This document shows, one piece after another, positions 1 through 64,000 of a DNA stretch of 64,000 bases. Within the stretch, counting starts at the first letter, position 1, and the number at the start of each line of letters is the position of its first letter. A program made the translations under genes and the position numbers. The notes beneath the pieces are model-generated. The model saw only the letters and a list, made by a program, of their open reading frames with translations. It was not told the origin of the DNA and made no database searches. Source of the stretch: a virus (taxonomy: Duplodnaviria > Heunggongvirae > Uroviricota > Caudoviricetes); IMG/VR virus record IMGVR_UViG_3300043024_000042; one strand, given 5' to 3'.

Positions 1-1
1 T

Positions 2-215
2 CAATCCTTAGGGGATGCTACGCGCGAGACTTGGATTGTTGAGAGACCCGGTAGAGAGGAAATGTTTAAAGCTGGAGTTGAATGGGCGGACGCTCATCCG
101 CATTGGATAAGTGTAGATGAGCAGAAGTCTCCAGTCGATGAGCCACTTTTGCTCGCAGTTAACGGCTTTGGCAATGCGCAGTTTGGTCAGTACTATCGTG
201 ACGGAATTTTTTAGG
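2..215 (+). CDS. 3'-terminal fragment of an upstream gene, product unknown
   Basis: Frame 2 is open from the window edge to a stop at 213-215 with a protein-like translation (..WISVDEQKSPVDEPLLLAVNGFGNAQFGQYYRDGIF). There is no start codon inside the window. Confidence 0.3.
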
Positions 216-288
216 AACTTAGAGACCTATGAATATGCCAATAAGGTCACGCATTGGATGTTGTTCCCTGAATTACCGAAAGGAGGTA

Positions 289-759
289 ATGATGAGTGTT
301 AATTGCCCGTACCTTTATATGTACGAATGGTGTACGTATGAAACGAATGGATTTCTCGAGGTAAGAAAGCGTTTTCATGGCCGCGATTGCGTGGGCGTGT
401 TCCCTGAACTTCCTAAATGTGATAATTGCGTGCATATCGAGATTCAGCAAAAGAGGAAAGACTTCGTTTCGAGGTTTAAGAAATACGCTTTAAATCTGTG
501 CCGCTTTCATTCTACGGCTCTTCAACTCGTGGAAATATACGAAAAAGGGCTTGACGATGCTCGCTACTATCTTGTAGAGAATCGTGCTGATGCGTCGGCA
601 GACTACTTGGTGTCCGAATTTAAAATGAGTATGAAGTATTACGATAGTGATTTACGGAATGAACGTACCATAGATGCGTACAAGCAAGGGCTTGATGATG
701 GACGTTTCTATGTTTATTGTAAGAAAGGAGGTAGTAATGGGAAAGAAACAGAATCCTGA
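289..759 (+). CDS. hypothetical protein with a duplicated Y-x-x-G-L-D-D-x-R-x-Y motif, paralog of 20273..20641
   Basis: ATGATG at 289 is preceded by GGAGG (282-286). The ORF-track start at 229 is probably an upstream over-extension. Motifs EIYEKGLDDARYY and DAYKQGLDDGRFY recur in the 20273..20641 product (YEEGLDDAKQY). Confidence 0.5.
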   Translation: MMSVNCPYLYMYEWCTYETNGFLEVRKRFHGRDCVGVFPELPKCDNCVHIEIQQKRKDFVSRFKKYALNLCRFHSTALQLVEIYEKGLDDARYYLVENRADASADYLVSEFKMSMKYYDSDLRNERTIDAYKQGLDDGRFYVYCKKGGSNGKETES

Positions 760-913
760 ATTAAGACGAGACTTATATCGGGATGGAAGCGATGATGTTT
801 ACGTGCTCGAATGTCTACCCGACATACCTTTCCCTGCAAAGGTGCCGAAAATTACAAGACCGAATGAATACGGTCAGATGTTGTTGAATAAAAGAAAGAG
901 AGGCAAGCGATGA
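737..913 (+). CDS. small basic hypothetical protein
   Basis: ATG at 737 preceded by GGAGG (727-731). Translation MGKKQNPELRRDLYRDGSDDVYVLE... Confidence 0.4.
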   Translation: MGKKQNPELRRDLYRDGSDDVYVLECLPDIPFPAKVPKITRPNEYGQMLLNKRKRGKR

Positions 914-1185
914 ACGTAATCGTATTTGACGAACTGACTACCATAGGAAATGCCAGTGGTGTTAAGATAGAGCCAAGAAAGCCTATCATAGGCGGTAATT
1001 GCCCCTCTCTTGCGCCCACAATGTCTGCCAAGTGCAGCCGTTCCCTATTGCGTACCCTATGCGGTGGCAGGATTGTGAATAGAATGAGATATATGAAGTT
1101 GTATTTCAGTGCGACCTCACTCCGCAAGAGAAAGAAATATGGGAAAATATTAGGGATTAGAATGTGTAAATTAAAAATAAAATGA
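910..1185 (+). CDS. hypothetical protein, 91 aa
   Basis: ORF with ATGA overlap to the preceding gene. No recognisable motif. Confidence 0.3.
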   Translation: MNVIVFDELTTIGNASGVKIEPRKPIIGGNCPSLAPTMSAKCSRSLLRTLCGGRIVNRMRYMKLYFSATSLRKRKKYGKILGIRMCKLKIK

Positions 1186-1220
1186 TAGAATGGATATTAA
1201 GTTTACGTTAGAAGAGGCAC

Positions 1221-2331
1221 TTGCCAAATGTCCCCCCCCTACGCGAAAAATTATTACATAGCGTAGACCTTCTTAGAAAGGCGGAGAAATTGGCGTTGAT
1301 GTATGACAGCGAGAATGGCTTTTGGACTGGCTTTAGTGGAGGTAAGGATAGTCAGGCTTTGTTTCACGTCACGCAACTCGCGGGTGTGAAGTTCAAGGGA
1401 TATTTCTCGCCTACAAGTGTAGACCCTCCCGAAGTGATTCGGTTTATACGGCACAACTATCCCGAAGTGGAGTTTTCTCCCATCAAGGAGTCCATCTACC
1501 GAAAATTTGTGGAGTTCAAATGCCTGCCGAGCATGAAAATCCGCTGGTGCTGTGCAGAGTTTAAGGAAAAGGGAGGTGAAGGTAAGGTGGTTCTTGTCGG
1601 AATACGTAATGAAGAAAGTCTGAAACGCTCCAAACGAAGGGAGGTTGAAGTATCAGGCAAGAAATACAAAGGCGATTTGGACGGCTTCAAGACATGGAGC
1701 CAAAAGCGCAGGGAGAAACTGACCAAGGATAAGAACTTTGACCAATTCTCCGAACATAAGGAGCAGATGGTAACTTGCATAAACGGCCATGACAAAATCA
1801 TCGTTTCGCCCATTATCCATTGGACGCAGCGTGATGTTTGGGAGTTTCTGAACAACGTGGTTGAGGTACCGCATTGCAGTCTGTATGATGAAGGGTATCA
1901 CAGAATTGGCTGTATTTGCTGCCCGATGGCGAGCATAAAGAACACGCTGCGCGACATCAAGCGTTACCCGCACGTCAAGGAGAACTGGATAAAGGCCATT
2001 ATGGAAGTTAGGAAAGAGGGATTGGGTGAAAATACCCCCCCCGAAAACCGAATATATACCAACTGCCGAAGCGATGGATGCCGATTCCTACCGCCATTGG
2101 ACGGACGGAAATGGGGGGGGGGAGATACCTCCCTCCGACCGAACAAGACAACTTACCGGAATGTGGGCAGGGTTTTCGGACAGCACTAACGAAGGTTGCG
2201 CGAGCGTTAGTGCGGAGAATATTGAGCGCGAGATTGCGGAGAACATCTTTGATTGGTGGATATCCAAGAAGTCGTACAAGAAATGGTACGCGGAGAAGTT
2301 TCTGCAACAACATATAGATTTTAAAGAATAA
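1221..2331 (+). CDS. PAPS-reductase-like PP-loop ATPase (DndC/DUF3440-like), frame broken at the C8 tract 2035-2042
   Basis: PP-loop motif FSGGKDSQ plus a C-terminal Cys cluster (HRIGCICCP). Frame 0 (1221..2189) degenerates after the C tract into low-complexity sequence. Frame +1 (2026..2331) continues protein-like (KTEYIPTAEAMDADSYRHWTDG..WWISKKSYKKWYAEKF). Seven C instead of eight would fuse the two frames. The start codon is uncertain: the ORF track uses TTG at 1221, and a C8 tract lies at 1232-1239. Confidence 0.65.
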
Positions 2332-2334
2332 ATT

Positions 2335-2637
2335 ATGACAGAGGATGAATATAATAAGGGGTTGTGCGCGATAAAAGACGAATACCAGCAGAAGAGAGAG
2401 GATTTGTCTAACAGATTTATCCAGCAAAACCATCGTTTTGAAATAGAAGATATTATCGAAGATAAATTTTCTCATCTGCGTATAAAAATCGAAAGTATAT
2501 ACGTAGAGCACCACCCTTTCAGTGGCTGGGTAGATATTAAATACTACGGATATGCGGTATCCAATGATAACGAGGTTGATGTAGGTAAGTGGGGCAATAT
2601 TTTTCAGAAAGATGCAGAACTTATAAAAAGAGGATGA
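2335..2637 (+). CDS. hypothetical protein, 100 aa
   Basis: ORF ending 21 nt before CRISPR leader copy 1. Confidence 0.4.
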   Translation: MTEDEYNKGLCAIKDEYQQKREDLSNRFIQQNHRFEIEDIIEDKFSHLRIKIESIYVEHHPFSGWVDIKYYGYAVSNDNEVDVGKWGNIFQKDAELIKRG

Positions 2638-2658
2638 TTATTAGGTGAAGAACAAAAT

Positions 2659-2762
2659 TGATAAAACGATATTCGGGCTGGCTGTACAGCCTTAGCGAGA
2701 GGGATTTTTCCACTCTTGAAATCATCTTTATATATTGATACATAACATATAACGTAAGACGT
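2659..2762 (+). promoter_or_regulatory. CRISPR leader, copy 1 (104 nt, 100% identical to 5599..5702)
   Basis: TGATAAAACGATATTCGGGCTGGCTGTACAGCC...TATATATTGATACATAACATATAACGTAAGACGT lies immediately upstream of the first repeat. It has an AT-rich 3' half and is exactly duplicated at array 2. Confidence 0.6.
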
Positions 2763-3123
2763 GTTGTATGTTATCTGATTTTTCAGACGATATACAGCTA
2801 AAGATAGCTGCGAGAAATACCCATGTAGTTGTATGTTATCTGACTTTTCAGACGATATACAGCCATTTAGATGTTTGGCAAAGATTTATTTGGTTGTATG
2901 TTATCTGACTTTTCAGACGATATACAGCGTGTGGTACACAGAAATCCTCTTTTTTGGTTGTATGTTATCTGATTTTTCAGACGATATACAGCATGAATAA
3001 GATTATGGTTGAATTAGATAAGGTTGTATGTTATCTGATTTCTCGGATGATATACAGCGTCGCCCATTCGCTATCTTTAATCTGAAAGTTGTATGTTATT
3101 TGATTTCTTGGATGATATGCAGC
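2763..3123 (+). CRISPR. CRISPR array 1: 6 repeats of 36 bp (GTTGTATGTTATCTGATTTTTCAGACGATATACAGC), 5 unique spacers of 28-30 bp, repeats degenerate toward the 3' end
   Basis: Repeats at 2763, 2828, 2893, 2957, 3023 (2 mismatches) and 3088 (4 mismatches). Spacers at 2799-2827, 2864-2892, 2929-2956, 2993-3022 and 3059-3087. A further decayed unit ends near 3170. The repeat is an almost full-length hairpin with a TTTT loop. Confidence 0.85.
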
Positions 3124-3247
3124 GAATACTGCATCATAATGATACTATTCATTTTTAGATGATATACATCCGAAGTATCTCTACATAAATGTTAATAATT
3201 TAGTTACAAGATTTAGAATATGTGGAATATTAAAAGGAATTGGTTAG

Positions 3248-3616
3248 ATGATCGTTATACAGAAACAACCTTGGCATGATTTCACCCGTGTAATCATCAT
3301 GCAGGTTCACGAGAGCAAACCCGTAGCCGTTGCATCCGTTCAGATTGACCTTTACGAGAAAGAGCAGTGCTGGGGCGGTACGGCTTACATCTATGGCTTG
3401 TGGGTGGACAAGGATATTCGCAGAAGGGGCATCGCAAAAACGCTGCTTATGCTTGTCGAGAAATACGCAAAGCAAAACGGACACAAGTCAGTGATATTGG
3501 AATGGAACTTGAACGATACCCCGGTTGAAGTCCTGCATTGGTATATAAGGTGCGGATATGAGGGTATCGAGTTTAAGGATAATAGCAAACGGATTAAATT
3601 GGAAAAGAAATTTTAG
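3248..3616 (+). CDS. GNAT-family N-acetyltransferase
   Basis: Acetyl-CoA motif A, GLWVDKDIRRRGIAKTLL (R-x-x-G-x-A). About 120 aa, typical of minimal GNATs. Confidence 0.6.
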   Translation: MIVIQKQPWHDFTRVIIMQVHESKPVAVASVQIDLYEKEQCWGGTAYIYGLWVDKDIRRRGIAKTLLMLVEKYAKQNGHKSVILEWNLNDTPVEVLHWYIRCGYEGIEFKDNSKRIKLEKKF

Positions 3617-3619
3617 CCT

Positions 3620-3811
3620 ATGAAGATTAAAGCGTTTATATACACACTCGGTTTCTGCTCCATCCTGCTTGTTGCTGTATTGACACTCTATAATTTCATT
3701 CAGTTATGCGGAGCGGTGGACGGAATCATCTTGTTTGCGCTTATACTGCTGTTCATTTACAGCACTTACAGACTGATACTATATTATATAAGCCATGAAC
3801 AAGGAAAATAA
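3620..3811 (+). CDS. small membrane protein, two predicted TM helices
   Basis: Hydrophobic translation FCSILLVAVLTLYNF...IILFALILLFIYSTY. Confidence 0.4.
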   Translation: MKIKAFIYTLGFCSILLVAVLTLYNFIQLCGAVDGIILFALILLFIYSTYRLILYYISHEQGK

Positions 3812-3942
3812 AATGGGGCACATCCAATTTGGCATACTCCAAGAGTTTGACGGTATGGATATTGGTACCGTAATAAAGGTGCTTGCCAGCGTGTATGCGG
3901 AGATAGAGATATGCAGCGCGGAACACGGAGGGATAGAGGAAT

Positions 3943-4485
3943 ATGACCTATTCTCTTACTTCGTGGATTGCGTGGAGGATTACAAACAAATTAAAAAACA
4001 GTGCGAAAATGGTGATTAAGAGTGACAAAAGTCCTGGAGACAGATATTATCAATTTAGAGGATGGGAACAGTGCTGGGGCATGAGAGAAAGCCGCGGATG
4101 GGTATATGGGAGCCTTATCAATTATGATGGAGGAATTGCCATACGCGAATGTGCCGAAATTAACTACGACACTTCCATCGTTGAGGGTACAGCCTGCCAA
4201 TGGGTCAATGATTTTGACAGTAATAACCGATGGCTTTACGAGGGTGATTACGTGAAGTTCAGTTATCATTACCAAACCTACATAGGCATGGTGATGTTTG
4301 ACGACAAGACCAAGAGTTACGCTATCCAGTTTGATGATGGCTATCCCAAGAAGAGGCACATCAAATCCCTGCTTCCCCTGCATATTTTCAGCAGGGAGGA
4401 ATTGACGGTGGTGGGCGACTTTAAGACCACACCTAACCTGTTGCTTTGTGATGATGAACTTGACGGACGGGAGAGAGAATTATGA
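3943..4485 (+). CDS. hypothetical protein, 180 aa, Trp/Tyr-rich
   Basis: ORF overlaps the shorter 3795..4019 ORF, which is in another frame. No recognisable motif. Confidence 0.4.
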   Translation: MTYSLTSWIAWRITNKLKNSAKMVIKSDKSPGDRYYQFRGWEQCWGMRESRGWVYGSLINYDGGIAIRECAEINYDTSIVEGTACQWVNDFDSNNRWLYEGDYVKFSYHYQTYIGMVMFDDKTKSYAIQFDDGYPKKRHIKSLLPLHIFSREELTVVGDFKTTPNLLLCDDELDGREREL

Positions 4486-4751
4486 ACGGGGAATTACATC
4501 TGACGGTACAGAACAAAACATGGAATGAAGTTGTTAATGGTAGACAGAAATTCATCTATCGGGACACAACGAAGTATTTCCGTGACCGAATACAGAAACA
4601 GATACCCTACAAGGTGACGTTTCGCAAGGAGTACACCAACATTAGAATAAGTTACGAGGTGTTGGGTGTCACTGTCGGATATGGAGACCCGAAATACGGA
4701 AGTGACGAAAAGAAGAAGTATTATATTATTCAAATAGGTAAAAGAGTATAA
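4482..4751 (+). CDS. hypothetical protein, 89 aa
   Basis: ATGA overlap with the previous gene. Confidence 0.4.
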   Translation: MNGELHLTVQNKTWNEVVNGRQKFIYRDTTKYFRDRIQKQIPYKVTFRKEYTNIRISYEVLGVTVGYGDPKYGSDEKKKYYIIQIGKRV

Positions 4752-4752
4752 A

Positions 4753-5031
4753 ATGAAAACTATATATAAGTATTTGATTGGGAAACCCGGTGTACCGGTT
4801 GTGCTGCCGATGCCCAAGGGTGCGCAGTTCTGCGATGTGCAGATGCAGGGCGATAGCTTTGCGATGTGGTTCCTCGTTGATCCCGATATGGAGAAAGAGG
4901 ATAGAGTGTTTGAGTTGGTGGGTACCGGCTATAAAGTATACCCCAACATGGAATACAGAGGCACCGTTCAGATAATGGATGGTCGTGTTGTACTTCATTT
5001 GTTTGAACGTCTTAGACAGATTCCGGTATGA
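4753..5031 (+). CDS. hypothetical protein, 92 aa
   Basis: Tightly packed ORF. Confidence 0.4.
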   Translation: MKTIYKYLIGKPGVPVVLPMPKGAQFCDVQMQGDSFAMWFLVDPDMEKEDRVFELVGTGYKVYPNMEYRGTVQIMDGRVVLHLFERLRQIPV

Positions 5032-5291
5032 CAGAAAAGAGCATTAAGGTAATTGTGCTAATACTCTTTTCGGTCTTTTTCTGCCATACCTTATACGTCA
5101 AACACCTTCTGTATGAGGGTTATGAACGGCAGATGAGATTGATAGATAAGTATGAGCAGGCATTGTTTGAGTGTGACAGCCTTTTAAGGGATAAAATGAT
5201 GGAGACAATTTACCGTCAACAAAACATAAGTTATGAAGAGCAAGAAGATACGGAAAATATACCACAGACTGATAGCGGCGGTGCCTTATAA
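5028..5291 (+). CDS. hypothetical protein with an N-terminal TM helix
   Basis: ATGA overlap. Translation VIVLILFSVFFCHTLY. Confidence 0.35.
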   Translation: MTEKSIKVIVLILFSVFFCHTLYVKHLLYEGYERQMRLIDKYEQALFECDSLLRDKMMETIYRQQNISYEEQEDTENIPQTDSGGAL

Positions 5292-5601
5292 TATATACAC
5301 TGCCTTTCAGGAACAATATCCCGAACTGTTGGGCGAGCTAAAAAGTGAGAAAGACCTTTATATGGTTTGGTGTATCGAGACCCGGCAAATCGGTGTATCT
5401 TATCGGATACGTGAGGATTTCCCATCCAAAATAATGCACGAGGCTTCTTGCGATCGTCTTGACGATGGTCGTTGGTTCAGAAGCGAGTATCTGATAGACG
5501 AGCATACCAACACTTATAATGTATATGTCTATTTCCCTGAAAACATTTGGACCATTATGAACATTGTAAAAATGTGGAATAAGAAAAGAATTTATGACTG
5601 A
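5233..5601 (+). CDS. hypothetical protein; stop codon abuts leader copy 2
   Basis: ORF runs to a TGA at 5599-5601. The 5' end overlaps the previous gene, so the true start is probably internal. Confidence 0.35.
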   Translation: MKSKKIRKIYHRLIAAVPYNIYTAFQEQYPELLGELKSEKDLYMVWCIETRQIGVSYRIREDFPSKIMHEASCDRLDDGRWFRSEYLIDEHTNTYNVYVYFPENIWTIMNIVKMWNKKRIYD

Positions 5602-5702
5602 TAAAACGATATTCGGGCTGGCTGTACAGCCTTAGCGAGAGGGATTTTTCCACTCTTGAAATCATCTTTATATATTGATACATAACATATAACGTAAGAC
5701 GT
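5599..5702 (+). promoter_or_regulatory. CRISPR leader, copy 2 (identical to 2659..2762)
   Basis: Exact 104-nt duplicate of the array-1 leader, starting at the stop codon of the upstream gene. Confidence 0.6.
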
Positions 5703-6181
5703 GTTGTATGTTATCTGATTTTTCAGACGATATACAGCTCTAAGTCATAGTGATAGTTTATAGTAATGTTGTATGTTATCTGATTTTTCAGACGATATAC
5801 AGCCAGAAATTAGTAAGTATTCAAATTGGCTTGTTGTATGTTATCTGATTTTTCAGACGATATACAGCGAGGTACTCTTTTTATGGATTCCTTTCCTGTT
5901 GTATGTTATCTGATTTTTCAGACGATATACAGCAAGAGGAAAATCAGTGCATCACTGGTGCCTGTTGTATGGTATCTGATTTTTCAGATGATATACAGCG
6001 AAATAGATAAGAGTTCGCATAGGTTGTATGTTATCTGATTTTTAGATGATATACAGCCAAAGATAATAAAATCTATGACAGAGCGAGTTGTATGTTATTT
6101 GATTTCTCGGATGATATACAGCGCCAACGACGTTGGACTTTTAGAGTTGTATGCAGTTTGTAAAGCCGAATGATATACAGC
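5703..6181 (+). CRISPR. CRISPR array 2: 8 repeats with the same 36-bp consensus, 7 unique spacers of 23-30 bp, 3' repeats progressively degenerate
   Basis: Repeats at 5703, 5768, 5833, 5898, 5964 (2 mismatches), 6023 (35 bp), 6087 and 6146 (heavily decayed). Spacers at 5739-5767, 5804-5832, 5869-5897, 5934-5963, 6000-6022, 6058-6086 and 6123-6145. Confidence 0.85.
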
Positions 6182-6218
6182 GAACTGCCATTAGCATTAT
6201 TAACCAAAGCGATAATTT

Positions 6219-7319
6219 ATGATAATAACAAGAAAGATTCAGGTCTATGTCTCGGACGAGGATAAAGACCAAAGAAAGGAAATGGTTCACACCGTTTACA
6301 CATGGCGAGACCTTGTTAGGCGCACGGCAAACATGATTGTGGCGCACAAGTTCGTTCAGCAACAAGTCCGTGATTTCGTCTACTTGAAGGACGAGATTCA
6401 GGAGAAGTTCTACGTCAAGGATATCTTGAAGGAGGGCAAGGGTATGAGCGAGCAGAACACCACCTACCGCATCGCAGCGGATATGTTGAAGGGCAAAGTT
6501 CCTGCCGACATCTATTCCTGCCTTAATCAGGCGGTGGCGAACACCTTCAAAGAGACCATCAAGGATGTGAACACGGGTAAGGCGAGCGTGAGAAGTTACA
6601 AGAACAACATTCCCATGCCGTTCAGTGCGAAAGCCCTTTCCAATATCCATTGGTCGGAAGAGGATAACCGTTTCTACTTCACTCTGTTCGGTATTCCCTT
6701 TGCAACATCCCTCGGTCGTGACAGAAGTAACAACAAGGTGATCATCGAAAGAACCATCAGCAAGGAGTACAAACTTTGCTCGAGTTCCTTGCAGATTGAT
6801 GATAAGAAAAAGAAGATGTTTCTCTTGCTCTGCGTGGATATACCCAAGAAGGAGGTCGAGTTGGAGAAAGGCAAGCAACTGCTCGCCACCCTCGATGTAA
6901 TGGCACCCATTGTCGCTGTTATCGGCAGCAAGCGGTATGAGATAGGAACCAAGGAAGAGTTTACCTACCGCAGGGTGCAACTGCAAGAGGCGGTAAGACG
7001 CTGCCAGATTGAGAATAGATACAATAATGGCGGGAAGGGTCGCAAGCGCAAGACGCAGGCGATAGAGCGGTTTCATGAGAAGGAGAATAACTACGTAGAT
7101 ACGAAACTGCACACCTACTCCCGTATGCTGGTCGATTTGGCGGTCAAGAACAAATGCTCCGAGATTGTCCTGCTTGACCAAAAGCGCAGGGAGGACGAGG
7201 CGAAGGAGGATAATCAGAACGGAGAGCCTTTCGTTTTGCGTAACTGGTCTTACTTCGGGTTGGAGAGTAAGATTGATTACAAGGCCAAGACGGTTGGGAT
7301 TGCGTTAATTAAAAAATAA
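6219..7319 (+). CDS. Cas12f/TnpB-like RuvC-fold protein, C-terminally truncated (no Zn finger or RuvC-III), RuvC-II Glu replaced; TldR-like dead mini-Cas12 architecture
   Basis: Recalled from memory, not by search: similarity to Un1Cas12f1/TnpB. TnpB-type N-terminus RKIQVYVSDEDKDQRKEMVHTVYTWRDLVRRTANMIV. WED/RuvC-I block MFLLLCVDIPKKE..LLATLDVMAPIVAVIG, cf LNLSIDVPKID..IIGGIDVGVKSPLVCAI. Block GGKGRKRKTQAIERFHEKENNYVDTKLHTYSRMLVDLAVKNKCSEIVLLDQKRRED, cf HGAKNKLKPITILTEKSERFRKKLIERWACEIADFFIKNKVGTVQMENLESMKRKED. C-terminus NWSYFGLESKIDYKAKTVGIALIKK, cf FWPYAEMQNKIEFKLKQYGIEIRKV. The ORF stops where the Cas12f Zn finger would begin. The start is preceded by the variant element GCATTATTAACCAAAGCGATAATTTATG. 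Confidence 0.6.
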   Translation: MIITRKIQVYVSDEDKDQRKEMVHTVYTWRDLVRRTANMIVAHKFVQQQVRDFVYLKDEIQEKFYVKDILKEGKGMSEQNTTYRIAADMLKGKVPADIYSCLNQAVANTFKETIKDVNTGKASVRSYKNNIPMPFSAKALSNIHWSEEDNRFYFTLFGIPFATSLGRDRSNNKVIIERTISKEYKLCSSSLQIDDKKKKMFLLLCVDIPKKEVELEKGKQLLATLDVMAPIVAVIGSKRYEIGTKEEFTYRRVQLQEAVRRCQIENRYNNGGKGRKRKTQAIERFHEKENNYVDTKLHTYSRMLVDLAVKNKCSEIVLLDQKRREDEAKEDNQNGEPFVLRNWSYFGLESKIDYKAKTVGIALIKK

Positions 7320-7330
7320 TTCAGATAAAG

Positions 7331-7909
7331 ATGGGAGAAGAAGAGAAGATACTGGATGTGGACGGGAAGCCCGTAGGATTTGGTAAATGCAACCTTGAAG
7401 GAATACAAGGTTTGGGAGAGGATTTTAATGCGTTGGCCGACGATATGGCCAATGATGTTAAGCAAATATTAGGTCACTACCTTGTGCAGAAATGTATAGA
7501 TGAATTTGTCAATATCGAAGAGAAGGAGCCTGATCATACCGAACCCGAAAAAGAATCCCTTACTTATGGTAAAGCGCAGATTAATTATGAAACTGGCGAA
7601 CTTGTAAAGACGAGTATAGGCTCGTATATTTGTTCCAGTGCAACGCTCCCCGTGTCCGCCCCATTTTATAGCCGCTCTATATGGGAATATTGGGTGTATT
7701 TCTGTTTGAGAGGCCAAGTCCCAGCTGATCCTGACTTTAAGGACTACGCTTACTCCAATTTCTGGCGCATCGTCAAAGAGATGATATACCACAAGAAGAG
7801 AATGGGGCTTGCAAAGTCGGAAGGATTCAGGAGACACCACGAGAAACGATTGAAGAGTTTGGAAAATACTTATAAATTTAGTTTGACTTGGAATGGAAAC
7901 GGAAATTAA
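7331..7909 (+). CDS. hypothetical protein; N-terminus (GKCNLEGIQGLGEDFNALADD) may be a decayed RuvC-III remnant in a different frame from 6219..7319
   Basis: KCN...EDFNALADD loosely resembles Cas12f KCNFKENADYNAALNI. Only one Cys, so no Zn finger. About 150 further residues are unlike Cas12f. Confidence 0.3.
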   Translation: MGEEEKILDVDGKPVGFGKCNLEGIQGLGEDFNALADDMANDVKQILGHYLVQKCIDEFVNIEEKEPDHTEPEKESLTYGKAQINYETGELVKTSIGSYICSSATLPVSAPFYSRSIWEYWVYFCLRGQVPADPDFKDYAYSNFWRIVKEMIYHKKRMGLAKSEGFRRHHEKRLKSLENTYKFSLTWNGNGN

Positions 7910-8534
7910 AATGAATGACCATGTAATCCTCAAACCAAGCTACTCGCATTGGCAGGTCAAGAACGTGGATTACAACTATGACACGGATGGGAAATATTTC
8001 ATCTGTAACGGATTTGGTTTAACCAGGTGGGTTAAGCCCAGTGAGATTGAGGTTAAGAATCCAAAATTTTCATTTGGCGAGGAAGTTATTTTTCGAGAGC
8101 AGCGCGATGGTGATGATTTTGCGATGGTCTGTGTATTCGTTTTGGGCTTTCATTGGAATATTAATGAAAGATGTTATATGTACTTTATGTCTAATAACAA
8201 GTGGTATTCGGAGGATAAAATACTGGACGTCTGTTCTTTCGGCGAGTGCCAAAAGGATAAGGAACCCAATCTCGCCTCCAATCCCGACAAGTCCGACAAA
8301 CTTGCTGGTGAGTTGGATAAGATAAATGCTCCTATGACCATGCTGTTCCGTCTCTTGTTTACCGACTTGCAGCACGTCCTTTCAAAATACAACGCTCGCA
8401 TTGAGGTCGGAAAGGATTGCAAGCTGCGGCTCCGCATCCGTGTCAATGACTATGACCGGTGCTTTAAGGGACCGAAGGCCATCAGGGATGTTACGGATTA
8501 TACTTCTTTCAGAGAGGATTTGCCGTTTGAATAA
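7893..8534 (+). CDS. hypothetical protein, 213 aa
   Basis: ORF only. No recognisable motif. Confidence 0.4.
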   Translation: METEIKMNDHVILKPSYSHWQVKNVDYNYDTDGKYFICNGFGLTRWVKPSEIEVKNPKFSFGEEVIFREQRDGDDFAMVCVFVLGFHWNINERCYMYFMSNNKWYSEDKILDVCSFGECQKDKEPNLASNPDKSDKLAGELDKINAPMTMLFRLLFTDLQHVLSKYNARIEVGKDCKLRLRIRVNDYDRCFKGPKAIRDVTDYTSFREDLPFE

Positions 8535-8543
8535 AAATAGGAA

Positions 8544-8795
8544 ATGGAACAAGAACAAAACAAGACCTTTCAGGAGGCGGTATTCGTTATCCTTTGCGTT
8601 ATCGCCTCCCCTATTCTGGTATTGTGCATTATCATCGACACGATACGCTCCTTTGTTAGCCTCGGTTCGAGGTTATCCTTCTATGAAGCCACGGAAACGA
8701 CACTTGACTTCGTTTTCTTTCTTGCAACCGAAATCGACGATTTAAGAAAAGTGATATGGAAAGCATTGAAAAATATAGTGCGGAGCGAGCCTTGA
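8544..8795 (+). CDS. small membrane protein
   Basis: Hydrophobic core AVFVILCVIASPILVLCIIIDTI. Confidence 0.4.
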   Translation: MEQEQNKTFQEAVFVILCVIASPILVLCIIIDTIRSFVSLGSRLSFYEATETTLDFVFFLATEIDDLRKVIWKALKNIVRSEP

Positions 8796-9136
8796 TACAG
8801 ACCGCATCGCCCGACAAGTTGAAGTCACTCTACGAGATGTGCTGCGAGACGTATGCGCAGCGTTTCTGCGAGATGTATGACTTTGATAGATTCTACTGCT
8901 ATTGGGTAAGTGATGAGCCTGGCGGTGTATTCATCATCAATGATGTGGAATATTCGCTGGGCATGGAGGAAATCAAACTCTGCGTGGACCGGTCAGTACC
9001 CTTTGAAGAGTTCAAGGCATGGTGGGACCGCGAAATGGATAACCTGGATGATAATACCCTGGAGTTTAAGGATGAGAAAATCAACCTGCGCTCGTGGCTT
9101 AACGGCTATCATGGAAAGGAGGCGGCAAATGCCTAA
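8756..9136 (+). CDS. hypothetical acidic protein, 126 aa
   Basis: ORF. Translation YCYWVSDEPGGVFIINDVEYSLGMEEIK. Confidence 0.4.
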   Translation: MESIEKYSAERALIQTASPDKLKSLYEMCCETYAQRFCEMYDFDRFYCYWVSDEPGGVFIINDVEYSLGMEEIKLCVDRSVPFEEFKAWWDREMDNLDDNTLEFKDEKINLRSWLNGYHGKEAANA

Positions 9137-9467
9137 CGTGATTGTATGTCTTATCGCTTGCATCGCCTCTTTCCTTGCCGGGAAAATGACTGCGGAGAAG
9201 AGGCAGGACACCGTGGAGGGTGTGCTTTATAATGTCCTTCTGAATTTCAAGTATTTTGTCCTACATCATATCGAGACGTGCAAGGATTGCATCGGCAATG
9301 CCAAGGACGAGAAACAGAAGGACTATCTGAATGAAAGCATCGGCAAGAGCCATGATATTGTCGGTGCGGTGGAACGATTGATTAAAGAGTTGGAAGATGA
9401 TGGAACTGACGATGGAACCGAGCCGCCCGCAGAGACGGAGGATGGAAGATGGTCGCTTGGTCTTTAA
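9131..9467 (+). CDS. hypothetical protein with an N-terminal TM anchor and an acidic C-terminus
   Basis: ATG at 9131 (MPNVIVCLIACIASFLAG...). The ORF-track 8910 start lies inside the previous gene. Confidence 0.35.
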
Positions 9468-9798
9468 TAAGGGCTATACCCCTTGGAATAAGGGAAAGAC
9501 ATACAAGGAACTATTTACCCCGGAGAGGATAAAGTCCATCCACGACAAGATGGATCCCATCAGGCGAAGGACGAAACATGGAGGTCCTAACCCCAAGAAG
9601 TCCAAGCCTATTGTGGCCATCAGCGACGGGAAGCTTATCGCCCGTTTCAGAACTGCGAGGGAGGCGGCTGCGAAGGTCGGCTCCAACAAGACGAGCATAA
9701 ACAGGTATTGTACCAAGAAGTACAATGATAGGAAGAGGGGCTGGCAATGGTTCTTCGAGAGCGAAATCGAGAAGTGGGCCTGCCTCGTAAATTGTTAA
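9397..9798 (+). CDS. NUMOD-type DNA-binding protein; homing-endonuclease-like DNA-binding module with no recognisable nuclease domain
   Basis: GYTPWNKGK (NUMOD3-like) and IVAISDGKLIARFRTAREAAAKVGSNKTSINRYCTKKY (NUMOD1/HTH-like). Confidence 0.4.
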   Translation: MMELTMEPSRPQRRRMEDGRLVFNKGYTPWNKGKTYKELFTPERIKSIHDKMDPIRRRTKHGGPNPKKSKPIVAISDGKLIARFRTAREAAAKVGSNKTSINRYCTKKYNDRKRGWQWFFESEIEKWACLVNC

Positions 9799-9820
9799 TC
9801 GAATCAAAAACCTTAGAGAT

Positions 9821-10312
9821 ATGAAAGTAAAAATCAAGAAACTGAACGCGAAGGCCATCCTGCCCAAACGTGGGTCGATGGACGCGGCTGGCTATGACAT
9901 CTATGTGGCCGAGGATACCGTGGTACATAATGGCAGGCAGGTGATACCTACCTACCTTTCCGTGGAACTTCCGAAATGGCATTATGCAGGCATCGAGCCG
10001 CGTAGCGGTAACGAGAGCAAGGGTATCGAAGGCATCCCCTACCATATATGGGCCTGCCGTGAGTTGGGTATCGAGAAGCAGCGTTTTGACTGCGATGTGC
10101 TGCGCGGTATCGTAGACGCGGATTACAGAGGTCCCATCGGTGTTATCGTGAACAACCATGGCTGCGAGTTTGTCCTGCCGAGGGGCAGCAAGATTGCGCA
10201 GATGGTGCTGCACGAGTTCAAGACAATGGATTTTGAGGTGGTCGATGAGCTGTCTGACACCGAGCGTGCAGGCGGCGGTTTCGGGAGTACGGATCATGCG
10301 AAAGAAGGTTGA
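9821..10312 (+). CDS. dut: dUTP diphosphatase (dUTPase)
   Basis: All five dUTPase motifs are present: AAGYDIY, PRSGNESKG, GIVDADYRGPIG, SKIAQMVL and RAGGGFGSTD. Confidence 0.85.
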   Translation: MKVKIKKLNAKAILPKRGSMDAAGYDIYVAEDTVVHNGRQVIPTYLSVELPKWHYAGIEPRSGNESKGIEGIPYHIWACRELGIEKQRFDCDVLRGIVDADYRGPIGVIVNNHGCEFVLPRGSKIAQMVLHEFKTMDFEVVDELSDTERAGGGFGSTDHAKEG

Positions 10313-10622
10313 TACATCCGTCAATGGAGAGGTGCTACCCGAGCAGAAGCGGGAGCAGCGTTATCCTCTCCGTCTCAATTCCAACACCGTCATTATGGTC
10401 AGGAAGGAGAATCTGAATGAGGAATATGCCGAGAAGAAGCGTATCCAGTTAGGACTTATAGCCGTTGAGAAGCCCAAGATGAAGGGCAACCAACGTGTTA
10501 CCATTACGGAGAATGAGTTGCGCAGACTGCGTGAAGAGGGTGTGACCGTCAAGGATATCGCCCACGAGTACAACTGCGGACCGAGAACGATAGCAAGACG
10601 AATTAAAGAGTTTGGATTATGA
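10296..10622 (+). CDS. small HTH DNA-binding protein
   Basis: C-terminal helix-turn-helix TVKDIAHEYNCGPRTIARRIKEFG. ATG at 10296 overlaps the dut 3' end. The ORF-track start at 10158 is an over-extension. Confidence 0.45.
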   Translation: MRKKVDTSVNGEVLPEQKREQRYPLRLNSNTVIMVRKENLNEEYAEKKRIQLGLIAVEKPKMKGNQRVTITENELRRLREEGVTVKDIAHEYNCGPRTIARRIKEFGL

Positions 10623-11590
10623 CATTAAGAGTATTCGAGGCTTTTGCAGGATATGGCTCGCAAGCCATTGCATTAAAGCGACTTGCAAGATTTTACCCCC
10701 CCCTAAAATTGGAATTTGTAGGGATTTCGGAAATTGATAAAAACGCTATCATTGCTTATAAAGCCATACATGGAGACATCCGTAACTATGGCGATATATC
10801 GGCTATTGATTGGAGTGAAGTTCCTGATTTCGACCTGTTTACTTACTCTTTTCCCTGCCAGGATATTTCCAACGCTGGCTTGCAGAAAGGCTTTACAGAG
10901 GGCAGCGGGACGCGCAGCTCGTTGCTTTGGGAGTGTAAGAAAGCGATAGAGGTCAAACATCCAAAATACCTGCTGATGGAGAATGTGAAGGCACTTACCC
11001 AAAAGAAGTTCATGCCATATTTCAAGATGTGGGTGGATTGTTTGGAGGGTTATGGATACAAGAACTTTTGGAAAGTGCTTAACAGCAAGCACTACGGGGC
11101 TCCGCAAAACAGAGAGCGGGTGTTCATGGTATCCATCCGTGATGATGGCGACAATCCATCATACACTTTTCCCGAACCGTTCCCCTTGCAGAAACGTCTC
11201 AAAGACATTCTCGAGAAGGAAGTGGATGAGAGTTTCTATCTGCGCCAGGAGCAAGTGCAGCGCATCGTGGCACATTGCGAGAGAAAGGTTGCGGAGGGCT
11301 GCGGGTTCAAGACGAACTTCACTGATGGCAGCAGCGTGAGCGGAGCTATCAAGACCAAGGAGGGTAATCGCGAGTACGATACCTACGTGAAGGAACCTGC
11401 GCCAAAATACGGGAATAGCAGATTGAACAAGATGATCAAGGATGGGAAGATTGATCCGGACAAAACAGAGTGGGTGGATGCTTACAACCAACCCACCAAC
11501 GATGAGATATCCGGCACCATCCTTACCCGAGTGGATGCGAGCAATCATTACTTAATCAACGAGGGGGGTAAAATGCGTGAACCAATATGA
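10619..11590 (+). CDS. C5-cytosine DNA methyltransferase, N-terminal catalytic part (motifs I-VIII)
   Basis: FAGYGSQ (motif I), ISEIDKNAIIAY (motif II), FPCQDIS (motif IV PCQ), LMENV (motif VI), QNRERVF (motif VIII). Contains a C8 tract at 10696-10703. Ends just after a G6 tract at 11563-11568. Confidence 0.85.
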   Translation: MTLRVFEAFAGYGSQAIALKRLARFYPPLKLEFVGISEIDKNAIIAYKAIHGDIRNYGDISAIDWSEVPDFDLFTYSFPCQDISNAGLQKGFTEGSGTRSSLLWECKKAIEVKHPKYLLMENVKALTQKKFMPYFKMWVDCLEGYGYKNFWKVLNSKHYGAPQNRERVFMVSIRDDGDNPSYTFPEPFPLQKRLKDILEKEVDESFYLRQEQVQRIVAHCERKVAEGCGFKTNFTDGSSVSGAIKTKEGNREYDTYVKEPAPKYGNSRLNKMIKDGKIDPDKTEWVDAYNQPTNDEISGTILTRVDASNHYLINEGGKMREPI

Positions 11591-12431
11591 TGAGAATGGT
11601 GTGCAGCGGCATTTGCAGGATAGAATCTTTGATTCAGAAGGCGTGAGTACCGCTGTGACTGTATCCTTCCATCCAAACATAATTGATTATGGAGACAGAA
11701 CAGATGATTCTAAAACCAGTCAGGACGGAGATAGCAAAACAACTCCGCAAGATGGGAATTGAAAAGTTCGGCAATCGGCAACTGATACCTTCCAAAGATG
11801 GAGTGAGTAACACGATTACCACCGTCCTTAAAGACAATCTTTTGCTGGAGCCAATCACTTGCGCATCCCGTAAGCGTGGTAGTGTTCACAAGATTGAATT
11901 GGGGGGGTAATTGCGAACGCTATTACCACTATCAATACAGACAGCATGATTGCAGAACCTATAAAGCAAGTTGAGAGTGAAATTAAAGATTAAGCAGGCA
12001 ACGAAGCAGGGATGGATAGAGGTTCCAGAGGGGGGTATTTGACATTGCCTACCCCAACAGCAAGAACCGAAGGGGTCGCGTTCAGGATGGCGGCATGGTC
12101 TGCCCTGCATTAACCTGCGAGCCGATAATCTGCGTGTATGAAGGATGTGATAATCAAGGCGAGCGTTCACCCGCTCAGCCACAAACTTGAATTTAAGGGA
12201 TGGGGAAGTTTTGGTGACGTTTGTCCTGCTTTAAGGGCGACTGACTATAAAGCCCCCGTTGTGATGATTATGGAACAAGAACCTATTAATACGGATAGCG
12301 AGGGTAACGCTTACACCATTACAGCAAGGTACCCTATACTCAACGCTGCGAATGTCATGGGAGGTAATCACTTCCCTAAGACGGTGGTTAGCGAGCATGA
12401 CGAGAATTACCCCCCCTACCCGATAATTTAG
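11553..12431 (+). other. fragmented target-recognition-domain (TRD) region of a multispecific C5-methyltransferase: at least 4 TRD-like cores spread over three frames, separated by G/C homopolymer tracts
   Basis: TL-type TRD cores appear in different frames: EGVSTAVTVS (frame 0, ~11640), DGVSNTITTV (frame 1, ~11800), NAITTINTDS (frame 0, ~11920) and EGNAYTITARY (frame 0, ~12310). Tracts: G6 at 11563-11568, G7 at 11901-11907, G6 at 12030-12035, C7 at 12410-12416. Confidence 0.5.
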
Positions 12432-12442
12432 ATTTAAGAAAG

Positions 12443-12895
12443 ATGGCGAAGAAAGAAGTTAAGCGTGCCGCGGACGAACTGAAAAAGATTGCCCAAGCGT
12501 CACGGAGTTGTGATGTCGGTGTGACTATCAATCCCGACAATTCGCTCAGACCCTTCAATAAGGGCAGTAAGGCGAAGGATGGAATTAGTGAGTATTGTAC
12601 CGACTACGAGTGCGGTATCGGTTCCACGACCATCGCCGCACGGCCCAACAAGGTCTACGGTGATTCAACCCGTTATCGAATCCGCAAGCTGACCCCGGTT
12701 GAGACGGGTCGCTTGATGGGTATGGATGATGAGGATATACAGAAGATGAAGGATGCGGGATTGAGCAAGTCCGCCATGTACAAGCTGCATGGTAACTCCA
12801 TCGTGGTGGATGTGCTGTTCTATATCTTCCGCAATCTCTTCATTGATGAGTTCAAGAACCCGCAACCGAAAGGGCAGTTGACATTGGATTTTTAA
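12443..12895 (+). CDS. C5-cytosine methyltransferase, C-terminal part (a fifth TRD core plus motifs IX-X)
   Basis: GSTTIAARPNK (TRD core), RKLTPVETGRLMGMDD (motif IX) and KLHGNSIVVDVLFYIF (motif X). One extra C in the 12410-12416 tract would fuse it to the upstream frame-0 TRD. Confidence 0.75.
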   Translation: MAKKEVKRAADELKKIAQASRSCDVGVTINPDNSLRPFNKGSKAKDGISEYCTDYECGIGSTTIAARPNKVYGDSTRYRIRKLTPVETGRLMGMDDEDIQKMKDAGLSKSAMYKLHGNSIVVDVLFYIFRNLFIDEFKNPQPKGQLTLDF

Positions 12896-12904
12896 TTGTA
12901 GTGT

Positions 12905-13264
12905 ATGGATAGATTAGCGTATTACGGAACAAGCAGCGGCCAAAGAGGACATTACTTCACGGCTATCAGGGGCAAGTTCCCCGACGCGGAGAAGGCTCAT
13001 CTTATAGAAGTCGTTGATGATTGCTGGCTGGAGAGCCATCTATACCAGCATAGCGATGGCAAGCCCACATTGGTCTACATCCCCGTGAGCGGTAAATATT
13101 ATGCCGTTTATGCGGTCAATCGCAGCAAGAATGACAATCGCGGTGGGAGTATAACCGCTTTGATAGCGGATTATGTTCCGGAGAAATCCCGAGAGGCTTG
13201 CATTGAGGAATTTAAGAGTGAGATAGCAAATAACGCATTTCTTAAAAATCAGTTCGATATATGA
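12905..13264 (+). CDS. hypothetical protein, 119 aa
   Basis: ORF. No recognisable motif. Confidence 0.4.
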   Translation: MDRLAYYGTSSGQRGHYFTAIRGKFPDAEKAHLIEVVDDCWLESHLYQHSDGKPTLVYIPVSGKYYAVYAVNRSKNDNRGGSITALIADYVPEKSREACIEEFKSEIANNAFLKNQFDI

Positions 13265-14176
13265 AAATAGGATTGGTAGACCTTGATGCAAGGGTTGGAG
13301 GCGGATTCCCCAATCTCGCTCTGATGAAAATATCCGCTTGGCACAAGGCAAGGGGTGACGATGTGGATTGGTTCACTCCGCTCTGGGGGGGGGTACGACA
13401 AGGTATATATAAGCAAGATATTCACCTTCACTCCCGACACGGACGATTACTTTGGCTGCGAGGTAGTCAAAGGTGGTACCGGCTACGACATTGAAGGGAA
13501 ACTTCCCGATGAGATAGAGGCGGTGCAGCAGCCTGACTACTCCATCTACCCCAACGTAAACTTCTCCGTGCAGTTCTACTCGAGAGGTTGTATACGCGCC
13601 TGCCCTTTCTGTTTGGTAAGAAGGAAGGAGGGTTACATCCATCCGGTCGAGCCGTTAGGCTTGAATCCGAAAGGTGATTGGATAGAGGTGCTTGACAATA
13701 ACTTCTTTGCCAATCCCGAATGGAAGTCCGCTATCAATCATCTTATCAGTTGCAAACAGAAGGTGAACCTGCATGGTGTGGATATCCGTATAATGAACGA
13801 GGAACAAGCGTACTGGCTCAACAAGGTCCATTTAAAGAAGAATATCCATATTGCGTGGGATATGCCGCAGATAGACCTCACGGATAAGTTAAGGGAGATG
13901 ATAAAATATATCAAGCCCTACAAACTGACCTGCTACGTGCTTGTCGGTTTCAACTCCACCATTGAGCAGGATTTGTACAGACTGCGCAGGTTAAAGGAAC
14001 TTGGCATTACCCCTTTCGTCATGCCGTTCCGTGACTACGAGAATAAGCATAAGCCCTCCGCTTATGAGCGTGACCTTGCTCGCTGGGCCAACAAGATGTG
14101 GCTGTTCAAGTCCATGGACTTCCCTGACTTTGAGCCGAGGAAAGGATTCAAATGTTCAAATTACTTAAATAAGTAA
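13261..14176 (+). CDS. radical SAM enzyme, frame broken at the G9 tract 13385-13393
   Basis: CxxxCxxC cluster SRGCIRACPFC. The N-terminal segment (MKIGLVDLDARVGGGFPNLALMKISAWHKARGDDVDWFTPLWGG) is in frame 1, and the body is in frame 2 from the tract onward. Eight G would fuse them. Confidence 0.6.
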
Positions 14177-14179
14177 AAG

Positions 14180-14341
14180 ATGAAAACAATAAAACTTCTT
14201 TTAGTGATTATTTTAATTGTTGTTTTGTTCTCATGCGCTCTTAGGTTATTGAGCGCGTCCTCTACTTATGCCAATATTTTAGGCTTTTCGATTATGGTTT
14301 TGGAACTTGGTGGTATTTTTGAGTATTTAACTGGAGAATGA
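14180..14341 (+). CDS. small membrane protein or lipoprotein, 53 aa, not in the ORF track
   Basis: MKTIKLLLVIILIVVLFSCALRL... is hydrophobic with an LFSC lipobox-like motif. Ends with an ATGA overlap to the next gene. Confidence 0.35.
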   Translation: MKTIKLLLVIILIVVLFSCALRLLSASSTYANILGFSIMVLELGGIFEYLTGE

Positions 14342-15129
14342 AAAAGTTAAGTTTCTTAAAGGTGCTTTTTATAGCACTTATTTCAATGATGATGTTCTCA
14401 TCTTGTGCAGAGCGCATTGATGCAGGACATGAAGGAATTCTCGTAAACCTCTATGGTGATGAGAAAGGTGTGGGTGACGTGTCAATGTGTACCGGCATGG
14501 TGTGGTACAACCCTATCACGACCGCGGTATACGAATATCCTACATTCGTGCAGACTGTGGACTACGAACCGTTCACCATCAATGCAAAGGATGGATCCGA
14601 GTTTACTGTGGACCCGACAATCTCCTTGAAGATTATTGACGGGAAATCTCCCGAAGTGTTTAAGAAGTACAGAAAGGAGTTGAAGGATGTAATCAATACT
14701 ACGCTCTACAATTACGTAAAGAACGCTTTCCGTATTCAGCTGAATAACTTCACTACGGATTATATTGTAAGCAATCGTGATAGTATTGAAAACGCGATTG
14801 AAAAGTATCTTTCATCAGACTTAAAGAAAGAGAATTTTCAACTGGAGCAACTTACTTCCGGCTTGAAGTATCCCGAGATTATCGTGAAGTCTGTTAACGA
14901 GAAGAACAAGGCGATACAAGACGCACAACGAGCGGAAAACGAAGTGAAGGTAGCCGAAGCCAACGCAAAGAAGGTGTTGGTGGCAGCGCAAGCGGAAGCG
15001 GAAGCAAACCGATTGAAGCAGCAGGCCCTCACTCCGCAGATTCTCGAAAAGATGTGGATTGACAAGTGGAACGGAGTTTTGCCGGTATACGGACAAGTGC
15101 CTACACTCTTTAAGGATATCAGCAAATGA
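14338..15129 (+). CDS. SPFH/band-7 (prohibitin-like) family lipoprotein
   Basis: Signal peptide with lipobox (MMMFSSCAE). SPFH-type body with a C-terminal Ala/Glu-rich coiled coil (KVAEANAKKVLVAAQAEAEANRLKQQAL). Confidence 0.6.
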   Translation: MKKLSFLKVLFIALISMMMFSSCAERIDAGHEGILVNLYGDEKGVGDVSMCTGMVWYNPITTAVYEYPTFVQTVDYEPFTINAKDGSEFTVDPTISLKIIDGKSPEVFKKYRKELKDVINTTLYNYVKNAFRIQLNNFTTDYIVSNRDSIENAIEKYLSSDLKKENFQLEQLTSGLKYPEIIVKSVNEKNKAIQDAQRAENEVKVAEANAKKVLVAAQAEAEANRLKQQALTPQILEKMWIDKWNGVLPVYGQVPTLFKDISK

Positions 15130-15383
15130 CAGCGTATTATTATGTGATAGTCTTGCTGCTCGACCTTTGGATTTGGAGGTTGAGACGCAAAGCCACAGAC
15201 TTGAAGGCCCCACGATGGATATTGCTGTTTTTCTTTCTTATCTCCTTAATACCTATTGTCGGGATGGGTCTTGAATTGGCTTTGATATACATTCTGCAAC
15301 GATGCCTTTGGGAACAAGGTGTAAGGACGAGGGGGATGATTTTATTGTTTAAGGTATATCAGTATTTCACAAAGGAGGTTTGA
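15126..15383 (+). CDS. small membrane protein, 2 TM helices
   Basis: YYYVIVLLLDLWIW...ILLFFFLISLIPIVGMGL. ATGA overlap with the SPFH gene. Confidence 0.4.
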   Translation: MTAYYYVIVLLLDLWIWRLRRKATDLKAPRWILLFFFLISLIPIVGMGLELALIYILQRCLWEQGVRTRGMILLFKVYQYFTKEV

Positions 15384-15384
15384 T

Positions 15385-15672
15385 ATGGGCTTGTACGAAA
15401 TACTCTATATTGTAGTGTCAGTTATCTCTTTAGGCTCGTTTTTAATCCTTCATTATCTCTATGAGGTAAGTAAAAATAACGTGGCGAAGATAGTATTCCC
15501 GCTTTGGCTGTACCTTATCTATCTGCTTGCTATGCTTATACCCTTCCTCAATTTGGCATTGTCGATAGTCGTTTTCTTTGCGTTGCTAATGTGTGCATCG
15601 GATGATGATGTGGAGTGGCGACCGAGGGGTGTAATTAAGATAATAGCGGATATTCTCTCGAAAGAGTTTTAA
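15385..15672 (+). CDS. small membrane protein, 3 TM helices
   Basis: Very hydrophobic ORF directly downstream. Confidence 0.4.
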   Translation: MGLYEILYIVVSVISLGSFLILHYLYEVSKNNVAKIVFPLWLYLIYLLAMLIPFLNLALSIVVFFALLMCASDDDVEWRPRGVIKIIADILSKEF

Positions 15673-15716
15673 TTGGGATGGGCGGCATTGCCGCTCTCCC
15701 TTAAATTGGAAAACAC

Positions 15717-16034
15717 ATGATATTCAAAGTCTATAATGCCGCAGGCCCGCTTCACGACGCGGACCAATGCGAGGTGAACCCATACGAATCCATCCTGCGA
15801 CCGAGTGATGATCCGCTCATCCTTGGCACGGTTGAGATTCGTTCCCTTGAAGAGTTGCGCGACTTCCAACTCAAATGCGCGGAACTGTCACGCAGCGATG
15901 ATTTGTTAAATAGATGTGGTGAGGATATGTGGATGAGAGGGTTTGTCCCTTGCGCTTTTGTCAGAGTGACTTTCCACCGGGAAAGCGGGGAGAAAAACTA
16001 TGACGGGAGTATCTGCATCCAGGACCACTATTAA
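15717..16034 (+). CDS. hypothetical protein, 105 aa
   Basis: ORF only. Confidence 0.35.
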   Translation: MIFKVYNAAGPLHDADQCEVNPYESILRPSDDPLILGTVEIRSLEELRDFQLKCAELSRSDDLLNRCGEDMWMRGFVPCAFVRVTFHRESGEKNYDGSICIQDHY

Positions 16035-16054
16035 TCTCTAATGCTGGATAAACG

Positions 16055-16426
16055 ATGATGAACGACAAACAACTTAGGCAGACGATTGACTACTCATGGT
16101 CCAATGGCCGTGAGGATGAGAGCGAGACCCCTGCGGAGTACACGCAGGGATTTATTGCAGGTATGCAGTTCGCCGAGCGTGGCGAACCGGTACCCTATGA
16201 TAGGGTGCGGCTATCTCTCGAATGGGAGTTCTCTTTGAGTGACTTGAAGGATTACTACAAGTCTATGGGTATGTCCCTTGTTGGGGTGGAAGAAAAGTTT
16301 GACGAGATTCGCGGACGGATGTACGACGTGCCTTTCTCTATTCTCGGAGAGCCGAGATTGACGAAGTTGCAGCTCATTGGTTATACCCTCCGCAAATTGG
16401 AAGAATTGGTGGAAAAGGATGGGTAG
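16055..16426 (+). CDS. hypothetical protein, 123 aa
   Basis: ORF only. Confidence 0.4.
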   Translation: MMNDKQLRQTIDYSWSNGREDESETPAEYTQGFIAGMQFAERGEPVPYDRVRLSLEWEFSLSDLKDYYKSMGMSLVGVEEKFDEIRGRMYDVPFSILGEPRLTKLQLIGYTLRKLEELVEKDG

Positions 16427-16727
16427 ATTTATTGCACGACAGCCGAACGGACGCATCTGCGTGTTCTCGACTGTACTGGACGATTTAATTGCTTATAACC
16501 TTACGGATAGGCAGTATGTGGCATGGTGTGTCAAGGATGCCATTCGTGAGGCGAATAGGCAGGCCAATGAGGATATCAACCATTTCATGCACGATTTCTC
16601 GGATGTGAAGAATGAGTTCTCTCCTGGAAATGAAGCGGACCTCGCTACATTCAAAAAGAGATTGAAGCAGATGGGTGATAAGGAATGGAAAGATTTTATT
16701 TGTGATATTAATGATGGAAAGGAATGA
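16377..16727 (+). CDS. hypothetical protein, 116 aa
   Basis: ORF. The start probably lies near the stop of the previous gene. Confidence 0.35.
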   Translation: MVIPSANWKNWWKRMGRFIARQPNGRICVFSTVLDDLIAYNLTDRQYVAWCVKDAIREANRQANEDINHFMHDFSDVKNEFSPGNEADLATFKKRLKQMGDKEWKDFICDINDGKE

Positions 16728-17059
16728 AGAAGAAAATAGCAAGATGGCTTTATAATGTGGCGGTGAAACTTAATCCGTCATTGTTTAAGTGTGTGACAAT
16801 CCGTGAACTTGATACGAGGGTGCAGACCGTTTCAGCGGAGGTTTGCTTTGACCCTGAATATCTTTGTGCCATTTATGACAATAACGAGCAAATTCAGAAT
16901 ATGATGCAGGAGGAAGCCGCACATAGACTGACAAAGGATTTGGGTAGTTTTTGCACGTTCGAGAAGAGAGTGGATGATGTTGGCCGTGTTTATATGCGTG
17001 CCTATATCTTAGTTGGCAAACCTGATATTATTCGATATGGGAAAGGATTGGAAGGGTGA
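16724..17059 (+). CDS. hypothetical protein, 111 aa
   Basis: ATGA overlap. Confidence 0.4.
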   Translation: MKKKIARWLYNVAVKLNPSLFKCVTIRELDTRVQTVSAEVCFDPEYLCAIYDNNEQIQNMMQEEAAHRLTKDLGSFCTFEKRVDDVGRVYMRAYILVGKPDIIRYGKGLEG

Positions 17060-17638
17060 TGCCAACGGGGTGTTCAAAACACTCGGGGCATCGAATCATA
17101 ACAAGGACGGAGAGAGGGAGAGTAATGACTACTATGCCACCGACCCGATAGCGATAGACAAACTAAGAAAGGAGATAGATCTTCCCGAAGTGATTTACGA
17201 GCCTGCTTGTGGTAGCGGACATCTTGCCCTGCGGCTTATCGAGTACGGGCATGAGGTTATATCATCGGACTTGGTGGATAGAGGGCATGGAAAGGGTGGT
17301 GTGGATTTCCTGAAAACGGAATCATTGCCGGACGATCGGATAACCTGCATCCTGACGAATCCACCCTACAAGTACGCGACAGAGTTTGTCGTTCATGCCC
17401 TTAAACTGCTCCCCGAAGGAGGGCTGTGTTGTATGTTTCTCAGGACGCTGTTTTTAGAGGGCAAGACGCGGTTTGAACGTATCTTTAGTATTACCCCCCC
17501 TATTGCGTTTTGCAGTCGTCAGAGCGCATCAGATGCGCCAAAAACGGGGAGTTTGACGGGTCGGCTGGCTGTCAGTCTTATGCCTGGTTTGTGTGGAGGA
17601 AAGGTTGGTACGGGGAACCTACTATCAGGTGGATATAA
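17013..17638 (+). CDS. N6-adenine DNA methyltransferase, frame broken at the C7 tract 17494-17500
   Basis: EPACGSGHL (motif I) and TNPPY (motif IV). After the C tract the -1 frame reads YCVLQSSERIRCAKNGEFDGSAGCQSYAWFVWRKGWYGEPTIRWI*, a typical MTase C-terminus ending at 17638. Eight C would restore a single ORF. The current frame runs to 17684 as low-complexity sequence. Confidence 0.7.
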
Positions 17639-17769
17639 TAAAAGGGCGACGCTTCGCCCTCTGTCCTTAATAAACCATTATTAAAACAAATCATACTATG
17701 AAGAAACATGCGTAATTAACGTGAGACAAATATACGAAAGTCTTTCTTATCTCCAAAATTTAGGGAATA

Positions 17770-17800
17770 AAAAGTGGGACGATTTCTCGTCCCACTCTTA
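17770..17800. terminator. bidirectional rho-independent terminator candidate
   Basis: AAAAAGTGGGACGATTTCTCGTCCCACTCTT: a 9-bp perfect stem flanked by an A-run and T-rich sequence. Confidence 0.5.
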
Positions 17801-18033
17801 AACTACCACGAATTGAGAGACTTTTCATCAATTCATGCGCAAAGTTACGCAAAGTTTTGTAAACCACAAACTTTTTGACGGATTTTGTGTATAGTGCGCG
17901 GGAAATCCGCTTTTCTTTAATTCTTTAATTCGCTAACAGAAGTTAAAGTCTATTAAAGAAGTATTCAAGTAGTATCATTATTCGGGATTAATTCATATAT
18001 TTGCTCCCGAAATTTAATCAAACTACTACGAAT

Positions 18034-18405
18034 ATGGAAAGAAAGTCAAAAGAAATGAGCTTCACGCGCTCTGAAAACGTGCAGCAGCCGTTGTTTGACA
18101 ATGGCATCACTCTCGCTGGAACAGACGAGAAAGACCCCATGAAAGCCCAACTGGTTGCGGAAGGGTACAAAATTGTATCGGAAAACAGCTTTGGAGTAAC
18201 GGCCACAAGGATGGGAACAAAGCCCATGTTCCTTGCCAAGACCAAGGATGGCTATATGCCCAGCGACACGAAGGTATCCCTTATGATTCCCGAATCCCTT
18301 TATTCACAGATGCGCATTGTTTGCGTCAAGGAGAAGGCAAGCCTTACGCAGGGCCTTGTGCAGGCAATAATGGAGTATTTGACCAAAAGAGGAATTGAGT
18401 ATTAA
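18034..18405 (+). CDS. small protein upstream of parA, possible partition or DNA-binding partner
   Basis: ATG at 18034. C-terminus VSLMIPESLYSQMRIVCVKEKASLTQGLVQAIMEYL is ribbon-helix-helix-like. Its position next to parA suggests a partner role, but function is not established. Confidence 0.3.
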   Translation: MERKSKEMSFTRSENVQQPLFDNGITLAGTDEKDPMKAQLVAEGYKIVSENSFGVTATRMGTKPMFLAKTKDGYMPSDTKVSLMIPESLYSQMRIVCVKEKASLTQGLVQAIMEYLTKRGIEY

Positions 18406-19204
18406 AAGAGTTATGCTTATGGTTATTTCCATTATTAACAACAAGGGAGGTGTAGGCAAGACTATGACTGCCCAAAACCTCGGTGCTGCGCTTGCCCTTT
18501 GTGGCAAGCAGGTTTGTCTTATCGACCTCGACAGCCAGCACAATCTGACCACTCGATACGAAAACACGGGAAGGGAAGAGGTTAAAGACGGTGAACTGTA
18601 TTCCAATCAGACCATTGAGGATTACATTGACAATCCACGGCTACCCATTCGCCCGTTGAAGGTGAAGGACAATCTCTATATCATCCCATCGACCACAAGG
18701 CTCGCAAGGGTGAGCGCTGCCATGTACAATCTTAGCAAGGGACAGCAACCAAGCTACAAACTTTCCAATATATGCAATGCTATGCGCCAGGGCTTCGACT
18801 ATATTATAGTGGACTGCGCACCGAGCATGAGCGCTTTGATGGTGAACGCTGCGGTAGCCGCAGACATGATCATCATCCCCGTGAGTTGTCAGGATGCCCT
18901 GATGGGAGCAGGTGAGGGTGTATTTGAGTTGATGGACAACAACAAACTCGACACTCCTTATTACTTCCTCCAGACTATCTATGAGGACCGTTTGAAGTCC
19001 AACCGCGACCGCAAGCGTCAGTTACTATCCAAGGCTTTTGACCATACTTTGCACACGGAGATAAAGAGGAATGAGTATCTGAACCTCTCTGCGGAGTGCG
19101 GTCAGGATGTGTACGAGTATGCTCCCAAAAGCAGGGGAGCGGAGGATTACATGACTTTGGCATTAGAAGTAATCGGTATTACCAGCAAAAGAAGAAAGGA
19201 GTAA
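18395..19204 (+). CDS. parA: ParA/Soj-family partition ATPase
   Basis: Deviant Walker A ISIINNKGGVGKTMTAQNLG and Walker B IIVDCAPS. 269 aa. Confidence 0.85.
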   Translation: MSIKRVMLMVISIINNKGGVGKTMTAQNLGAALALCGKQVCLIDLDSQHNLTTRYENTGREEVKDGELYSNQTIEDYIDNPRLPIRPLKVKDNLYIIPSTTRLARVSAAMYNLSKGQQPSYKLSNICNAMRQGFDYIIVDCAPSMSALMVNAAVAADMIIIPVSCQDALMGAGEGVFELMDNNKLDTPYYFLQTIYEDRLKSNRDRKRQLLSKAFDHTLHTEIKRNEYLNLSAECGQDVYEYAPKSRGAEDYMTLALEVIGITSKRRKE

Positions 19205-19206
19205 TT

Positions 19207-19608
19207 ATGGAATTGACGAGTGAGAATGTCTGTAAGGTGTTCAATGATTGCAAGTCCGTTAATATCCCTACCGATGAAACGGATAATGAGAGCGCTATCG
19301 TTGAAGGTGTGCTGCTGATAGCCCGATTCGACAAGAAAGCGCTCGAGCGGCATCGTGACAATATAAGGTCGATGGTAAGACGGCTTCCCATCCCTTTCCG
19401 TCCTACCAAATTCGGTGGTGGCGGTGGATGGAGTTTCCTGAATATGTGCGATGATGAGAAGGGCTGTCAATGGACCGGATTTCATGTGGTCATGGACCAG
19501 CTGCTTTGCCTCGGACTTGCTACCGGACTGATGGGCTACAATATCAGGCAAAGGGATACATGGGATGTTTTCTATGGCGGTATGCCCTATGTGAAAGTAA
19601 ATGTATGA
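19207..19608 (+). CDS. hypothetical protein, 134 aa
   Basis: ATG at 19207 directly after the parA stop. The ORF-track start at 19096 is an over-extension. Confidence 0.4.
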   Translation: MELTSENVCKVFNDCKSVNIPTDETDNESAIVEGVLLIARFDKKALERHRDNIRSMVRRLPIPFRPTKFGGGGGWSFLNMCDDEKGCQWTGFHVVMDQLLCLGLATGLMGYNIRQRDTWDVFYGGMPYVKVNV

Positions 19609-20167
19609 GAGTATGAAAGCGAAAGAAGATAAATACGAGAGCATCTGTGCGAAACTTCACAAGTTGAAGGCTCTTGCCGACCAAGGATATGAGGGTGAAG
19701 CGGAAAACGCTCGTCGTCTTATCCAATCCATCTGCACGAAATACGGCATCATCCAAGATGATTTGTTTAACGCAGATAAGCGAAGGTACTACGTGATCAA
19801 CACGGGCGCGAGCAAGGATATGAAATCCTTGTATTTCCGCTGCCTTGCAAGCGTTACAGATATCTCAAAGATGGAGTATATCAATTACAGAGGGAAGATA
19901 AAGCTGTATCTGACCACCCTGGAGTACGTGGAGAGTGTCGCAATGTTTGACTGGCATAAAGCGAATTACAAGAAGGAATTAAAGCGTGTTATGGATGATT
20001 TTAACTCCGCTTACCTCTTGAAGCACGATCTTCTTTTACCCAAGGAAAGGTCTGGCGAAGAAAAGCCCGAGAAAAATTTCACCCCGGACGATTACCAGCG
20101 GTTGATGCGTATCTGCTCCATGAAAGACGGTATGGAGGATACGCACTACCATAAGAGAATAGAATGA
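19601..20167 (+). CDS. hypothetical protein, 188 aa
   Basis: ORF. Translation KLHKLKALADQGYEGEAENARRLIQ. Confidence 0.4.
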   Translation: MYESMKAKEDKYESICAKLHKLKALADQGYEGEAENARRLIQSICTKYGIIQDDLFNADKRRYYVINTGASKDMKSLYFRCLASVTDISKMEYINYRGKIKLYLTTLEYVESVAMFDWHKANYKKELKRVMDDFNSAYLLKHDLLLPKERSGEEKPEKNFTPDDYQRLMRICSMKDGMEDTHYHKRIE

Positions 20168-20239
20168 TTGTATTAACTGATAAATAGTGGGGTAGGGTAG
20201 TTTCCGCTACCCATCCCCTTGTCTTTTGGGATTGAAAGA

Positions 20240-20267
20240 GCGGTCGCAGTGATGCGACCCTTTTTTA
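20240..20267. terminator. rho-independent terminator between convergent gene blocks
   Basis: GGTCGCA-GTGA-TGCGACC stem-loop followed by TTTTTT. Confidence 0.6.
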
Positions 20268-20272
20268 TTGTG

Positions 20273-20641
20273 CTAACGGGAATGTGGAATGAAGAAGTCT
20301 GTGACAATCTTATCCAATTCCTTTTGCGTGAACGATAGGCAATAGACCTTGCTCTTGCCATCCACCAGGCCCGTTGTATACGATTCAATGAGCAATTCCC
20401 TCGTTTGATGGTCGAACAGATGTGATGGAAGTCTGTCCCGATGCTGCTTGACCAAAATGGCGAGTGGCTGCGGATTATCACCGGTCAGATACTGTTTCGC
20501 GTCGTCAAGTCCTTCCTCGTACTCAATCAGCATCTTCTCCGCAATCTGCTTTGATTCGACATCCTCATGCGCCTTGTTCCTGAAATCGTTGATGAGAGCC
20601 TTTCTTCTCTCTGCTACAACATCCGTTGTCATATCATTCAA
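20273..20641 (-). CDS. hypothetical protein with Y-x-x-G-L-D-D motifs, paralog of 289..759
   Basis: YEEGLDDAKQY and YTTGLVDGKSKVY. Confidence 0.4.
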   Translation of the reverse strand: MNDMTTDVVAERRKALINDFRNKAHEDVESKQIAEKMLIEYEEGLDDAKQYLTGDNPQPLAILVKQHRDRLPSHLFDHQTRELLIESYTTGLVDGKSKVYCLSFTQKELDKIVTDFFIPHSR

Positions 20642-20921
20642 ACTTGATGTTGTGTTCGACTGCGCAGCAGCCCAGCACCCAAGCCTGCTTCTCTGAAATG
20701 AAAGCGACCTGTCTGTGGTTGTTCGGGTCCATGTGGTCGAGAATGGTGTCTGCTACCTGCGCGGCGAATGTCTTGGTCTTTTTTATGGCATCCAAGAAGT
20801 CACCTACATAATAAAATGCAAACTCGAAGTAATCTTCGTTGTTCTCTCTTGTGGCAGTTGAATAACCTTTCAGTCTGTCTGCCACCTTTCTCACGTCATT
20901 GTAGTTCTCTCTTTCAATCAT
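20634..20921 (-). CDS. hypothetical protein, 95 aa
   Basis: ORF overlapping the next gene by 8 nt. Confidence 0.4.
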   Translation of the reverse strand: MIERENYNDVRKVADRLKGYSTATRENNEDYFEFAFYYVGDFLDAIKKTKTFAAQVADTILDHMDPNNHRQVAFISEKQAWVLGCCAVEHNIKFE

Positions 20922-21172
20922 AATCGTTGTTGTTTGGTTTGTTAAATTAATATGCTTCTATGTGTATAGGCCGGTGCAAAACTTGCTTATCCTTTCTATT
21001 TTTGTTTTGTCTCGTACAAAATAGTAAGTTTGTAAGCTTTCATAGAGTGCCGCGTTTCTCTCACTTCATATCGCAGGACATTAAAGCCCTGCGATTTCAA
21101 CCCGTCCACATAATCGGATAGCGTTTTGAAGGAGTTGGCGGTAAGAACCTTGTAGTGTATCATGCCAATTTA

Positions 21173-21466
21173 TTAGAATACGTTTTCGATAGTCTGTTTT
21201 GATACTTCCATCATCAATTCATTCTCGCAATCGTCACCGGTACACAAGTAGTAGAACTCGTATTGATTAGGAAACCCGTCTATCGGTTTCTTTTCATTGC
21301 TAAGCTTTTGCTCAGCTTGGATGAAACCTATCATTTTCTTAACGCTTTCTTCTTTATAGAAAGCAAACGCTCTCTTCGCTGCACGGACATTATCGTACAG
21401 CTTAGATACATACTGAATTTGTCCTCCGTTAATTCTGCGGCAAAGCAACATGTTGTAAACTTCCAT
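21173..21466 (-). CDS. hypothetical protein, 97 aa
   Basis: ORF only. Confidence 0.4.
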   Translation of the reverse strand: MEVYNMLLCRRINGGQIQYVSKLYDNVRAAKRAFAFYKEESVKKMIGFIQAEQKLSNEKKPIDGFPNQYEFYYLCTGDDCENELMMEVSKQTIENVF

Positions 21467-21584
21467 AATCTATAAATTTGGTTTTGCAAAAATACTACAT
21501 CCCAATTGAATACGCAAATATTTTGGACTCAATCTTCGGTAGGTTTGTTCCCGAGTGCCGTTTCACGGGCACAAGGGAAATTTT

Positions 21585-21881
21585 TCAGGAGAAAATGGTG
21601 AATATACTCGCCGCATCGGATAGCCATCCCCAAAAAAAGTCTATCGTATCATCCCATCCGAGCGTCACCCAAAAGAAAGCGAAAGTCAAGATGAAGAACG
21701 GTATCATGGCAGCGGCAAGCCCCTTCCGCCCTTTCTTTGTCCGCAAATCCTCACCTTCTCCCACTATGTAGCAAGTGGCAAGAGGTATGGTTTGCAGCAA
21801 GAGGTATACGATGAATCCCCAAAAGCCAGTCTGCAAGTAGAACAGAATGACGCACAACAATCCAAATAAAATGAACGGCAT
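21585..21881 (-). CDS. small membrane protein, about 3 TM helices
   Basis: Hydrophobic translation directly downstream of the integrase gene. Confidence 0.35.
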   Translation of the reverse strand: MPFILFGLLCVILFYLQTGFWGFIVYLLLQTIPLATCYIVGEGEDLRTKKGRKGLAAAMIPFFILTFAFFWVTLGWDDTIDFFWGWLSDAASIFTIFS

Positions 21882-21882
21882 A

Positions 21883-22860
21883 TCAATAGAAATAATTAAG
21901 GGTTAATGAATTGAATTTCTCTTTCTCTGTGACGAGATACGTCTGCGTGATGGATGTGGACGAGTGACCCATAAACTTGCTTATGGTCAGGATATCCACA
22001 CCGTGCAGATAGAGGTTGCAAGCAAATGAACGTCTTGCAGTGTGCGAACCAATGTATTTGTATTTCTCCCCGATCATGCGTTTCCCGGCGAGGAATACAG
22101 ATACCTTTTGTGTGATGCCAGCCTTCTTGCAAATCTCCCGAACGTAATGGATGAAGGTTGCGAGGGAAACTTCGCGCTCTTTCGCCTGGTTGAAGTAAGT
22201 CAGGAAGTTGCGGTGCAGCGGCACTGCAATGACCGACTTGGACTTCTGCGATACGTAACGGATAATCCTGCTGTCTTCGTCAATCATCTCCTTCTCGATA
22301 AGCATAAGGTCTGACCTTCGTCCGCCAAGATAGAACTCACAGAGCCATTGCGCCTTGCAGATTCTCTCCATTTTGTTCTCCGGCTCATACGCTTCGAGTA
22401 ATGCTATGTCCGCTTCCGAGAGATACACATTCTCTGATGGCTCATCCTTAACGGATAGCACTTCCTTGTAGGATGTGGTCGGAAGTTCAACGTCGTCTCT
22501 CCATAAGTTAAGCACGGCTTTGAGGATCTTCGTGTACGTCCTTACGGTTTTCGCGCAATTCTTATCCTTCATCAGTCGGACGGTTTTAGCCAGATTCTGC
22601 TTTGTGAGGTCCTTCCATTGCGGAAACTTCTTTCCGGTACCTTCTATTACATAAGGGACGATGTTCGTACCATTATTGGGATGCTTTAATAGCAATGCAC
22701 CAACGAATGACTGCGACCACTTCTCAATGTCCTGACCTTTCTTGTAGTAACCAAGGTAGGCAATCCTTCGAGGAATTTTCGGGTCTCCAACACCGTGAAA
22801 AGCGTGTTCGTAGAGATATTTGCCAGCCTCGATTACTGGCACTGAATAACGTACTCCCAT
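21883..22860 (-). CDS. int: tyrosine site-specific recombinase/integrase
   Basis: C-terminal catalytic region HTARRSFACNLYLHGVDILTISKFMGHSSTSITQTYL (R..H..R..Y). The early-gene element and a GC hairpin (GAGCCGC...GCGGCTC) lie upstream at 22861-22920. Confidence 0.85.
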   Translation of the reverse strand: MGVRYSVPVIEAGKYLYEHAFHGVGDPKIPRRIAYLGYYKKGQDIEKWSQSFVGALLLKHPNNGTNIVPYVIEGTGKKFPQWKDLTKQNLAKTVRLMKDKNCAKTVRTYTKILKAVLNLWRDDVELPTTSYKEVLSVKDEPSENVYLSEADIALLEAYEPENKMERICKAQWLCEFYLGGRRSDLMLIEKEMIDEDSRIIRYVSQKSKSVIAVPLHRNFLTYFNQAKEREVSLATFIHYVREICKKAGITQKVSVFLAGKRMIGEKYKYIGSHTARRSFACNLYLHGVDILTISKFMGHSSTSITQTYLVTEKEKFNSLTLNYFY

Positions 22861-23088
22861 ATCGTTTGTTTTTAAGGGTTAATATTAAAGTTAATTGAGA
22901 GCCGCCTGCTTGTCATGGCACTGCGGCTCGACCCCTAAAATGCTGTGTTTTTCTCAACCTCACTTTCTTCCTCACGATTGCAAAGGTAAACAAAATTATT
23001 GATAAACATTTAAATAACAGATAATTATAACAAACTTTATGGTTCCTTGCAATCCTTTTACAGACCGCAAGGATTAAGTTAAAGAGTG

Positions 23089-23328
23089 TTAACCATTATA
23101 ATTCTTTCCGATGTAGTCCAGCAATACCTGCATATAGGAATCCTCCATCTCATAAAACATAGACATGGTGGCATAATCAGGGTGGTTGAAGTTCTCATGC
23201 CTGCTGCACCACTTATTATAGAAGTGCTGGCCCATCACCTTCCCGAAAATCTTCTCGGCTGTTTCATTACTCCATTCATTTGACATGAAGAGAATCACCT
23301 TTCTAAAGTCTTTTGCTTTCATAATCAT
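23089..23328 (-). CDS. small hypothetical protein, about 80 aa
   Basis: First ATG directly downstream of the conserved element is at 23328 (MIMKAKDF..). The ORF-track extension to 23433 runs through the upstream element. Confidence 0.45.
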   Translation of the reverse strand: MIMKAKDFRKVILFMSNEWSNETAEKIFGKVMGQHFYNKWCSRHENFNHPDYATMSMFYEMEDSYMQVLLDYIGKNYNG

Positions 23329-23384
23329 TTGTTTTAAAGGGTTAGTATTCGCAGCAAGCGGGATTGTCACATCCCGCCAGCCAA

Positions 23385-23729
23385 TCATAATTGGTTGAAT
23401 CCGATAATCGTTTCTTCCAGCCGGTCCTTCCAATCATCGTAATCGTCAAGAGCCTTTCGGATTGTGAAACATTCTCGAAATTTCGGGTCATTCCACTGGC
23501 TCATCAGTTCCTCATCGGCATCGAAATCGTTGTAGTATTCTTCAAGATTCTCGATGGTAAATGGGGTAAGCGAGATGATCATGTCAATGTCATGCTCTGT
23601 CCACGATTCAACCTCTGCGCAGATTCCCTCTTTCTGTCGGAACAAATGTACGTTGTAGTCATTGTCACACAGATAATCGTAGAGTCTTTTCTGCTCTTTG
23701 TCTAACATTTCATACGTTACTTCTTCCAT
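23385..23729 (-). CDS. highly acidic small protein, candidate DNA mimic or anti-defense factor
   Basis: Very Asp/Glu/Tyr/Trp-rich (YYNDFDADEELMSQWNDPKF..DDYDDWKD). Conserved upstream element at 23733-23752. Confidence 0.45.
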   Translation of the reverse strand: MEEVTYEMLDKEQKRLYDYLCDNDYNVHLFRQKEGICAEVESWTEHDIDMIISLTPFTIENLEEYYNDFDADEELMSQWNDPKFRECFTIRKALDDYDDWKDRLEETIIGFNQL

Positions 23730-23795
23730 ATTGCTTGTTTTAAAGGGTTAATAATCGCTGGAGGGTAGCGTACTACCGCAAGCCCTCCATAATAC

Positions 23796-24353
23796 CTACT
23801 CACCTTTGTAGACATAATTCCCGTCTACTAACTCATAATCACTCTTGCACTCTTCCCAAAGTTGGAACACGATATCCCAAGCCTCACGAGCATTTGGATC
23901 AGGATGATTACTGTCAGTTTCCTCTCCGTTTTGTATGACAAGGAATCCGCAGTTATATGTGAAATCCTCGTCAACGTATGTCAGTTCAAAGGCAACATCG
24001 GGGAACTTCTTGGAGAGCGCAAGTATGGCGGGCTTCGGCGTGTCCCACGGAGTTGTAAAGAAACACAAATGCCTTTCACGATTAATGAATACTTCGTCGG
24101 TGTTCCATTTGCATCCCCACTTATCCCATCTCCAATCATGCCAGTCAGCATAGCCGTATTTTCTCTTGTTGGATTCTCTACGGTTCTCGCGCTCCTTCTG
24201 ATTTAGACCGGTGATATCCAATCCCTTGGGCATCGGTACAATTTTGTTGAGGTCAAAGTCACTCTCATCGCTACGCACGAAGTCAAACACTGCGTTTACA
24301 GCCTCCATGTCGTCACTTACAATTACCAAACCGTTACGTACTTCATTTGCCAT
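23796..24353 (-). CDS. hypothetical protein, 185 aa, Trp-rich
   Basis: Upstream element at 24357-24372 plus hairpin GGCGG..CCGCC. Confidence 0.45.
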   Translation of the reverse strand: MANEVRNGLVIVSDDMEAVNAVFDFVRSDESDFDLNKIVPMPKGLDITGLNQKERENRRESNKRKYGYADWHDWRWDKWGCKWNTDEVFINRERHLCFFTTPWDTPKPAILALSKKFPDVAFELTYVDEDFTYNCGFLVIQNGEETDSNHPDPNAREAWDIVFQLWEECKSDYELVDGNYVYKGE

Positions 24354-24413
24354 AATCTAATTATTTTAGGGTTAATAATCGCGAGGCGGGCGGCTATCAA
24401 ACCGCCATCCTCT

Positions 24414-24650
24414 TTAGTACCGCTCTATCAGTCTTGACTTTCTCGGCTTACTGTGCAGATAATCTCGCTCTATTGTGGCGAACGTGCCATTATGGAGGAT
24501 GCCGTATCGCCAAAGTTTCACAAACAGCGGTTTCTCACCATACTGCTCGATGTACATCTTGGTACCGGAGTTGCTGGTGAATTCCTCGTAATGATAGATG
24601 CGTGTCATATCACCACATGATTTCAAGGTCGCCACTTCCATCAAACTCAC
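24414..24650 (-). CDS. hypothetical protein, 78 aa
   Basis: Overlaps the upstream gene by about 40 nt. Probably translationally coupled. Confidence 0.35.
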   Translation of the reverse strand: MSLMEVATLKSCGDMTRIYHYEEFTSNSGTKMYIEQYGEKPLFVKLWRYGILHNGTFATIERDYLHSKPRKSRLIERY

Positions 24651-24963
24651 GCTCCAAGACCGACATCATCCAGTCGTATGCCTGGCCGTAAAGTATGGTG
24701 GATGGTTTACGGTCCTCGAAATTCACTTCATCAGGGTAGGATACTTTCAGATATCCCACATGGCCATCAGGCGAAGTTGCAACAAATTCGCTTTTGGCAA
24801 GCCGCACATACAGCCTGACCATACCGAAGATTTTAACCTTGCACAGCTCAAAGGAAATGCTTGTACCGTCACCATTCTTAGTGATGAACACTTTCGCAGT
24901 TACACCATACGGTGTTCTGTTCTGAATCTTAACGAAGTCAGAACGCAGATCATTTTTCTTCAT
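24610..24963 (-). CDS. hypothetical protein, 117 aa
   Basis: Variant of the upstream element at 24967-24985. Confidence 0.4.
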   Translation of the reverse strand: MKKNDLRSDFVKIQNRTPYGVTAKVFITKNGDGTSISFELCKVKIFGMVRLYVRLAKSEFVATSPDGHVGYLKVSYPDEVNFEDRKPSTILYGQAYDWMMSVLEREFDGSGDLEIMW

Positions 24964-25025
24964 ATCTCTAAAATTTATTGGTTACACATCGTATGCACCG
25001 GGCCTGCCAAAGCCCGGCACACAAT

Positions 25026-25409
25026 TCAGGATTCACTAATCTCGTCATTATCATCGGTGCAGACGAACTCCATATCGGGGTATACTTTCCGCATCATGCC
25101 CAGCAGCCTCTCCATATTACCATGAGGTGTGATGTCATGGAACTCCACGGACAGCCTGCGGTCGGGCAGTGTACTCACACCTATGTAGTCAATCACGTGC
25201 CAGCTGAGGTCGTCGAGCAGTGCGCTTGTTGCAAGCTCCTTGATGGAGCCATGCACCTTGTCAATATCGAACTCCTTCACCAAATCATCAGAATCTTCCT
25301 GCGACTTGGTAATGGAGTGGAACCACGCGAAGAATGACTTCGCCATCTTGTCTGTGCCCATGCACTCTACGTACTTTTTGATGTTGTTTGCCATAATCTT
25401 ACCCTTCAT
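25026..25409 (-). CDS. hypothetical acidic protein
   Basis: ATG at 25409, or alternatively 25394. Overlaps or abuts the stop of the upstream gene. Confidence 0.4.
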   Translation of the reverse strand: MKGKIMANNIKKYVECMGTDKMAKSFFAWFHSITKSQEDSDDLVKEFDIDKVHGSIKELATSALLDDLSWHVIDYIGVSTLPDRRLSVEFHDITPHGNMERLLGMMRKVYPDMEFVCTDDNDEISES

Positions 25410-25830
25410 GTAATTCACTGAGATTCGCTTCCACCTCGCTTGTACCATCGGTAAGGAGGATAATCATATCCTCATACCAATAACCCTCGTTCGAGCGGAT
25501 TTTGGATACCTTGTAGTATCCTGACGTTCCTTTCGGGTCGGGGTCATTCCAATACACTTCGTTGCCGACGCGGACGAAAGGATAACGCTCTCTCAATCTC
25601 TCGTTCTCCTTCTTTTCGTTGTCGTACCAAGTATTGATAATCTCGTCGAAACTTTGCAGTTTGTCGTACAGACCTTTCTCTTTGAGAAGTGGGCGAATCT
25701 TGTACATGGCTTCCGCGATAATCTCATTGCACTCAACCTCTATATCCGAATCCTCGAAGTAGGAGGTGTAGATGTGAGCGTTTTGCAGGCTCTGCATCAT
25801 GTTGTACGCAGCATAATCATTTCCTTTCAT
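25399..25830 (-). CDS. acidic protein with an RLRxxYPFxxVG domain shared with 28661..29425
   Basis: ATG at 25830 downstream of the element at 25838-25855. C-terminal ERLRERYPFVRVGNEVYW..YYKV.. is paralogous to RRLRAEYPFLKVGAYVRV..IYKV.. in 28661..29425. Confidence 0.45.
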   Translation of the reverse strand: MKGNDYAAYNMMQSLQNAHIYTSYFEDSDIEVECNEIIAEAMYKIRPLLKEKGLYDKLQSFDEIINTWYDNEKKENERLRERYPFVRVGNEVYWNDPDPKGTSGYYKVSKIRSNEGYWYEDMIILLTDGTSEVEANLSELHEG

Positions 25831-25898
25831 ATCAATTCTTCTTTTAGGGTTAATGAATAATTGCGGAATAGCGGACTTGTTCAGCCCGCTAAACCATG

Positions 25899-26267
25899 TC
25901 ACTTGCTCATCTCCTTAATGGCTTTTCGCAACATCTCAATATCGCCAATGCACGGATCACCATCCTCGAGCGGCCAGTAGTACGCTCCATTCGGGATGTA
26001 GATGCGGTCAGAGAACTCGGTCTTATCAACATCCGTAATGAAGAGGAACTTTACCTTGTCCTTGATATACCAGAACCAATATTCAGTCCATTCCCAATCT
26101 TCTATCTGATGGTGGCTTATCTCACAGAACTTGTGGACGTTCTTGATGTCGTCGCCACAAAGTTTGAATAACTTGTCGATGCCTTCCCAGGCCTTGGCGA
26201 TGTTCTTAGCCTTTTCTACGGTCATGCGTTCACGCTTTGCATCTTGCAATGAATCTTCTCTTGTCAT
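25899..26267 (-). CDS. hypothetical acidic protein, 122 aa
   Basis: Upstream element at 26272-26290. Confidence 0.4.
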   Translation of the reverse strand: MTREDSLQDAKRERMTVEKAKNIAKAWEGIDKLFKLCGDDIKNVHKFCEISHHQIEDWEWTEYWFWYIKDKVKFLFITDVDKTEFSDRIYIPNGAYYWPLEDGDPCIGDIEMLRKAIKEMSK

Positions 26268-26332
26268 AATCTAATAATTTAAATGGTTAAACAATAGCCA
26301 GCCGGTATGATGCCACTCATACCGACCCTTCC

Positions 26333-26545
26333 TTAATGCAGAAGTTTCTCAATCTCGAATCGCAACAAGTTTTTAGTGAGAGCCTTGCCTCCACATAACA
26401 CACCATTCAGAATACATGAGAACTCATAACCGGGGATTGGAGCCATGTGGCTTGTAAACGCAATGGCAATGCTGCGCTTATACTTTCCAACCTGCTCATC
26501 GTTGAGGATAATCCTTCCGTCATGTGATAATGTCAAATGATTCAT
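26333..26545 (-). CDS. small hypothetical protein, 71 aa
   Basis: ATG at 26545 (MNHLTLSHDG) downstream of the element at 26553-26570. Confidence 0.4.
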   Translation of the reverse strand: MNHLTLSHDGRIILNDEQVGKYKRSIAIAFTSHMAPIPGYEFSCILNGVLCGGKALTKNLLRFEIEKLLH

Positions 26546-26609
26546 AATACAATGTTTAAATGGGTTAATATCGCAGCCGATGCGGTTACTGCACCGCAAG
26601 GGCTTTCAA

Positions 26610-27005
26610 TCAACATCCGTACTCGCTGATTGCCGTGAGAATCAGGCTGCCGATTTGATTGTACTCTGCTTTAAAGGCTATCTGCTTTAACGAGCCGAAC
26701 GAGCCAAGCAACTTCAAGCAGTAGTCCTTCAAGAACTCGTACTCTTCCACGTACTGAGTCTTATCGCTTACGGAGTGGAGAATCTGCAAGTCGATTACGT
26801 TATCCAACTCGCTTTCAAAGAATCGGTCAAACGTGATGTAGTCATTCAGGTAAACCAAGTAGAGGTTGGTACACCAATTCCCATCGCAATAACTGCGCTC
26901 ACTGCCGTACCTTTCCTGATTTTCCTTGCTGAACTTCTCGCTGCATTGCTTTATGAACTCTGCAACCAGCTGCCCTCTTCTTTTCTTCTTGATGATGAAT
27001 TGCAT
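26610..27005 (-). CDS. hypothetical protein, 132 aa
   Basis: ATG at 27005 (MQFIIKKKRRGQ). Confidence 0.4.
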   Translation of the reverse strand: MQFIIKKKRRGQLVAEFIKQCSEKFSKENQERYGSERSYCDGNWCTNLYLVYLNDYITFDRFFESELDNVIDLQILHSVSDKTQYVEEYEFLKDYCLKLLGSFGSLKQIAFKAEYNQIGSLILTAISEYGC

Positions 27006-27064
27006 ATCTATTAATTTTGGTGAAACATCGTACCCGTCCGCAGTGTCACCCACGGACGGACTTT

Positions 27065-27388
27065 CTACAACTTCGATAGGTTCACTTCATCGAATCTTTT
27101 AAAGAGGGCCTTGATGATGTCGTAGAGGGCAAGTATAGCACCCAGCGTGCATTTCTCATCCTCCGCACTGAACCAAGGTTTCTTTCTCGCGTAACCGTAG
27201 AAACTTTTCAGACATCGCTGCCCAATCTCCGAATCGGCTACCTCCTTCATGGTTATCACATTACCTCCGCTCGTCAGGTACACCCTTAACGCTTTCTCCC
27301 GCAAGTCAAGATGGAGGTTTCCTTTGAACCAAGCGTCCTTGATGAAGTACAAGTACGCTGCCTTTCTTGTTTTTCGTGAGTATATCAT
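27065..27388 (-). CDS. hypothetical protein, 108 aa
   Basis: ATG at 27388 (MIYSRKTRK). Confidence 0.4.
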   Translation of the reverse strand: MIYSRKTRKAAYLYFIKDAWFKGNLHLDLREKALRVYLTSGGNVITMKEVADSEIGQRCLKSFYGYARKKPWFSAEDEKCTLGAILALYDIIKALFKRFDEVNLSKL

Positions 27389-27543
27389 GTCTTTCACTAA
27401 TAATGGTTTACTAATCTTGTAGCCGGGATAGGTATTACCCACATCCCGACCGATGGGATTTATAATCCCGAATCATGCGACAAATGTAGGCGATTAAATT
27501 TGAATCACCAAACAATTAACGCACTTTTAACACGCTTTTATAA

Positions 27544-28212
27544 TTAAGCGACAAAATCATACGGATCACCATTCTCTCGAAATTCAAGATCGCGCTCCTT
27601 TAGTTCTTCCTCCACAAACTCGTCGGTGCTACCGTATTCAATATCACGATTCCATGCTTTAATAAACCCGGAAACCGCCTTTTTAACTAAACTCTCATAG
27701 GTAGTTGTATTATCCGGATGTTTCATCCATTCGACGAACGGTTGTACAAGAGGGTAATCGCAATACAAACCAGTTAACCCACATTCATCATCTTCGTAGT
27801 ATGTGATTCGGCTTGTACGTGTCTTAGTCCTCCCGTCTTTGGCCTGATGCGGCCATAAATAATATTCCTTCATCCCAGATAGCGGGAAGATATTATTCTG
27901 CAAATACCTCCACAGTAACTTGCCATGAAGTTCTCGCAGATATATCGGGGTGTCCGTTCTCTCATCGAAAGAGAATATAAACTCATCGGCATACAGACCA
28001 CTCCACAAGATATTAAAACCGTCATACTCGTCGATTTCCACTCTGTAAAGTCCGAATATTTTTTCAAACTCTTTAAGTGATTCTCTGTAATCGCATCCAA
28101 CAGAGTCGTTGTTAAGTTCAGAAATCTGCTCACGGCTCTTCTTGATGGCTACTTTCTTTGATTTCTCACTCAATTCATTGAAATGGTACACGTTAAATTC
28201 AATCTTTCTCAT
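27544..28212 (-). CDS. hypothetical protein, 222 aa, Tyr/Trp-rich and acidic
   Basis: Upstream element at 28222-28240 plus hairpin. Confidence 0.45.
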   Translation of the reverse strand: MRKIEFNVYHFNELSEKSKKVAIKKSREQISELNNDSVGCDYRESLKEFEKIFGLYRVEIDEYDGFNILWSGLYADEFIFSFDERTDTPIYLRELHGKLLWRYLQNNIFPLSGMKEYYLWPHQAKDGRTKTRTSRITYYEDDECGLTGLYCDYPLVQPFVEWMKHPDNTTTYESLVKKAVSGFIKAWNRDIEYGSTDEFVEEELKERDLEFRENGDPYDFVA

Positions 28213-28286
28213 ATCAATAATTTTTAGGGGTTAAACATTGTCGTGCAGTCAGATTTTATTCTGGCCGCACATTAGGATGCAATCTA

Positions 28287-28598
28287 TCAGTGGCTGAAAT
28301 TAGGGTTATCCTTAATAAACACTAAGGCTACCCAAACATTTTCGGGCTGTACCTTGTTATTTAAGGAAACTACCAATCCATCAAGTTCCATTATGCCTAA
28401 GTTGTGCCCTCTGTTAATATATTCGGCTTCCACTTTGAAAGACTTTTTAAGCCGATTATATAAGTCACTCAAATTGTCGAAACGCTTATCAAAGAACGCA
28501 TCGTCAAAACCTTGCCTGTCGATATCCGCTTGCCCGATTCGCATAGGACATTCAAAGAAATACGGTCTGTAACCGTCTTTTGTCAATAATGTACTCAT
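28287..28598 (-). CDS. hypothetical protein, 103 aa
   Basis: Variant upstream element at 28608-28625. Confidence 0.4.
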   Translation of the reverse strand: MSTLLTKDGYRPYFFECPMRIGQADIDRQGFDDAFFDKRFDNLSDLYNRLKKSFKVEAEYINRGHNLGIMELDGLVVSLNNKVQPENVWVALVFIKDNPNFSH

Positions 28599-28660
28599 GA
28601 TCTAAATGCTTAATTGGTTAATATTGTTACCCGACACGCTGCCACACGTGCCGGATAATG

Positions 28661-29425
28661 TTAGGCTGCGATGCTCATGTACTCATAAGCCGCGTCATAC
28701 ACCTCTTTACACTCTTTCTCTCCGTACTCACTGACAAACCCATCATTCTCTTTAATCCATCCCCAATAGTAGCCGTAGTTTAAGTCGTCGCAGCAATTAG
28801 CGAAGAAGTCGCGCTGCCAAGAATTGCGCTCGTACTTATTGATTAACTCATCCATACGCTCCATACGCTTGACCTCTTCATTATCGCCTGCACGAAGTTC
28901 CTCTATATCCTCGATGAATACGGTGGCATCCTTGCAGTTGTCGTTCTTGACGTGTACCAGGGTAAGATTTTCCCATAACTCATCCTCGATTCCGATTACT
29001 TTGTAGATTCCGTCATAAACATCCTCGGCACCAAATACTCGGACGTAAGCACCAACTTTCAAGAACGGATATTCCGCTCTCAGTCGTCTGTCCTCTTTTA
29101 CCTCTTCGGGGTCGTCCTTGACAAACGGATCCTCGTCGATGTAGTTCCACCAGTAGTCAATCAGGTGGCTATCGTCGTCGTAGTCGTACCAATCTGCCCT
29201 TGCAAAGTCCCCGTCATTCTTGTGGGTATCGTTATACTCATCCGCAATCTTTTGCAGGTAGTCGGTGTACCCTTCAAAGAAGTCAAGAACCGATTCAGTT
29301 GTAAGTTGCAGATTGTTGCGGTAGTCACTGTAATCCATACTGCCAATGCGGACCTGCTTTCTCAACTCAATCAAACCTTTGTCAGTTAAGCAACCATTCT
29401 CGTCAAAATACTCTTTCTTTTCCAT
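28661..29425 (-). CDS. large acidic Trp/Tyr-rich protein, paralogous C-terminal domain to 25399..25830
   Basis: Net charge strongly negative (YDDDSHLIDYWWNYIDEDPF). Upstream element at 29438-29455. Confidence 0.45.
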   Translation of the reverse strand: MEKKEYFDENGCLTDKGLIELRKQVRIGSMDYSDYRNNLQLTTESVLDFFEGYTDYLQKIADEYNDTHKNDGDFARADWYDYDDDSHLIDYWWNYIDEDPFVKDDPEEVKEDRRLRAEYPFLKVGAYVRVFGAEDVYDGIYKVIGIEDELWENLTLVHVKNDNCKDATVFIEDIEELRAGDNEEVKRMERMDELINKYERNSWQRDFFANCCDDLNYGYYWGWIKENDGFVSEYGEKECKEVYDAAYEYMSIAA

Positions 29426-29496
29426 GTCTATAATGTTTTAGGGGTTAATAATCGCTGAGCGGACACTTATTAGAGCAATCCGCCCAAAATTGTAGT

Positions 29497-29850
29497 TTAA
29501 GCTGAGTGATACCTTTTAACATTATTCCATACTAAGTTGGCCCATGTGCTATTCCAGGTAGAGTTTGCATCCTGCTCGGTGAGGAAATTGAAGATGCCCT
29601 CGGCACCATCTATTCCTCGCACGAATGTTTTTCTAACCTGAATCGTAAACTCACGTTTCTCGTCCACTTTTACATCATACGTCCTTGTCTCTCCGTCCTT
29701 GGTGATGGACAGTAGGTTGGGATTTCCGTTGTAGATGGAGATTTGCCAATTCACGTCATGGTAGCCGATGCACTTATGTTGTACTTGGCCATTCTCCATG
29801 GGAATCACTTCAAACTCGTGTTTACGCTCTACAAAATTCATACTTGCCAT
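29497..29850 (-). CDS. hypothetical protein, 118 aa
   Basis: ATG at 29850 (MASMNFVERKH). Upstream element at 29862-29880. Confidence 0.4.
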   Translation of the reverse strand: MASMNFVERKHEFEVIPMENGQVQHKCIGYHDVNWQISIYNGNPNLLSITKDGETRTYDVKVDEKREFTIQVRKTFVRGIDGAEGIFNFLTEQDANSTWNSTWANLVWNNVKRYHSA

Positions 29851-29913
29851 AACTAAATGTATTAGGGTTAATAATTGCTGAGCGCCCACCCGCCAAGGTA
29901 GCCGCCCATAAGT

Positions 29914-30201
29914 TCAGCGTGTTGCCAAGTCAATATTCAACCACGACCTTCTAACATCCGCTTGAATATCCACGTTCCCGTCCAGTGTTCTAAGGTAGAA
30001 GTGCTTTGTGTCCTTGTTAAACCATGTGTCGAATGTGCCACCATTATTCTTCAAACAATGATGAAAAAACTCGTACCGGTTATTCAGGCACTCCATCGCT
30101 TGCTGTTCGTTGTCGAATGTTGTCACTTCGGGTTTGTTAGTCACTCCAAGATAGGTGGAGATAATGACTACACTGAATAATGCTTTTGGATTCATATTCA
30201 T
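29914..30201 (-). CDS. small secreted protein with an N-terminal signal peptide
   Basis: MNMNPKALFSVVIISTYLGVTNKPEV. Upstream element at 30206-30224. Confidence 0.4.
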   Translation of the reverse strand: MNMNPKALFSVVIISTYLGVTNKPEVTTFDNEQQAMECLNNRYEFFHHCLKNNGGTFDTWFNKDTKHFYLRTLDGNVDIQADVRRSWLNIDLATR

Positions 30202-30259
30202 TTTAATTAGGGGTTAATAATCGCAGGCGGAACGTCTGCTAAAACGAACCGCCCATCCA

Positions 30260-30871
30260 TCATTCTTCTTGCCTGCTCTTTGCGATGCACATAGCACAGA
30301 AGTCACGTCCGACCCAGTTCTCGCTCTGATAGTCATAACCGCCCTGAAACTTGATTACGTTGCCAAGGAGGAACGTGTAATACACAACCTTTGGCGATTT
30401 CACGACTTTCATGCGCTCCTCATCGACTTTAAGGGGTTTCTCGCTTTCACGATACGTCTGCGTGAAGAACTGGGCGAAATCGCCATCATCCATGAATTCA
30501 TCAATTCGCAACACCACGTTCACTTCGTACCAACCGCTGTTCCATCTCATTTTCAACTCGCTGTAATCAACAAACTCATGGCGGTGTGCGGTCATAACGT
30601 AGTCTACGGTCTGCAAGACACCTCTCGCACTGCTTATGTCACTCTGCTCTGTCATTGGAAAGGCTTGCATGATTATGCCCAACTTCTTCGGTGTGAGTAT
30701 GTCCGTATCACTTTCACCACCGTAGAACTTAACATAGTACCTGCCGTCCTTAACCATGAAGATTGATGCGCGTACACCTTTCGGCTCGAGGTCGCGATTC
30801 AACTCATTTTCGAGTTTGGCGATTTTCAACTTTCGCTCGAACTCCGCTTTCATTTTCTCAATATCATTCAT
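30260..30871 (-). CDS. hypothetical protein, 203 aa
   Basis: Upstream element at 30880-30897. Confidence 0.45.
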   Translation of the reverse strand: MNDIEKMKAEFERKLKIAKLENELNRDLEPKGVRASIFMVKDGRYYVKFYGGESDTDILTPKKLGIIMQAFPMTEQSDISSARGVLQTVDYVMTAHRHEFVDYSELKMRWNSGWYEVNVVLRIDEFMDDGDFAQFFTQTYRESEKPLKVDEERMKVVKSPKVVYYTFLLGNVIKFQGGYDYQSENWVGRDFCAMCIAKSRQEE

Positions 30872-30935
30872 ACGTTCAATATTAAAGGGTTAAACAATGC
30901 AGGCGACCCGCTTATCAAAGCAAGTCGCCATTCTT

Positions 30936-31277
30936 TTACGAGAATTGGTGAATGTGCTGGCGCAACCATTTTGTTTCATCGGGCCAACTTTGCCCTGCAC
31001 AATAGGTTGCTCTACCATCTAAATCAATCCACAATCGCTCGCATAGTCCACACGATCTATACAAAGTGTATAAGTCGTCTTTCTTTCGCAAATCAATAGT
31101 CTTAGCGAAGAGATTAACAATTTGCGTGCGCGCCTCGTCGGATAGTTGGAAACGCACCCATTTACGCTTTTTTGTGTAAATTGCACCAGCAATAAAGTTA
31201 TGCAGCGTAAGTCTGCCATCTCTCGTTTGTGCGATTAAGCCTTTCAATGTCTTGTAATTCCTTGTAATCATACTCAT
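30936..31277 (-). CDS. hypothetical basic protein, 113 aa
   Basis: Variant upstream element at 31295-31310. Confidence 0.4.
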   Translation of the reverse strand: MSMITRNYKTLKGLIAQTRDGRLTLHNFIAGAIYTKKRKWVRFQLSDEARTQIVNLFAKTIDLRKKDDLYTLYRSCGLCERLWIDLDGRATYCAGQSWPDETKWLRQHIHQFS

Positions 31278-31355
31278 TTGAATTTAGTGAAACATAGGGT
31301 TAATATAGTAGCCGTGCAGATAGTTAAACCTGCATGGCCTAAGTCTGAATACAAA

Positions 31356-31784
31356 TTAGAGGTAATCCGGAATAAATTCAAGAAGTTCCTTGATAGACGT
31401 GGAATCATCGTTTAAATCATGTTCCAAATCCTCTCTGTACTTATTAATTTCGGAAGGTTGGAGGTTGCGTAAAATATCCCAAAGGAATTTGCGCTTTTCC
31501 TTTCGTTCGGTCGGCATCAGGTCGTTCTCCCACATATCGGGATTGCAATCCATGCCCCAATCTTCAAAAAGTCTGCGTTTCGCTCCAAAGCTTAAAAGTC
31601 GCGCGGAGTGTACCTTGCAGTACAAACTTACGATTTTAAAGACTTTATTTAAGCGCCCGTTCTCATTTTGTGTCCGAAAATTGAGACACCCGTAATCACG
31701 CAGTGCCAAATCATAATGTAATTCCTTAATGCGCTTTTCCTGCTCCAGCAGTTCGCGCGGAGTTCTTTTCCTTATCATACTCAT
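31356..31784 (-). CDS. hypothetical protein, 142 aa
   Basis: Upstream element at 31790-31808. Confidence 0.4.
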   Translation of the reverse strand: MSMIRKRTPRELLEQEKRIKELHYDLALRDYGCLNFRTQNENGRLNKVFKIVSLYCKVHSARLLSFGAKRRLFEDWGMDCNPDMWENDLMPTERKEKRKFLWDILRNLQPSEINKYREDLEHDLNDDSTSIKELLEFIPDYL

Positions 31785-31842
31785 TCATTTTAGGGTTAAT
31801 AATGCAGGCCCGCGGGTTGTCACACCACGTCGGGCCGTTCGC

Positions 31843-32103
31843 TCATCGAACGTGAAGGTTAACTTCCTGGATCGTATACAAGTTCTCGATACCATCCTTG
31901 AACTTAAAGGTGGCGCACCACGTTTCTTTATCGTAGTGGCCTACACCGTCGTTAAAGTCGTGACCGAGTTGCTCCAGCAAGTTCCGGATATACTCTTCGG
32001 CAAGTTCCAATTCACCAAAGCGTTCGCGCCAACATTCATCCCATGTACGGGAATCGGGGTCGTAGGTTTCCTCTATCACCTCGTAGATTTTCTTAATAGT
32101 CAT
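31843..32103 (-). CDS. small acidic protein, 87 aa
   Basis: ATG at 32103 (MTIKKIYEVIEETYDPD). Upstream element at 32112-32130. Confidence 0.4.
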   Translation of the reverse strand: MTIKKIYEVIEETYDPDSRTWDECWRERFGELELAEEYIRNLLEQLGHDFNDGVGHYDKETWCATFKFKDGIENLYTIQEVNLHVR

Positions 32104-32167
32104 AATGTTTGCTTTTAAAGGGTTAATAGTCGATGCCGCCCACCAAAGGGCAGGCACCGGAGGTCGT

Positions 32168-32497
32168 TCAGGCGAAATAAATCTGGCACATATTGTTCGC
32201 ATTACGGAAATAGTGCAGTGAATCACGGAACGGATCCATGATTCGTTTCACCCGCTCGCTGTCCTGCTTGCAGATTTTCACGATGATATTGCTCAGGGAA
32301 CGCACCCTGAATTCGAGAATGGCGGAACGCTTGTGCAGTTGACGGTAGTCGTTCAGCGTTTTCTTACACACGCTCGCTCTGCGCAAATTGTTCAGTGAAT
32401 TGGTCACGCTCTCAATCTCATCATACATTCTGTCCATCACAGCCAGGGCACGGCGCTCGTTGAACGTCATACCCGATTCGTCAATCTTTCTATTCAT
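32168..32497 (-). CDS. hypothetical protein, 109 aa
   Basis: Variant upstream element at 32505-32525. Confidence 0.4.
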   Translation of the reverse strand: MNRKIDESGMTFNERRALAVMDRMYDEIESVTNSLNNLRRASVCKKTLNDYRQLHKRSAILEFRVRSLSNIIVKICKQDSERVKRIMDPFRDSLHYFRNANNMCQIYFA

Positions 32498-32664
32498 ATC
32501 TATAAATTTTATTGGTTAATTATCGTACTCCGTGATTGTTTTACCAATAACACGGAGCTGGGGTTAATCAGAGGTCGAAAATCGGACTCCACTCAAAACT
32601 ATCTTCCAGTTCGGGAAGGTACACCAAATTACCGTTCATTACCATTTCCGCGTTCATAATCCGT

Positions 32665-32817
32665 TCACTTTAAAGATTCCACATAACACATTACACTCAC
32701 ACTGCCAAAGAAACACAGCAGGAATACGGCCGCGCTTACATAGGAATTACCGAATAAGGGTGTTGCGAGAATACCCAGGGCGAGCAGATAACGCACGCAG
32801 TTCATAAACTTCTTCAT
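32665..32817 (-). CDS. small membrane protein, 50 aa, not in the ORF track
   Basis: ATG at 32817 six nt downstream of the element at 32823-32842. MKKFMNCVRYLLALGILATPLFGNSYVSAAVFLLCFFGSV. Confidence 0.4.
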   Translation of the reverse strand: MKKFMNCVRYLLALGILATPLFGNSYVSAAVFLLCFFGSVSVMCYVESLK

Positions 32818-32881
32818 ATCATTTGTTTTTAGGGGTTAATAATCGCACCGCGGGGAATTGTCGTACTCACCCGCGGCCATC

Positions 32882-33160
32882 TTAGCAAGGGCGCCAGCCG
32901 TTTCTCGTCTGCCAGTAGGCCGATTCAATCAAATATTCAGCCAGATTGTTCGCCGCCTCTTTCATCTCGCCCTCATCGGGTCGCTCATCGCACATGGGCA
33001 CGGCATCTGCAATCATCTGGCGAACTTTCAACATTCGCGCCACGGCTCGTTTTACCGGATTCTCGCCTCTTACAATCTGTTTTGCCAAGAGGAATATCAC
33101 ACGGTCCATCCGGGCCTCAAACTTACGGTCGTTCGTGACCACTACACTCAGTACTTCCAT
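32882..33160 (-). CDS. hypothetical protein, 92 aa
   Basis: Upstream element at 33168-33188. Confidence 0.4.
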   Translation of the reverse strand: MEVLSVVVTNDRKFEARMDRVIFLLAKQIVRGENPVKRAVARMLKVRQMIADAVPMCDERPDEGEMKEAANNLAEYLIESAYWQTRNGWRPC

Positions 33161-33226
33161 ATCATTTAATTTTAGGGGTTAATAATGTATCCGTGTGAAT
33201 TATCGTACTCACACGGAATTCTCGTA

Positions 33227-33448
33227 CTACGGAGGCAGGCCTATCAAGTCGGTTTCCCTGAACTTGTAGGCCGCAAGCAATTCCCGTACATCTTTACTCA
33301 GTTCAACCCGTGGAATCATAATGAATTCGTTCGGCTGAACACGCAGCTCAACCACCTTAATAAGGTAGTGCAGGACAAAAGCCAGATCACTCGTGGAAAT
33401 CTGACTTGCTTTTACTCTGTACGCTTTTCTCGTACTCATTCGTATCAC
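33227..33448 (-). CDS. hypothetical protein, about 71 aa
   Basis: GTG at 33448, or ATG at 33439. Variant upstream element at 33455-33475. Confidence 0.35.
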   Translation of the reverse strand: MIRMSTRKAYRVKASQISTSDLAFVLHYLIKVVELRVQPNEFIMIPRVELSKDVRELLAAYKFRETDLIGLPP

Positions 33449-33533
33449 ATCTATTTTAAGGGTATTTTAAGGCCCGCCAGTGAGTTTTCACACTCAAAGG
33501 CGGTAAAGTGTACGCGCGGGGAATAAAACGCGC

Positions 33534-33830
33534 TTAAATCGCAGTTTTCAGCCGTGCGTAATTACGTTTCGCCTCGTTCAGGCCGTTTGCCAGTTCGCAG
33601 ATTCTTCTTGCAAGGTTCTTGCAAGCGTTCTCCACCTCGTAGGGCGCAACCTGTTCGGGTATCCGTTCGATGAAATCATCTACAATCGCATGAAGTTGGT
33701 TGAATCGTGAAACGGTGCGCGCGTTCATTACGCTGCCGCCCTCTTCGATTTTGATCGCTACGTACTCAATGATTCTCATAATGCGGCCCATGTAGTTACC
33801 GCTCTTCCAGATTCTTTCTTCGATTTTCAT
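33534..33830 (-). CDS. hypothetical protein, 98 aa
   Basis: Upstream element at 33838-33858. Confidence 0.4.
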   Translation of the reverse strand: MKIEERIWKSGNYMGRIMRIIEYVAIKIEEGGSVMNARTVSRFNQLHAIVDDFIERIPEQVAPYEVENACKNLARRICELANGLNEAKRNYARLKTAI

Positions 33831-33899
33831 ATCATTTAATTTTAGGGGTTAATAGTGCAGCCCTGCCGGTTGTCACACCATGCAGGGCCGAAGAAAGAT

Positions 33900-34025
33900 T
33901 TACGCTATCTTTGCAACCGTCCAGTTCAAAGATTCTGCATACTCACTCAACACGTTTTTATCCGTGTCAATCATTCTCACTTGATTCTGTTCGTCCAGGA
34001 GTCCGAATAATTCATTTTGTTTCAT
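33900..34025 (-). CDS. small protein, 41 aa, not in the ORF track
   Basis: ATG at 34025 directly downstream of the element at 34030-34048. MKQNELFGLLDEQNQVRMIDTDKNVLSEYAESLNWTVAKIA. Confidence 0.35.
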   Translation of the reverse strand: MKQNELFGLLDEQNQVRMIDTDKNVLSEYAESLNWTVAKIA

Positions 34026-34093
34026 ATCACAAATTTTTAGGGGTTAAACAATAAGTAAGCGAACCACCGGTAAGAGTGATTCGCTTTAATCGT

Positions 34094-34405
34094 TCAGGCG
34101 ATTTTTACTTTGATTCCATGCGCCTGGAGTTGTTCGGCTGTAAAACCGTATCGAATGATTTTCTTTTTAAGTGATTCGATAAAACACTTCTTTTGATAGT
34201 CAAACTCTTCTTGATCCAGTTGCCCGTTCAAAAATCGTTCGCGCGCACCTTTCAGCGTATCGTAGTCAATAACCGCTGAAAGCAGATTAATTTCAGGCGA
34301 GCCGAATTCAAGGTGTTTTCGTTCGCCCCGCTCGTTCGGCTCGTTTGCGGCACGGCGCAAATTCATCTTTGCTTTTCGCTCGTACCAGTCCATCATTCCT
34401 AACAT
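34094..34405 (-). CDS. hypothetical protein, 103 aa; first gene of the minus-strand block next to the candidate origin
   Basis: Upstream element at 34412-34432. Confidence 0.4.
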   Translation of the reverse strand: MLGMMDWYERKAKMNLRRAANEPNERGERKHLEFGSPEINLLSAVIDYDTLKGARERFLNGQLDQEEFDYQKKCFIESLKKKIIRYGFTAEQLQAHGIKVKIA

Positions 34406-34435
34406 ATCATTTAATTTTAGGGGTTAATACTAAAT

Positions 34436-35456
34436 CGTTCGGCCGGATCGTTCATTTAACAAAACCGTTCATCAACCGTTCGGCCACAATGAACCCGCCG
34501 CCGGTGCAAACCAGTAGCGGGCAAACCTATTTCATTTTCACAAAATCGTAGGGGCAAAATGTTTGATAGCGCCGTTAACCCTACGGCAAAACACCTTGCA
34601 GGGCGCCCCTGTTTTCGCAAATTAGAGCGCCTAATTAGATATGATATATACCGCGGTGTAGCCTGAGCCACACCACGGCGGGGATTATACGGGCCACGGG
34701 CGCGCGTGCCCAAATAAAAAGTTATCATAATAAAATGCACATATATCAACCGCACATATATCAACCACACGGGCACGAACTACCCGGCCGTATATTTCAG
34801 CCCCCCGCTCCGCTACATAATAACCCGGTACCGATACACCACGTTTCCACCTTTCGATCATCCAGCACATTCACCACCGCACCCCCATCTAAATCGACTT
34901 GTATACGGCCGCACGTTGTGCGCGCCCTTGTATATAGTATCTCTTTATCCGGTGCCCACCACCACCGAAGTGGCGGAGGGTTAAGCAAATAGCGCTTATC
35001 CCGTCACCTTGTCAGTACGTGGGGCACGCTATTTGTCAAGTGTTTAAGTGGGTAGCACCTGGGGCAGCACGGACTCCCCGGGGACTTTTAGTTATTATTA
35101 CACTTTGTTTTTCAGGCCGACCCCATCAAGTGGGGCCCCTTTGATGTCAGTCCGACGGGCAAACCACGGCGCCCAACTCGTGGGCAGTTGTGGGCTACTT
35201 AGCAACCAGCAACCAGCTCCGGGCACGTCTAAGCGGGTAGCTAGGCCGCCCCACGTTGTGGGCGCGGCACCCCGCAAGGAAGTACCAGGACATGAGCAAC
35301 CCCGCACGTTGTGCGGCAGTATGCAACCGGAGGCGGTGACCTTTGGCCATCCGTCAGTAATAGAGCGCTTTTTTTTTGATAGTTGGCGGGCGGGGAGTCG
35401 GACCCCGCAGAAGAGCACCGGCACCGCCAGAGCCGCACGAGGCGGCAGGGCCTATA
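34436..35456. promoter_or_regulatory. repeat-rich non-coding region: candidate replication origin or regulatory hub
   Basis: CGTTC repeated 4 times at roughly 11-bp spacing (34440-34495). A 13-bp tandem repeat GCACATATATCAACC occurs twice (34737-34764) beside an AT-rich stretch. CACGTTGTG occurs 3 times (34912, 35246, 35306). GGGCACG occurs 3 times. Several GC hairpins and a T9 run at 35369-35377. The only ORFs here are overlapping ones typical of GC-rich non-coding DNA. Confidence 0.35.
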
Positions 35457-36380
35457 TTAGGCCACGAGTTTAGCGGCGAGCACGGCCGCAAGCTCAGGCT
35501 CTACACCGCCATCGACGAGCACGGCCGCAGCGTCAGCCAGAGCGCGGGCACGCTTTTCGGCGGCTTCCTTTTCGGCGGCCTCCTTGTTAGCCATGTCAGA
35601 GGTTGCAGCCCGATAGTCCCTGTTAACCTTTTCGGCCGCGCGGATACCACGTTTTTCGGCACGCTCTAGACGCTTTTCTGCTGCGACCTTAGCGCGGATA
35701 GAGGCGAGCACGCCACGGACGCCGTAGACGGCCACACCGCGAGCGTCAACCACGCGCCCGTAATAGTCTAGCAGGCAGTCAGACAGTACCAGCTTATTAT
35801 AAGGCACGAGGCGCAGCACGTCGAGCACGTGTTTTTCATCATCCGTCAGATCCTGGCAGGCTGCAACCTTAGCGCGGGCGGTCTTAGCAATCTTGTTAAC
35901 CAAGTTGATAGATTTGGCCGGGCTTAGTTGATCCGCATCCACCACGGCCGCGCGACGCTCAGCGCACTTTGCTAAGTAGGACGAGTAAGCCGCATCCGAC
36001 AGAGCCGCGAGGCGGGAGGACTGCAGGGTGATAGCGTCAGCGGCAGCAGCATCCGCCAGAGCCGCGGGCACCTCATCCGCCATACAGTCAGTAACCGCGA
36101 TATATTCGCGGACAGCGGCGGCGGCCGAAGTATCGGCAGCGACGGCGTCAGCGTCAGCCAGAGCGAGGGCACGCAGAGCGTAGAGGCGCGGGGATACTTG
36201 CAGCGACGCGGGTACGGAGTCGGCCGCACGTTTGACGACGAGCTCCGGAGATTGTGACGAGATAGCCACGTATACACGAGCATTAGAGGACGCAGACGCG
36301 GGAGCTACAGACTCAGAGGTCGCAGGGGCAGCGACTCCTAATACATTCACTGATTGATTGTTTCTTTCTTCAGTTTTCAT
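35457..36380 (-). CDS. alanine-rich (about 30% Ala) coiled-coil protein, function unknown
   Basis: Gene-strand upstream sequence ATTATTAACATTTAAATACAAAAGATTATG is a variant of the early-gene element. Very GC-rich coding sequence, so the ORF could be partly an artefact of GC richness. Confidence 0.4.
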   Translation of the reverse strand: MKTEERNNQSVNVLGVAAPATSESVAPASASSNARVYVAISSQSPELVVKRAADSVPASLQVSPRLYALRALALADADAVAADTSAAAAVREYIAVTDCMADEVPAALADAAAADAITLQSSRLAALSDAAYSSYLAKCAERRAAVVDADQLSPAKSINLVNKIAKTARAKVAACQDLTDDEKHVLDVLRLVPYNKLVLSDCLLDYYGRVVDARGVAVYGVRGVLASIRAKVAAEKRLERAEKRGIRAAEKVNRDYRAATSDMANKEAAEKEAAEKRARALADAAAVLVDGGVEPELAAVLAAKLVA

Positions 36381-36971
36381 AATCTTTTGTATTTAAATGT
36401 TAATAATAAATTGACTTCTATTACAAATTTACCACTTTATTTTAATACCTCAATCATATACGCAAAGAATTTGGGGAGTATTTTAGTTAAAATCCGAAAA
36501 AAGTTATAAAACGCTGAAAATAAGGTAGTTATAATAGTCGATATGCTACACTTGTAATATTTAAAAATAGCCGGTACCCCCCCCAATTATAGATATAAAA
36601 AATTTGACCCTTGACCTCCAAAATATTTTTCCCATCTTAAATTTTCCCCAATCCAATTTTTTCCATTTCCCCAAATATCCATTTCCCCAGCTCTAAATTC
36701 CCGCTCAAAGATTTTTTCTCAAATCTTGACACGTTTACATTCCTTAACACTATTTTAACATTACGAAGGTATGTTTAAATATTGCTAATATGTTTGCGAT
36801 ATTGTATGACATTGCTATCTTTGGCACATCGTAACATGGTTGCGTAACCATTTGGGTTATATGGAAATTACGCAGATTACGTATTTATACCCTATCCCCC
36901 TTATCTCCCGCGTTTGTGGATTTGTATATGGGCCAGAATAGAAGTATTAATTTTATATAGCCCGAAAAATT

Positions 36972-38498
36972 TTGACAAAATTGTTTTTCGACATGGCATA
37001 CAAGGCAAAGACGAACTTCAACTACACTCCCAAGTGCGCGGAGATGACAGAACTGGCGGTAGGCAACCTGCGGGATGTCTACTCGCGTGACGTATTCCGC
37101 ATGGTGGAAGGGGTAAGGGGTTACTCCGAGCAGGCCAATGCCCTGTGCAAGTTTATCAAGGGTGCTTTCCGTGCGGCTGCTTTCGGGGTCTACAAGGGTC
37201 AGATACATTTCTTCACGGGTAAGATCTACGAACCGGTGCCTGCCTTTGTGATGAGGGACATCGTGAGCCAGTTCCTTGACGGGCTAGGTATCTCCCCGCG
37301 TCTGTTGTTGAAGTACGGGGACAACAAGTTCTTCTGGGAGGCGCAGCGCGCCTGCTACTACAATCCCTTGCAGCCCTCGTTCCATCTCATGTCGTTCAGG
37401 AACTGTGTGGTGGATATGTCCACCGTGACGCAGTACCCGCATGACCCGAGATACCACTGCGTGTACCTGCATGACTATGACTTTGACATGACCGCGGAGT
37501 GTCCCACGTGGAAGGCTTTCCTAAAGAGGATGCTTCCCGACAAGGCATCCCGCCAGATATTGCAGATGTACCTCTCGCTGGCCCTCGTCGACAGAAGTTC
37601 CATGACGATGAAGGTGGAGAGCTGCCTCTGCTGCTACGGCTCCGGCTCCAACGGCAAGTCCGTTGTGTTCGAGACCGTGTGCGGGCTGTTCGGGCGGGAG
37701 AACATAGGCATGTCGGGTGTCGAGGCCATCATCTGCGGACGGGGCGACGAGCAGCTCCGGGCCGCCGCCGCCATCGACGGGATGAGATTGCTGTACTGCT
37801 CCGAGGTGAACAAGAAACTGGCGGTGGGGGACTCATCCTCGCTTTTCAAGAAATTCGTGTCGGGCGAGCCGATACAGGGCAGACTGATAGGGCAGGACGA
37901 GTATACCATATACAACATACCCTATCTCGTGATGAACCTGAACGACAGGATAGACACCGGGGACAACTCGTATGCGATAACCAGGCGGTTCATAGAGCTT
38001 GACTTCCCGGTGAGGATCACGGAGGAAGAGAAGGACATGGGACTGGCTGGGAAGATAGCGAAGGAATACACGGGGGTGATGGCATGGCTCGTCCGCGGGA
38101 TGAGGAATTTCAAGGCCAACGGGTACCGGTTCCCGCAGTCGCAGGCTACCGAGATGGCCAAGTTCAAGAACCTGGCATACTCCGACCCGTTCTACGCATG
38201 GACCACCCTCTCGCTCATGCGCGACAAGCCGCTGAAACGGAACGAGGAAGCGCAGAAATACGCGGTGGCCGACCTCTTCGCCAGCTACGTCGCCTTCTGC
38301 GAGCTGAACGGGCTTGACTACGTGAACCTGCTGATGTTCGGACGCAAGATGGTCAAGGCGGGGTTCACCTCGCGGAGGGAGAACAAGACCACCAACTATA
38401 TCATCTACGGTGACTTCGACATACAGAGGGTGCCGGAGCTGGCCGACAAGGAGGTTTACGACATACCCGCCGTGGAGGAAGAGGAAGAGTTGTACTAA
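36972..38498 (+). CDS. phage/plasmid primase-helicase (P4/D5-type SF3 NTPase)
   Basis: Walker A YGSGSNGKSV, a Walker B-like LLYCSEVNK and an acidic C-terminal tail. 508 aa at about 60% GC. Confidence 0.7.
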   Translation: MTKLFFDMAYKAKTNFNYTPKCAEMTELAVGNLRDVYSRDVFRMVEGVRGYSEQANALCKFIKGAFRAAAFGVYKGQIHFFTGKIYEPVPAFVMRDIVSQFLDGLGISPRLLLKYGDNKFFWEAQRACYYNPLQPSFHLMSFRNCVVDMSTVTQYPHDPRYHCVYLHDYDFDMTAECPTWKAFLKRMLPDKASRQILQMYLSLALVDRSSMTMKVESCLCCYGSGSNGKSVVFETVCGLFGRENIGMSGVEAIICGRGDEQLRAAAAIDGMRLLYCSEVNKKLAVGDSSSLFKKFVSGEPIQGRLIGQDEYTIYNIPYLVMNLNDRIDTGDNSYAITRRFIELDFPVRITEEEKDMGLAGKIAKEYTGVMAWLVRGMRNFKANGYRFPQSQATEMAKFKNLAYSDPFYAWTTLSLMRDKPLKRNEEAQKYAVADLFASYVAFCELNGLDYVNLLMFGRKMVKAGFTSRRENKTTNYIIYGDFDIQRVPELADKEVYDIPAVEEEEELY

Positions 38499-38514
38499 TT
38501 AAAGACATAATGAT

Positions 38515-38874
38515 ATGGCACTGAAAGAATGGAAGAATGAGAGAAGCTTCACCTCCTGCGAGGATTGCGGGAGCTGGGGCGAGAACGGATGCAGGATGGG
38601 CCTGCAACCCGTGCGCGCGGGGTTCAACGCTGCGGGCGATTTCTATGACTGCAAGAACTTCCACCTCGCCCCCAAGAAGGAGGTGAAGGTTAGAGAAGAG
38701 ACACCCGCACCCGCTGTCGCACCTGCCGCCATAAAGAAGGAGGCGGAAGTATCTGCACCCGTACCCGCGGAGAGCGAGCCGGAGGCTGCTACTGTGGAAG
38801 GACCTGCTGCGGAGAAAGAGACCCCCAAGAAGGAGGTGAAGGCTAAGGCAAAGAAAACATCTAAAAAGAAATAG
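38515..38874 (+). CDS. zinc-ribbon protein with a Lys/Ala/Pro-rich histone-H1-like tail
   Basis: CEDCGSWGENGC..C and a C-terminal KKEVKAKAKKTSKKK. Confidence 0.45.
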   Translation: MALKEWKNERSFTSCEDCGSWGENGCRMGLQPVRAGFNAAGDFYDCKNFHLAPKKEVKVREETPAPAVAPAAIKKEAEVSAPVPAESEPEAATVEGPAAEKETPKKEVKAKAKKTSKKK

Positions 38875-38875
38875 G

Positions 38876-39403
38876 ATGGACGAGAAAGGAATTGTATGGG
38901 AGAAGAGAGTGGGGAACCTCATTCTCCGCAATATAGAGGGCCAGACATTCAACGTCACTGTGACGCGGCCTGACGGAAGCAAGGAGGATAAGGGTGAGGC
39001 AACCTTGCATTACATCACCCTTACGAATGTCGATAACAGCTTCTCCGTGGCATGGAGGGAGGATACCCTCGTATACCAGCTGCTGGAGAAATGCCACGAG
39101 CAGCCTGACGAGAATACCGACCTCATCACGGAGATCATCGCCCTCACCACGTTCTGCGTGGGCAGTTCCGCAGACGTGTGCCGCCCCTTCAAGAAAAAGG
39201 ACGGAGGGGATGTAGTGGACGGGCTGCGCCTGTCCGTGCAGCGGGCCGTATCCGACTACTTCAAGAGAGTGGGCGAGTACGCTGCCGAGGACGGGGATGA
39301 GCCGGAGGAAAAGATAATCGAGGATATGAAGGCCTATACGGAAGCCCAGTCCGCGCTTGACGGGATGAAGGCAGACGAGGCCGAAGGGAATGACCAGCGA
39401 TAG
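38876..39403 (+). CDS. hypothetical acidic protein, 175 aa
   Basis: ATGG overlap with the previous gene. Confidence 0.4.
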   Translation: MDEKGIVWEKRVGNLILRNIEGQTFNVTVTRPDGSKEDKGEATLHYITLTNVDNSFSVAWREDTLVYQLLEKCHEQPDENTDLITEIIALTTFCVGSSADVCRPFKKKDGGDVVDGLRLSVQRAVSDYFKRVGEYAAEDGDEPEEKIIEDMKAYTEAQSALDGMKADEAEGNDQR

Positions 39404-39479
39404 CAGCATGTTTTTTTCATAGTATGATGTCCCACAGCGGTGGGTAGTGTGTTTTTCATAGTAGATTGATTTAAGTTAA

Positions 39480-39995
39480 ACATTCCCCTCCTTGTCTGTG
39501 AAGATAGGGAGGTTTTGATAGGCAGTTCACATTATTACTATATACTATCTGCGCAAGTCGGATGCCGAAGCCCGGTGAGTGCATAGCTGTTACTTAAGTC
39601 TTATTTTTGTTTTGTCTAATTTTACCGCCGGACCCCGTGAGGGCAATGGCGGTTTTTGACAGAGAATTACGTACACCACATATTATTTCTATTGGATATT
39701 TCATATTGTTTCCCGTCCCGTCCGTGAGGATAGGGCGGTTTTGGAGAAGTCAAGGATATTTGGTCCTTTTAGGACCCCTGAGCCTTAACTGAGTGGTACT
39801 CATTATCTGATTAAAGTTAGTTGTTTATTTTCCCTTCCGGTCCGCGAGGATAGGGAGGCTTTTTGACGATCACTTTTTCCATATATATTATCAACCCTCT
39901 TACTACGGGAGGTTTTTTCTTTTCATAATTTGTAATTTGGTTAAATGTTAGTGTTAGGTGCGTCTGTCCGCGAGGATGGGCGCATTTTGCATAAA
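39480..39995 (+). repeat. tandem array of 5-6 conserved 40-nt hairpin-U elements (consensus CCGTCCGYGAGGATAGGGMGGTTTTTGA) spaced about 90-130 nt apart
   Basis: Copies at about 39484-39525, 39624-39662, 39707-39745, 39830-39870, 39899-39925 (partial) and 39957-39995. Each has a short GC stem, a GAGGATAGGG loop/3' arm, then a T run. Confidence 0.5.
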
Positions 39996-40211
39996 AGAAG
40001 GGCACACCCAAAACAGGATGTGCCCCGCTCCTTGCCATGGAGACCTCAGTCGCTGTCCGACTCATGGTCAACGGTGCGCCTCGGCTTATTGCAGAGATTA
40101 TGGATGGCACGGTACCATTCCACGTCCGCAGAGAGCCTGCGCACCCGCTCGCGGTGCCGGAGTTGGATATCCTTCCACTCCTTCCCGCTCATTACCACTA
40201 AACCAAATACC

Positions 40212-40754
40212 CTAATCATCGTTTGAAGAATTATTGTCTTGCTCTTTTTCTTGTTTGATGTAAAGGCTGCAATCGCGGCAGGTCAGGGGAAGGTAAAAAT
40301 GCACAAGATGTTCCTCGTCCTTCACCTCGTCCTTCTTCATCTGGAGAAGGTCCGCGTACTTCATCATCACCTCCGCTCTCTCCTTGGAACCCGGCTTCAT
40401 GGACTTGGCCGTTTTCAGCAGTTCGCGCGCCACATCGTCCTTCGTCAGCAGTCCATCCGTGGTCTGCATATCATCCTGCTCTTCCTGCTCCTGCCTGTTG
40501 CGCTTGGTGATTTTCTTATACTGCTTCTCCAGTTCGTTGACGAGATAGCAGTACGCATTGTCCGAGAGGATGCGCCTGAGCTGCCCCATGTCGTAATCCT
40601 CCGTGCTCTGCGAGTTCTTGTTGATAACCGAGTAGTAGGCATCCCTTTCCGACATGCCCACGGCCACGAGGGTGGCCATGACATACACGTCCCACTCCAC
40701 CCCGTTCTTCTTGGCCAGCTTTTGCAATTTGTCCGATACTCCTTTCATAATCAT
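40212..40754 (-). CDS. hypothetical protein, 180 aa; small-terminase candidate by position only
   Basis: Last gene of the minus-strand morphogenesis operon, next to the tandem repeat elements. Has a Cys-rich C-terminus. Confidence 0.25.
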   Translation of the reverse strand: MIMKGVSDKLQKLAKKNGVEWDVYVMATLVAVGMSERDAYYSVINKNSQSTEDYDMGQLRRILSDNAYCYLVNELEKQYKKITKRNRQEQEEQDDMQTTDGLLTKDDVARELLKTAKSMKPGSKERAEVMMKYADLLQMKKDEVKDEEHLVHFYLPLTCRDCSLYIKQEKEQDNNSSNDD

Positions 40755-41560
40755 TCCTCCAATTCATAAGCCGGTACACGATAACACTTGCAGTGCGAGT
40801 GGGGATAGCCGTTGTCCGCATCCTCCATAGGATGGAACCCGGCCTCCATGTCGCACAGCTCGCAGGGATAGTTACTGCCTCTTAACTGGTAGTAGCCTAT
40901 CGCGCCCTTCTCCTTCATATCCCATATTCCCAACTGCCACCATGCAAGGTCCAGCGACCCCACCGTGATGCGGTCTATCTGTGTCGCGCTCACATTGCTA
41001 CGACCAGTGCCGAACGTAGCACCGCGCGAGCGCAGGCGGTCCGCCCTCGGGAACGGCATGGCAAACGCTTTGGTGATGAGCGCGTCGGTCCATGGCGACT
41101 TCATGTTGGCGAGATAGTCATTGGCCGTGCGCAGGTAGTTATAGCCAGCGAGAAGCCCCGCGGCTATAAAAGCCTCCATCTCTCCCTTGTAGTTCGAGAG
41201 ATAGTTTCCTATCTGCGCGTACACGTCCTGACCGTTACCGAGGGAGGCGAGATAGGTAAGGATGCTGTCGCGTGTTTCCTCATCATTTGTCAGATTGCTT
41301 ACCGCATCCTCCAGGAGCGCGTAAATCTCCTCCAGGAGCTGCGCAATAAGCGCGTCCACCTCCCTTTGCAACTCATCGTTGTTAGAGAAGGCGAAGTCGG
41401 ATGGAGCGGTGCGGTACTTGTACCCGAGCTGGATAATCTTCACGGCATAGGCATAGAGCAGGGAATGGATACCCGAGAGCAACCCATTCTCCAGCTTTAT
41501 GCGCAGCGCGAGGAAATCCTTCGCGTCCTGCAAATCGTCCTGTGTGTATCCGGCACTCAT
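40751..41560 (-). CDS. putative head morphogenesis/minor capsid protein (Mu F / SPP1 gp7-like), Cys/His-rich C-terminus
   Basis: Position directly downstream of the portal gene. C-terminal CELCD..HSHCKC cluster. Confidence 0.35.
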   Translation of the reverse strand: MSAGYTQDDLQDAKDFLALRIKLENGLLSGIHSLLYAYAVKIIQLGYKYRTAPSDFAFSNNDELQREVDALIAQLLEEIYALLEDAVSNLTNDEETRDSILTYLASLGNGQDVYAQIGNYLSNYKGEMEAFIAAGLLAGYNYLRTANDYLANMKSPWTDALITKAFAMPFPRADRLRSRGATFGTGRSNVSATQIDRITVGSLDLAWWQLGIWDMKEKGAIGYYQLRGSNYPCELCDMEAGFHPMEDADNGYPHSHCKCYRVPAYELEE

Positions 41561-43318
41561 TTATTGTCGCTTTTTATCAAAATCATCCCAGTTATTCTCT
41601 CCTAAGAAATTGCCGTTCTTGTCCCACGTCTTTCCGCTCTTGTTGGGTCTGCCAGGCCTGCGTCCGCGACCGCCCGTATTGACATTACCCTGGTATCCCT
41701 GCGTCTTTCTCTGCGGGGTGTCATTGGCCTTTGTTGGGTCGATATCGTTCTGTAACTGGGCCATAGTGGTCTGCACCTGACCGGTGGTGTTCACATCCCC
41801 GTTGAGGATCTGCGCGCCCATTGTCTGCTGGAGGTTGGCCAGCACATCCTGCTGCTGCTCTTCCTCGATCTCCGACTTGATGCGCTCAATCTCGTCATTG
41901 GTGGTGTATACACCCGCGCGCATGGATGCCGTGCGCTTCGACATGAACTTGTTCTGCACACCGAGCGCGAGGTTCTGCATGAGTTCGGCCACATTCTGCG
42001 GAACATAAGGCTCGATCCACACATTCATCTTCAACGCTGCGAAGTCAAGGGTATGTTCCGTCTCCACTCCGTATCCATATCTGAATATCTCAACAACCCC
42101 GTCGATGAACTGCGCGAAGTCGTTGCTGTCTACCGTAGCCTGCTCGATGGCCACATGGAAGAGCAGACGGATGGATGATGAGGGTGTATCACCTGATTTC
42201 AACTCCACGTTCTTCACGCACTTGCTCTGCTGGTAGATGGCATCCTCGAGCATATCCAGCTCGGACTTGTAGGACGAGGATGCGTCCTGACGCTGCAAGA
42301 AGCCCGCCTCGCCGTCCTCGGGGATAGTCACCACCTTTACCGCGTTGTTCATGTCTCCCACAACATCGACACCCTCCCCTTTGAGATACATGATAGGTGT
42401 GCCGAAGGCATGGTTGCTCTGCGCGAGCCGTGAGAAGGCAATCTCGTAATTGTCGATGCTGTCCTGCGACTGCGACCAGCACGCACCCATATCGTTTCGG
42501 TGGTACACTACCGGGATGCGGGGGAACATGTGCTTCTTTCTCTCCACAATCTCATATCCGCTCTGTCCGTAGATGCTCTTGATGGAGTTGAGTAAGCGGT
42601 CTATCCTTGTCGCCTCTCCGCGTTTTAGACGGTAGTAATACTCATTATCCCACACCTCTATCCACGAGGTCACTGTGATGCCATCCTTATCCACATCTGT
42701 ATACTCGCGCGCGAGGCAGTTCAGGTCTCCCGTCTCCGGGTCAAAGTGGGGATAAATCTTGTCACCCTTCTCGTAGGAGAAAACGCGCCAGCCGAACTTG
42801 CCGTTCTTAAGATAGCCGACAAAGGCGGTATCTCCGGTCGCCTTGACAGCTCGAGCAGCCTCGTACCATGCCACCTCCATGCCTTTGTTGAGCCACCCGA
42901 GTCGGAAGGTTTGGAACATCTGCTCCTGATTCTCATTCTCTTTCGTGGATAGCAGCTCGAACTGAACATCATTCGCGCAGAGGTGTGTGAGTTGCTTGGT
43001 GAGGATGTCGTACTGGAAGCCGAAGGCATAGCGCGGCACTTCCTCCACGAACCACTTCCCACTCTCCGGGTCCTGCCGCCAAATGTCGGGATAGTACTGC
43101 TTGTTCCAAATCATGTGGCCGTTCTTGTCAAGCTCGCGCAGGAAGTCGGCCTGCGTCACGATGTCGAACAGCGGCTGGTCGCCCTGATAGGTGTTCAGGC
43201 TCTTTTCCCGGTCCCTCGTGAAGCCACCGCTATGATACCCTTCCGGACGGATGCGCACGAAGGGCGGCTTCAACAGCAGGTCTTGTATGCCCTGCTTAGT
43301 CAAACTTAAATTCTCCAT
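41561..43318 (-). CDS. putative portal protein
   Basis: 585 aa, immediately downstream of the terminase large subunit. Gly/Arg-rich basic C-terminal tail. Confidence 0.5.
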   Translation of the reverse strand: MENLSLTKQGIQDLLLKPPFVRIRPEGYHSGGFTRDREKSLNTYQGDQPLFDIVTQADFLRELDKNGHMIWNKQYYPDIWRQDPESGKWFVEEVPRYAFGFQYDILTKQLTHLCANDVQFELLSTKENENQEQMFQTFRLGWLNKGMEVAWYEAARAVKATGDTAFVGYLKNGKFGWRVFSYEKGDKIYPHFDPETGDLNCLAREYTDVDKDGITVTSWIEVWDNEYYYRLKRGEATRIDRLLNSIKSIYGQSGYEIVERKKHMFPRIPVVYHRNDMGACWSQSQDSIDNYEIAFSRLAQSNHAFGTPIMYLKGEGVDVVGDMNNAVKVVTIPEDGEAGFLQRQDASSSYKSELDMLEDAIYQQSKCVKNVELKSGDTPSSSIRLLFHVAIEQATVDSNDFAQFIDGVVEIFRYGYGVETEHTLDFAALKMNVWIEPYVPQNVAELMQNLALGVQNKFMSKRTASMRAGVYTTNDEIERIKSEIEEEQQQDVLANLQQTMGAQILNGDVNTTGQVQTTMAQLQNDIDPTKANDTPQRKTQGYQGNVNTGGRGRRPGRPNKSGKTWDKNGNFLGENNWDDFDKKRQ

Positions 43319-46011
43319 ATTCCTTTTGGTTTAGTGATTTTCTTTGCTTTAACGTCGAATATCATACGCATGATAAGAGCCTCGAAGAAGTCCGGCGAGT
43401 GTCCCACGAACTTTTTCATCTTATCCTTGCCGATGATGTAGAATCCCTTATCCACCTTGGACTCATCCTTGCGGACGCATTTTCGCTCCTTCATCAGGAC
43501 TTGTCTTAGCGGCATCTTCTCAAAACCCTTGCCCGAGAATTTCAGGTCGAGCAGCCTTGGGTTGATGGATATCTCCCTCTCGTAAATCTTCTTGGTAAAG
43601 AGATACGCGCACTGCGATTTTAGGTTGCCGTACAAGTTCTTCTCTTTCTCGTCGACAGCCTCTTGGTTGTTGAAGGGCACGGCTTTCTGAAACCATCCTT
43701 TAAGCGTCTGCCCCACACCCTGCAAGTCGTATGTGAAATGCTCGTCAGTGACACCCCACTCGGTGAGCTGCGCGCGTACCGCATTAACCGTATTCTTCGG
43801 GTCGAGTTTGAACACAGCGATGTCGGTTATATGCCAGCCGGTCCACAGCCACATGACGAGTGAGTCGCCTCCGTCGAAGGCTACGTCACACGACACCCGT
43901 TTTATCCCGTCGCCTATCATCTGCGCTTGTTCATACATCGCCTCGAGGTCGGTCATTTTAATCATATCGTCTCCAATGGCCTTGTAGTTCCAGTTACCCT
44001 CGAGGTCTCGCGCGCGCTGTTCCTCTCCCTGCTGGGCAAGGTTGGCCACATAGGACGGGTCGGAGGTAATGAGTTTTATATTCTCTTCCACGTTACCCTT
44101 GATGAACGTAGCGGACTTGATGAACATCTTCAACTTGTCAAAGCCGAGTTCACCATACGCAGGCTTCCAAAGTCTGTCGATGGTGTCCTTGCATTGCAGG
44201 TAAACCTCTTCCCGTGTGTTGCCCCAATAAATGCCGGATGGCGAATCTCCGTCCATGAAGCAATAGCGCACCACACCGCTCCGCTCTGGGATAGGCAGTC
44301 CGTCCTCTCCGATCCACCATGCGATGAAGCCTCTGACCCATGAGTCGGGGTCTGGGTTGCAGGTCCCGTATATTCTGTTACGGATGCCGTAAGCATTTCG
44401 GGAGTCCGTGATGATGTACTTGAACTTGTTATAGGGCATGTGTGTAATCTCGTCAATGCCGATATAGGGGTATTGCTTGCCCTGGAATCGCTTTTTGAAA
44501 TCCTCGTAGTCACCTTCATAGAACGTAAAGCGCAGGGAACCTCCTTTATAGAAGTTCCACGTCATATCATTCAGTGACTTGTTGTATGTGCCGAACTGCG
44601 AGTAAAGCAGGGGAGCATCTTTTGTCAGACTCTCCAAGTCACCCTTCTCGTTACGGAGGATGATAGCGTTGAAACGGGGATTGTAGATGTCTTTAAGCGT
44701 TTCCATGAGTAAGGAGAAGGAGTTATGCGTCACAATGAAATCATCAGTAATGTAAAGTGCATTAGGGTTGCTGACCGCTATACAACGACACTTCTCGTAA
44801 CCGACAAATTCATATCCAACAATTCTACGGCAAGGTATTGAAACATCACCGTTATACTCCTTGCATAGTTCCCTTTTCCGGCTCAGCCTGAACAGACGTT
44901 CTTTATTAGCAATTTTAATACATAGAGTATAGGCATCTTGACAGCGAATATATTCACCGTCCTTTTTATATCCAGCCTCATGCTTTATGATTGTTACAGA
45001 ACTTCCAATAGATTCAAGCATATATCGCATGTCATAAGCGAGCGTTTCGCTTACTGTCGTATATGTCAATCTTCCTTTAGATGAGCAACAACCATCCGTA
45101 TCCATCATACCTTGAATAAGAGCAATTCTTTCATCCAATGGAGCTGTTTTATAGTATGATGGGATAAATTTTGAATTGGAAACACATCCAATCAGTCCCA
45201 TTTCATATAGCTGATTATAAAGATCAGCACATTTAATGCGATAATCTTTTGCTTCACTTGCCTGCTTCTTATAAGACGAGTCCATAGATATCCCTGCTGA
45301 TACAAATTGGTTTACTATTTCTTCGTCAGCGGACGTGAATATGATTACACCATGTTCAGTAGCAATTTCAGAAACGCATCCATCACCTATTATAGCCCCA
45401 ATGACGTAAGGATTGATGGTTGGCGCCCATCCATTTACAGCGCGTGTAAACTTGATTGGCTCAGAAAGAGGAATGAGTAGATGTGAGTCATACTGCGACT
45501 TTTTTGCGTTTCCCTGATTGTCAAGAAAATCTTTAATCATTGAAAACGTCCAAGTTCGCCAATCCATTTCTTGGCCACCTCCATTATTCTTTCTCTTTTT
45601 CGTAATCAAATTGGTTCTTTTGATATTCCACAAGTGGTCCTCTGTGCAGTCTGTGAACGTGCCATCGGAGAATTTGAGCCGATAAATCGGCTTAACACCC
45701 CATTCGGTAATACAGATTACATTTTGAATACTACCCATTGTGTCGTTTATCATATCTCCGACACGCAAATCACCAATAGGCTTAAACCCGAAAGGTGTGC
45801 AGACCTTTGAGTAATAAGGTTGTGCTTTCGAGCAGCCCCGGGATCCGCCTACGATTACGATATCTGCGGACGACGACAAGAAAATTTCCTGACAGCCCCT
45901 TTGAGCGTAGTAAGCCGAAGGGGTTGCCTTGTTCATGTCCGCTTGGCGCATCTTATCCATGCACTCATAGGAAATCACTTTGTTTCCGTCTTTGTCTCTA
46001 ATGTCTATCAT
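43306..46011 (-). CDS. terL: terminase large subunit interrupted by an intein with a LAGLIDADG homing endonuclease
   Basis: Walker-A-like VIVGGSRG before the insert. After the insert: Walker B IGIDEITH and nuclease Asp motifs (CDVAFDGGDSLVMWLW). Insert carries GAIIGDGCV and IQGMMDTDGC (2x LAGLIDADG) and ends ..FIVTHN|S. Confidence 0.8.
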   Translation of the reverse strand: MIDIRDKDGNKVISYECMDKMRQADMNKATPSAYYAQRGCQEIFLSSSADIVIVGGSRGCSKAQPYYSKVCTPFGFKPIGDLRVGDMINDTMGSIQNVICITEWGVKPIYRLKFSDGTFTDCTEDHLWNIKRTNLITKKRKNNGGGQEMDWRTWTFSMIKDFLDNQGNAKKSQYDSHLLIPLSEPIKFTRAVNGWAPTINPYVIGAIIGDGCVSEIATEHGVIIFTSADEEIVNQFVSAGISMDSSYKKQASEAKDYRIKCADLYNQLYEMGLIGCVSNSKFIPSYYKTAPLDERIALIQGMMDTDGCCSSKGRLTYTTVSETLAYDMRYMLESIGSSVTIIKHEAGYKKDGEYIRCQDAYTLCIKIANKERLFRLSRKRELCKEYNGDVSIPCRRIVGYEFVGYEKCRCIAVSNPNALYITDDFIVTHNSFSLLMETLKDIYNPRFNAIILRNEKGDLESLTKDAPLLYSQFGTYNKSLNDMTWNFYKGGSLRFTFYEGDYEDFKKRFQGKQYPYIGIDEITHMPYNKFKYIITDSRNAYGIRNRIYGTCNPDPDSWVRGFIAWWIGEDGLPIPERSGVVRYCFMDGDSPSGIYWGNTREEVYLQCKDTIDRLWKPAYGELGFDKLKMFIKSATFIKGNVEENIKLITSDPSYVANLAQQGEEQRARDLEGNWNYKAIGDDMIKMTDLEAMYEQAQMIGDGIKRVSCDVAFDGGDSLVMWLWTGWHITDIAVFKLDPKNTVNAVRAQLTEWGVTDEHFTYDLQGVGQTLKGWFQKAVPFNNQEAVDEKEKNLYGNLKSQCAYLFTKKIYEREISINPRLLDLKFSGKGFEKMPLRQVLMKERKCVRKDESKVDKGFYIIGKDKMKKFVGHSPDFFEALIMRMIFDVKAKKITKPKGIWRI
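44722..45834 (-). mobile_element. intein, about 360-370 aa, with a LAGLIDADG homing-endonuclease domain
   Basis: N-terminal Cys (aa 60 or 71 of TerL), two LAGLIDADG motifs about 95 aa apart, C-terminal His-Asn followed by Ser. Exact N-junction uncertain. Confidence 0.55.
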
Positions 46012-46209
46012 AACAAACAGAGGCCCGCCTGCAAGCCATATACGACCTGCACGCGAGCCTCTTGGACTTCTTGATGATTAATGTACCCTGCAAATATAGC
46101 AATGTCTTAGTATTTAGCGAATAAAAATCAAATTATATCGAAATTTTTTCCGAAAATATTTGCCAATGTGCCATGACATTTATATGTTTGCCCTCGTAAT
46201 AATAACCTT

Positions 46210-46458
46210 ATGGCATACAGAGTAAAAGAAACCTTAACTACTCCTGAGTATATCAGGAAATACGGCCGGGAGCCGAAAACAGTACGATGCCCCTATTGCA
46301 GCCACAAACTCTTGGAGTTTGAGGAACCGATAAGGGGTATTGTGAGATTGAAGTGCAGACGATGCAGCCGTTCCTTGGAACTGACGTTTTACAACCCGCC
46401 TGCCTCATTCAATCCTCCCAAGGCCGTTGAGGATATCGGTCTTTCAACATCGGTATGA
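46210..46458 (+). CDS. small zinc-ribbon protein
   Basis: CPYCSH..(17)..CRRCSR: four Cys in two CxxC pairs. Confidence 0.4.
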   Translation: MAYRVKETLTTPEYIRKYGREPKTVRCPYCSHKLLEFEEPIRGIVRLKCRRCSRSLELTFYNPPASFNPPKAVEDIGLSTSV

Positions 46459-46526
46459 TGATATATTAAATCCAATTCGAGGAACTTCGCAGGAAGAGTG
46501 ACTGGGACGATTCAATCCTGCAACAT

Positions 46527-46599
46527 CGCGGAGTGGAGCAAATGGTAGCTCGTCGGTCTCATAAACCGAAGGTTATAGGTCCGAGTCCTATCCCCGCAA
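46527..46599 (+). tRNA. tRNA-Met (anticodon CAU), initiator-like with a C1-A72 mismatch; no encoded CCA
   Basis: Manual cloverleaf: U8; D arm GAGC/GCUC; anticodon stem UCGGU/ACCGA with loop CUCAUAA; 5-nt variable loop; T arm AUAGG-UCCGAGU-CCUAU. Acceptor stem has 5 of 7 pairs, with C1-A72 unpaired as in bacterial tRNA-fMet. Confidence 0.55.
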
Positions 46600-46695
46600 C
46601 TATATGGTGAAATTTTGAGACATCGAGAGGTCCGACAAGGTGAAACCCACCTTTGCCGGACTTCTCCTTTTTTGTTTAATCTAAACCCCTTTTCA

Positions 46696-47460
46696 ATGGA
46701 AAAAGAAACCCTTATTTCCGAATTAAAGACAAGACTGGGAGAAACCCCCTTGTCAGAGCGCACGATTACCGAGTATGCGGGTGCGATTTTAACGACGGTA
46801 CCCGATGGGGATGTCCCTGACACGTTTTGGGACATGCACAAGACGATTCTCGCCTCGATGGGAGGCCAGCTTAGAGCCGATAACAAGGCTGGAATCGACA
46901 GATTCAAGGCGGATTGGGACAAGAATCATCCTGCTCCCACTCCTACGGAACCCCCTACACCGCCCGCACCAACAACCCCTCCAACCCTCCCGAAGGGCGA
47001 TAATCTTGACGAGATCCGCAAGATGCTGGAGGAACAGAGTAAGGCGCACGCGAAACAGATGGAAGAGCTTCGCAAGCTCTATGACGACGGTCAGACCAAG
47101 TTCAACGACCTGCAAAAGCGTTACAACGAAGAGAAGCTTGCAGCGCAGCAGGCTGCCACCAAAAAAGCCATTACCGAGGCATTGCAGAAGAATGGCGAGG
47201 TGAACAACAGAGTGCTTGAACTTGCGCTCTCGCAGGTTGAACTGAAAGATGGAGAGACCATTGAGAAACTGACCGAAGCCACCAAAGCCATCTACGAAAA
47301 GGAGTTCAAGGCTTTCTACGGCGAAGGCGCGACTCCATTCAACGGACAAGGCGGCAGCGACCCCGATAACAGTGAAACGAAGAAGTACCTCGAAGCACTG
47401 AAAAAGAGGAATGAGGAAGAAGCCGCCAAGCGTGAAGCCCAAAGAAAGGCATTAAAGTAA
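46696..47460 (+). CDS. putative scaffolding protein
   Basis: ATG at 46696 (MEKETLISELK). Coiled-coil, Pro-rich linker, acidic and Lys-rich C-terminus. Located upstream of the capsid genes. Confidence 0.4.
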   Translation: MEKETLISELKTRLGETPLSERTITEYAGAILTTVPDGDVPDTFWDMHKTILASMGGQLRADNKAGIDRFKADWDKNHPAPTPTEPPTPPAPTTPPTLPKGDNLDEIRKMLEEQSKAHAKQMEELRKLYDDGQTKFNDLQKRYNEEKLAAQQAATKKAITEALQKNGEVNNRVLELALSQVELKDGETIEKLTEATKAIYEKEFKAFYGEGATPFNGQGGSDPDNSETKKYLEALKKRNEEEAAKREAQRKALK

Positions 47461-47490
47461 AAAGATTGTTTAATTCTAAAACTGACGCAA

Positions 47491-48141
47491 ATGTTAGCAT
47501 CTATGAATCAGAATACTTCCAGCGAGGCTAAGTTCGGTGGTAGTATCAAGGTGTTTGAGGGTCATACCAATGTCCTGACCGGCGGTTTTGAGTTCATCCT
47601 CGATGAACTGCCGGACAAGGGTAATGTACTGCCCATCGCCACCCCCGTTTATGCTGACGAGGAAACGCGCGTCATTCGTCCCACTTACACCTTCGCACTC
47701 GCAGAAGCAGCCGAAGAGACTGCTGTCGAGTACAAGATTAAGAAGGGTCCGGAAGGCTCGCGCATCAAGGTCGGTACTATCCTGATGGTAGCACCTGCAA
47801 GCGTGTCCGACAAGGGCACGGGTGTCAAGGTGTCTGCTGTGGATACGACCAACGCAGCATACGATGTGATTACTGTATCTGCCACTCTCGGTGTCAAGGA
47901 GGTTGGCGCAGTGTTAATTGAGGCCGATCAGGAAGGTGCGGAGGCAACTGTCAAGGTTGTCCCCAACGCTCTGTTGGATCGTGACGTTCGCAAGTTGCCC
48001 GATGCAACCCAGGTGAACGCTACCGCAGTGTTCTTCTCTGATATGCCCGTTTTGGAAAGACGCATCCCACCCATCCCCGACTGCTTGAAGAAGGCTTTGT
48101 TGGAGAGCGGCTGTTACCTGCGTTTCTCGAAGCGTAAATAA
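47491..48141 (+). CDS. structural protein, possibly capsid-associated or decoration
   Basis: Position between scaffold and major capsid. Gly/Val/Ala/Thr-rich beta-type composition. Confidence 0.35.
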   Translation: MLASMNQNTSSEAKFGGSIKVFEGHTNVLTGGFEFILDELPDKGNVLPIATPVYADEETRVIRPTYTFALAEAAEETAVEYKIKKGPEGSRIKVGTILMVAPASVSDKGTGVKVSAVDTTNAAYDVITVSATLGVKEVGAVLIEADQEGAEATVKVVPNALLDRDVRKLPDATQVNATAVFFSDMPVLERRIPPIPDCLKKALLESGCYLRFSKRK

Positions 48142-48158
48142 AGTAGGAGGACAGAATC

Positions 48159-49286
48159 ATGTTAAGAGATAAGTCTTTGTATTCGGACCTTGACCTCCGC
48201 AAGTATATTGATGCCGAACAGCTCGGTATCATTTCGGAGACAGCCAACGCGAAGTACAACAACACTGGTTGGCAAAACTACGCTGCATGGGGCGCACCGA
48301 GTAATTCGACCACATGGGCGCAGATTGTGAAGAATGAGGAAATCCTGGTTACAGCATCCTTGCTGGCCGTAGGCGCAAACAAGCCGCAGCGCTCTGCTTC
48401 GGGCTGGAGCACCTACACTGGCTCAATCCCCAAGATTGGTCACGGTATGTCACTGGAGGAAGCTGGCTTGATGGATATCCGTCAGGTGCAGGCCCTTACC
48501 GGTCAGCCCTACACCCAGCTGTTCCTCGAATCGTTGAACACCACGGTTGGCAACCTGCTCGGTGGTGTACACAACAAGTTGAACCGTTTCACTTACCAGG
48601 CACTCTCCACCGGTATCATCGACGAGACCGATAACGACGGTGTATCGTTCAAGATTGACTACCGCGTAAAGAACCATCAGGGTGTGCAGGAGAAGTGGTT
48701 TAACGAGGATGGCACTCCCAACGAGAAGGCCACTCCCGTTCAGGACCTGCTGGATTTTCAGCGGTGGGCCAAGAAAGCGCGTAACGCTATCTTTGACCAC
48801 TGGGAGGCCAGCGAGGAAGCGTATGATGCGTTCCTTACCCACCCCGATGTCATTGCCAAGACCGCTGTAAGAGTTAACGCTTACACTCCGGGCAACTACG
48901 TAATGACAGAGGCTGAGAAGCTGACAGCCCTGCACGAAATGGGTATCCTGCCCATCCGTGTGGTTGATGAGAAGTCCGCTCACGAAGAGGACGGTGTACC
49001 TGTTATTGATGAACCGTCGTTCAACAAGAACAACTGGGTACTGAGTTCACTGGGTAACATCTTCGAGATGAAGTGTGCCAACTCTCTGTATAAGGACCGT
49101 ATCGCCTACGGCTCTACCGGAGAGAACAACATCTACTCATTCGTTGATGGCCGCATCGCGGTACTCTCCACTTGGCAGGAGCGTCCTATCAAGAATATCA
49201 TTGACGTGGAACTTTGGGCATTGCCGGTTCTTAAGAACCCGAACAATATCTCAATCCTCCACACCAACACTTCGGAGATAGGATAG
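48159..49286 (+). CDS. putative major capsid protein (HK97-like)
   Basis: 375 aa, preceded by an AGGAGG site. Position and composition are typical of an MCP. No search was done. Confidence 0.5.
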   Translation: MLRDKSLYSDLDLRKYIDAEQLGIISETANAKYNNTGWQNYAAWGAPSNSTTWAQIVKNEEILVTASLLAVGANKPQRSASGWSTYTGSIPKIGHGMSLEEAGLMDIRQVQALTGQPYTQLFLESLNTTVGNLLGGVHNKLNRFTYQALSTGIIDETDNDGVSFKIDYRVKNHQGVQEKWFNEDGTPNEKATPVQDLLDFQRWAKKARNAIFDHWEASEEAYDAFLTHPDVIAKTAVRVNAYTPGNYVMTEAEKLTALHEMGILPIRVVDEKSAHEEDGVPVIDEPSFNKNNWVLSSLGNIFEMKCANSLYKDRIAYGSTGENNIYSFVDGRIAVLSTWQERPIKNIIDVELWALPVLKNPNNISILHTNTSEIG

Positions 49287-49292
49287 TAAGTC

Positions 49293-49700
49293 ATGGAAGC
49301 AACTGAGAAAGATACAAGCGAGGTACGCACGGCAGCTGATTACTGCCGTAGCGTAACCGCTGTGGAGGTCAAGGATGAAGCCATTCTCGATATCCTGCAT
49401 AATCGCGGTGTGGAGAAGGATGCGGACGCTACCGAACTGGATAAGAAAACGCGCGATTTGCTAAAGGCTGACGTATTCGTTTGGTGTCTGACCCTGCCGA
49501 CAACTTCTGCGCAGGTGAAGGATTCGGACGGAAACTGGAGCCATAGCGAGGGCGCGGTACACTTCTCCACGGAGGATAAAAAGATGCTCCGCAAGCTTGC
49601 CAACGAGATATATGCAATGTATGGAGAGAGCAAGGCTGCGACAAGCACCTTCCGTATCTACTCAGGCGGCTTCGGTAACATCAAACGACCACTGCGATGA
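49293..49700 (+). CDS. head-tail connector or completion protein, putative
   Basis: Gene order only. Confidence 0.35.
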   Translation: MEATEKDTSEVRTAADYCRSVTAVEVKDEAILDILHNRGVEKDADATELDKKTRDLLKADVFVWCLTLPTTSAQVKDSDGNWSHSEGAVHFSTEDKKMLRKLANEIYAMYGESKAATSTFRIYSGGFGNIKRPLR

Positions 49701-50062
49701 AGAACCCGAGATTTCCACATTGGATAGTGATCACCCGTGGGGTGGGAGACGAAGAGAATCCCAATCCCTTTGGCGGTGAACCCGAGAGAGAGACGATATA
49801 CGATGGCCCAGGCCGTTGTTATACCCGCAGCAATCTCGGCTCTGCCGGAGCGGTGCTTTCCAATGAGCAGGTGGTAGCCCTGCCGGTCCGATTGCAGGAC
49901 TGGACGGAGAAAGAGGTTGAGGATGGCGAGGCCAGACTGATACCTATCACGGGCGACTTGATTGAAGCAACTATGGGTGCGATGAAGGTGAGCGGTAGCC
50001 TGACCGATGTCAGACCGAACAATTTGGGAACTGATTTGATTTTCGATTATGTCCGAAACTGA
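49697..50062 (+). CDS. head-tail joining protein, putative
   Basis: Gene order only. Confidence 0.35.
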   Translation: MKNPRFPHWIVITRGVGDEENPNPFGGEPERETIYDGPGRCYTRSNLGSAGAVLSNEQVVALPVRLQDWTEKEVEDGEARLIPITGDLIEATMGAMKVSGSLTDVRPNNLGTDLIFDYVRN

Positions 50063-50663
50063 TATCAGAAGGGCCAATGAAGAGACATTGAAGCGTGCAT
50101 CGAGGCTTATCCAGCAGAAGTTGGATAATGCGATGTGCAAGTCAATACTCCCTAAAGCCGCAGAGTTCTTTGTACAAGGTTTTGCTTCCCTATGGGAAGA
50201 AAATGGCAATCCGTCATTGACGGGTAGCACCTTTACAAGTTTCTGTGTTGGCCTTTACCGCGACAGCACCCTTATCGGGTTTTATGGGATTTTGGATTTG
50301 GCTGGTGTAAACGAGCCGACCAACAATCCGGTAGATGTCGGAGAATATGGATTCTTTGATTATGATACCGGTGAGTTTATCGGTGATGAAGATGATCCTT
50401 CTGTTATGGATTACAACGCATCGGGGTTTGAATGGCAGAATCATAGTTACGAGAAGGGCCGAAACCAATCTCGTGCTTTCCTTAGTCAGTACAAGCCAAC
50501 CACGAAAGGTTATTCCTTGGTAGCGTGCGTGGGTACTGACTACTCCGCATGGCTTGAAAAGGTAAGAGGACTTGATATCCTGACAAGCGTCAGAACCTAT
50601 GCCGCGTCCAACGTCACTACCGCAGTGGTACAATATAAGAATCTGAACAATGGCAAGCTTTAA
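50049..50663 (+). CDS. structural protein, putative
   Basis: Gene order only. Confidence 0.35.
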   Translation: MSETDIRRANEETLKRASRLIQQKLDNAMCKSILPKAAEFFVQGFASLWEENGNPSLTGSTFTSFCVGLYRDSTLIGFYGILDLAGVNEPTNNPVDVGEYGFFDYDTGEFIGDEDDPSVMDYNASGFEWQNHSYEKGRNQSRAFLSQYKPTTKGYSLVACVGTDYSAWLEKVRGLDILTSVRTYAASNVTTAVVQYKNLNNGKL

Positions 50664-51045
50664 CATCCAAAAACCGTTGGAGTTCTTGTACAATCAGGCG
50701 AAAGCCATCAGCAAGAACGTGTTCGTGACAAACCGACCATCGAGCGTAAGCACTTCGATGAACGAGTTTGTAGTAGTATCCGTTCCGACGAGGATTCAGG
50801 AGCGTACCATCGGTTACGATGATTACGCACAGCAAACCACCGGGAGGATAATGATATTCGTGAGGGATTTGTCTAACAGCACGCAGAACGTCGCCAAGAC
50901 GCAGGAACTGCTTAATGCCGCCAAGACATTGTTCCCGATGAGTAACGAGGAAGTGAAATGTTACCGACCCACCGTTATCAACACGGGCAGTGATGATAAT
51001 GGGTTCCATACAATCACATTGCAATTCGATATTTTAATTGTCTGA
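50650..51045 (+). CDS. tail-completion or neck protein, putative
   Basis: Gene order only. Confidence 0.35.
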   Translation: MASFNIQKPLEFLYNQAKAISKNVFVTNRPSSVSTSMNEFVVVSVPTRIQERTIGYDDYAQQTTGRIMIFVRDLSNSTQNVAKTQELLNAAKTLFPMSNEEVKCYRPTVINTGSDDNGFHTITLQFDILIV

Positions 51046-51063
51046 TTTTAAATTCATACGACT

Positions 51064-51645
51064 ATGGCATTTTTGAAAAAGACAGACTTGAAGGACGTAT
51101 TCAACGGCCTCTCGTCTATTTACTTGAAGAAGGGTCCGTTAACCGATTTCAGCTCGGTATCTTTTGACATGGACCTGCCGGTCACAGTGGATACCTTGCA
51201 GATTTCTGCGTCTGACCCGACCTTGAACCGCACCAAAGTTCACGGTTTGTCCGCAGACTGGACTGTATCGTCCACCCCTGGCGAAATCACCTTCGCTGCC
51301 ACCATTCCTTCGGTCAGCAAGGAAATCGTATCGTATTTCCTTGGCGAGGCCAACGAGGTGTCGGCAAGTGTCACTGCCGATGGCGCTGCACAGACCTACA
51401 AGGGTGTCGCAGCCACTCTGAACAACGTCAAGCTGACTATCGGCTTGGGTCTGCTGTCAGAGGATAAGGAAAAGTTGATCCTCGTGAAGAAGTTGGTAGC
51501 CTACGCTTCTCCGCAGTACGAGAATGGTTCGACCACTCCGTTTGCGTTCAAGCTGACCGGTACCATCGAGGCAAGCGATGGCGACAGTACTGCTGACGAC
51601 GATATCGCTTTCCTGACCAAATCCACTGGCGAGGATAACGCATAA
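51064..51645 (+). CDS. putative major tail (tube) protein
   Basis: 193 aa, Ser/Thr/Ala-rich. Immediately upstream of the chaperone pair and tape-measure gene. Confidence 0.45.
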   Translation: MAFLKKTDLKDVFNGLSSIYLKKGPLTDFSSVSFDMDLPVTVDTLQISASDPTLNRTKVHGLSADWTVSSTPGEITFAATIPSVSKEIVSYFLGEANEVSASVTADGAAQTYKGVAATLNNVKLTIGLGLLSEDKEKLILVKKLVAYASPQYENGSTTPFAFKLTGTIEASDGDSTADDDIAFLTKSTGEDNA

Positions 51646-51727
51646 GCGATAAGGTAAGAACGATTGTTTTCTCTTTAGGGGCGGTGGTTTCGATAGGGCC
51701 GCTGCCCCTTCTTCTTTAATAAATTCT

Positions 51728-52198
51728 ATGGCAAAAGTAAAGAAACTCGAGCAACCTGACAATGATGCGCAGAAGTTGCTCAATGATATCGTGGAGGATA
51801 GTGTGGACGAGGTGATTATCCCCGGCACGAAGAAATCCTACTATATCTCGTGGCTAAAGCGTGGCACTATCCGCAAGATTACGGATATTACAAGCAAAGA
51901 CACCACGGGTGAGGATGATAAGATATCCTGCAAGGTGTCCGCAGCCATCATCCTTAACGGATATTGGCGGTTGAAGATGTGGTACTGGCTGCTTTGGCGA
52001 TGGCTGTATTACATCAAGCAGTACAACGATGAGCAGCTTGCTCCGCTCATTGAGACGGGTAAAAAAAAAGTTCCTGTGGACGCATTTTATCTGACTACCA
52101 TATCAGTGATAGGGATGAGGGACACGATGATGGCAATGACGAAAGCGGAAGTAGAGCGTATCCTTCAAGAACATCATACGGAGCAGCCCACGCGCTAA
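51728..52198 (+). CDS. tail assembly chaperone (G-like)
   Basis: Position between the major tail and tape-measure genes. Contains the A9 slippery run at 52061-52069. Confidence 0.5.
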   Translation: MAKVKKLEQPDNDAQKLLNDIVEDSVDEVIIPGTKKSYYISWLKRGTIRKITDITSKDTTGEDDKISCKVSAAIILNGYWRLKMWYWLLWRWLYYIKQYNDEQLAPLIETGKKKVPVDAFYLTTISVIGMRDTMMAMTKAEVERILQEHHTEQPTR

Positions 52199-52491
52199 GT
52201 AAGGAACACCCTTATTTAACAAGCCCTCTAATCCTTTTTTGCGGACTCCTTCAAATACCCATGTATGCCTATTACTGGGTTTATACAGCGGCTCAGATAG
52301 ACCTTATTTCCTGCGATGTGCCCTGCGTGGTTTACGACAAGGATAAGGCCGACAAGAAGCATACGAAGCGCGAGATGGACGATTTGACGAAGCGGTGGAA
52401 GGAGAAGAAGGAGCAGGAAAAGAAAGAGGGCAAGGAGATTGATTTTTCAAAGTTTGTCAACGCACCCGCAGGTGCTTTTCAAAATAGTTAA
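52058..52491 (+). other. candidate -1 programmed frameshift site (GGGTAAAAAAAAAG) and GT-like C-terminal extension, joining 51728.. to the 52261..52491 frame
   Basis: The -1 frame is open without any stop from 52069 to 52491 (64 codons before the annotated 52261 ATG). A classic A-AAA-AAG slippery heptamer. Confidence 0.45.
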
Positions 52492-52493
52492 AA

Positions 52494-55400
52494 ATGGAAG
52501 GAACAAGTTTGGGTAATCTTTATTTCGAGCTGGGGATAAAGGATACCGCCACGCAGAACATTGACGGGGTTATCAAATCCCTGCAAGAGAAGCTGAAAGT
52601 CCTGGAGGTAGGAGGCTTGAAGTTCAAGGAAGGCTCTGTGAATGGACTAAAGAAGATGATTGAAGGAGGTCTGTACGGCCTCGAAGTTGCCGTTTCGCAG
52701 GACAGCATCGTATCAAGCATCAATAAGGCCATCAAGACAGGAGCGTTTTCATCCATCAACCTTAGAGCGTTCATCGCCGAGGATGAGTTCAATAAAATCA
52801 GCTCGCAAATCGAGGCTTTGAAAACAAAGGCTCAGGGTGTCGTTATCTCCGTCAAGAATGTGGGTGGTGGTGACGTAAACCTCAATCCTATCATCAACAG
52901 CGGAAAGCCGATAGAGTTGAAGGGTACGGCAAGTATTGTCGCTAACCTTGACGTAGAGGCCACCCGCGCGTCTCTGCAAGCGCAGCTCGCTAAAATAACC
53001 GGGTTGAAGGTTGATGTACAAGTCAATCCTATCACCCCTGCTGGTACTACTCCTTCCGCACCGGCTCGTCAGCGCACGCGCACCGCCGACAGTAATCAAC
53101 TCAATTTAAACTTCTCGGAGAAGGTAGTCACTTCATCTAAGAAGGCCGAACAAGCTTTCAGGCAGGAAGGTTCTGCCATAGAAATGCTTATCAGTGAGTA
53201 CGAACGATTGGAGGCGAGAAGAAAAGACCTCGACTCCTTATCGGAGGGGACCATCGAACCAAAGATGGATGAGACGGCTGCGAGGATTGAAGCCATCCGC
53301 AAGAAGATAAACGAGAATGTCAACGCTATCGGTCATGCGAACCAGCAAACCAAGAAGAGTCTCAAACCAAGCGTAAATATATCCGACCTAAAGAAGCAAA
53401 TTGAGCTTGACCGGGTTGAACTTGGAAAGGCTGAAATGGAGGCTGGCAAACTTGATAGACAGAATACTGACATCGAGCGGCAATTTAAGGTGATTGGGGA
53501 TCGAATAGCACAAATCCGCAAGATACTATATCCCGATGAAACGCTAAATTGGAACGCTAAATCAGCTGGCAATAGAGTTGCAAGTCTTGAAAAGAGTATA
53601 ATAACAGAAACTACGCTTTTGGATAAGGTGACAAAGGATATAGCCGAGTCACAGTCCAAACTTGACGCTCTGAAACAGAAAGGCTCGGGTAGCCGGGCAG
53701 AAGAAGCCAAACTCGAAGCTCTAATCAAGAAATCAGAGCGATACAAACAACAGCTCGAAAGGTACAAACTGTCGCTCGAAGAAGCGAAGCGCAAGAAAGC
53801 GGAAGCAGACAGCGCACTCGCGGACTTCGAGTACACCCGTTATGCTCCTACATCAGCAACCCCCTCTACTCCTACGCAAACCGCTCAGGTCTCCACCACC
53901 GTAGCGCAAAAGGAGAAGGAGGCAGCGAATGTTCAGAAAGAGGCTGCTCAGGCGAAAAAGGAAGCCGCGCAAAAGGAGAAGGAGGCGACATCTGAAAGCA
54001 CGAAGTCCGCTAAGGCAAAGTCTGATGCAGAGAAGGCGAACGAAGCAGCCATTAAATCCCGCATTGCCACCATCAAGAAGTATGATTCCACAATGGATAC
54101 CATGCGTCTGTCTATCGCACGCAAGGGTAAGAAACTCAATGACGAGTTGCGAGACTTTGCACGCGAGCGCTCGCGTATCTATCAGGAAACACTCAAACTC
54201 AATGGCGGGCGCGAGGCGATCAACGATTACTTGGTCGGCAGAAAGGAATCCATCGGGCTTGTTACATTGAAATCAAAATACGCTTACGATGCGAAAACCG
54301 CGGATGTGAGCGAGAAGTCCGCTGCAAAGGAGGAAGCGGCAGCAAGCAGACTTTCCGCCAAACTTATCGAGATAAAGGGCCGGATGTATGACCGTATGGC
54401 CAAGCTGGACGAAGCGGCAGCGGCAAAGACAGTAGCCATTCAGACCAGCCTTTTCATGCGTGCCGAGCGTATGCAGTGGCAGCAGTCAAACAAGTCGAGC
54501 GATATATCCGCTCGTGGCGGAAAGGTGTCTGTCTACGAGAGGAATGTGGCCCTGCTGGAAGAATTTCAAAAGAAATTGCTTGCCATCGAGTCTCTTGAAG
54601 ATGCGATGGCCGCAAAGAACACGTTTGCGCAGCTCTCGTCCAACATCCAGTCTACCACGAGCAATGCGGATAAGTTGAATCAGTCGTATATCCGCAACAA
54701 GGAGGCCATCGAAAAACTCGCTGTTGCTGCCCAATCCAGTTATGCGATAGCCGATGCAAGTGGCAAAACCGGTCTGAGCGCAGGCATAACGGCGGCATAC
54801 GAAGAGTTGAAGAAATTCAATGACAAGCTTGCAGACCCCTCCAAGTGGACCTCGATAGATACTCTCGGAAAGGAGTTTAACGATATTAAGCTGAAGATTG
54901 TCGCTGCGGAAGCCGAGTACGCCAAATTCAACAAGGGATTTATCTCCACCGACAAGGCTGTCGAGAAGGTGGATTCCGCACTTGTCAAACTTGCTAACAA
55001 GAAACGCGAGCTGGATAATTATAAAGGTACTCGTGGCGCGGAGTGGCAGAACGCGCTCAATGCCCTTAATGCTTATATCGCCAAACTTCAATCGTTGAGA
55101 TCGAGCGGAGATATTAACAGCAAGAGTATTGTCGGAAAAGCTACCGGTGTAGAATTACAGCAGGCCATCCTGAGAGTTAACCAATATCTTGATGCTCAGA
55201 AGCGCGCGGATACTGCCACGAGAGCATCTGCAAGTTCTCACGGAGTAGCGGAGAAGGCCATTAGAAAACATGCGGATGCAAATGCGAAGCTTAGCGCGAG
55301 CCTTAGCAAATCAGGTGGATTGTTACACCTTAACATCAATCTCATGCAGCAACTCGGCTCTATGATTGGTATGTACTTCTCTATATACACCTTGCAGCGT

Positions 55401-58400
55401 TTTGTTTCCGGCATCGCCCAAATCTATGGTGAGTTTGAGAAAACGAAGATTGCGTTAGGCTCCATCCTCAATGATACGGCAAGAGCAAATGAACTTTTCA
55501 ACGAACTAAAATCACTGGCGGTCCAGTCTCCCTATCAGTTTAAGGATTTGACCGGATTCGTTAAGCAGTTGTCGGCTTTCTCGTTCCCCGTGGATGAACT
55601 TTACGACACCACAAAGCGCCTCGCAGATATTTCTGCGGGTCTCGGTGTGGATATGGGCCGAGTCATTTTGGCCGTAGGCCAGGTCCGCAGCGCCGCGTAC
55701 CTCAGGGGTCAGGAATTGAGGCAATTTACAGAAGCTGGCATCCCAATGTTGGACGAACTTGCCAAAAAACTGACCGAGGTTAAAGGCCGTGTAGTAGAGA
55801 CCGGAGAAGTGTTTGATATGATTTCCAAGCGTCAGGTTCCCTACGAAATGGTGAAGGAAGTTGTTGACGACCTTACCAACGAGGGCGGTAAGTTCTACAA
55901 GATGCAGGAAGTATTGGCTGATTCTCTTGCCGGTAAAATCTCGAACCTTACCGATGCCTATAATATCATGCAGAATGAGATTGGCGAGATGGGCGCAGGC
56001 GGTTTCATGGGCAAGGGAGTGGATGCGTTGAAGCAAGTCATGCAGAATTGGAAAATGCTTGGCAATATCCTCTCGTCCGTCCTTGTCGGATATACTGCGA
56101 TTAAGATTGCTCAAATGTCCTACCACAAGAGTGCTGCCAGCGGTCTTGCCGAAGAGATAACCGCGAGAAATAAGATAATCCGTCTTGGAAATCTCGAGAA
56201 ACTTAATGTTTTAGGCCTTAAAGGAATTCATGGTGAGCGAGTTGTATTGCAACGCCAGGCTGTCAATGAAAAACTGAAAGAACTGATAAGTCAGGATAAG
56301 CTAACGGTCGGGGACCTTACGAGACTGCGCATCCAAAAGTTAATTACCAAAGAGCAGTACGAGCAAAACTTAGTTCTTCTTGGAGTGGGCAAGAGTTTAG
56401 CCAATCAAACCGCTGCTCTTTCCACAATGAAGTTGCGGTGGAGATTGATTGGCGCAAGCGTTGTGAATGGGTTTAAGAGCATGGTTAGCGGATTCGTGTC
56501 TTTATTCTCGTCTCCTGCGTTGTGGATTGGCGCAGGAATAACGCTTATTACCTCGTTATTGGAAAAATATGAGGCAATACAGCAAAAGAAAGAGCAACTT
56601 GTCAGTGACGCACGCGACATGGGTTCCGAAGCCATCAAGGATACTCGCAATGTGTTGGCGAGATCATTGACCGAAAAGGGCGGTGGAATTGAGTATGATG
56701 ATATTGTGAAGATTGACGAGAAGCAACTTAGCACCGAGATGAAAGGCAAAATCCTCAAAGCAGTTCAAGACCTCGAGGAAACCATCAAGAAACACTCCCC
56801 GATTGCAGCACAGCAGATATTCGATATCGAATCCATCGACAATGTAATCGAGCGTCTTGAAAAGGCGAAGGGTGTTGTAGAGGAAATCCAAAACCAAGCA
56901 AGATACTCGGAATATTATGGTGCAATCATAGCCGACCATTATAAGTTGGATGATAAGTTTAAGTCTGCTGCCGACTCGCGTACGGCCTTCCAAAAGGCCG
57001 CATTGAGTGTATCCGAGCAGGAAGTTGACAGATTCGTTAAGGCACTGAATGAGAAATTTGGCTCCTACGACAAGCGTGCGAAAGACGTCAGCGAAATTTG
57101 GAGTAATGGCGGCTCCATCCAGGACATCATTAAATATATCGCGGAAAACAGACAGCGTATCCCAAGCAGCCTGATGAGCGGTAATATGTTTTATGCAAGC
57201 AACATCTATGCGAGCATGGAGGCTATGCAGAAAGCGGCTCAAAAAGAATGGGGAAAGCTTTCTGACACCGCAATCCTGGCTGCGAACCGCGAGGGTCTTA
57301 CTGACGATGAGCGCAGGATGTGGCTGGAGAATTTCAAGAAGGCAGCGTTCACTGCGTTCCCGAATGTCGCACGTGACCCCGAGTTCGAGCGGCAACTTAC
57401 TTCTGTGTTCCAACAGAAGGCATTTGGTGTGTCCGATTCTTACATCAGCGATATTGCGACCGAGTATCTTAGTACTCTCACAACCACCGAGCAGCAAGTT
57501 CTTGATGTTCATAGCGAGCAGTTCAAGAAGCAATTCGCGTCATGGCTGGCAAAGACCAAGGGTATTGTTGTAACATCTGACGGGAAGGCTGTATCCGCCC
57601 CGTATAACTACGGAGAGCAGGCTGCATCCATTCAGTCCTTCTTTGATGGTAATATCCAAGCGATGTTTGACGCTCAGGAAGAAAAGGTTAAAGAGGTGCA
57701 GGATGAGATAAAGCAGGATTCCGCTCAATCACAGCCCGATTCAATCTGGGGGAAGAGCGGTTCTTTCAAGTCGAGCGTTGATGCCATCCTCGATAAAATC
57801 AACGATGGTACGACCGCTGCCGTTGAGGGTAAGACGGAGACAAACGCGCAGGCTGTTGCTGATGAAGTCAAGCGAGAATCTGAAAGTGCCGGTAGGAAGA
57901 ACCCGGATGAGATGCGCAAGGCTATTGCGAAGAGGATTGTAAGCCTTATCAACTCAGGTGATGAATCACTCCGCGTCATGCTTCGCAAATCCGGTATGTA
58001 TGATGATATTATGAGCCTTGGCAAGTCTGATATCGAGAAATTTATGGAAAACCAATGGAGGGAATATGCCGATAACGAGGATTTCTTCTCTTGGATACCT
58101 TTCTCGCAGCGCACCAACAAGCAGGTTGGTAGTGATGCAAAGGAGAAGATTCACACGGAGATAGGTGACTTCATCGAGAATATGTGGAATGATTATGCCG
58201 ATTGGGAGGAATTTTCCGCTTGGATACCTTTTGAGCAGCGTATTGATCCTGACAAGAGACAACCTAAGACCGCTAAAGAGCATATCCAAACTGAAATCGA
58301 GAATTATCTCGACAGCTCTTGGAAGTCCTATGCCAATAATATGGCTATCGGCGCTTGGCTGAAACCGTCTGATAGCGATGCGGCAAATAAGACATCTAAG

Positions 58401-61400
58401 GCCAAGCAGCGTGTAAAGTCTGATATAGAGACCTTCATTGAGAATATGTGGGCGGAATACGAGGATACTGAATACTTCAATAGCTTCCTCCCGTTTAGTC
58501 AGCGATTCTCGAACAATAGCCAGGTACAGAAGTTCAAGGAGAAGATTGCCGACAATGTGTCTAATTTTGTAGAGAATGTATGGGATACGTATGCCAAGGA
58601 TGCCACTGCTGGTGCATGGCTTTCTTACTATACCCCCAAGCCCGAGAAATCTCCCTACGAGACGATGCGTGACAAGGCCATCTCTGAATCCGTTAAGGTG
58701 TACAGGAACGGCAACAAGGATATTCTTGATATCATAAAGGGTGCTGATAATGGTATATACGAGGAAGTACGCAGTCAGGTCGAGGAAAAGGTTACTACCT
58801 ATGCGGAAAATGTTTGGGACGCTTACGCTACCACTCTCGCAAGCGGATGGGAGAGATATGCGGAGCAGGAAGCATCGAAGTCTAAGGCTCCAAAATCCAC
58901 CACCGTAGACAAGGTGAAGGATGAGATTGTTATGCAGGCAGACGAGTTTGTGGAGAATGTTTGGCAGTCGTACACGCAGCAAGCCTTTCAGTCCACTTTT
59001 GAAGTCGAGCCTAAGAAGGAGAAGCAAGTTACGGACCAAGTTGCGGAAACCGCGACAGAAAGTGTTGTTAATATCACCAATGCGGTGGTCGACACACTCG
59101 CCGGTGCAGAGCAGATTGCGGAGGATGTGGCTACCGATGGTCTGAATGAATATCTCCGTGCGATAGACGAAAAGCGTTCAAAGGATGCCTTGAAGGGTTG
59201 GAGGCGCGAGTTCATCGGCAACCTTGATCTGCGCAGCAATGACGATTTGTACGATGTTCTGAAAGCCGAAAATAGCGATATGGAATCAGTTATCAGTGGC
59301 TTGCAAAAGACATACGACAAAGGTAAGGCCACTATGGAGGCAATCAAGCCGGTCCTTGTAAAACTTAATGTGGACGTAGAAGCAAATTGGGGCGCGTACT
59401 CGGATGGCAACGGGCACTTTGACGTGGATAAGTTCATGCAGGATAACATACCCTTGCCAAGTCAGACGGACGATATGCGTGAGGCTATTACGGTTTACGC
59501 TGGTGGTAAGAAAAATGTCGAGCAAGCGCAGAGGGTTGCAAACGAAAACGGCATCACTCTTACAGACAAGGGCAAGTCCGGCTCTACTGCCGACAAGCAG
59601 CTCCAGGCATGGAAGAAACAATTCGATGCCTTGAAGAAAATCTACAACGATTACAAGTCGTGGCAGAAAGACCTTGGCAGACAGAGGGCGACAGAGTTGT
59701 TGCAGCAGAGCGGCATGACGAGCGAGGATATCGGTAATATCGCCACGTTTGACCCGGAGAAGATGCAGCAATACTTTGCCAAGATGAAGGAGCGCATCTT
59801 GAAGAACAAGATGAGTTCAGAGGAAAGAAAGTCCTTCTCCAACTCCCTTAACGAGTACGAGATTCAGTTGAAGGTAGAAGTGGAGCGCAACAGTTTGCAG
59901 GATGCTTTGAGCACCATCCGTATGGAACTTGAAAAATCCAGCAAGGAGTGGGGTATATACAAGACATGGTTCAATGCTACCGGTGACAAGAAGTTAGCCC
60001 AACAGATTGCTTTCGGTGGCTTTGTAGGCAACGACAGTTATGCCGATGCCTTGCGCGAGAAACTGAAATCCGAGTATGACAAGATTCAGAACCCGGAAAT
60101 AGCCTACGACCAACTTCTCACCACCAACGAAAAGACATTGAAGGAGAAGTTCGGTGAGTACACCACCCTGCTTGAAATCATCAAGAAGATTCAGGATGAG
60201 GATAATAAGTTGAAGGAGGAAAATGCCAACACCTTGCTTGAAATCATCAAGAATAACAAGAACTTCGAGCAGCAGCTTGCCGAAATCGAGCGTAATCGCG
60301 ACAAGGATTTGGGTCTGATTCAGAATGATGCGAACCTTACCCCGGGGGTAAAGAAGCAGTACGAGGAAGGTACAAACAAGAAGTATGACGAGCAGAGATC
60401 TAAGGTGCTCTTCGAGCAGTTCAAGGCTACTGAGAACTGGGCGGAGATATTCGACGATCTCGATAGAGTTTCGACATCCACCCTTGATTCCATGTATAAT
60501 AAGATAAAGGCGTTTGCAACTACCCAGGGTCTAACGGTGCAGGAAACCAAGGAACTTGTGTCTGCGATGTCTAAACTCCGTACAGAGGCCACCGACCGCA
60601 ATCCGTTCAAGGGATTTGCCAACGGCCTGCGCGATATCCGTGAATCCAAGGAGAATTTGCAGAGCCTGGATACCATTCTTCGCCAAATGAAGGCTGTGGG
60701 TACTGATAAATGGGTTCTTTCGTCCAATGTCGGAAGATTGAAGGCTGGTAGGACTTATACAAAGAAGGATATAGAACAAGAACAGCAGAACCAGCAGAAT
60801 GGCAATGCAGCAGGCAATGCAGAACTTGATGAAGCGACCACCAAGTTGATTAATAAGTTCCAAGCCCTCGCGGATGTATCCAATCAGCTTGCATCTCTCT
60901 TTGATTCGATGGGATTCGGCAGTGGATTCGGTGATGTGATGAGCGCGGCGGGTTCCGCTTTCAGTGCGGCAGGATCAACGGCAAGTAGTGCAACGGCTAT
61001 ATTCGGCCAAGGCGCGGGCATCTATGGCGCGGCTGCTGGCGCGGCTATCTCCATTGCAAGCACGCTGTTTAGCCTGCACGACAAGGCGCTCGACAAGGCC
61101 ATCAATGCCAGCAAGCAGAGAGTGGAAGAACTTCAATCCGCATACGACAAGCTGGAGGATTCCATCGGCCGTGCGTTTGGCGGTGGCAGCAGCTCTTTCG
61201 AGCGGGCCATCCAGTCCTACACGCAACTGCTCAACCAAACGTCCGCAATGAACGTGGAAATCTCCGACAGCTATAAGCGCGTGTACACGGCTATGACTGA
61301 CGGAGGCAAATCCTATATGGCCGAGCTTGTCAAGAATATCGCGACAAAGAATGGCTGGGAGGTCACTATCAGTCAGGAAGCCCTTAAAGCGTTGAAGTCC

Positions 61401-62300
61401 ATCGGCTCGGGTGAAATCAAGAACAAGGCTGGCGAGGTATACCGCGCAGAGTACGCAAGTCTTGTAGCCCAGCGTGCGGAGCTTGAATCGCAGATGCGCA
61501 ACGAGCAGGCGAAGAAGAAATCGGACAGTTCCGTTATCGAGGATTATGCCGACCAGATTGCCGACCTGAACGACCAGATTACCTACTTCGTCCAGGATCT
61601 TGCCGAAGAACTGTACGGCATCAACTTCGAGGATTGGTCCAGCCAGTTTAGCGACAGCCTTGTAAACGCTTTCCGTAACGGAAAAAACGCAGCGGAAGCC
61701 TTCAAGGAGACCGCCAACGATATCCTTGCAAGCGTGGCCAACGAGATGGTGAAGTTCAATATCATCGAGCCTATGTTTGAGGAACTGGAGGAAACGCTGT
61801 TCGGAACCATCGACGCAAACGGAAACCGCTCGGGCGGTGTGGCTACCATGGAGAATCTGTTTGACGCTCCCGAGAAGGTGGCAAAGGTTATCTCCGATTG
61901 GTTCAACACCAAGGGCACGGCAATGCTTGAAGAGGTTGATTCATTCCTGAATGTCTTTAACGACGCTACGGGCGGTGCGCTTACCGAGACGAGCAAGAGC
62001 GGTCTGTCAGCAAGCATAACGGGCATAACGGAAGATACCGCAGACCTGCTTGCATCTTATGTGAACGCTATCCGCGCCGATGTAAGCGTATTGCGCGCCA
62101 TGGCGACCGACTTCTATTACAAGACGATGCCCGATGTGACATCCTTGCTCGGCTCGCAGCTCGCCAGCCTGAAAGCGATAGAAGCGAACACTCTGCGCAC
62201 GGCAAATGGAGTAGAGGATATATTCGAGGTGATGAAGAGTACGAATGATACAATTCAGAAACTCACGAAGTCAGGAAGTGGAGTAAAACTTAATATCTGA
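52494..62300 (+). CDS. tape measure protein, 3268 aa
   Basis: Extreme length, pervasive coiled-coil (Ala/Glu/Lys-rich). C-terminal Gly/Ala-rich hydrophobic segment (GFGSGFGDVMSAAGSAFSAAGSTASSATAIFGQGAGIYGAAAGAAISIASTLF) typical of a TMP membrane region. Sits between the chaperone pair and distal tail genes. Confidence 0.7.
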   Translation: MEGTSLGNLYFELGIKDTATQNIDGVIKSLQEKLKVLEVGGLKFKEGSVNGLKKMIEGGLYGLEVAVSQDSIVSSINKAIKTGAFSSINLRAFIAEDEFNKISSQIEALKTKAQGVVISVKNVGGGDVNLNPIINSGKPIELKGTASIVANLDVEATRASLQAQLAKITGLKVDVQVNPITPAGTTPSAPARQRTRTADSNQLNLNFSEKVVTSSKKAEQAFRQEGSAIEMLISEYERLEARRKDLDSLSEGTIEPKMDETAARIEAIRKKINENVNAIGHANQQTKKSLKPSVNISDLKKQIELDRVELGKAEMEAGKLDRQNTDIERQFKVIGDRIAQIRKILYPDETLNWNAKSAGNRVASLEKSIITETTLLDKVTKDIAESQSKLDALKQKGSGSRAEEAKLEALIKKSERYKQQLERYKLSLEEAKRKKAEADSALADFEYTRYAPTSATPSTPTQTAQVSTTVAQKEKEAANVQKEAAQAKKEAAQKEKEATSESTKSAKAKSDAEKANEAAIKSRIATIKKYDSTMDTMRLSIARKGKKLNDELRDFARERSRIYQETLKLNGGREAINDYLVGRKESIGLVTLKSKYAYDAKTADVSEKSAAKEEAAASRLSAKLIEIKGRMYDRMAKLDEAAAAKTVAIQTSLFMRAERMQWQQSNKSSDISARGGKVSVYERNVALLEEFQKKLLAIESLEDAMAAKNTFAQLSSNIQSTTSNADKLNQSYIRNKEAIEKLAVAAQSSYAIADASGKTGLSAGITAAYEELKKFNDKLADPSKWTSIDTLGKEFNDIKLKIVAAEAEYAKFNKGFISTDKAVEKVDSALVKLANKKRELDNYKGTRGAEWQNALNALNAYIAKLQSLRSSGDINSKSIVGKATGVELQQAILRVNQYLDAQKRADTATRASASSHGVAEKAIRKHADANAKLSASLSKSGGLLHLNINLMQQLGSMIGMYFSIYTLQRFVSGIAQIYGEFEKTKIALGSILNDTARANELFNELKSLAVQSPYQFKDLTGFVKQLSAFSFPVDELYDTTKRLADISAGLGVDMGRVILAVGQVRSAAYLRGQELRQFTEAGIPMLDELAKKLTEVKGRVVETGEVFDMISKRQVPYEMVKEVVDDLTNEGGKFYKMQEVLADSLAGKISNLTDAYNIMQNEIGEMGAGGFMGKGVDALKQVMQNWKMLGNILSSVLVGYTAIKIAQMSYHKSAASGLAEEITARNKIIRLGNLEKLNVLGLKGIHGERVVLQRQAVNEKLKELISQDKLTVGDLTRLRIQKLITKEQYEQNLVLLGVGKSLANQTAALSTMKLRWRLIGASVVNGFKSMVSGFVSLFSSPALWIGAGITLITSLLEKYEAIQQKKEQLVSDARDMGSEAIKDTRNVLARSLTEKGGGIEYDDIVKIDEKQLSTEMKGKILKAVQDLEETIKKHSPIAAQQIFDIESIDNVIERLEKAKGVVEEIQNQARYSEYYGAIIADHYKLDDKFKSAADSRTAFQKAALSVSEQEVDRFVKALNEKFGSYDKRAKDVSEIWSNGGSIQDIIKYIAENRQRIPSSLMSGNMFYASNIYASMEAMQKAAQKEWGKLSDTAILAANREGLTDDERRMWLENFKKAAFTAFPNVARDPEFERQLTSVFQQKAFGVSDSYISDIATEYLSTLTTTEQQVLDVHSEQFKKQFASWLAKTKGIVVTSDGKAVSAPYNYGEQAASIQSFFDGNIQAMFDAQEEKVKEVQDEIKQDSAQSQPDSIWGKSGSFKSSVDAILDKINDGTTAAVEGKTETNAQAVADEVKRESESAGRKNPDEMRKAIAKRIVSLINSGDESLRVMLRKSGMYDDIMSLGKSDIEKFMENQWREYADNEDFFSWIPFSQRTNKQVGSDAKEKIHTEIGDFIENMWNDYADWEEFSAWIPFEQRIDPDKRQPKTAKEHIQTEIENYLDSSWKSYANNMAIGAWLKPSDSDAANKTSKAKQRVKSDIETFIENMWAEYEDTEYFNSFLPFSQRFSNNSQVQKFKEKIADNVSNFVENVWDTYAKDATAGAWLSYYTPKPEKSPYETMRDKAISESVKVYRNGNKDILDIIKGADNGIYEEVRSQVEEKVTTYAENVWDAYATTLASGWERYAEQEASKSKAPKSTTVDKVKDEIVMQADEFVENVWQSYTQQAFQSTFEVEPKKEKQVTDQVAETATESVVNITNAVVDTLAGAEQIAEDVATDGLNEYLRAIDEKRSKDALKGWRREFIGNLDLRSNDDLYDVLKAENSDMESVISGLQKTYDKGKATMEAIKPVLVKLNVDVEANWGAYSDGNGHFDVDKFMQDNIPLPSQTDDMREAITVYAGGKKNVEQAQRVANENGITLTDKGKSGSTADKQLQAWKKQFDALKKIYNDYKSWQKDLGRQRATELLQQSGMTSEDIGNIATFDPEKMQQYFAKMKERILKNKMSSEERKSFSNSLNEYEIQLKVEVERNSLQDALSTIRMELEKSSKEWGIYKTWFNATGDKKLAQQIAFGGFVGNDSYADALREKLKSEYDKIQNPEIAYDQLLTTNEKTLKEKFGEYTTLLEIIKKIQDEDNKLKEENANTLLEIIKNNKNFEQQLAEIERNRDKDLGLIQNDANLTPGVKKQYEEGTNKKYDEQRSKVLFEQFKATENWAEIFDDLDRVSTSTLDSMYNKIKAFATTQGLTVQETKELVSAMSKLRTEATDRNPFKGFANGLRDIRESKENLQSLDTILRQMKAVGTDKWVLSSNVGRLKAGRTYTKKDIEQEQQNQQNGNAAGNAELDEATTKLINKFQALADVSNQLASLFDSMGFGSGFGDVMSAAGSAFSAAGSTASSATAIFGQGAGIYGAAAGAAISIASTLFSLHDKALDKAINASKQRVEELQSAYDKLEDSIGRAFGGGSSSFERAIQSYTQLLNQTSAMNVEISDSYKRVYTAMTDGGKSYMAELVKNIATKNGWEVTISQEALKALKSIGSGEIKNKAGEVYRAEYASLVAQRAELESQMRNEQAKKKSDSSVIEDYADQIADLNDQITYFVQDLAEELYGINFEDWSSQFSDSLVNAFRNGKNAAEAFKETANDILASVANEMVKFNIIEPMFEELEETLFGTIDANGNRSGGVATMENLFDAPEKVAKVISDWFNTKGTAMLEEVDSFLNVFNDATGGALTETSKSGLSASITGITEDTADLLASYVNAIRADVSVLRAMATDFYYKTMPDVTSLLGSQLASLKAIEANTLRTANGVEDIFEVMKSTNDTIQKLTKSGSGVKLNI
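58040..59000 (+). repeat. about 7 degenerate tandem 45-aa repeats inside the tape-measure protein (F-[IV]-EN-[MV]-W-x-x-Y-A ... W-[IL]-P-F-x-QR)
   Basis: ENQWREYADNEDFFSWIPFSQR / ENMWNDYADWEEFSAWIPFEQR / ENMWAEYEDTEYFNSFLPFSQR / ENVWDTYAKD..GAWLSYY / ENVWDAYATT / ENVWQSYTQQAF. Confidence 0.55.
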
Positions 62301-62304
62301 TAAG

Positions 62305-62787
62305 ATGAATACTTTAAATAAAGAACTAAAGAATAAGGCTGTGTCCCTTGGCTTATGTGCCAAGTGGACCGGCGAATGGAATGAGAAGAACAAGGATGAG
62401 CTGTGTGAGATGTATGTCAGAGGCCTTGACTTCTGCATCGAGCATGACTATCCATCCTGCGAGTATATGCGCGAAAATTTCTCCGGGGTAATGGAGAAAC
62501 ACGGCATCTATGTGGATAAGGACTTTGATGAAGCGTTTGTTAATGGGATTGTGGTGCTTAACGGAAAGTGCAGTGGTGACATTATTGTAAAGGATTACGA
62601 TGTGGCCACCATCCACGTCCGGCACGATTCGTTTGTACGCATCACTGCTGCTGGCCATTCCAAGGTTTTTGTCAAGGTTTATAACGATGCTGTTGTGCAG
62701 GTTACGCAGGAGGGTAAGGCCAAGGCATATCTTTACACCAAGGGAGGTCAGTTCAAGACGGTTGGCGATGTGCTTGTAAGACAATGA
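62305..62787 (+). CDS. hypothetical tail-associated protein, 160 aa
   Basis: Directly downstream of the tape-measure gene. Confidence 0.35.
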   Translation: MNTLNKELKNKAVSLGLCAKWTGEWNEKNKDELCEMYVRGLDFCIEHDYPSCEYMRENFSGVMEKHGIYVDKDFDEAFVNGIVVLNGKCSGDIIVKDYDVATIHVRHDSFVRITAAGHSKVFVKVYNDAVVQVTQEGKAKAYLYTKGGQFKTVGDVLVRQ

Positions 62788-62919
62788 ACAACTCTTTGCC
62801 ATAGAGTTTCTATAAAGTAGAAGGGCGCGGTTCCATAATCGGTTCCGTGCCCTTTGAATATATAGGTACAAGAGTAGCCTAAATGAAAATCGCCTGCCTC
62901 ACGGCAAGCGACTTCCTGC

Positions 62920-62944
62920 TTAACCCTAAATTCAATGATATGAA
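62920..62944 (+). promoter_or_regulatory. plus-strand copy of the early-gene element (TTAACCCTAAATTCAATGATATG), followed only by a 3-codon ORF
   Basis: Matches the consensus TTAACCCCTAAAATTAAATGATATG. The ATG at 62942 reads ATG AAT TTA TAA. Confidence 0.4.
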
Positions 62945-63168
62945 TTTATAATAGTATCCTGACTGGGTGCTGCCCCAGGAAAGGCATACGGGTTAAACAA
63001 CGCTACAAAGGTAAGTAAAGTTTTCGACATATCCAAATTTTTCCGTATGTTGTATAACATAATATTTCCCACAAAAATATCCCATAAGTATGTGTAAGTG
63101 ACAAACTTTTGTTTATCTTTGCCAATGCAATAATACTTTTTCTATACTTATTGGTGAGGCATCAAGAG

Positions 63169-63206
63169 GCCCGTAGACGTGCAGCCACGTTTGCGGGCTT
63201 TTCTTT
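63169..63206 (+). terminator. rho-independent terminator candidate
   Basis: GCCCGTAGACGTGCAGCCACGTTTGCGGGC stem-loop followed by TTTTCTTTTT. Confidence 0.4.
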
Positions 63207-63231
63207 TTGTCCTGCCTAAACCTAAAAAGAG

Positions 63232-63753
63232 ATGCCGTACAAACCTTTTCTTATCCGAAAGCAAGCCGACGGAGCCAAGACATACAACTCTGCGGTACGT
63301 TGGGGAATCTATTGCATTAGCTTCCCATTCCAGACTGTGGGCGAAGCGAAGGACCTGCCTTCCCGCTCATGGTATGACGAGCATGGCGATGATGAGTATA
63401 TTCCTGACACTCTTTACATCAAATCATACGAGCTTGAAGTGGAGTTCGCCGTTAAGGGCACTCCTGCGGAAGCGAAATCCAAGATAGATGATTTCTTCGC
63501 TTACCTGACGGGTCGTGACATGGACCGCACGGATGGCAAGGCGAATACATACGGCTCCCGTCTGCAAATCTACGACACGTTTACTTTGATAGGTCGGCAG
63601 AGCTGTCGGTATGTGAGCTACGATAATAAGGCCCACGAGACACAGAAGGTCTTTGACACCTCGTTGAAAGAGGAAGCGTGTATTACATTTTCAGTCAAGT
63701 TCAAGGTCAATGACCCGAACACGGACATTATTTTGAAGGAGGAAACGACATGA
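63232..63753 (+). CDS. hypothetical tail protein, 173 aa
   Basis: Position in the tail module. Confidence 0.4.
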   Translation: MPYKPFLIRKQADGAKTYNSAVRWGIYCISFPFQTVGEAKDLPSRSWYDEHGDDEYIPDTLYIKSYELEVEFAVKGTPAEAKSKIDDFFAYLTGRDMDRTDGKANTYGSRLQIYDTFTLIGRQSCRYVSYDNKAHETQKVFDTSLKEEACITFSVKFKVNDPNTDIILKEETT

Positions 63754-64000
63754 GCGTGAAGTTATATTCCAAAGATGGCAAGATAGAAAGATGCACCATT
63801 CATCAGTTTGAAATGACAGGTGTGTTTATGGGCGAGAGATACATTACTGCGACTATCTCGTCCGAGATTCCCATCGACTTTTCCATCGGAGATTACCTTA
63901 CATATAGAGGTGAGGATTATGTACTGAACTACGTACCGCCAAAAGAGAAGAAGGCGCGGAAGGGGCAGTACGGGGAATCGTTTGTCTACGACAGTGTGAA
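63750..64000 (+). CDS. 5' part of a tail gene that continues beyond the window
   Basis: ATG at 63750 preceded by GAAGGAGG. ATGA overlap with the previous gene. Open to the window end. Confidence 0.4.
   Translation, partial: MSVKLYSKDGKIERCTIHQFEMTGVFMGERYITATISSEIPIDFSIGDYLTYRGEDYVLNYVPPKEKKARKGQYGESFVYDSV

Follow-up and report, generated by a model that had tools for sequence, protein, structure and literature searches.

An acceptor stem joined to a T arm is the minimal shape that is recognised by the tRNA-processing enzymes. Minihelices of this type serve as model RNase P substrates, and RNase P-type processing has been described for the phage RNAs P1/P7 C4, P4 CI and phi80 M3 and for the t-elements of plant mitochondria (PMC5499578). 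The three coliphage RNAs are phage-encoded, lie in the untranslated leaders of early operons and are cut from early or leader transcripts by host RNase P; they are hairpin-like and have no T-loop equivalent, and P4 also encodes an alpha-type helicase (PMC5499578). In the t-elements and in mascRNA (MALAT1/MEN-beta 3′ end), a tRNA-like structure with acceptor stem, T arm and T-loop is embedded in a longer transcript, its other arms are reduced or missing, and the tRNA-processing enzymes make the ends of the mRNA or lncRNA. The tRNA-like module of the bacterial YrlA RNA is closed by a loop, is joined to a Ro60-binding helix and lies next to the rsr gene. YrlA, a Y RNA-like tRNA mimic, occurs in phages too (PMC4201824). 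The tRNA-like domain of tmRNA, YrlA and the element described below all join an acceptor stem to a T arm and a D-like element and lack an anticodon arm.

The locus is a gene-free interval of 1051 nt (positions 34406-35456) in an uncultivated Bacteroides-type phage; the window is the whole 64-kb stretch of DNA that was analysed. It was compared among the window (lineage A), its sister lineage (B), a third, positionally orthologous lineage (C, with members C1 and C2) and two more distant lineages (D and E). The original prediction described positions 34436-35456 as a GC-rich, repeat-dense and non-coding region that would be either a replication origin or a large structured RNA. Its right-hand boundary holds, but the non-coding DNA already begins at 34406. 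The upstream neighbour is an Ala-rich 208-aa gene on the minus strand (stop codon 35457-35459), and the downstream neighbour is a 103-aa gene on the same strand, the first of a block of small genes. The model of the 208-aa protein is of too low confidence for use (pLDDT 59), and that of the 103-aa protein (pLDDT 75) shows a bundle of helices for which no significant match to a known fold was obtained.

There is indeed no credible ORF, as every one is of the overlapping, multi-frame type. Lineages A and B share no conserved ORF (matching stretches shift frame and do not exceed 28 aa), Pfam gives no match for any of the ten longest six-frame stretches, and the JGI gene callers left the interval empty in independent assemblies; neither an in-frame ORF kept among relatives nor a protein-family similarity was found. 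Two other contigs carry the sequence with 100% identity and a third carries it with 99.2% identity, which shows that it is not an assembly artefact. It matches none of 50,697 phage records at the DNA level, and no annotated or cultured close relative of the phage group was found in the searches made.

The GC content of 54% is high compared with that of the gene block on the left (41–47%), but the genes on the right are equally GC-rich (55–69%). Repeats exceed those of shuffled sequence: 13 different 7-mers are present at least three times (about 2 in dinucleotide shuffles) and 20 different 9-mers at least twice (3.5 in the shuffles). GGGCACG (three copies) and GGGTAGC (two copies), which had been listed as repeat families, are at chance level, and a 7-mer that occurs three times is found in 82% of the shuffles. 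The reported tandem pair is real, although its unit is a 15-mer (34737-34751 and 34752-34766) rather than a 13-mer. The GC hairpins also exist, but they are thermodynamically unexceptional, with z-scores in sliding windows (mostly −0.3 to −3) similar to those of the flanking coding DNA. A DGR template or other dispersed repeat was considered and rejected, since no part of the interval except the gene-start motif has a second copy elsewhere in the 64-kb window. A GC-rich, repeat-dense and ORF-free kilobase is not by itself evidence for a large structured RNA or an origin. The interval contains the following features:

34403-34428, minus strand: start region of the 103-aa gene, with the motif TTAACCCCTAAAATTAAATGAT and then the ATG
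34436-34493, unstranded: four CGTTC(A/G) repeats with an inverted GTTCAT (34488-34493), abutting the first small gene and kept in B to E
34493-34522, minus strand: GC hairpin GCCCGCUACUGGUUUGCACCGGCGGCGGGU, invariant between A and B
34571-34587, minus strand: conserved hairpin GCCGT-TAACCCT-ACGGC
34630-34647, minus strand: part of the gene-start motif in inverted orientation, an island conserved between A and B
34651-34712, unstranded: insertion specific to lineage A, with a GC hairpin at about 34695-34711, absent in B
34713-34766, unstranded: AT-rich stretch (34713-34736) and two exact tandem copies of the 15-mer GCACATATATCAACC (34737-34766), neither kept in B
34794-34941, unstranded: fast-evolving segment, about 61% identical to B
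34897-34938, unstranded: two-tier hairpin H1, core CAC-GTT-GTG at 34910-34922, inner and outer stems paired in B through double-sided changes
35085-35120, unstranded: AT-rich island, 82% identical between A and B over 35093-35120
35233-35275, unstranded: extended hairpin H2, core 35250-35262, three pairs changed on both sides in B
35296-35324, unstranded: hairpin H3, core 35302-35316, two pairs changed on both sides in B
35369-35377, unstranded: run of nine T (nine A on the minus strand), not kept in B and with no terminator hairpin before it
35429-35384, minus strand: tRNA-like element that lacks an anticodon arm and follows the upstream gene directly
35432-35463, minus strand: hairpins GCCGC-ACGAG-GCGGC and GGCCTATATTAGGCC where the upstream gene ends, the latter of which holds the stop codon

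A spacer of this kind is carried by lineages A, B and C only, as a GC-rich, ORF-free interval of 0.83–1.05 kb at the same position. Between A and C, the upstream flanking proteins (208 and 201 aa) share 41% identity (E = 9e-11) and the downstream ones (103 and 80 aa) share 36% (E = 4e-10), which makes the spacers positionally orthologous; no blastn similarity is detected between the A and C spacers themselves. Lineages D and E have the CGTTC array and neither the tRNA-like element nor the GC-rich kilobase, which indicates that the spacer is dispensable for this type of phage. Three parts are under selection: the tRNA-like element, the CGTTC array and the three triloop hairpins H1 to H3. The interval is most likely neither one large RNA nor a proven origin but a patchwork spacer. 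We tentatively interpret it as a composite, untranslated leftward intercistronic spacer that would combine a tRNA-like processing signal with a downstream control array.

In A, B, C1 and C2 alike, the tRNA-like architecture directly follows the stop codon of the upstream gene. In the window it consists of a 6-bp acceptor-like stem, a 15-nt linker that contains a small hairpin with a GG loop, a 6-bp T stem and a 7-nt loop (UCCGACU). The 3′ acceptor strand stacks directly on the T stem, which gives 12 bp in total in A and B and 13 bp in C. Each sequence adopts this shape at its minimum free energy, with z-scores between −1.4 and −3.4. The T-loop reads correctly on the minus strand only and has the form YYCGAYU, being UUCGAUU, UCCGACU, CUCGAUU or UUCGACU according to lineage, with a C at position 55 in lineage A. 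The comparison covers three lineages with four distinct tRNA-like sequences. All six differences between A and B fall in loops or in the linker, and 90 bases in a row (35421-35510), including both gene-end hairpins, are identical between the two. When A/B and C are aligned by architecture and not by program (the MAFFT register is one column off), four of the six acceptor pairs and two of the six T-stem pairs are changed on both sides and all are still Watson-Crick, which amounts to six double-sided changes with no broken pair. A scan of 1.03 Mb on both strands with a strict descriptor returned only these loci and one unrelated phage contig (L011), which had been retrieved through a T-arm sequence pattern. 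In this high-GC contig, the same element lies between an HK97-type capsid gene and the next ORF, which hints that the tRNA-like class is widespread.

The element has the shape of the t-elements and mascRNA, a coaxial acceptor and T arm of about 12 bp with a 7-nt loop of the UUCGAnn type. mascRNA is also its best Rfam match, although the scores on the minus strand (14.2 bits in the window and 23.8 bits in L002) are well below the gathering threshold of the mascRNA-menRNA family (RF01684; 42.5 bits). The t-elements and mascRNA are eukaryotic or organellar and share no sequence kinship with the phage element, which lacks any anticodon stem and whose processing is putative. Compared with the coliphage substrates, of which C4 is an antisense RNA, it has a canonical T arm and loop, and no antisense target was found for it. 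The loop closure of YrlA and its Ro60-binding helix with the neighbouring rsr gene are both absent. In tmRNA the acceptor strands lie about 300 nt apart around the tag ORF, in contrast to 33–34 nt here; ARAGORN finds no tmRNA, and the Rfam tmRNA match is a T-arm fragment of 12.8 bits only. Nor is the element a tRNA gene: the only one found by ARAGORN is tRNA-Met (46527-46600), no tRNA match is obtained in the interval of A and B at E ≤ 10, and the only tRNA-clan match of lineage C is to tRNA-Sec, at 16.4 bits (gathering score 47) and in an alignment that omits the D, anticodon and variable arms. The element is followed at its 3′ side by ACU (A and B) or CUU (C) instead of CCA.

It is hardly credible that the tRNA-like piece belongs to a phage attachment site and represents the 3′ terminus of a host tRNA gene. 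The phage encodes a tyrosine integrase, its relatives are temperate (PMC8525569), and in other viral contigs tRNA-Ile genes terminate in GCGGGGTYCGAYTCCCCGCCCGCC. However, a search of 185,579 species, each represented by one genome, gave no exact match, a distance of 12.5 kb separates the element from the integrase gene, and an attP core would not need the 5′ acceptor strand and the D-like hairpin, which are both kept and covary in all lineages. The miniature tRNA would most likely serve to punctuate the transcript. That anticodon-less miniature tRNAs of about 45 nt form an undescribed class of punctuation in phage operons, cut by host RNase P and RNase Z, and that the element also makes the 5′ end of a long, G-rich untranslated RNA before the early genes, is conceivable but doubtful.

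In contrast to the element, the centre of the spacer has diverged rapidly. The central 580 nt are 44% identical between A and B, with indels of 50–60 nt, compared with 58–72% at third codon positions. The centre evolves faster than third codon positions, shows no detectable sequence constraint and may lack function. This rate is what a largely functionless stretch would display, in which a decayed gene or an internally deleted tRNA gene persists in a GC-rich module and only the flanks are selected. The lineage-specific insertions, homopolymer runs and tandem duplications fit such a history, as do the relatives that carry tRNA arrays (8 tRNA genes in the LoVEphage stretch examined) and the fact that D and E manage without the spacer. 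We nevertheless consider it quite unlikely. The stems of the tRNA-like element covary with no broken pair even though the flanking proteins are only 36–41% identical, and unbroken covariation across such diverged lineages is not expected of a pseudogene. Furthermore, the three hairpins stay paired by means of double-sided changes, no trace of protein similarity remains in any frame, and about 1 kb has been retained in three lineages.

The sequence CACGTTGTG, reported as a three-copy repeat, occurs exactly three times in the 64 kb (34912, 35252 and 35305), each time inside the interval. The window has four triloop hairpins of the form AC-NNN-GT whose stem reaches 5 bp or more, and three of them are these copies. 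The three CAC-GTT-GTG triloop hairpins are confined to lineages A and B and show compensatory changes in B. The strand on which they act is signalled in a contradictory manner by the counts of G-U and A-C pairs: H1 is more stable on the plus strand in both A and B, and one plus-strand helix stays paired through G-U changes. The triloops, together with an ORF of 3268 aa, also prompted a comparison with the hairpin promoters of N4-like virion RNA polymerases, which was rejected because the ORF encodes the tape measure protein.

Two conserved islands nearer to the small genes show complementarity to the gene-start motif, which also precedes other minus-strand genes (10 genes at 22.8–34.4 kb carry TTAACCCCTAAAATTAAATGAT upstream). 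The loop of the 34571-34587 hairpin, AGGGUUA on the minus strand, is complementary to UUAACCC of the shared motif, and 34630-34647 can pair with 34404-34421, over the AUG of the 103-aa gene, with unexceptional energy. Antisense control of the motif by these islands is a weak idea and was set aside, as the duplex energies are ordinary in comparison with the rest of the minus strand in lineage A.

The retention of an ORF-free, GC-rich interval of 0.83–1.05 kb in three lineages of compact phage genomes could also reflect a discrete new large structured RNA of about 0.3–1 kb on the minus strand, with a 5′ end made by tRNA-type processing. In A, B and C alike, about 270–290 nt separate the tRNA-like element from the AT-rich island, and in lineage C the island likewise lies at a similar distance (about 340–380 nt) from the end of the upstream gene. 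The minus strand is richer in G than in C (on the plus strand, 34800-34899 is C-rich and G-poor, with a GC skew of −0.6) and folds better than the plus strand in B (−126 versus −103 kcal/mol) and in C (−131 versus −81 kcal/mol); moreover, hairpins show compensatory changes between A and B. A single RNA of this size is very unlikely all the same, since the interval does not surpass the flanking genes in folding z-scores, the poorly conserved centre is interrupted by large indels, no common fold or hairpin family links A/B with C, part of the lineage C spacer is low complexity of the GGUC type, and nhmmer found nothing in 80 distant relatives (a profile of the A/B spacer alignment searched against 80 distant helicase loci). 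GOLLD and ROOL, which are also long, GC-rich and ORF-free phage stretches and often lie near tRNA genes, had been named as models to be scanned with Infernal, and neither matches at E ≤ 10; in contrast to them, the interval shows no conserved core and no strong folding signal. At gathering scores, Rfam detects only tRNA-Met in the window, and at E ≤ 10 it detects nothing beyond weak tRNA-like fragments in the A, B and C intervals. Neither a conserved core nor covarying long-range helices were found among the three lineages compared. What survives of the large-RNA proposal is the set of small, structured and selected pieces, namely the tRNA-like element and the three hairpins.

At the other end of the spacer, the four reported copies of CGTTC are present (34436, 34449, 34466 and 34477), but the claimed helical-turn spacing is not, as the intervals in lineage A are an irregular 13, 17 and 11 nt. 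The motif is CGTTC(A/G), or GAACG on the mRNA-sense strand. It occurs four times in A, B and C, seven times in D and in several clusters in E, and the clusters abut the first small gene in all five lineages. Conservation of the repeats in related phages had been set beforehand as a test, and the array is kept in five lineages, which is a cluster of direct repeats conserved among relatives, as expected of an iteron origin. The other components of the origin proposal fared less well. The AT-rich stretch at 34713-34736 and the tandem 15-mer, proposed as the unwinding element, are both missing from sister lineage B; an AT-rich region does adjoin the array (34403-34435), but it can be accounted for by the gene start. 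The cumulative GC skew has no turning point within 34.4–35.5 kb and thus gives no sign of a strand switch; a local minimum lies at about 36.9 kb and the global extremes at about 20 and 46–47 kb.

The array could nevertheless be an origin or part of one, in which CGTTC(A/G) would serve as iterons for the P4-alpha-like helicase encoded 2.5 kb away and the AT-rich gene start would melt; 32633-32666 would be a second cis site, in analogy to P4 ori plus crr. The type-1 iterons of P4 ori/crr (TGTTCACC) are likewise 8-mer repeats with a GTTCA core in at least two separated clusters of a replicon with an alpha-family helicase, and CGTTCATC and CGTTCAAC share a GTTCA-C core with the P4 type-1 repeat as annotated in NC_001609. 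The window helicase aligns to residues 407–742 of the 777 residues of P4 alpha (probability 98%, E = 2e-13), and because the alignment includes the C-terminal part of alpha, an iteron role of the array is possible. The 508-aa protein lacks the N-terminal part of alpha, the site of its primase domain, and no solved structure related to the helicase was found by sequence. The five lineages that keep the array share a helicase of the P4-alpha type (primase/helicase identity 36–100%), and the array is absent from LoVEphage, where other repeats (tatacat-type) lie near the helicase. P4 uses two separated repeat clusters as well, and the spacing in lineage C (21, 22 and 19 nt) corresponds to about two helical turns. 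On the other hand, CGTTC arrays or pairs are found in many intergenic gaps of the small-gene block, always in one orientation and 2–136 nt from a start codon, whereas P4 iterons are present in both orientations; binding of the helicase to the copies here is putative. Across 3 kb of coding DNA the 5-mer is also 4–9 fold enriched, for the most part in a single reading frame. The AT-rich gap directly upstream of the helicase gene (36381-36971) has conserved repeats of its own and is a more typical AT-rich repeat region, and an origin would cover at most about 60 of the 1051 nt. An origin role of the array is rather unlikely, although it is still a serious rival to the composite reading.

In the composite-spacer model that we prefer, the spacer would be transcribed as part of a minus-strand operon that runs from the Ala-rich 208-aa gene into the small-gene block. 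The RNA directly after the upstream stop codon folds as a miniature tRNA, which the host enzymes would cut, RNase P on the 5′ side and RNase Z or a different 3′ enzyme on the 3′ side. The upstream mRNA would thereby receive its 3′ end, with two terminal hairpins, and the downstream leader would be freed. The next 0.8–0.9 kb would be a filler that evolves fast, forms many hairpins and has an excess of G over C on the transcribed strand. In A and B the three sequence-specific triloop hairpins, which are likely protein sites, lie within this filler, and the composition of the filler would make a long untranslated RNA a poor substrate for Rho. The spacer ends with the four GAACG/CGTTC repeats and a structured leader by the first small gene. 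This array may act as a clade-wide control site, either as an operator or 5′-UTR signal of the small genes or as the place where the P4-alpha-like helicase binds.

The shaping of mRNAs by the tRNA machinery has precedents in mitochondria, in MALAT1 and in a few coliphage regulatory RNAs, and we know of no description of a processing element with a T-loop inside phage operons. If the miniature tRNA is a processing signal, tailed phages of Bacteroidota-type hosts borrow the tRNA-maturation machinery of the host to shape their mRNAs. Its descriptor, simple and easy to search with, would then also help to locate mRNA boundaries in the genomes of uncultivated phages. The CGTTC/GAACG arrays present across the clade, whose motif resembles the P4 alpha iteron, offer a concrete handle on replication or early-gene control in this group of phages.

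The interval 34406-35456 is a real, non-coding, repeat-rich and composite spacer. Its ORFs are only overlapping, multi-frame ones, independent public annotations predict no gene in it, no ORF is common to the window (lineage A) and its sister lineage B (longest matches ≤28 aa, frame-switching), and none of its ten longest six-frame stretches matches Pfam, which bears out the original prediction that no credible ORF lies here. Two other assemblies carry exactly this spacer sequence, and a third matches it at 99.2% identity. The window is a tailed-phage genome with a major head protein among its recognisable genes, which include:

21883-22860, minus strand, tyrosine integrase
34094-34405, minus strand, 103-aa gene, left neighbour of the spacer and first gene of a small minus-strand gene block
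35457-36083 (JGI call), minus strand, Ala-rich gene, right neighbour of the spacer
36972-38498, plus strand, D5_N/DUF5906 helicase of the P4-alpha family
41561-43318, minus strand, SPP1-type portal
43306-46011, minus strand, large terminase with a LAGLIDADG-type intein
46527-46600, initiator-type tRNA-Met (C1xA72; ARAGORN), the sole tRNA
52494-62300, plus strand, tape measure protein, a single ORF of 3268 aa with the tape-measure domain at residues 949-1209

A length of 3268 aa is unusual for a tape measure protein. The closest annotated phages are the LoVEphage group, temperate Bacteroides phages (PMC8525569), with identities of ~43% for the portal and ~29% for the helicase. The phage group is rare; homologues of both flanking proteins are confined to lineages A and B (IMG/VR 3300035522_000046) in protein searches, and a helicase-based search reaches lineages C (60% identity), D (40%) and E (36%). 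The flanking proteins of lineage C are homologous to those of lineage A, and the slot between them holds an ORF-poor spacer of 834 nt (55% GC), which has no nucleotide similarity to the lineage A spacer and in which JGI calls one ORF (82 aa, plus strand). Elsewhere in lineage C, an intein is also present in the 1376-aa helicase/methyltransferase gene of contig L103 (11721-15851), and its 1028-aa counterpart in contig L104 lacks it.

The best-supported functional element of the region, which fixes its sense strand as minus, is the following:

35384-35429 (lineage B contig L002, 1046-1090), minus strand, tRNA-like element without an anticodon arm, starting 26 nt past the stop codon

The lineage A element (minus strand) reads UGGCGG-U-GCCGGUGCUCUUCU-GCGGGG-UCCGACU-CCCCGC-CCGCCA-A. 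A 6-bp acceptor-like stem is followed by a linker with a small hairpin that has GG in its loop, and by a T arm with a 6-bp stem and a 7-nt T-loop; the 3´ acceptor strand runs on from the T stem without a gap, giving 12 stacked bp, as in tRNA. The T-loop of lineage B is the canonical UUCGAUU. In lineage C this architecture recurs ~10 nt past the stop codon, with stems GACCGC/GCGGUC and GGGCGGG/CCCGCCC and loops CUCGAUU or UUCGACU. Between A/B and C, four of the six pairs in the acceptor stem and two of the six in the T stem differ on both sides, and no pair is broken. A differs from B at six positions, all of them in loops or the linker. The tRNA-like shape is the minimum-free-energy structure of each sequence. 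A strict descriptor scan of 1.03 Mb on both strands matches nothing except the loci of lineages A, B and C and L011 (IMGVR_UViG_3300032829_000136), an unrelated, high-GC phage contig that entered the scanned set through a T-arm pattern search. Its anticodon-less element (588-633, minus strand; GGGGCG ... GGCGGGG-UUCGAUU-CCCCGCC-CGCCCC) lies in a 110-nt gap that separates an HK97-type capsid gene from the following ORF, and stops 2 nt short of that ORF's ATG.

The element is neither a tRNA nor a tmRNA, ARAGORN being negative for both. No identical tRNA 3´ end occurs in 185,579 genomes, which rejects a host tRNA fragment and makes an attP here highly improbable. Position 55 of the T-loop is C (UCCGA) in both the tRNA-Met (46527-46600) and the tRNA-like element of lineage A, and lineage B has UUCGA in both its tRNA-Met (L002 12182-12255) and its element (L002 1046-1090). 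To our knowledge, U is almost universal at this position; such a rare change, seen in two T arms of lineage A that are unrelated to each other, suggests a pressure common to T-loops, or coincidence. Minihelices made of an acceptor stem plus a T arm are model RNase P substrates, and this is also how plant mitochondrial t-elements and the phage RNAs C4, CI and M3 are processed (PMC5499578). By analogy with these precedents, we infer a transcript-punctuation role for the tRNA-like element.

The GC content of the spacer is 54%, versus 41–47% to its left, and the right-hand genes are as GC-rich. The predicted repeat density stands overall, since repeat content exceeds the shuffled expectation and all three copies of the exact 9-mer CACGTTGTG in the 64 kb lie inside the spacer; GGGCACG and GGGTAGC, however, occur at chance level. 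Hairpin density had also been taken to allow a large structured ncRNA. A discrete new RNA of this kind is very unlikely: sliding-window folding z-scores on both strands are ordinary (mostly -0.3 to -3, the same as in neighbouring genes), and Rfam, which was to be scanned with large-RNA models, returned nothing but tRNA-like matches below threshold, all on the minus strand (mascRNA, 14.2 and 23.8 bits; tRNA-Sec, 16.4 bits, its middle arms missing). On the minus strand G outnumbers C, and in B and C this strand folds far more stably than its complement. This pattern fits an untranslated RNA that is transcribed, structured and resistant to Rho, although composition alone also suffices. A T9 run is not conserved and is no terminator.

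The A/B identity differs from one part of the spacer to the next:

left 245 nt, 83%
central 580 nt, 44%
right 226 nt, 77%
third codon positions of adjacent genes, for comparison, 58–72%

On this profile, sequence-level constraint is limited to the two ends. Indels of up to ~60 nt interrupt the central segment, yet it is collinear at ~61–69% identity in local alignments. That the spacer is largely a functionless remnant is quite unlikely. The far-left stretch, where identity is very high, may belong to a recently exchanged block. A/B identity rises from ~77% to 95–99% in the head-gene region (47452-48475 versus L002) and again at 34252-34535, jumps that point to recent mosaic exchange between the two lineages.

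Three stem-loops share a CAC-GTT-GTG core:

34897-34938, stem-loop
35233-35275, stem-loop
35296-35324, stem-loop

In lineage B, the loop and two closing pairs are unchanged save one loop G to T, and pairs 3–5 and the outer stems are altered on both sides with pairing kept. Hairpins that are read by a protein typically keep the loop and vary the stem, and the comparison suggests that these hairpins are protein-type and lineage-specific; the family was not found in lineage C. G-U pair evidence on their strand conflicts.

The four predicted CGTTC sites are present; they lie 31–76 nt upstream of the 103-aa gene start, at spacings of 13, 17 and 11 nt rather than at regular helical-turn intervals. 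Lineage C has four CGTTCA copies (spacing 21, 22 and 19 nt), the first 3 nt from the orthologous start codon, and TCGTTCATTT and CCGTTCATC are identical between A and C. Lineage D has seven copies in 90 nt, the first 2 nt from a start codon, and lineage E has several clusters; LoVEphage has no CGTTC arrays. The window contains another cluster:

32633-32666, second CGTTC cluster

One-strand enrichment over 31–34.5 kb reaches 4–9 copies per kb, versus ~1 per kb elsewhere. This 4–9-fold excess affects coding and non-coding DNA alike in the final ~3 kb of the small-gene block (31500-34481) and ends abruptly at the spacer, with no copy from 34482 to 37377. Lineage C repeats this pattern (L103 3000-6151), which also occurs on contigs of other diverged lineages (L110 2066-2154; L112 3379-3863).

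The motif resembles the P4 type-1 iteron TGTTCACC, annotated in ori and crr of NC_001609, and the window helicase is homologous to P4 alpha residues 407–742, C-terminal part included. This likeness to P4 makes an iteron role plausible for the array, the part of the original origin proposal that survives. The AT-rich stretch and tandem repeat (unit 15 nt, not 13), proposed as the unwinding element, have no counterpart in B and lie inside or beside a lineage-A-specific insertion. A replication origin, restricted to the array, is unlikely: every copy has one orientation, arrays recur in many gaps beside start codons, intragenic copies favour one reading frame, and cumulative GC skew does not turn here. 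A more classical origin candidate, whose existence also counts against the array, separates the divergent Ala-rich and helicase genes:

36381-36971 (L002 ~1990-2624; L103 7526-8000), AT-rich divergent gap, 31% GC, directly upstream of the P4-alpha-like helicase gene

The gap contains the local minimum of cumulative GC skew, and lineages A, B and C all retain its C-run and the AAAATTTTCCCC / ATTTCCCCA-type repeats that come after it. In LoVEphage MW660583, 8800-9540 upstream of the helicase operon is annotated as several 30–40-aa hypothetical proteins; it is likely non-coding AT-rich DNA with ctatacat-type repeats, an origin/control region mis-annotated as genes.

The array is otherwise read as an operator or 5´-UTR control array of the small-gene block. 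Ten small minus-strand genes (22868-34428) open with a near-identical 25 nt, TTAACCCCTAAAAnnnAnnGAT followed by ATG, with no Shine-Dalgarno sequence at these starts; these 25 nt are a translation-start or promoter signal common to the block. Two conserved left-part islands are complementary to this motif: one is the loop of the 34571-34587 hairpin, the other an inverted repeat at 34630-34647. Because the pairing energy is unremarkable, masking of the 103-aa gene start by these islands remains a weak idea.

We tentatively favour an untranslated spacer of the leftward operon. The tRNA-like processing element would punctuate this spacer at its start, fast-evolving structured filler with lineage-specific protein-type hairpins would make up its middle, and a CGTTC/GAACG control array found across the clade would close it. 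The mini-tRNA gives a known principle a new form, and is the part of the region worth an experiment.

Follow-up and report, generated by a model that had tools for sequence, protein, structure and literature searches.

A chain of conserved hairpin and U-run units at a convergent operon junction of a gut Bacteroidales phage, with features of FopS-like small-RNA modules

What is the role of a series of similar hairpins, each followed by a U run, at the point where two operons of a gut Bacteroidales phage converge? In the 64-kb window (the whole stretch of viral DNA analysed, 64,000 nucleotides), seven such units stand head to tail on the plus strand at 39.4–40.0 kb, between a plus-strand replication operon with its last stop at 39403 and a minus-strand TerL–portal operon that ends with a small ORF (40046–40219, ending at 40046), which bears out the convergence of operons described in a sequence-only reading of the locus. 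Each unit opens with single-stranded, AU-rich sequence, continues with a GC-rich hairpin under a GNRA cap and closes with a short U tract. That reading had also described tandem copies of one conserved hairpin–U element, and these are real on the plus strand, but the units number seven, and only four have the exact type of core, GUCC-GNRA-GGAU-A-GGG: h1 (39487–39512; CCTCCTTGTCT GTGA AGATAGGGAGG, ΔG −16.6 kcal/mol), h3 (39713–39738, followed by a T run), h4 (39833–39858; ΔG −14.1 kcal/mol) and h5 (39959–39984; ΔG −17.0 kcal/mol). A fifth, h2 (39625–39652; ΔG −15.4 kcal/mol), has the diverged core CCC GTGA GGG, and two are plain hairpins with T runs outside the core count, h0 (39431–39444), just 5′ of position 39480 where the earlier description began, and hF (39896–39912). 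Successive cores are 226, 120 and 126 nt apart, h2 lying within the first of these intervals. Outside the array the 64 kb has no further core: the 16-mer GTCCGYGAGGATAGGG, allowing up to three mismatches, has four matches in the window, all in the array and all on the plus strand (0.65 expected; 0/100 shuffles with four matches), and a covariance model built from other viral contigs only matches the window at exactly these four core sites (E = 4e-12 to 2e-6).

The conserved sequence GTGAGGATAGGG, previously taken for a loop, is instead the GNRA tetraloop together with the entire 3′ arm of a 10–11-bp stem, and the core hairpin contains a conserved G·U pair plus an unpaired or mismatched A. Comparison was confined to three lineages (the window with L091, L088 and L090), because a protein-guided locus search with the 175-aa ORF that precedes the array found nothing in viral contigs or metagenomes, and only three proteins related to the 175-aa ORF were present in a set of 5.8 billion. 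A blastn search of 38000–42000 against 50,697 phage records gave no match. The closest cultured relative by portal, LoVEphage (about 42% identity), has no array at the equivalent junction, where an apparent gap is unannotated coding sequence. No part of the array is better conserved across the three lineages than the hairpins, and covariation, which the sequence-only reading had proposed as a check, was evident: compensatory apical changes (GUCC/GGAU, GUCU/AGAU, GUUC/GAAU and GCCC/GGGU) keep the pairing, while the loop is always GNRA. Conservation of the core, on which that reading also depended, was thus found in all three lineages and in unrelated phages as well, and when 41 unrelated viral contexts with the exact core were taken without filtering, their basal stems covaried (score 0.331 versus 0.164 ± 0.015 in shuffles, 0/500 as high). 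The G·U pairs, the GNRA loops, the compensatory changes in three lineages and the covarying basal stems mark the array hairpin as an RNA structure of the plus strand.

An alternative interpretation is that the minus strand is the functional one and that the units are degenerate gene-start cassettes of the form hairpin, TTAACC leader and ATG, whether mini-ORFs or gene-loss recombination cassettes. Units B, E and G (lettered from the 5′ end of the array, A to G) can indeed be read as hairpin, TTTAAC.., 8–20 nt and ATG AAA, in the manner of about 19 leader cassettes that form a cluster at 21.9–34.4 kb, and by our reading h5 is followed by 7-codon ‘MKR’ mini-ORFs in both the window and L090. We consider this quite improbable, however, because the hairpins are weaker on the minus strand (−7 to −10 versus −20 kcal/mol; for units B and G, −9.9 and −7.3 kcal/mol against −19.7 and −20.6 kcal/mol on the plus strand, the latter with z = −3.5 and −3.1), where each G·U pair becomes an A–C mismatch, and because the U runs suit the plus strand only. 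A minus-strand transcript would moreover meet, before it reached the array, the strong terminator at 39999–40026 (GGGGCACA...UGUGCCCU, ΔG −20.9 kcal/mol, with a minus-strand U run) that closes the TerL–portal operon, opposite-strand ORFs opening at CAT are mostly 1–30 codons long across phages, and the ‘MKR’ mini-ORF is missing in L088.

The same conservation pattern bears on two readings in which the repeats act as DNA. Direct repeats with AT-rich spacers lie immediately 3′ of the replication module (D5-type primase-helicase, 36972–38498) and DNA, too, can form stable d(GNRA)-type loops, so the array might be a replication element, with iterons or single-strand initiation hairpins recognized by the adjacent primase-helicase. 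This is very improbable in our view: the compensatory differences between copies keep the pairing but alter the sequence that a double-strand-binding protein would see, U runs and strand asymmetry indicate RNA, and the hairpin recurs at gene ends and in tRNA spacers of many unrelated phages and Bacteroidales chromosomes, whereas iterons are sequence-identical, replicon-specific repeats beside an initiator gene. Pac sites can also be repeat arrays, and the sequence-only reading had offered a pac or small-terminase recognition array for the 40212–40754 product as one possibility. Apart from repeat character and proximity to the packaging and head gene cluster, we found nothing in its favour: the 180-aa product matches no terminase family or solved structure (no match in Pfam or PHROGs at E ≤ 0.001, or in PDB sequences), and its gene, instead of adjoining TerL, lies about 2.5 kb away from it, after the genes for the portal and a head-morphogenesis-like protein. 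The repeats, moreover, are not conserved as double-stranded sequence, since compensatory changes and G·U pairs keep the RNA fold while the sequence varies, and the motif occurs in unrelated contexts; a packaging role is thus highly improbable, the least likely of the readings considered here.

As RNA, the array would be transcribed from the replication operon. Its promoter (36793–36823, plus strand) is of the canonical Bacteroides type (TTTG-N-TAnnTTTG) and lies outside the array, and since the plus strand from 36793 to 39403 contains no terminator-like site, we infer that the transcript runs into the array. The last ORF of this operon (38876–39403; 175 aa, no assigned function) ends 3 nt before the array starts, and its homologues hold the same position in the relatives. 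No canonical Bacteroides promoter precedes any array unit, the lone TAnnTTTG box being that at 39602. Matches of sigma-70 type (TTGACA-17-CATATT and similar) overlap the U runs and were rejected as promoters, because the host belongs to the Bacteroidota, which have a different consensus, because the phage genes lack Shine–Dalgarno sequences and because the hexamers are unconserved in L088 and L090.

Tandem Rho-independent terminators occur at convergent operon junctions, and multi-stop termination, another of the possibilities first raised, is compatible with all observations. In its plain form this reading holds that the array consists of tandem intrinsic terminators or 3′-end stabilizers that insulate the late portal and TerL genes, and that any FopS-like parts are relics without a function in trans. 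All the hairpins have a U run behind them and share one orientation, that of the operon transcribed from 36793, so that they face a convergent operon with a terminator of its own; the predicted terminators are GC-rich (ΔG −14 to −17 kcal/mol) with short tracts of 4–6 U, for which several weak terminators in series would make sense; five of the roughly 12 strong terminator-like sites of the 64 kb are in the array; the hairpins are the blocks that the lineages conserve most; and in other phages the core hairpin usually lies 22–58 nt past a same-strand ORF (20/34 contexts). We regard plain termination as a serious alternative, though less likely than not. It does not need spacers of 90–130 nt, and unlike ordinary tandem terminators the array has five to seven copies 60–130 nt apart with seed-like 5′ sequences; nor does termination need the apical sequence, with its G·U pair and mismatched A, that is kept across unrelated phages while the basal stems vary.

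The wider distribution of the hairpin also argues against termination as its sole role. GUCC-GNRA-GGAU-A-GGG is widespread in Bacteroidales phages and chromosomes, where it occupies gene ends, tRNA spacers, the ends of promoter-driven small RNAs and other tandem arrays. It stands 3–6 nt 5′ of tRNA genes, there without a U run, and it forms the end of small units with a promoter of their own in metagenomic contigs and in Prevotella; other phages carry arrays of the same module, one family with tRNA-like minihelices and with the R1 seed discussed below; and U-rich CAU motifs are enriched 36–50 nt 5′ of the hairpin (17/55 contexts versus 7.6 ± 2.4 in shuffles). The tRNA-adjacent copies without a U run, the promoter-driven small units, the other arrays and the CAU enrichment together suggest that the core hairpin does more than terminate, and in Bacteroidales and their phages it appears to serve as a 3′-end module of FopS-like small RNAs, mRNAs and tRNA spacers. 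A scan of genome contigs for the core returned mostly chance matches or other contexts, such as RNase P RNA and a recurring context that we take to be tgt coding sequence, along with about a dozen true hairpin contexts, nearly all in Bacteroidales. The GUCCY-hairpin motif, a short hairpin reported in Bacteroidetes under a similar name, was considered and rejected as a different element: in its published alignment, GUC-[GCUCCAAGCU UGA CUUGGAGC]-CUA (Weinberg et al. 2010, PMC2864571), GUC precedes the hairpin and CY follows it, whereas GUCC lies inside the stem of the array hairpin, and the GUCCY-hairpin has a different loop, is REP-like and is linked to URI endonucleases (PMC2864571).

A connection to a known class of regulators comes from unit B (39449–39517, plus strand; 69 nt), which consists of a seed, GUGUUUUUCAUAGUA (39449–39463), identical to GibS consensus positions 1–15 (the R1 seed), an AU-rich stretch, h1 and UUUU. 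In gut Bacteroides, no post-transcriptional regulators of polysaccharide utilization are better understood than FopS and GibS. A FopS RNA combines a single-stranded 5′ seed with a terminator hairpin and pairs at susC start codons, and the block of translation initiation by such pairing has been shown experimentally in Bacteroides; FopS is multicopy, and one copy had already been noted in a Caudovirales phage (Ruttiger et al. 2025, PMC11697453). The architecture of unit B, with a weakly structured or unstructured 5′ part, an 11-bp hairpin with a GUGA loop (covariance model match, E = 2.6e-9) and UUUU, fits this definition (PMC11697453), and it shares with FopS and GibS the order of elements: R1 seed (GUGUUUUUCAU(A/G)GUA), AU-rich stretch (...GAUUUAAG.UUAA), GNRA-capped terminator hairpin and U run. 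In a cmscan search, unit B scored 30.3 bits against GibS and 28.0 bits against FopS, both alignments starting at 39449 and both scores lying below the Rfam gathering scores (115 for GibS, RF04182; 56 for FopS, RF04319); no Rfam family reached its gathering score in the whole window, the array, the relatives or the other arrays.

Two near copies of the R1 seed lie at 39409–39424, in unit A, and at 17690–17705 on the minus strand. The latter belongs to a paralogue of the FopS-like module (17634–17757, minus strand) made up of the seed UUCUUCAUAGUAUGAU, an AU-rich stretch, the hairpin GGGCGA-AGCG-UCGCCC and UUUU, which scored 21.0 bits against FopS and 19.6 bits against GibS (cmscan at 17709) and is preceded by a canonical promoter (17757–17727, minus strand). 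Of the top four matches of a seed-only nhmmer profile in the window, three were unit B, unit A and the 17.7-kb RNA, at E values (7–35) that are not significant. The core hairpin also forms the 3′ end of a FopS-like RNA of Parabacteroides segnis (47.8 bits, E = 5e-4). An R1 seed twice in the array and once more in a promoter-driven paralogue is hard to reconcile with terminators alone. We caution against equating the array with FopS or GibS themselves, which are dispersed genes, each with its own sigma-ABfr promoter (TTTG ... TAnnTTTG): this promoter is present for the 17.7-kb paralogue but lacking for the array units, whose copies are chained in the 3′ tail of an operon; most of them have diverged 5′ parts, and their hairpin is a specific variant, GUCC-GNRA-GGAU-A-GGG, also used outside FopS-like RNAs. 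However, an own promoter is not an absolute feature of FopS, because FopS-14 of B. thetaiotaomicron is derived from a 3′UTR (PMC11697453).

The remaining units differ mainly in their 5′ parts. Unit A (39406–39456) has the seed-like sequence UGUUUUUUUCAUAGUAUGAU (39409–39428), of which a 16-mer is common to the 17.7-kb candidate, followed by h0 (CCCAC-AGCG-GUGGG) and a U run. In unit C (39518–39658) a 107-nt spacer, with the sole TAnnTTTG box of the array (39602–39609), leads to h2, which has internal loops around its CCC-GUGA-GGG core, and to UUUUU; a hairpin of this type is kept in L090. Unit D (39659–39743) consists of a spacer, h3 with the exact core GUCCGUGAGGAUAGGG (covariance model match, E = 4.3e-12) and UUUU, and its spacer is conserved between the window and L090 (z = 5.3), which plain termination would not require; the spacer of unit E (39744–39865), also compared with L090 (z = 2.4), contains a small internal hairpin and a FopS-like stretch, CUCAUUAUCUGAUUAAAGUUAG, ahead of h4 (exact core, GCGA loop; E = 8.5e-12) and UUUUU. 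Unit F (39866–39918) has a short spacer (CUUUUUCCAUAUA), the non-core hairpin hF, matched by a hairpin at the equivalent position in L090, and then UUUUUUCUUUU. Spacers F and G showed no significant conservation between the window and its relatives.

Unit G (39913–39990), in which a 45-nt unstructured 5′ part (UUUUCAUAAUUUGUAAUUUGGUUAAAUG...) precedes h5 (covariance model match, E = 2.2e-6) and UUUU, differs in its predicted pairing: its 5′ part is antisense to the phage’s own TTAACC...AUG gene leaders, with a duplex at the translation initiation regions of −31.3 kcal/mol (shuffles, −21.6 ± 2.2) and a mean over the leader family of −19.2 versus −12.8 ± 1.4 in shuffles. Complementarity of this type was absent in L088, checked with the single leader available there, and for units A–F no predicted duplex with any start region of the window exceeded shuffles. 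A scan of viral contigs with a 17-mer of the early leaders gave single, scattered matches only.

With about even confidence, we therefore interpret the array as a set of candidate FopS-like anti-start-codon small-RNA modules carried in a 3′UTR, which would also terminate and insulate; this interpretation derives from sequence, and expression, processing and targets are predictions. Host RNA polymerase would stop only partly at each terminator of 4–6 U, giving nested 3′ ends shielded by the hairpins, and cleavage within the AU-rich spacers would free RNAs of about 50–140 nt. Their U-rich ‘CAUA’ 5′ parts, antisense to start-codon regions, would block translation initiation in the manner of FopS: unit B, and also unit A and the 17.7-kb paralogue, with their GibS/FopS R1 seed, would target susC-like mRNAs of the host, and unit G the TTAACC...AUG leaders of the phage itself. 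As a side effect, the series of five to seven terminators would keep antisense read-through out of the convergent late operon. The tandem family of small RNAs first proposed from the sequence thus gains independent support from the R1 seed of unit B, the P. segnis RNA, the 17.7-kb paralogue and the arrays of other phages, with the transcripts themselves still putative.

Such an arrangement has partial precedents. Small RNAs derived from 3′UTRs or tRNA spacers, such as CpxQ, DapZ and 3′ETS-leuZ of enterobacteria, and likewise FopS-14, resemble the candidate RNAs in using the terminator of an mRNA and in being released from a longer transcript, and related phages have this module between tRNAs or tRNA-like minihelices, as in tRNA-spacer-derived small RNAs; these are single modules, however, whereas here several are chained and their processing is presumed. 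Prophage small RNAs such as DicF, and AgvB and AsxR of EHEC prophages, mimic or counter host small-RNA circuits and are similar in that a mobile element plugs a short putative regulator into the post-transcriptional network of its host, but the phage described here infects another phylum, would copy a host seed rather than act as an anti-sRNA, and has its modules in an array. To our knowledge, that phylum, the Bacteroidota, has neither Hfq nor ProQ. A broader reading, which we advance tentatively and think rather unlikely, is that the hairpin is a dedicated handle for a Bacteroidota RNA-binding protein or RNase and defines a modular class of small RNAs common to Bacteroidales and their phages, and that phages string such modules into arrays, in 3′UTRs, between tRNAs or between tRNA-like minihelices, to copy the FopS seed for takeover of SusC and polysaccharide utilization loci (PULs) as well as for the timing of early genes.

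If the array were only a stack of terminators, it would be a tidy but ordinary insulator. Prior record of a FopS-type sequence in a phage amounts to one passing note. Three R1 seed copies and a conserved chain of modules that use the same 3′ hairpin, in a LoVEphage-like phage, would make a directly testable hypothesis of the idea that phages of the gut use mimics of host small RNAs to reprogram either glycan uptake by the host or the timing of their own genes. The conserved hairpin, which recurs in several independent arrays as well as next to tRNAs and at the ends of genes, may therefore serve as bait for the missing small-RNA-handling proteins of a phylum that appears to lack Hfq and ProQ. 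Control of SusC and PULs by a phage, if true, would touch nutrient uptake and possibly receptor display.

By its sequence, this virus is a LoVEphage-like phage of Bacteroidales, with Bacteroides phage LoVEphage, B. intestinalis phage BI-TP1 and Phocaeicola phage PV4-TP1 as its closest cultured portal relatives (~42% identity), Shine–Dalgarno sequences absent from most of its genes and Bacteroides-type promoters (TTTG...TAnnTTTG) ahead of several operons. One such promoter (36793-36823, + strand) belongs to the primase operon, which comprises a D5-type primase (36972-38498), a 119-aa ORF and a 175-aa ORF ending at 39403. Across a gap at 39404-40045, this operon converges on a - strand operon encoding TerL with a LAGLIDADG insertion (43306-46011), the portal (41561-43318), 269-aa and 180-aa ORFs and a ~57-aa ORF ending at 40046, with its own - strand terminator at 40026-39999. 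The 901-aa large terminase carries the LAGLIDADG homing-endonuclease domain at residues ~294-354, between terminase segments, suggesting an intein or inserted endonuclease; relative L092 has the same 901-aa form. Elsewhere, where the + strand structural gene block starts, a tRNA-Met gene (46527-46600, +) precedes a strong 42-nt hairpin with a T run (46625-46666, +; dG -24), with a canonical promoter at 46159, and one 3268-aa ORF (52494-62300, +) presumably encodes a giant protein of the tail or tape-measure type.

Seven + strand hairpins followed by T runs occupy the gap, one in each of units A to G: h0 (unit A, 39431-39444), h1 (B, 39487-39512), h2 (C, 39625-39652), h3 (D, 39713-39738), h4 (E, 39833-39858), hF (F, 39896-39912) and h5 (G, 39959-39984). 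A core, GTCC-GYGA-GGAT-A-GGG, is common to h1, h3, h4 and h5 with at most two mismatches, h2 being a diverged relative. The 64-kb window holds four core matches against 0.65 expected, a count reached in no shuffle, and a covariance model trained solely on other viral contigs recovered these four sites and no others across the 64 kb, all on the + strand (E 4e-12 to 2e-6), confirming the hairpin/T-run repeats reported at the converging operons by the sequence-only reading; what it took for a conserved loop, GTGAGGATAGGG, corresponds to a GNRA tetraloop together with the 3' arm of a 10-11-bp stem. A simple scan placed five of the ~12 strong terminator-like sites of the whole window inside the array's 600 nt (a stricter T-run filter listed four there and missed h3, which was added). 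Since the window terminator scan found no terminator-like site from the 36793 promoter to 39403, primase-operon transcripts should enter the array. Terminators only would account for the U runs, the orientation and position, and the conservation of the hairpins, and we regard this as a serious though less likely explanation.

The array hairpin is a + strand RNA structure. Folding energies are -19.7 kcal/mol (z -3.5) for unit B and -20.6 kcal/mol (z -3.1) for unit G, against just -9.9 and -7.3 on the opposite strand, where G.U pairs turn into A-C mismatches; in both predicted folds the 5' part is essentially open and the hairpin is terminal at the 3' end. Both this strand asymmetry and the terminator preceding the array on the - strand speak against a weaker explanation, in which the array is read on the - strand as degenerate leader cassettes. 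Synteny is kept by only three diverged lineages (the window with L091, L088 with its duplicates, and L090), all of which have the array, and their copies show compensatory apical changes (GTCC/GGAT, GTCT/AGAT, GTTC/GAAT, GCCC/GGGT), a GNRA loop in every case and a retained closing G.T. Among 41 contexts, comprising every exact core match in viral contigs after dereplication and with no structural filter, the three basal pairs adjoining the core covary freely (CG, GC, UA, AU), paired cells amount to 79% versus 69% in shuffles, the A following GGAT is unpaired in 29, and the covariation score of 0.331 (0.164 ± 0.015 in shuffles) was equalled by 0 of 500 shuffles and drops to 0.07-0.20 in slid registers. 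Such RNA-type covariation, like the motif's spread, conflicts with origin iterons and with a pac array, both weaker explanations; the proposal of a pac or small-terminase recognition array next to 40212..40754 also finds no support in the 180-aa neighbour itself, which is without a terminase signal.

The exact core 16-mer was found at 87 viral-contig loci, with complementary flanks and a T run at most of them, and because a same-strand ORF ends at most 60 nt upstream in 20 of 34 distinct viral contexts, we describe it as a gene-end hairpin. Bacterial-genome matches to the 16-mer are mostly other elements: some are an RNase P RNA hairpin of Planctomycetes and Saccharibacteria (Rfam-confirmed), and others share one recurring context, which we tentatively take to be tgt coding sequence. 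Matches of the hairpin type are nearly all from Bacteroidales (Prevotella, Paraprevotella, Parabacteroides, Bacteroides, Muribaculaceae and Paludibacteraceae), with a few in Clostridia bins. The identical 16-mer GUCCGYGAGGAUAGGG inside class A RNase P RNA (L148, 6434-6847; L113, 3594-4100) is a stable GNRA hairpin that probably occurs there independently; it is noteworthy in that RNase P cleavage sites often lie right next to the phage hairpin. Six scattered GGCCUGUCCGUGAGGACAGGG-like hairpins over 6 kb of an Opitutales MAG (L172, 375-6068) are a different repeat family with an apical sequence similar to the core. In phage tRNA clusters the hairpin lies 3-6 nt upstream of tRNA genes without a T run (L046, 3500-3940; L040, ~850-880; L035, 5270-5600); AU-rich stretches precede them (GUGAUUUUUCAUAGC in one), and these modules resemble tRNA-spacer RNAs that are freed when the tRNAs are processed. 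Their lack of a T run argues that the conserved sequence serves more than termination, and terminators only leave unexplained both these copies and a sequence-specific apical part common to unrelated phages. In Prevotella L100 and metagenomic L270, the hairpin ends small units starting at canonical TAccTTTG promoters; it is a reusable 3'-end module.

The 5' parts of the modules link them to FopS (RF04319) and GibS (RF04182), Bacteroides sRNAs with an R1 seed. FopS RNAs, ~65-70 nt long, combine a 5' seed that is single-stranded (R1/R1') with a terminator hairpin; they are bound by RbpB and pair with the start-codon region of susC mRNA, blocking initiation, one member derives from a 3'UTR, and a FopS sequence was noticed in one Caudovirales phage (Ruttiger et al. 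2025, PMC11697453). In cmscan, unit B scored 30.3 bits for GibS and 28.0 bits for FopS, both aligned from 39449 and far under gathering cut-offs, so it is no formal family member; its GUGUUUUUCAUAGUA is identical to GibS consensus positions 1-15 and is followed by ..GAUUUAAG.UUAA.., a GUGA-capped hairpin and U's. A 76-nt Parabacteroides segnis element (L139; FopS 47.8 bits, E 5e-4), whose 3' end CCGUCUU-GUCCGCGAGGAUAGGG-CGG has the same core as the array, is a bridge between FopS and the array hairpin. The seed occurs three times in the window: in unit B (39449-39463, +), in unit A 3 nt past a stop codon (39409-39424, +) and in a 17.7-kb paralogue (17705-17690, -), where it lies behind a canonical promoter (17757-17727) and is followed by an AU-rich stretch, an AGCG-looped hairpin and UUUU; the phage is thus predicted to encode a FopS-like RNA as a gene. 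Two small units with canonical Bacteroides promoters lie in 17634-17870 (-): P1 (17870-17840) is predicted to yield a ~70-nt RNA ending GUGGGACG-AGAAA-CGUCCCAC and U's, and P2 (17757-17727) the FopS-like RNA, whose seed UUCUUCAUAGUAUGAU matches unit A. Three R1 seeds and a promoter-driven paralogue are likewise left unexplained by terminators only. U-rich CAU(A/G) is over-represented in the 55 distinct hairpin contexts (17 versus 7.6 ± 2.4 in shuffles), with a peak 36-50 nt upstream of the core and no excess of its reverse, so about a third of all modules are FopS-like.

Hairpins are the clearest conserved blocks between lineages, and the order and spacing of h2, h3, h4, hF and h5 are common to the window and L090. 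Between these two, spacer D is significantly similar (z 5.3, 0 of 500 shuffles) and spacer E marginal (z 2.4), with no significant similarity of spacers F and G in a global test. Searching metagenomes for core pairs spaced by 107-137 nt gave 75 loci, 28 with at least two family hairpins, and several array families. The L219/L236 family (L236, 1570-2100, reverse strand; also L219, L234, L260, L264, L269 and L282) has five hairpins with T runs, R1-type seeds (GUGUUUUUCAUGG) and a convergent junction as in the window; the alternating elements are read as tRNA-like acceptor-stem/T-arm minihelices (GGUUCGAnUCC), with no tRNAs called inside the L236-type array by ARAGORN or Rfam. Neither the conserved spacer D nor other arrays punctuated by tRNA-like elements follow from terminators only.

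Candidate targets lie among ~19 - strand small genes (21890-34430) whose ATG follows, in order, a hairpin, gcGATTA-TTAACCCCTAAAA and 9-10 nt (for example, 28222-28234, 29436-29448 and 33840-33852). The cassette hairpin is GC-rich, its 12-14-nt loop often has GA(C/T)AA, and no T run follows it; the pattern has 23 matches versus 3 expected and may act as a leader, a promoter or a signal for processing that is specific to this phage. In duplex predictions, the 5' part of unit G forms a nearly unbroken pairing with these start regions (-31.3 kcal/mol for the gene starting at 26267, shuffles -21.6 ± 2.2; mean of -19.2 over 24 leader-type start regions, shuffles -12.8 ± 1.4) and scores the same as shuffles against other window start regions. 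For unit B the trend against window start regions is weaker (z about -2), and units A and C-F give no pairing signal. The single available leader of L088 is matched by none of its units, and self-regulation by unit G is therefore a lead for the window lineage only.

FopS/GibS and intrinsic terminators are already known, and a phage FopS copy has been mentioned once; Rfam and the searched literature yielded no phage operon tail with such modules chained into an array, no conserved GUCC-GNRA-GGAU-A-GGG hairpin as a common 3' module of Bacteroidales phages, including tRNA spacers, and no additional metagenome arrays. A promoter search of the window found none for individual array units, so reading them as sRNAs must assume partial termination along the operon's 3' tail and processing of that tail, which would release the unit RNAs. 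We see about an even chance that the array is made of putative sRNA modules of the FopS type that double as terminators and insulators, a reading that explains what pure terminators leave over, from the apical sequence, tRNA copies and seeds to spacer D and the other arrays.
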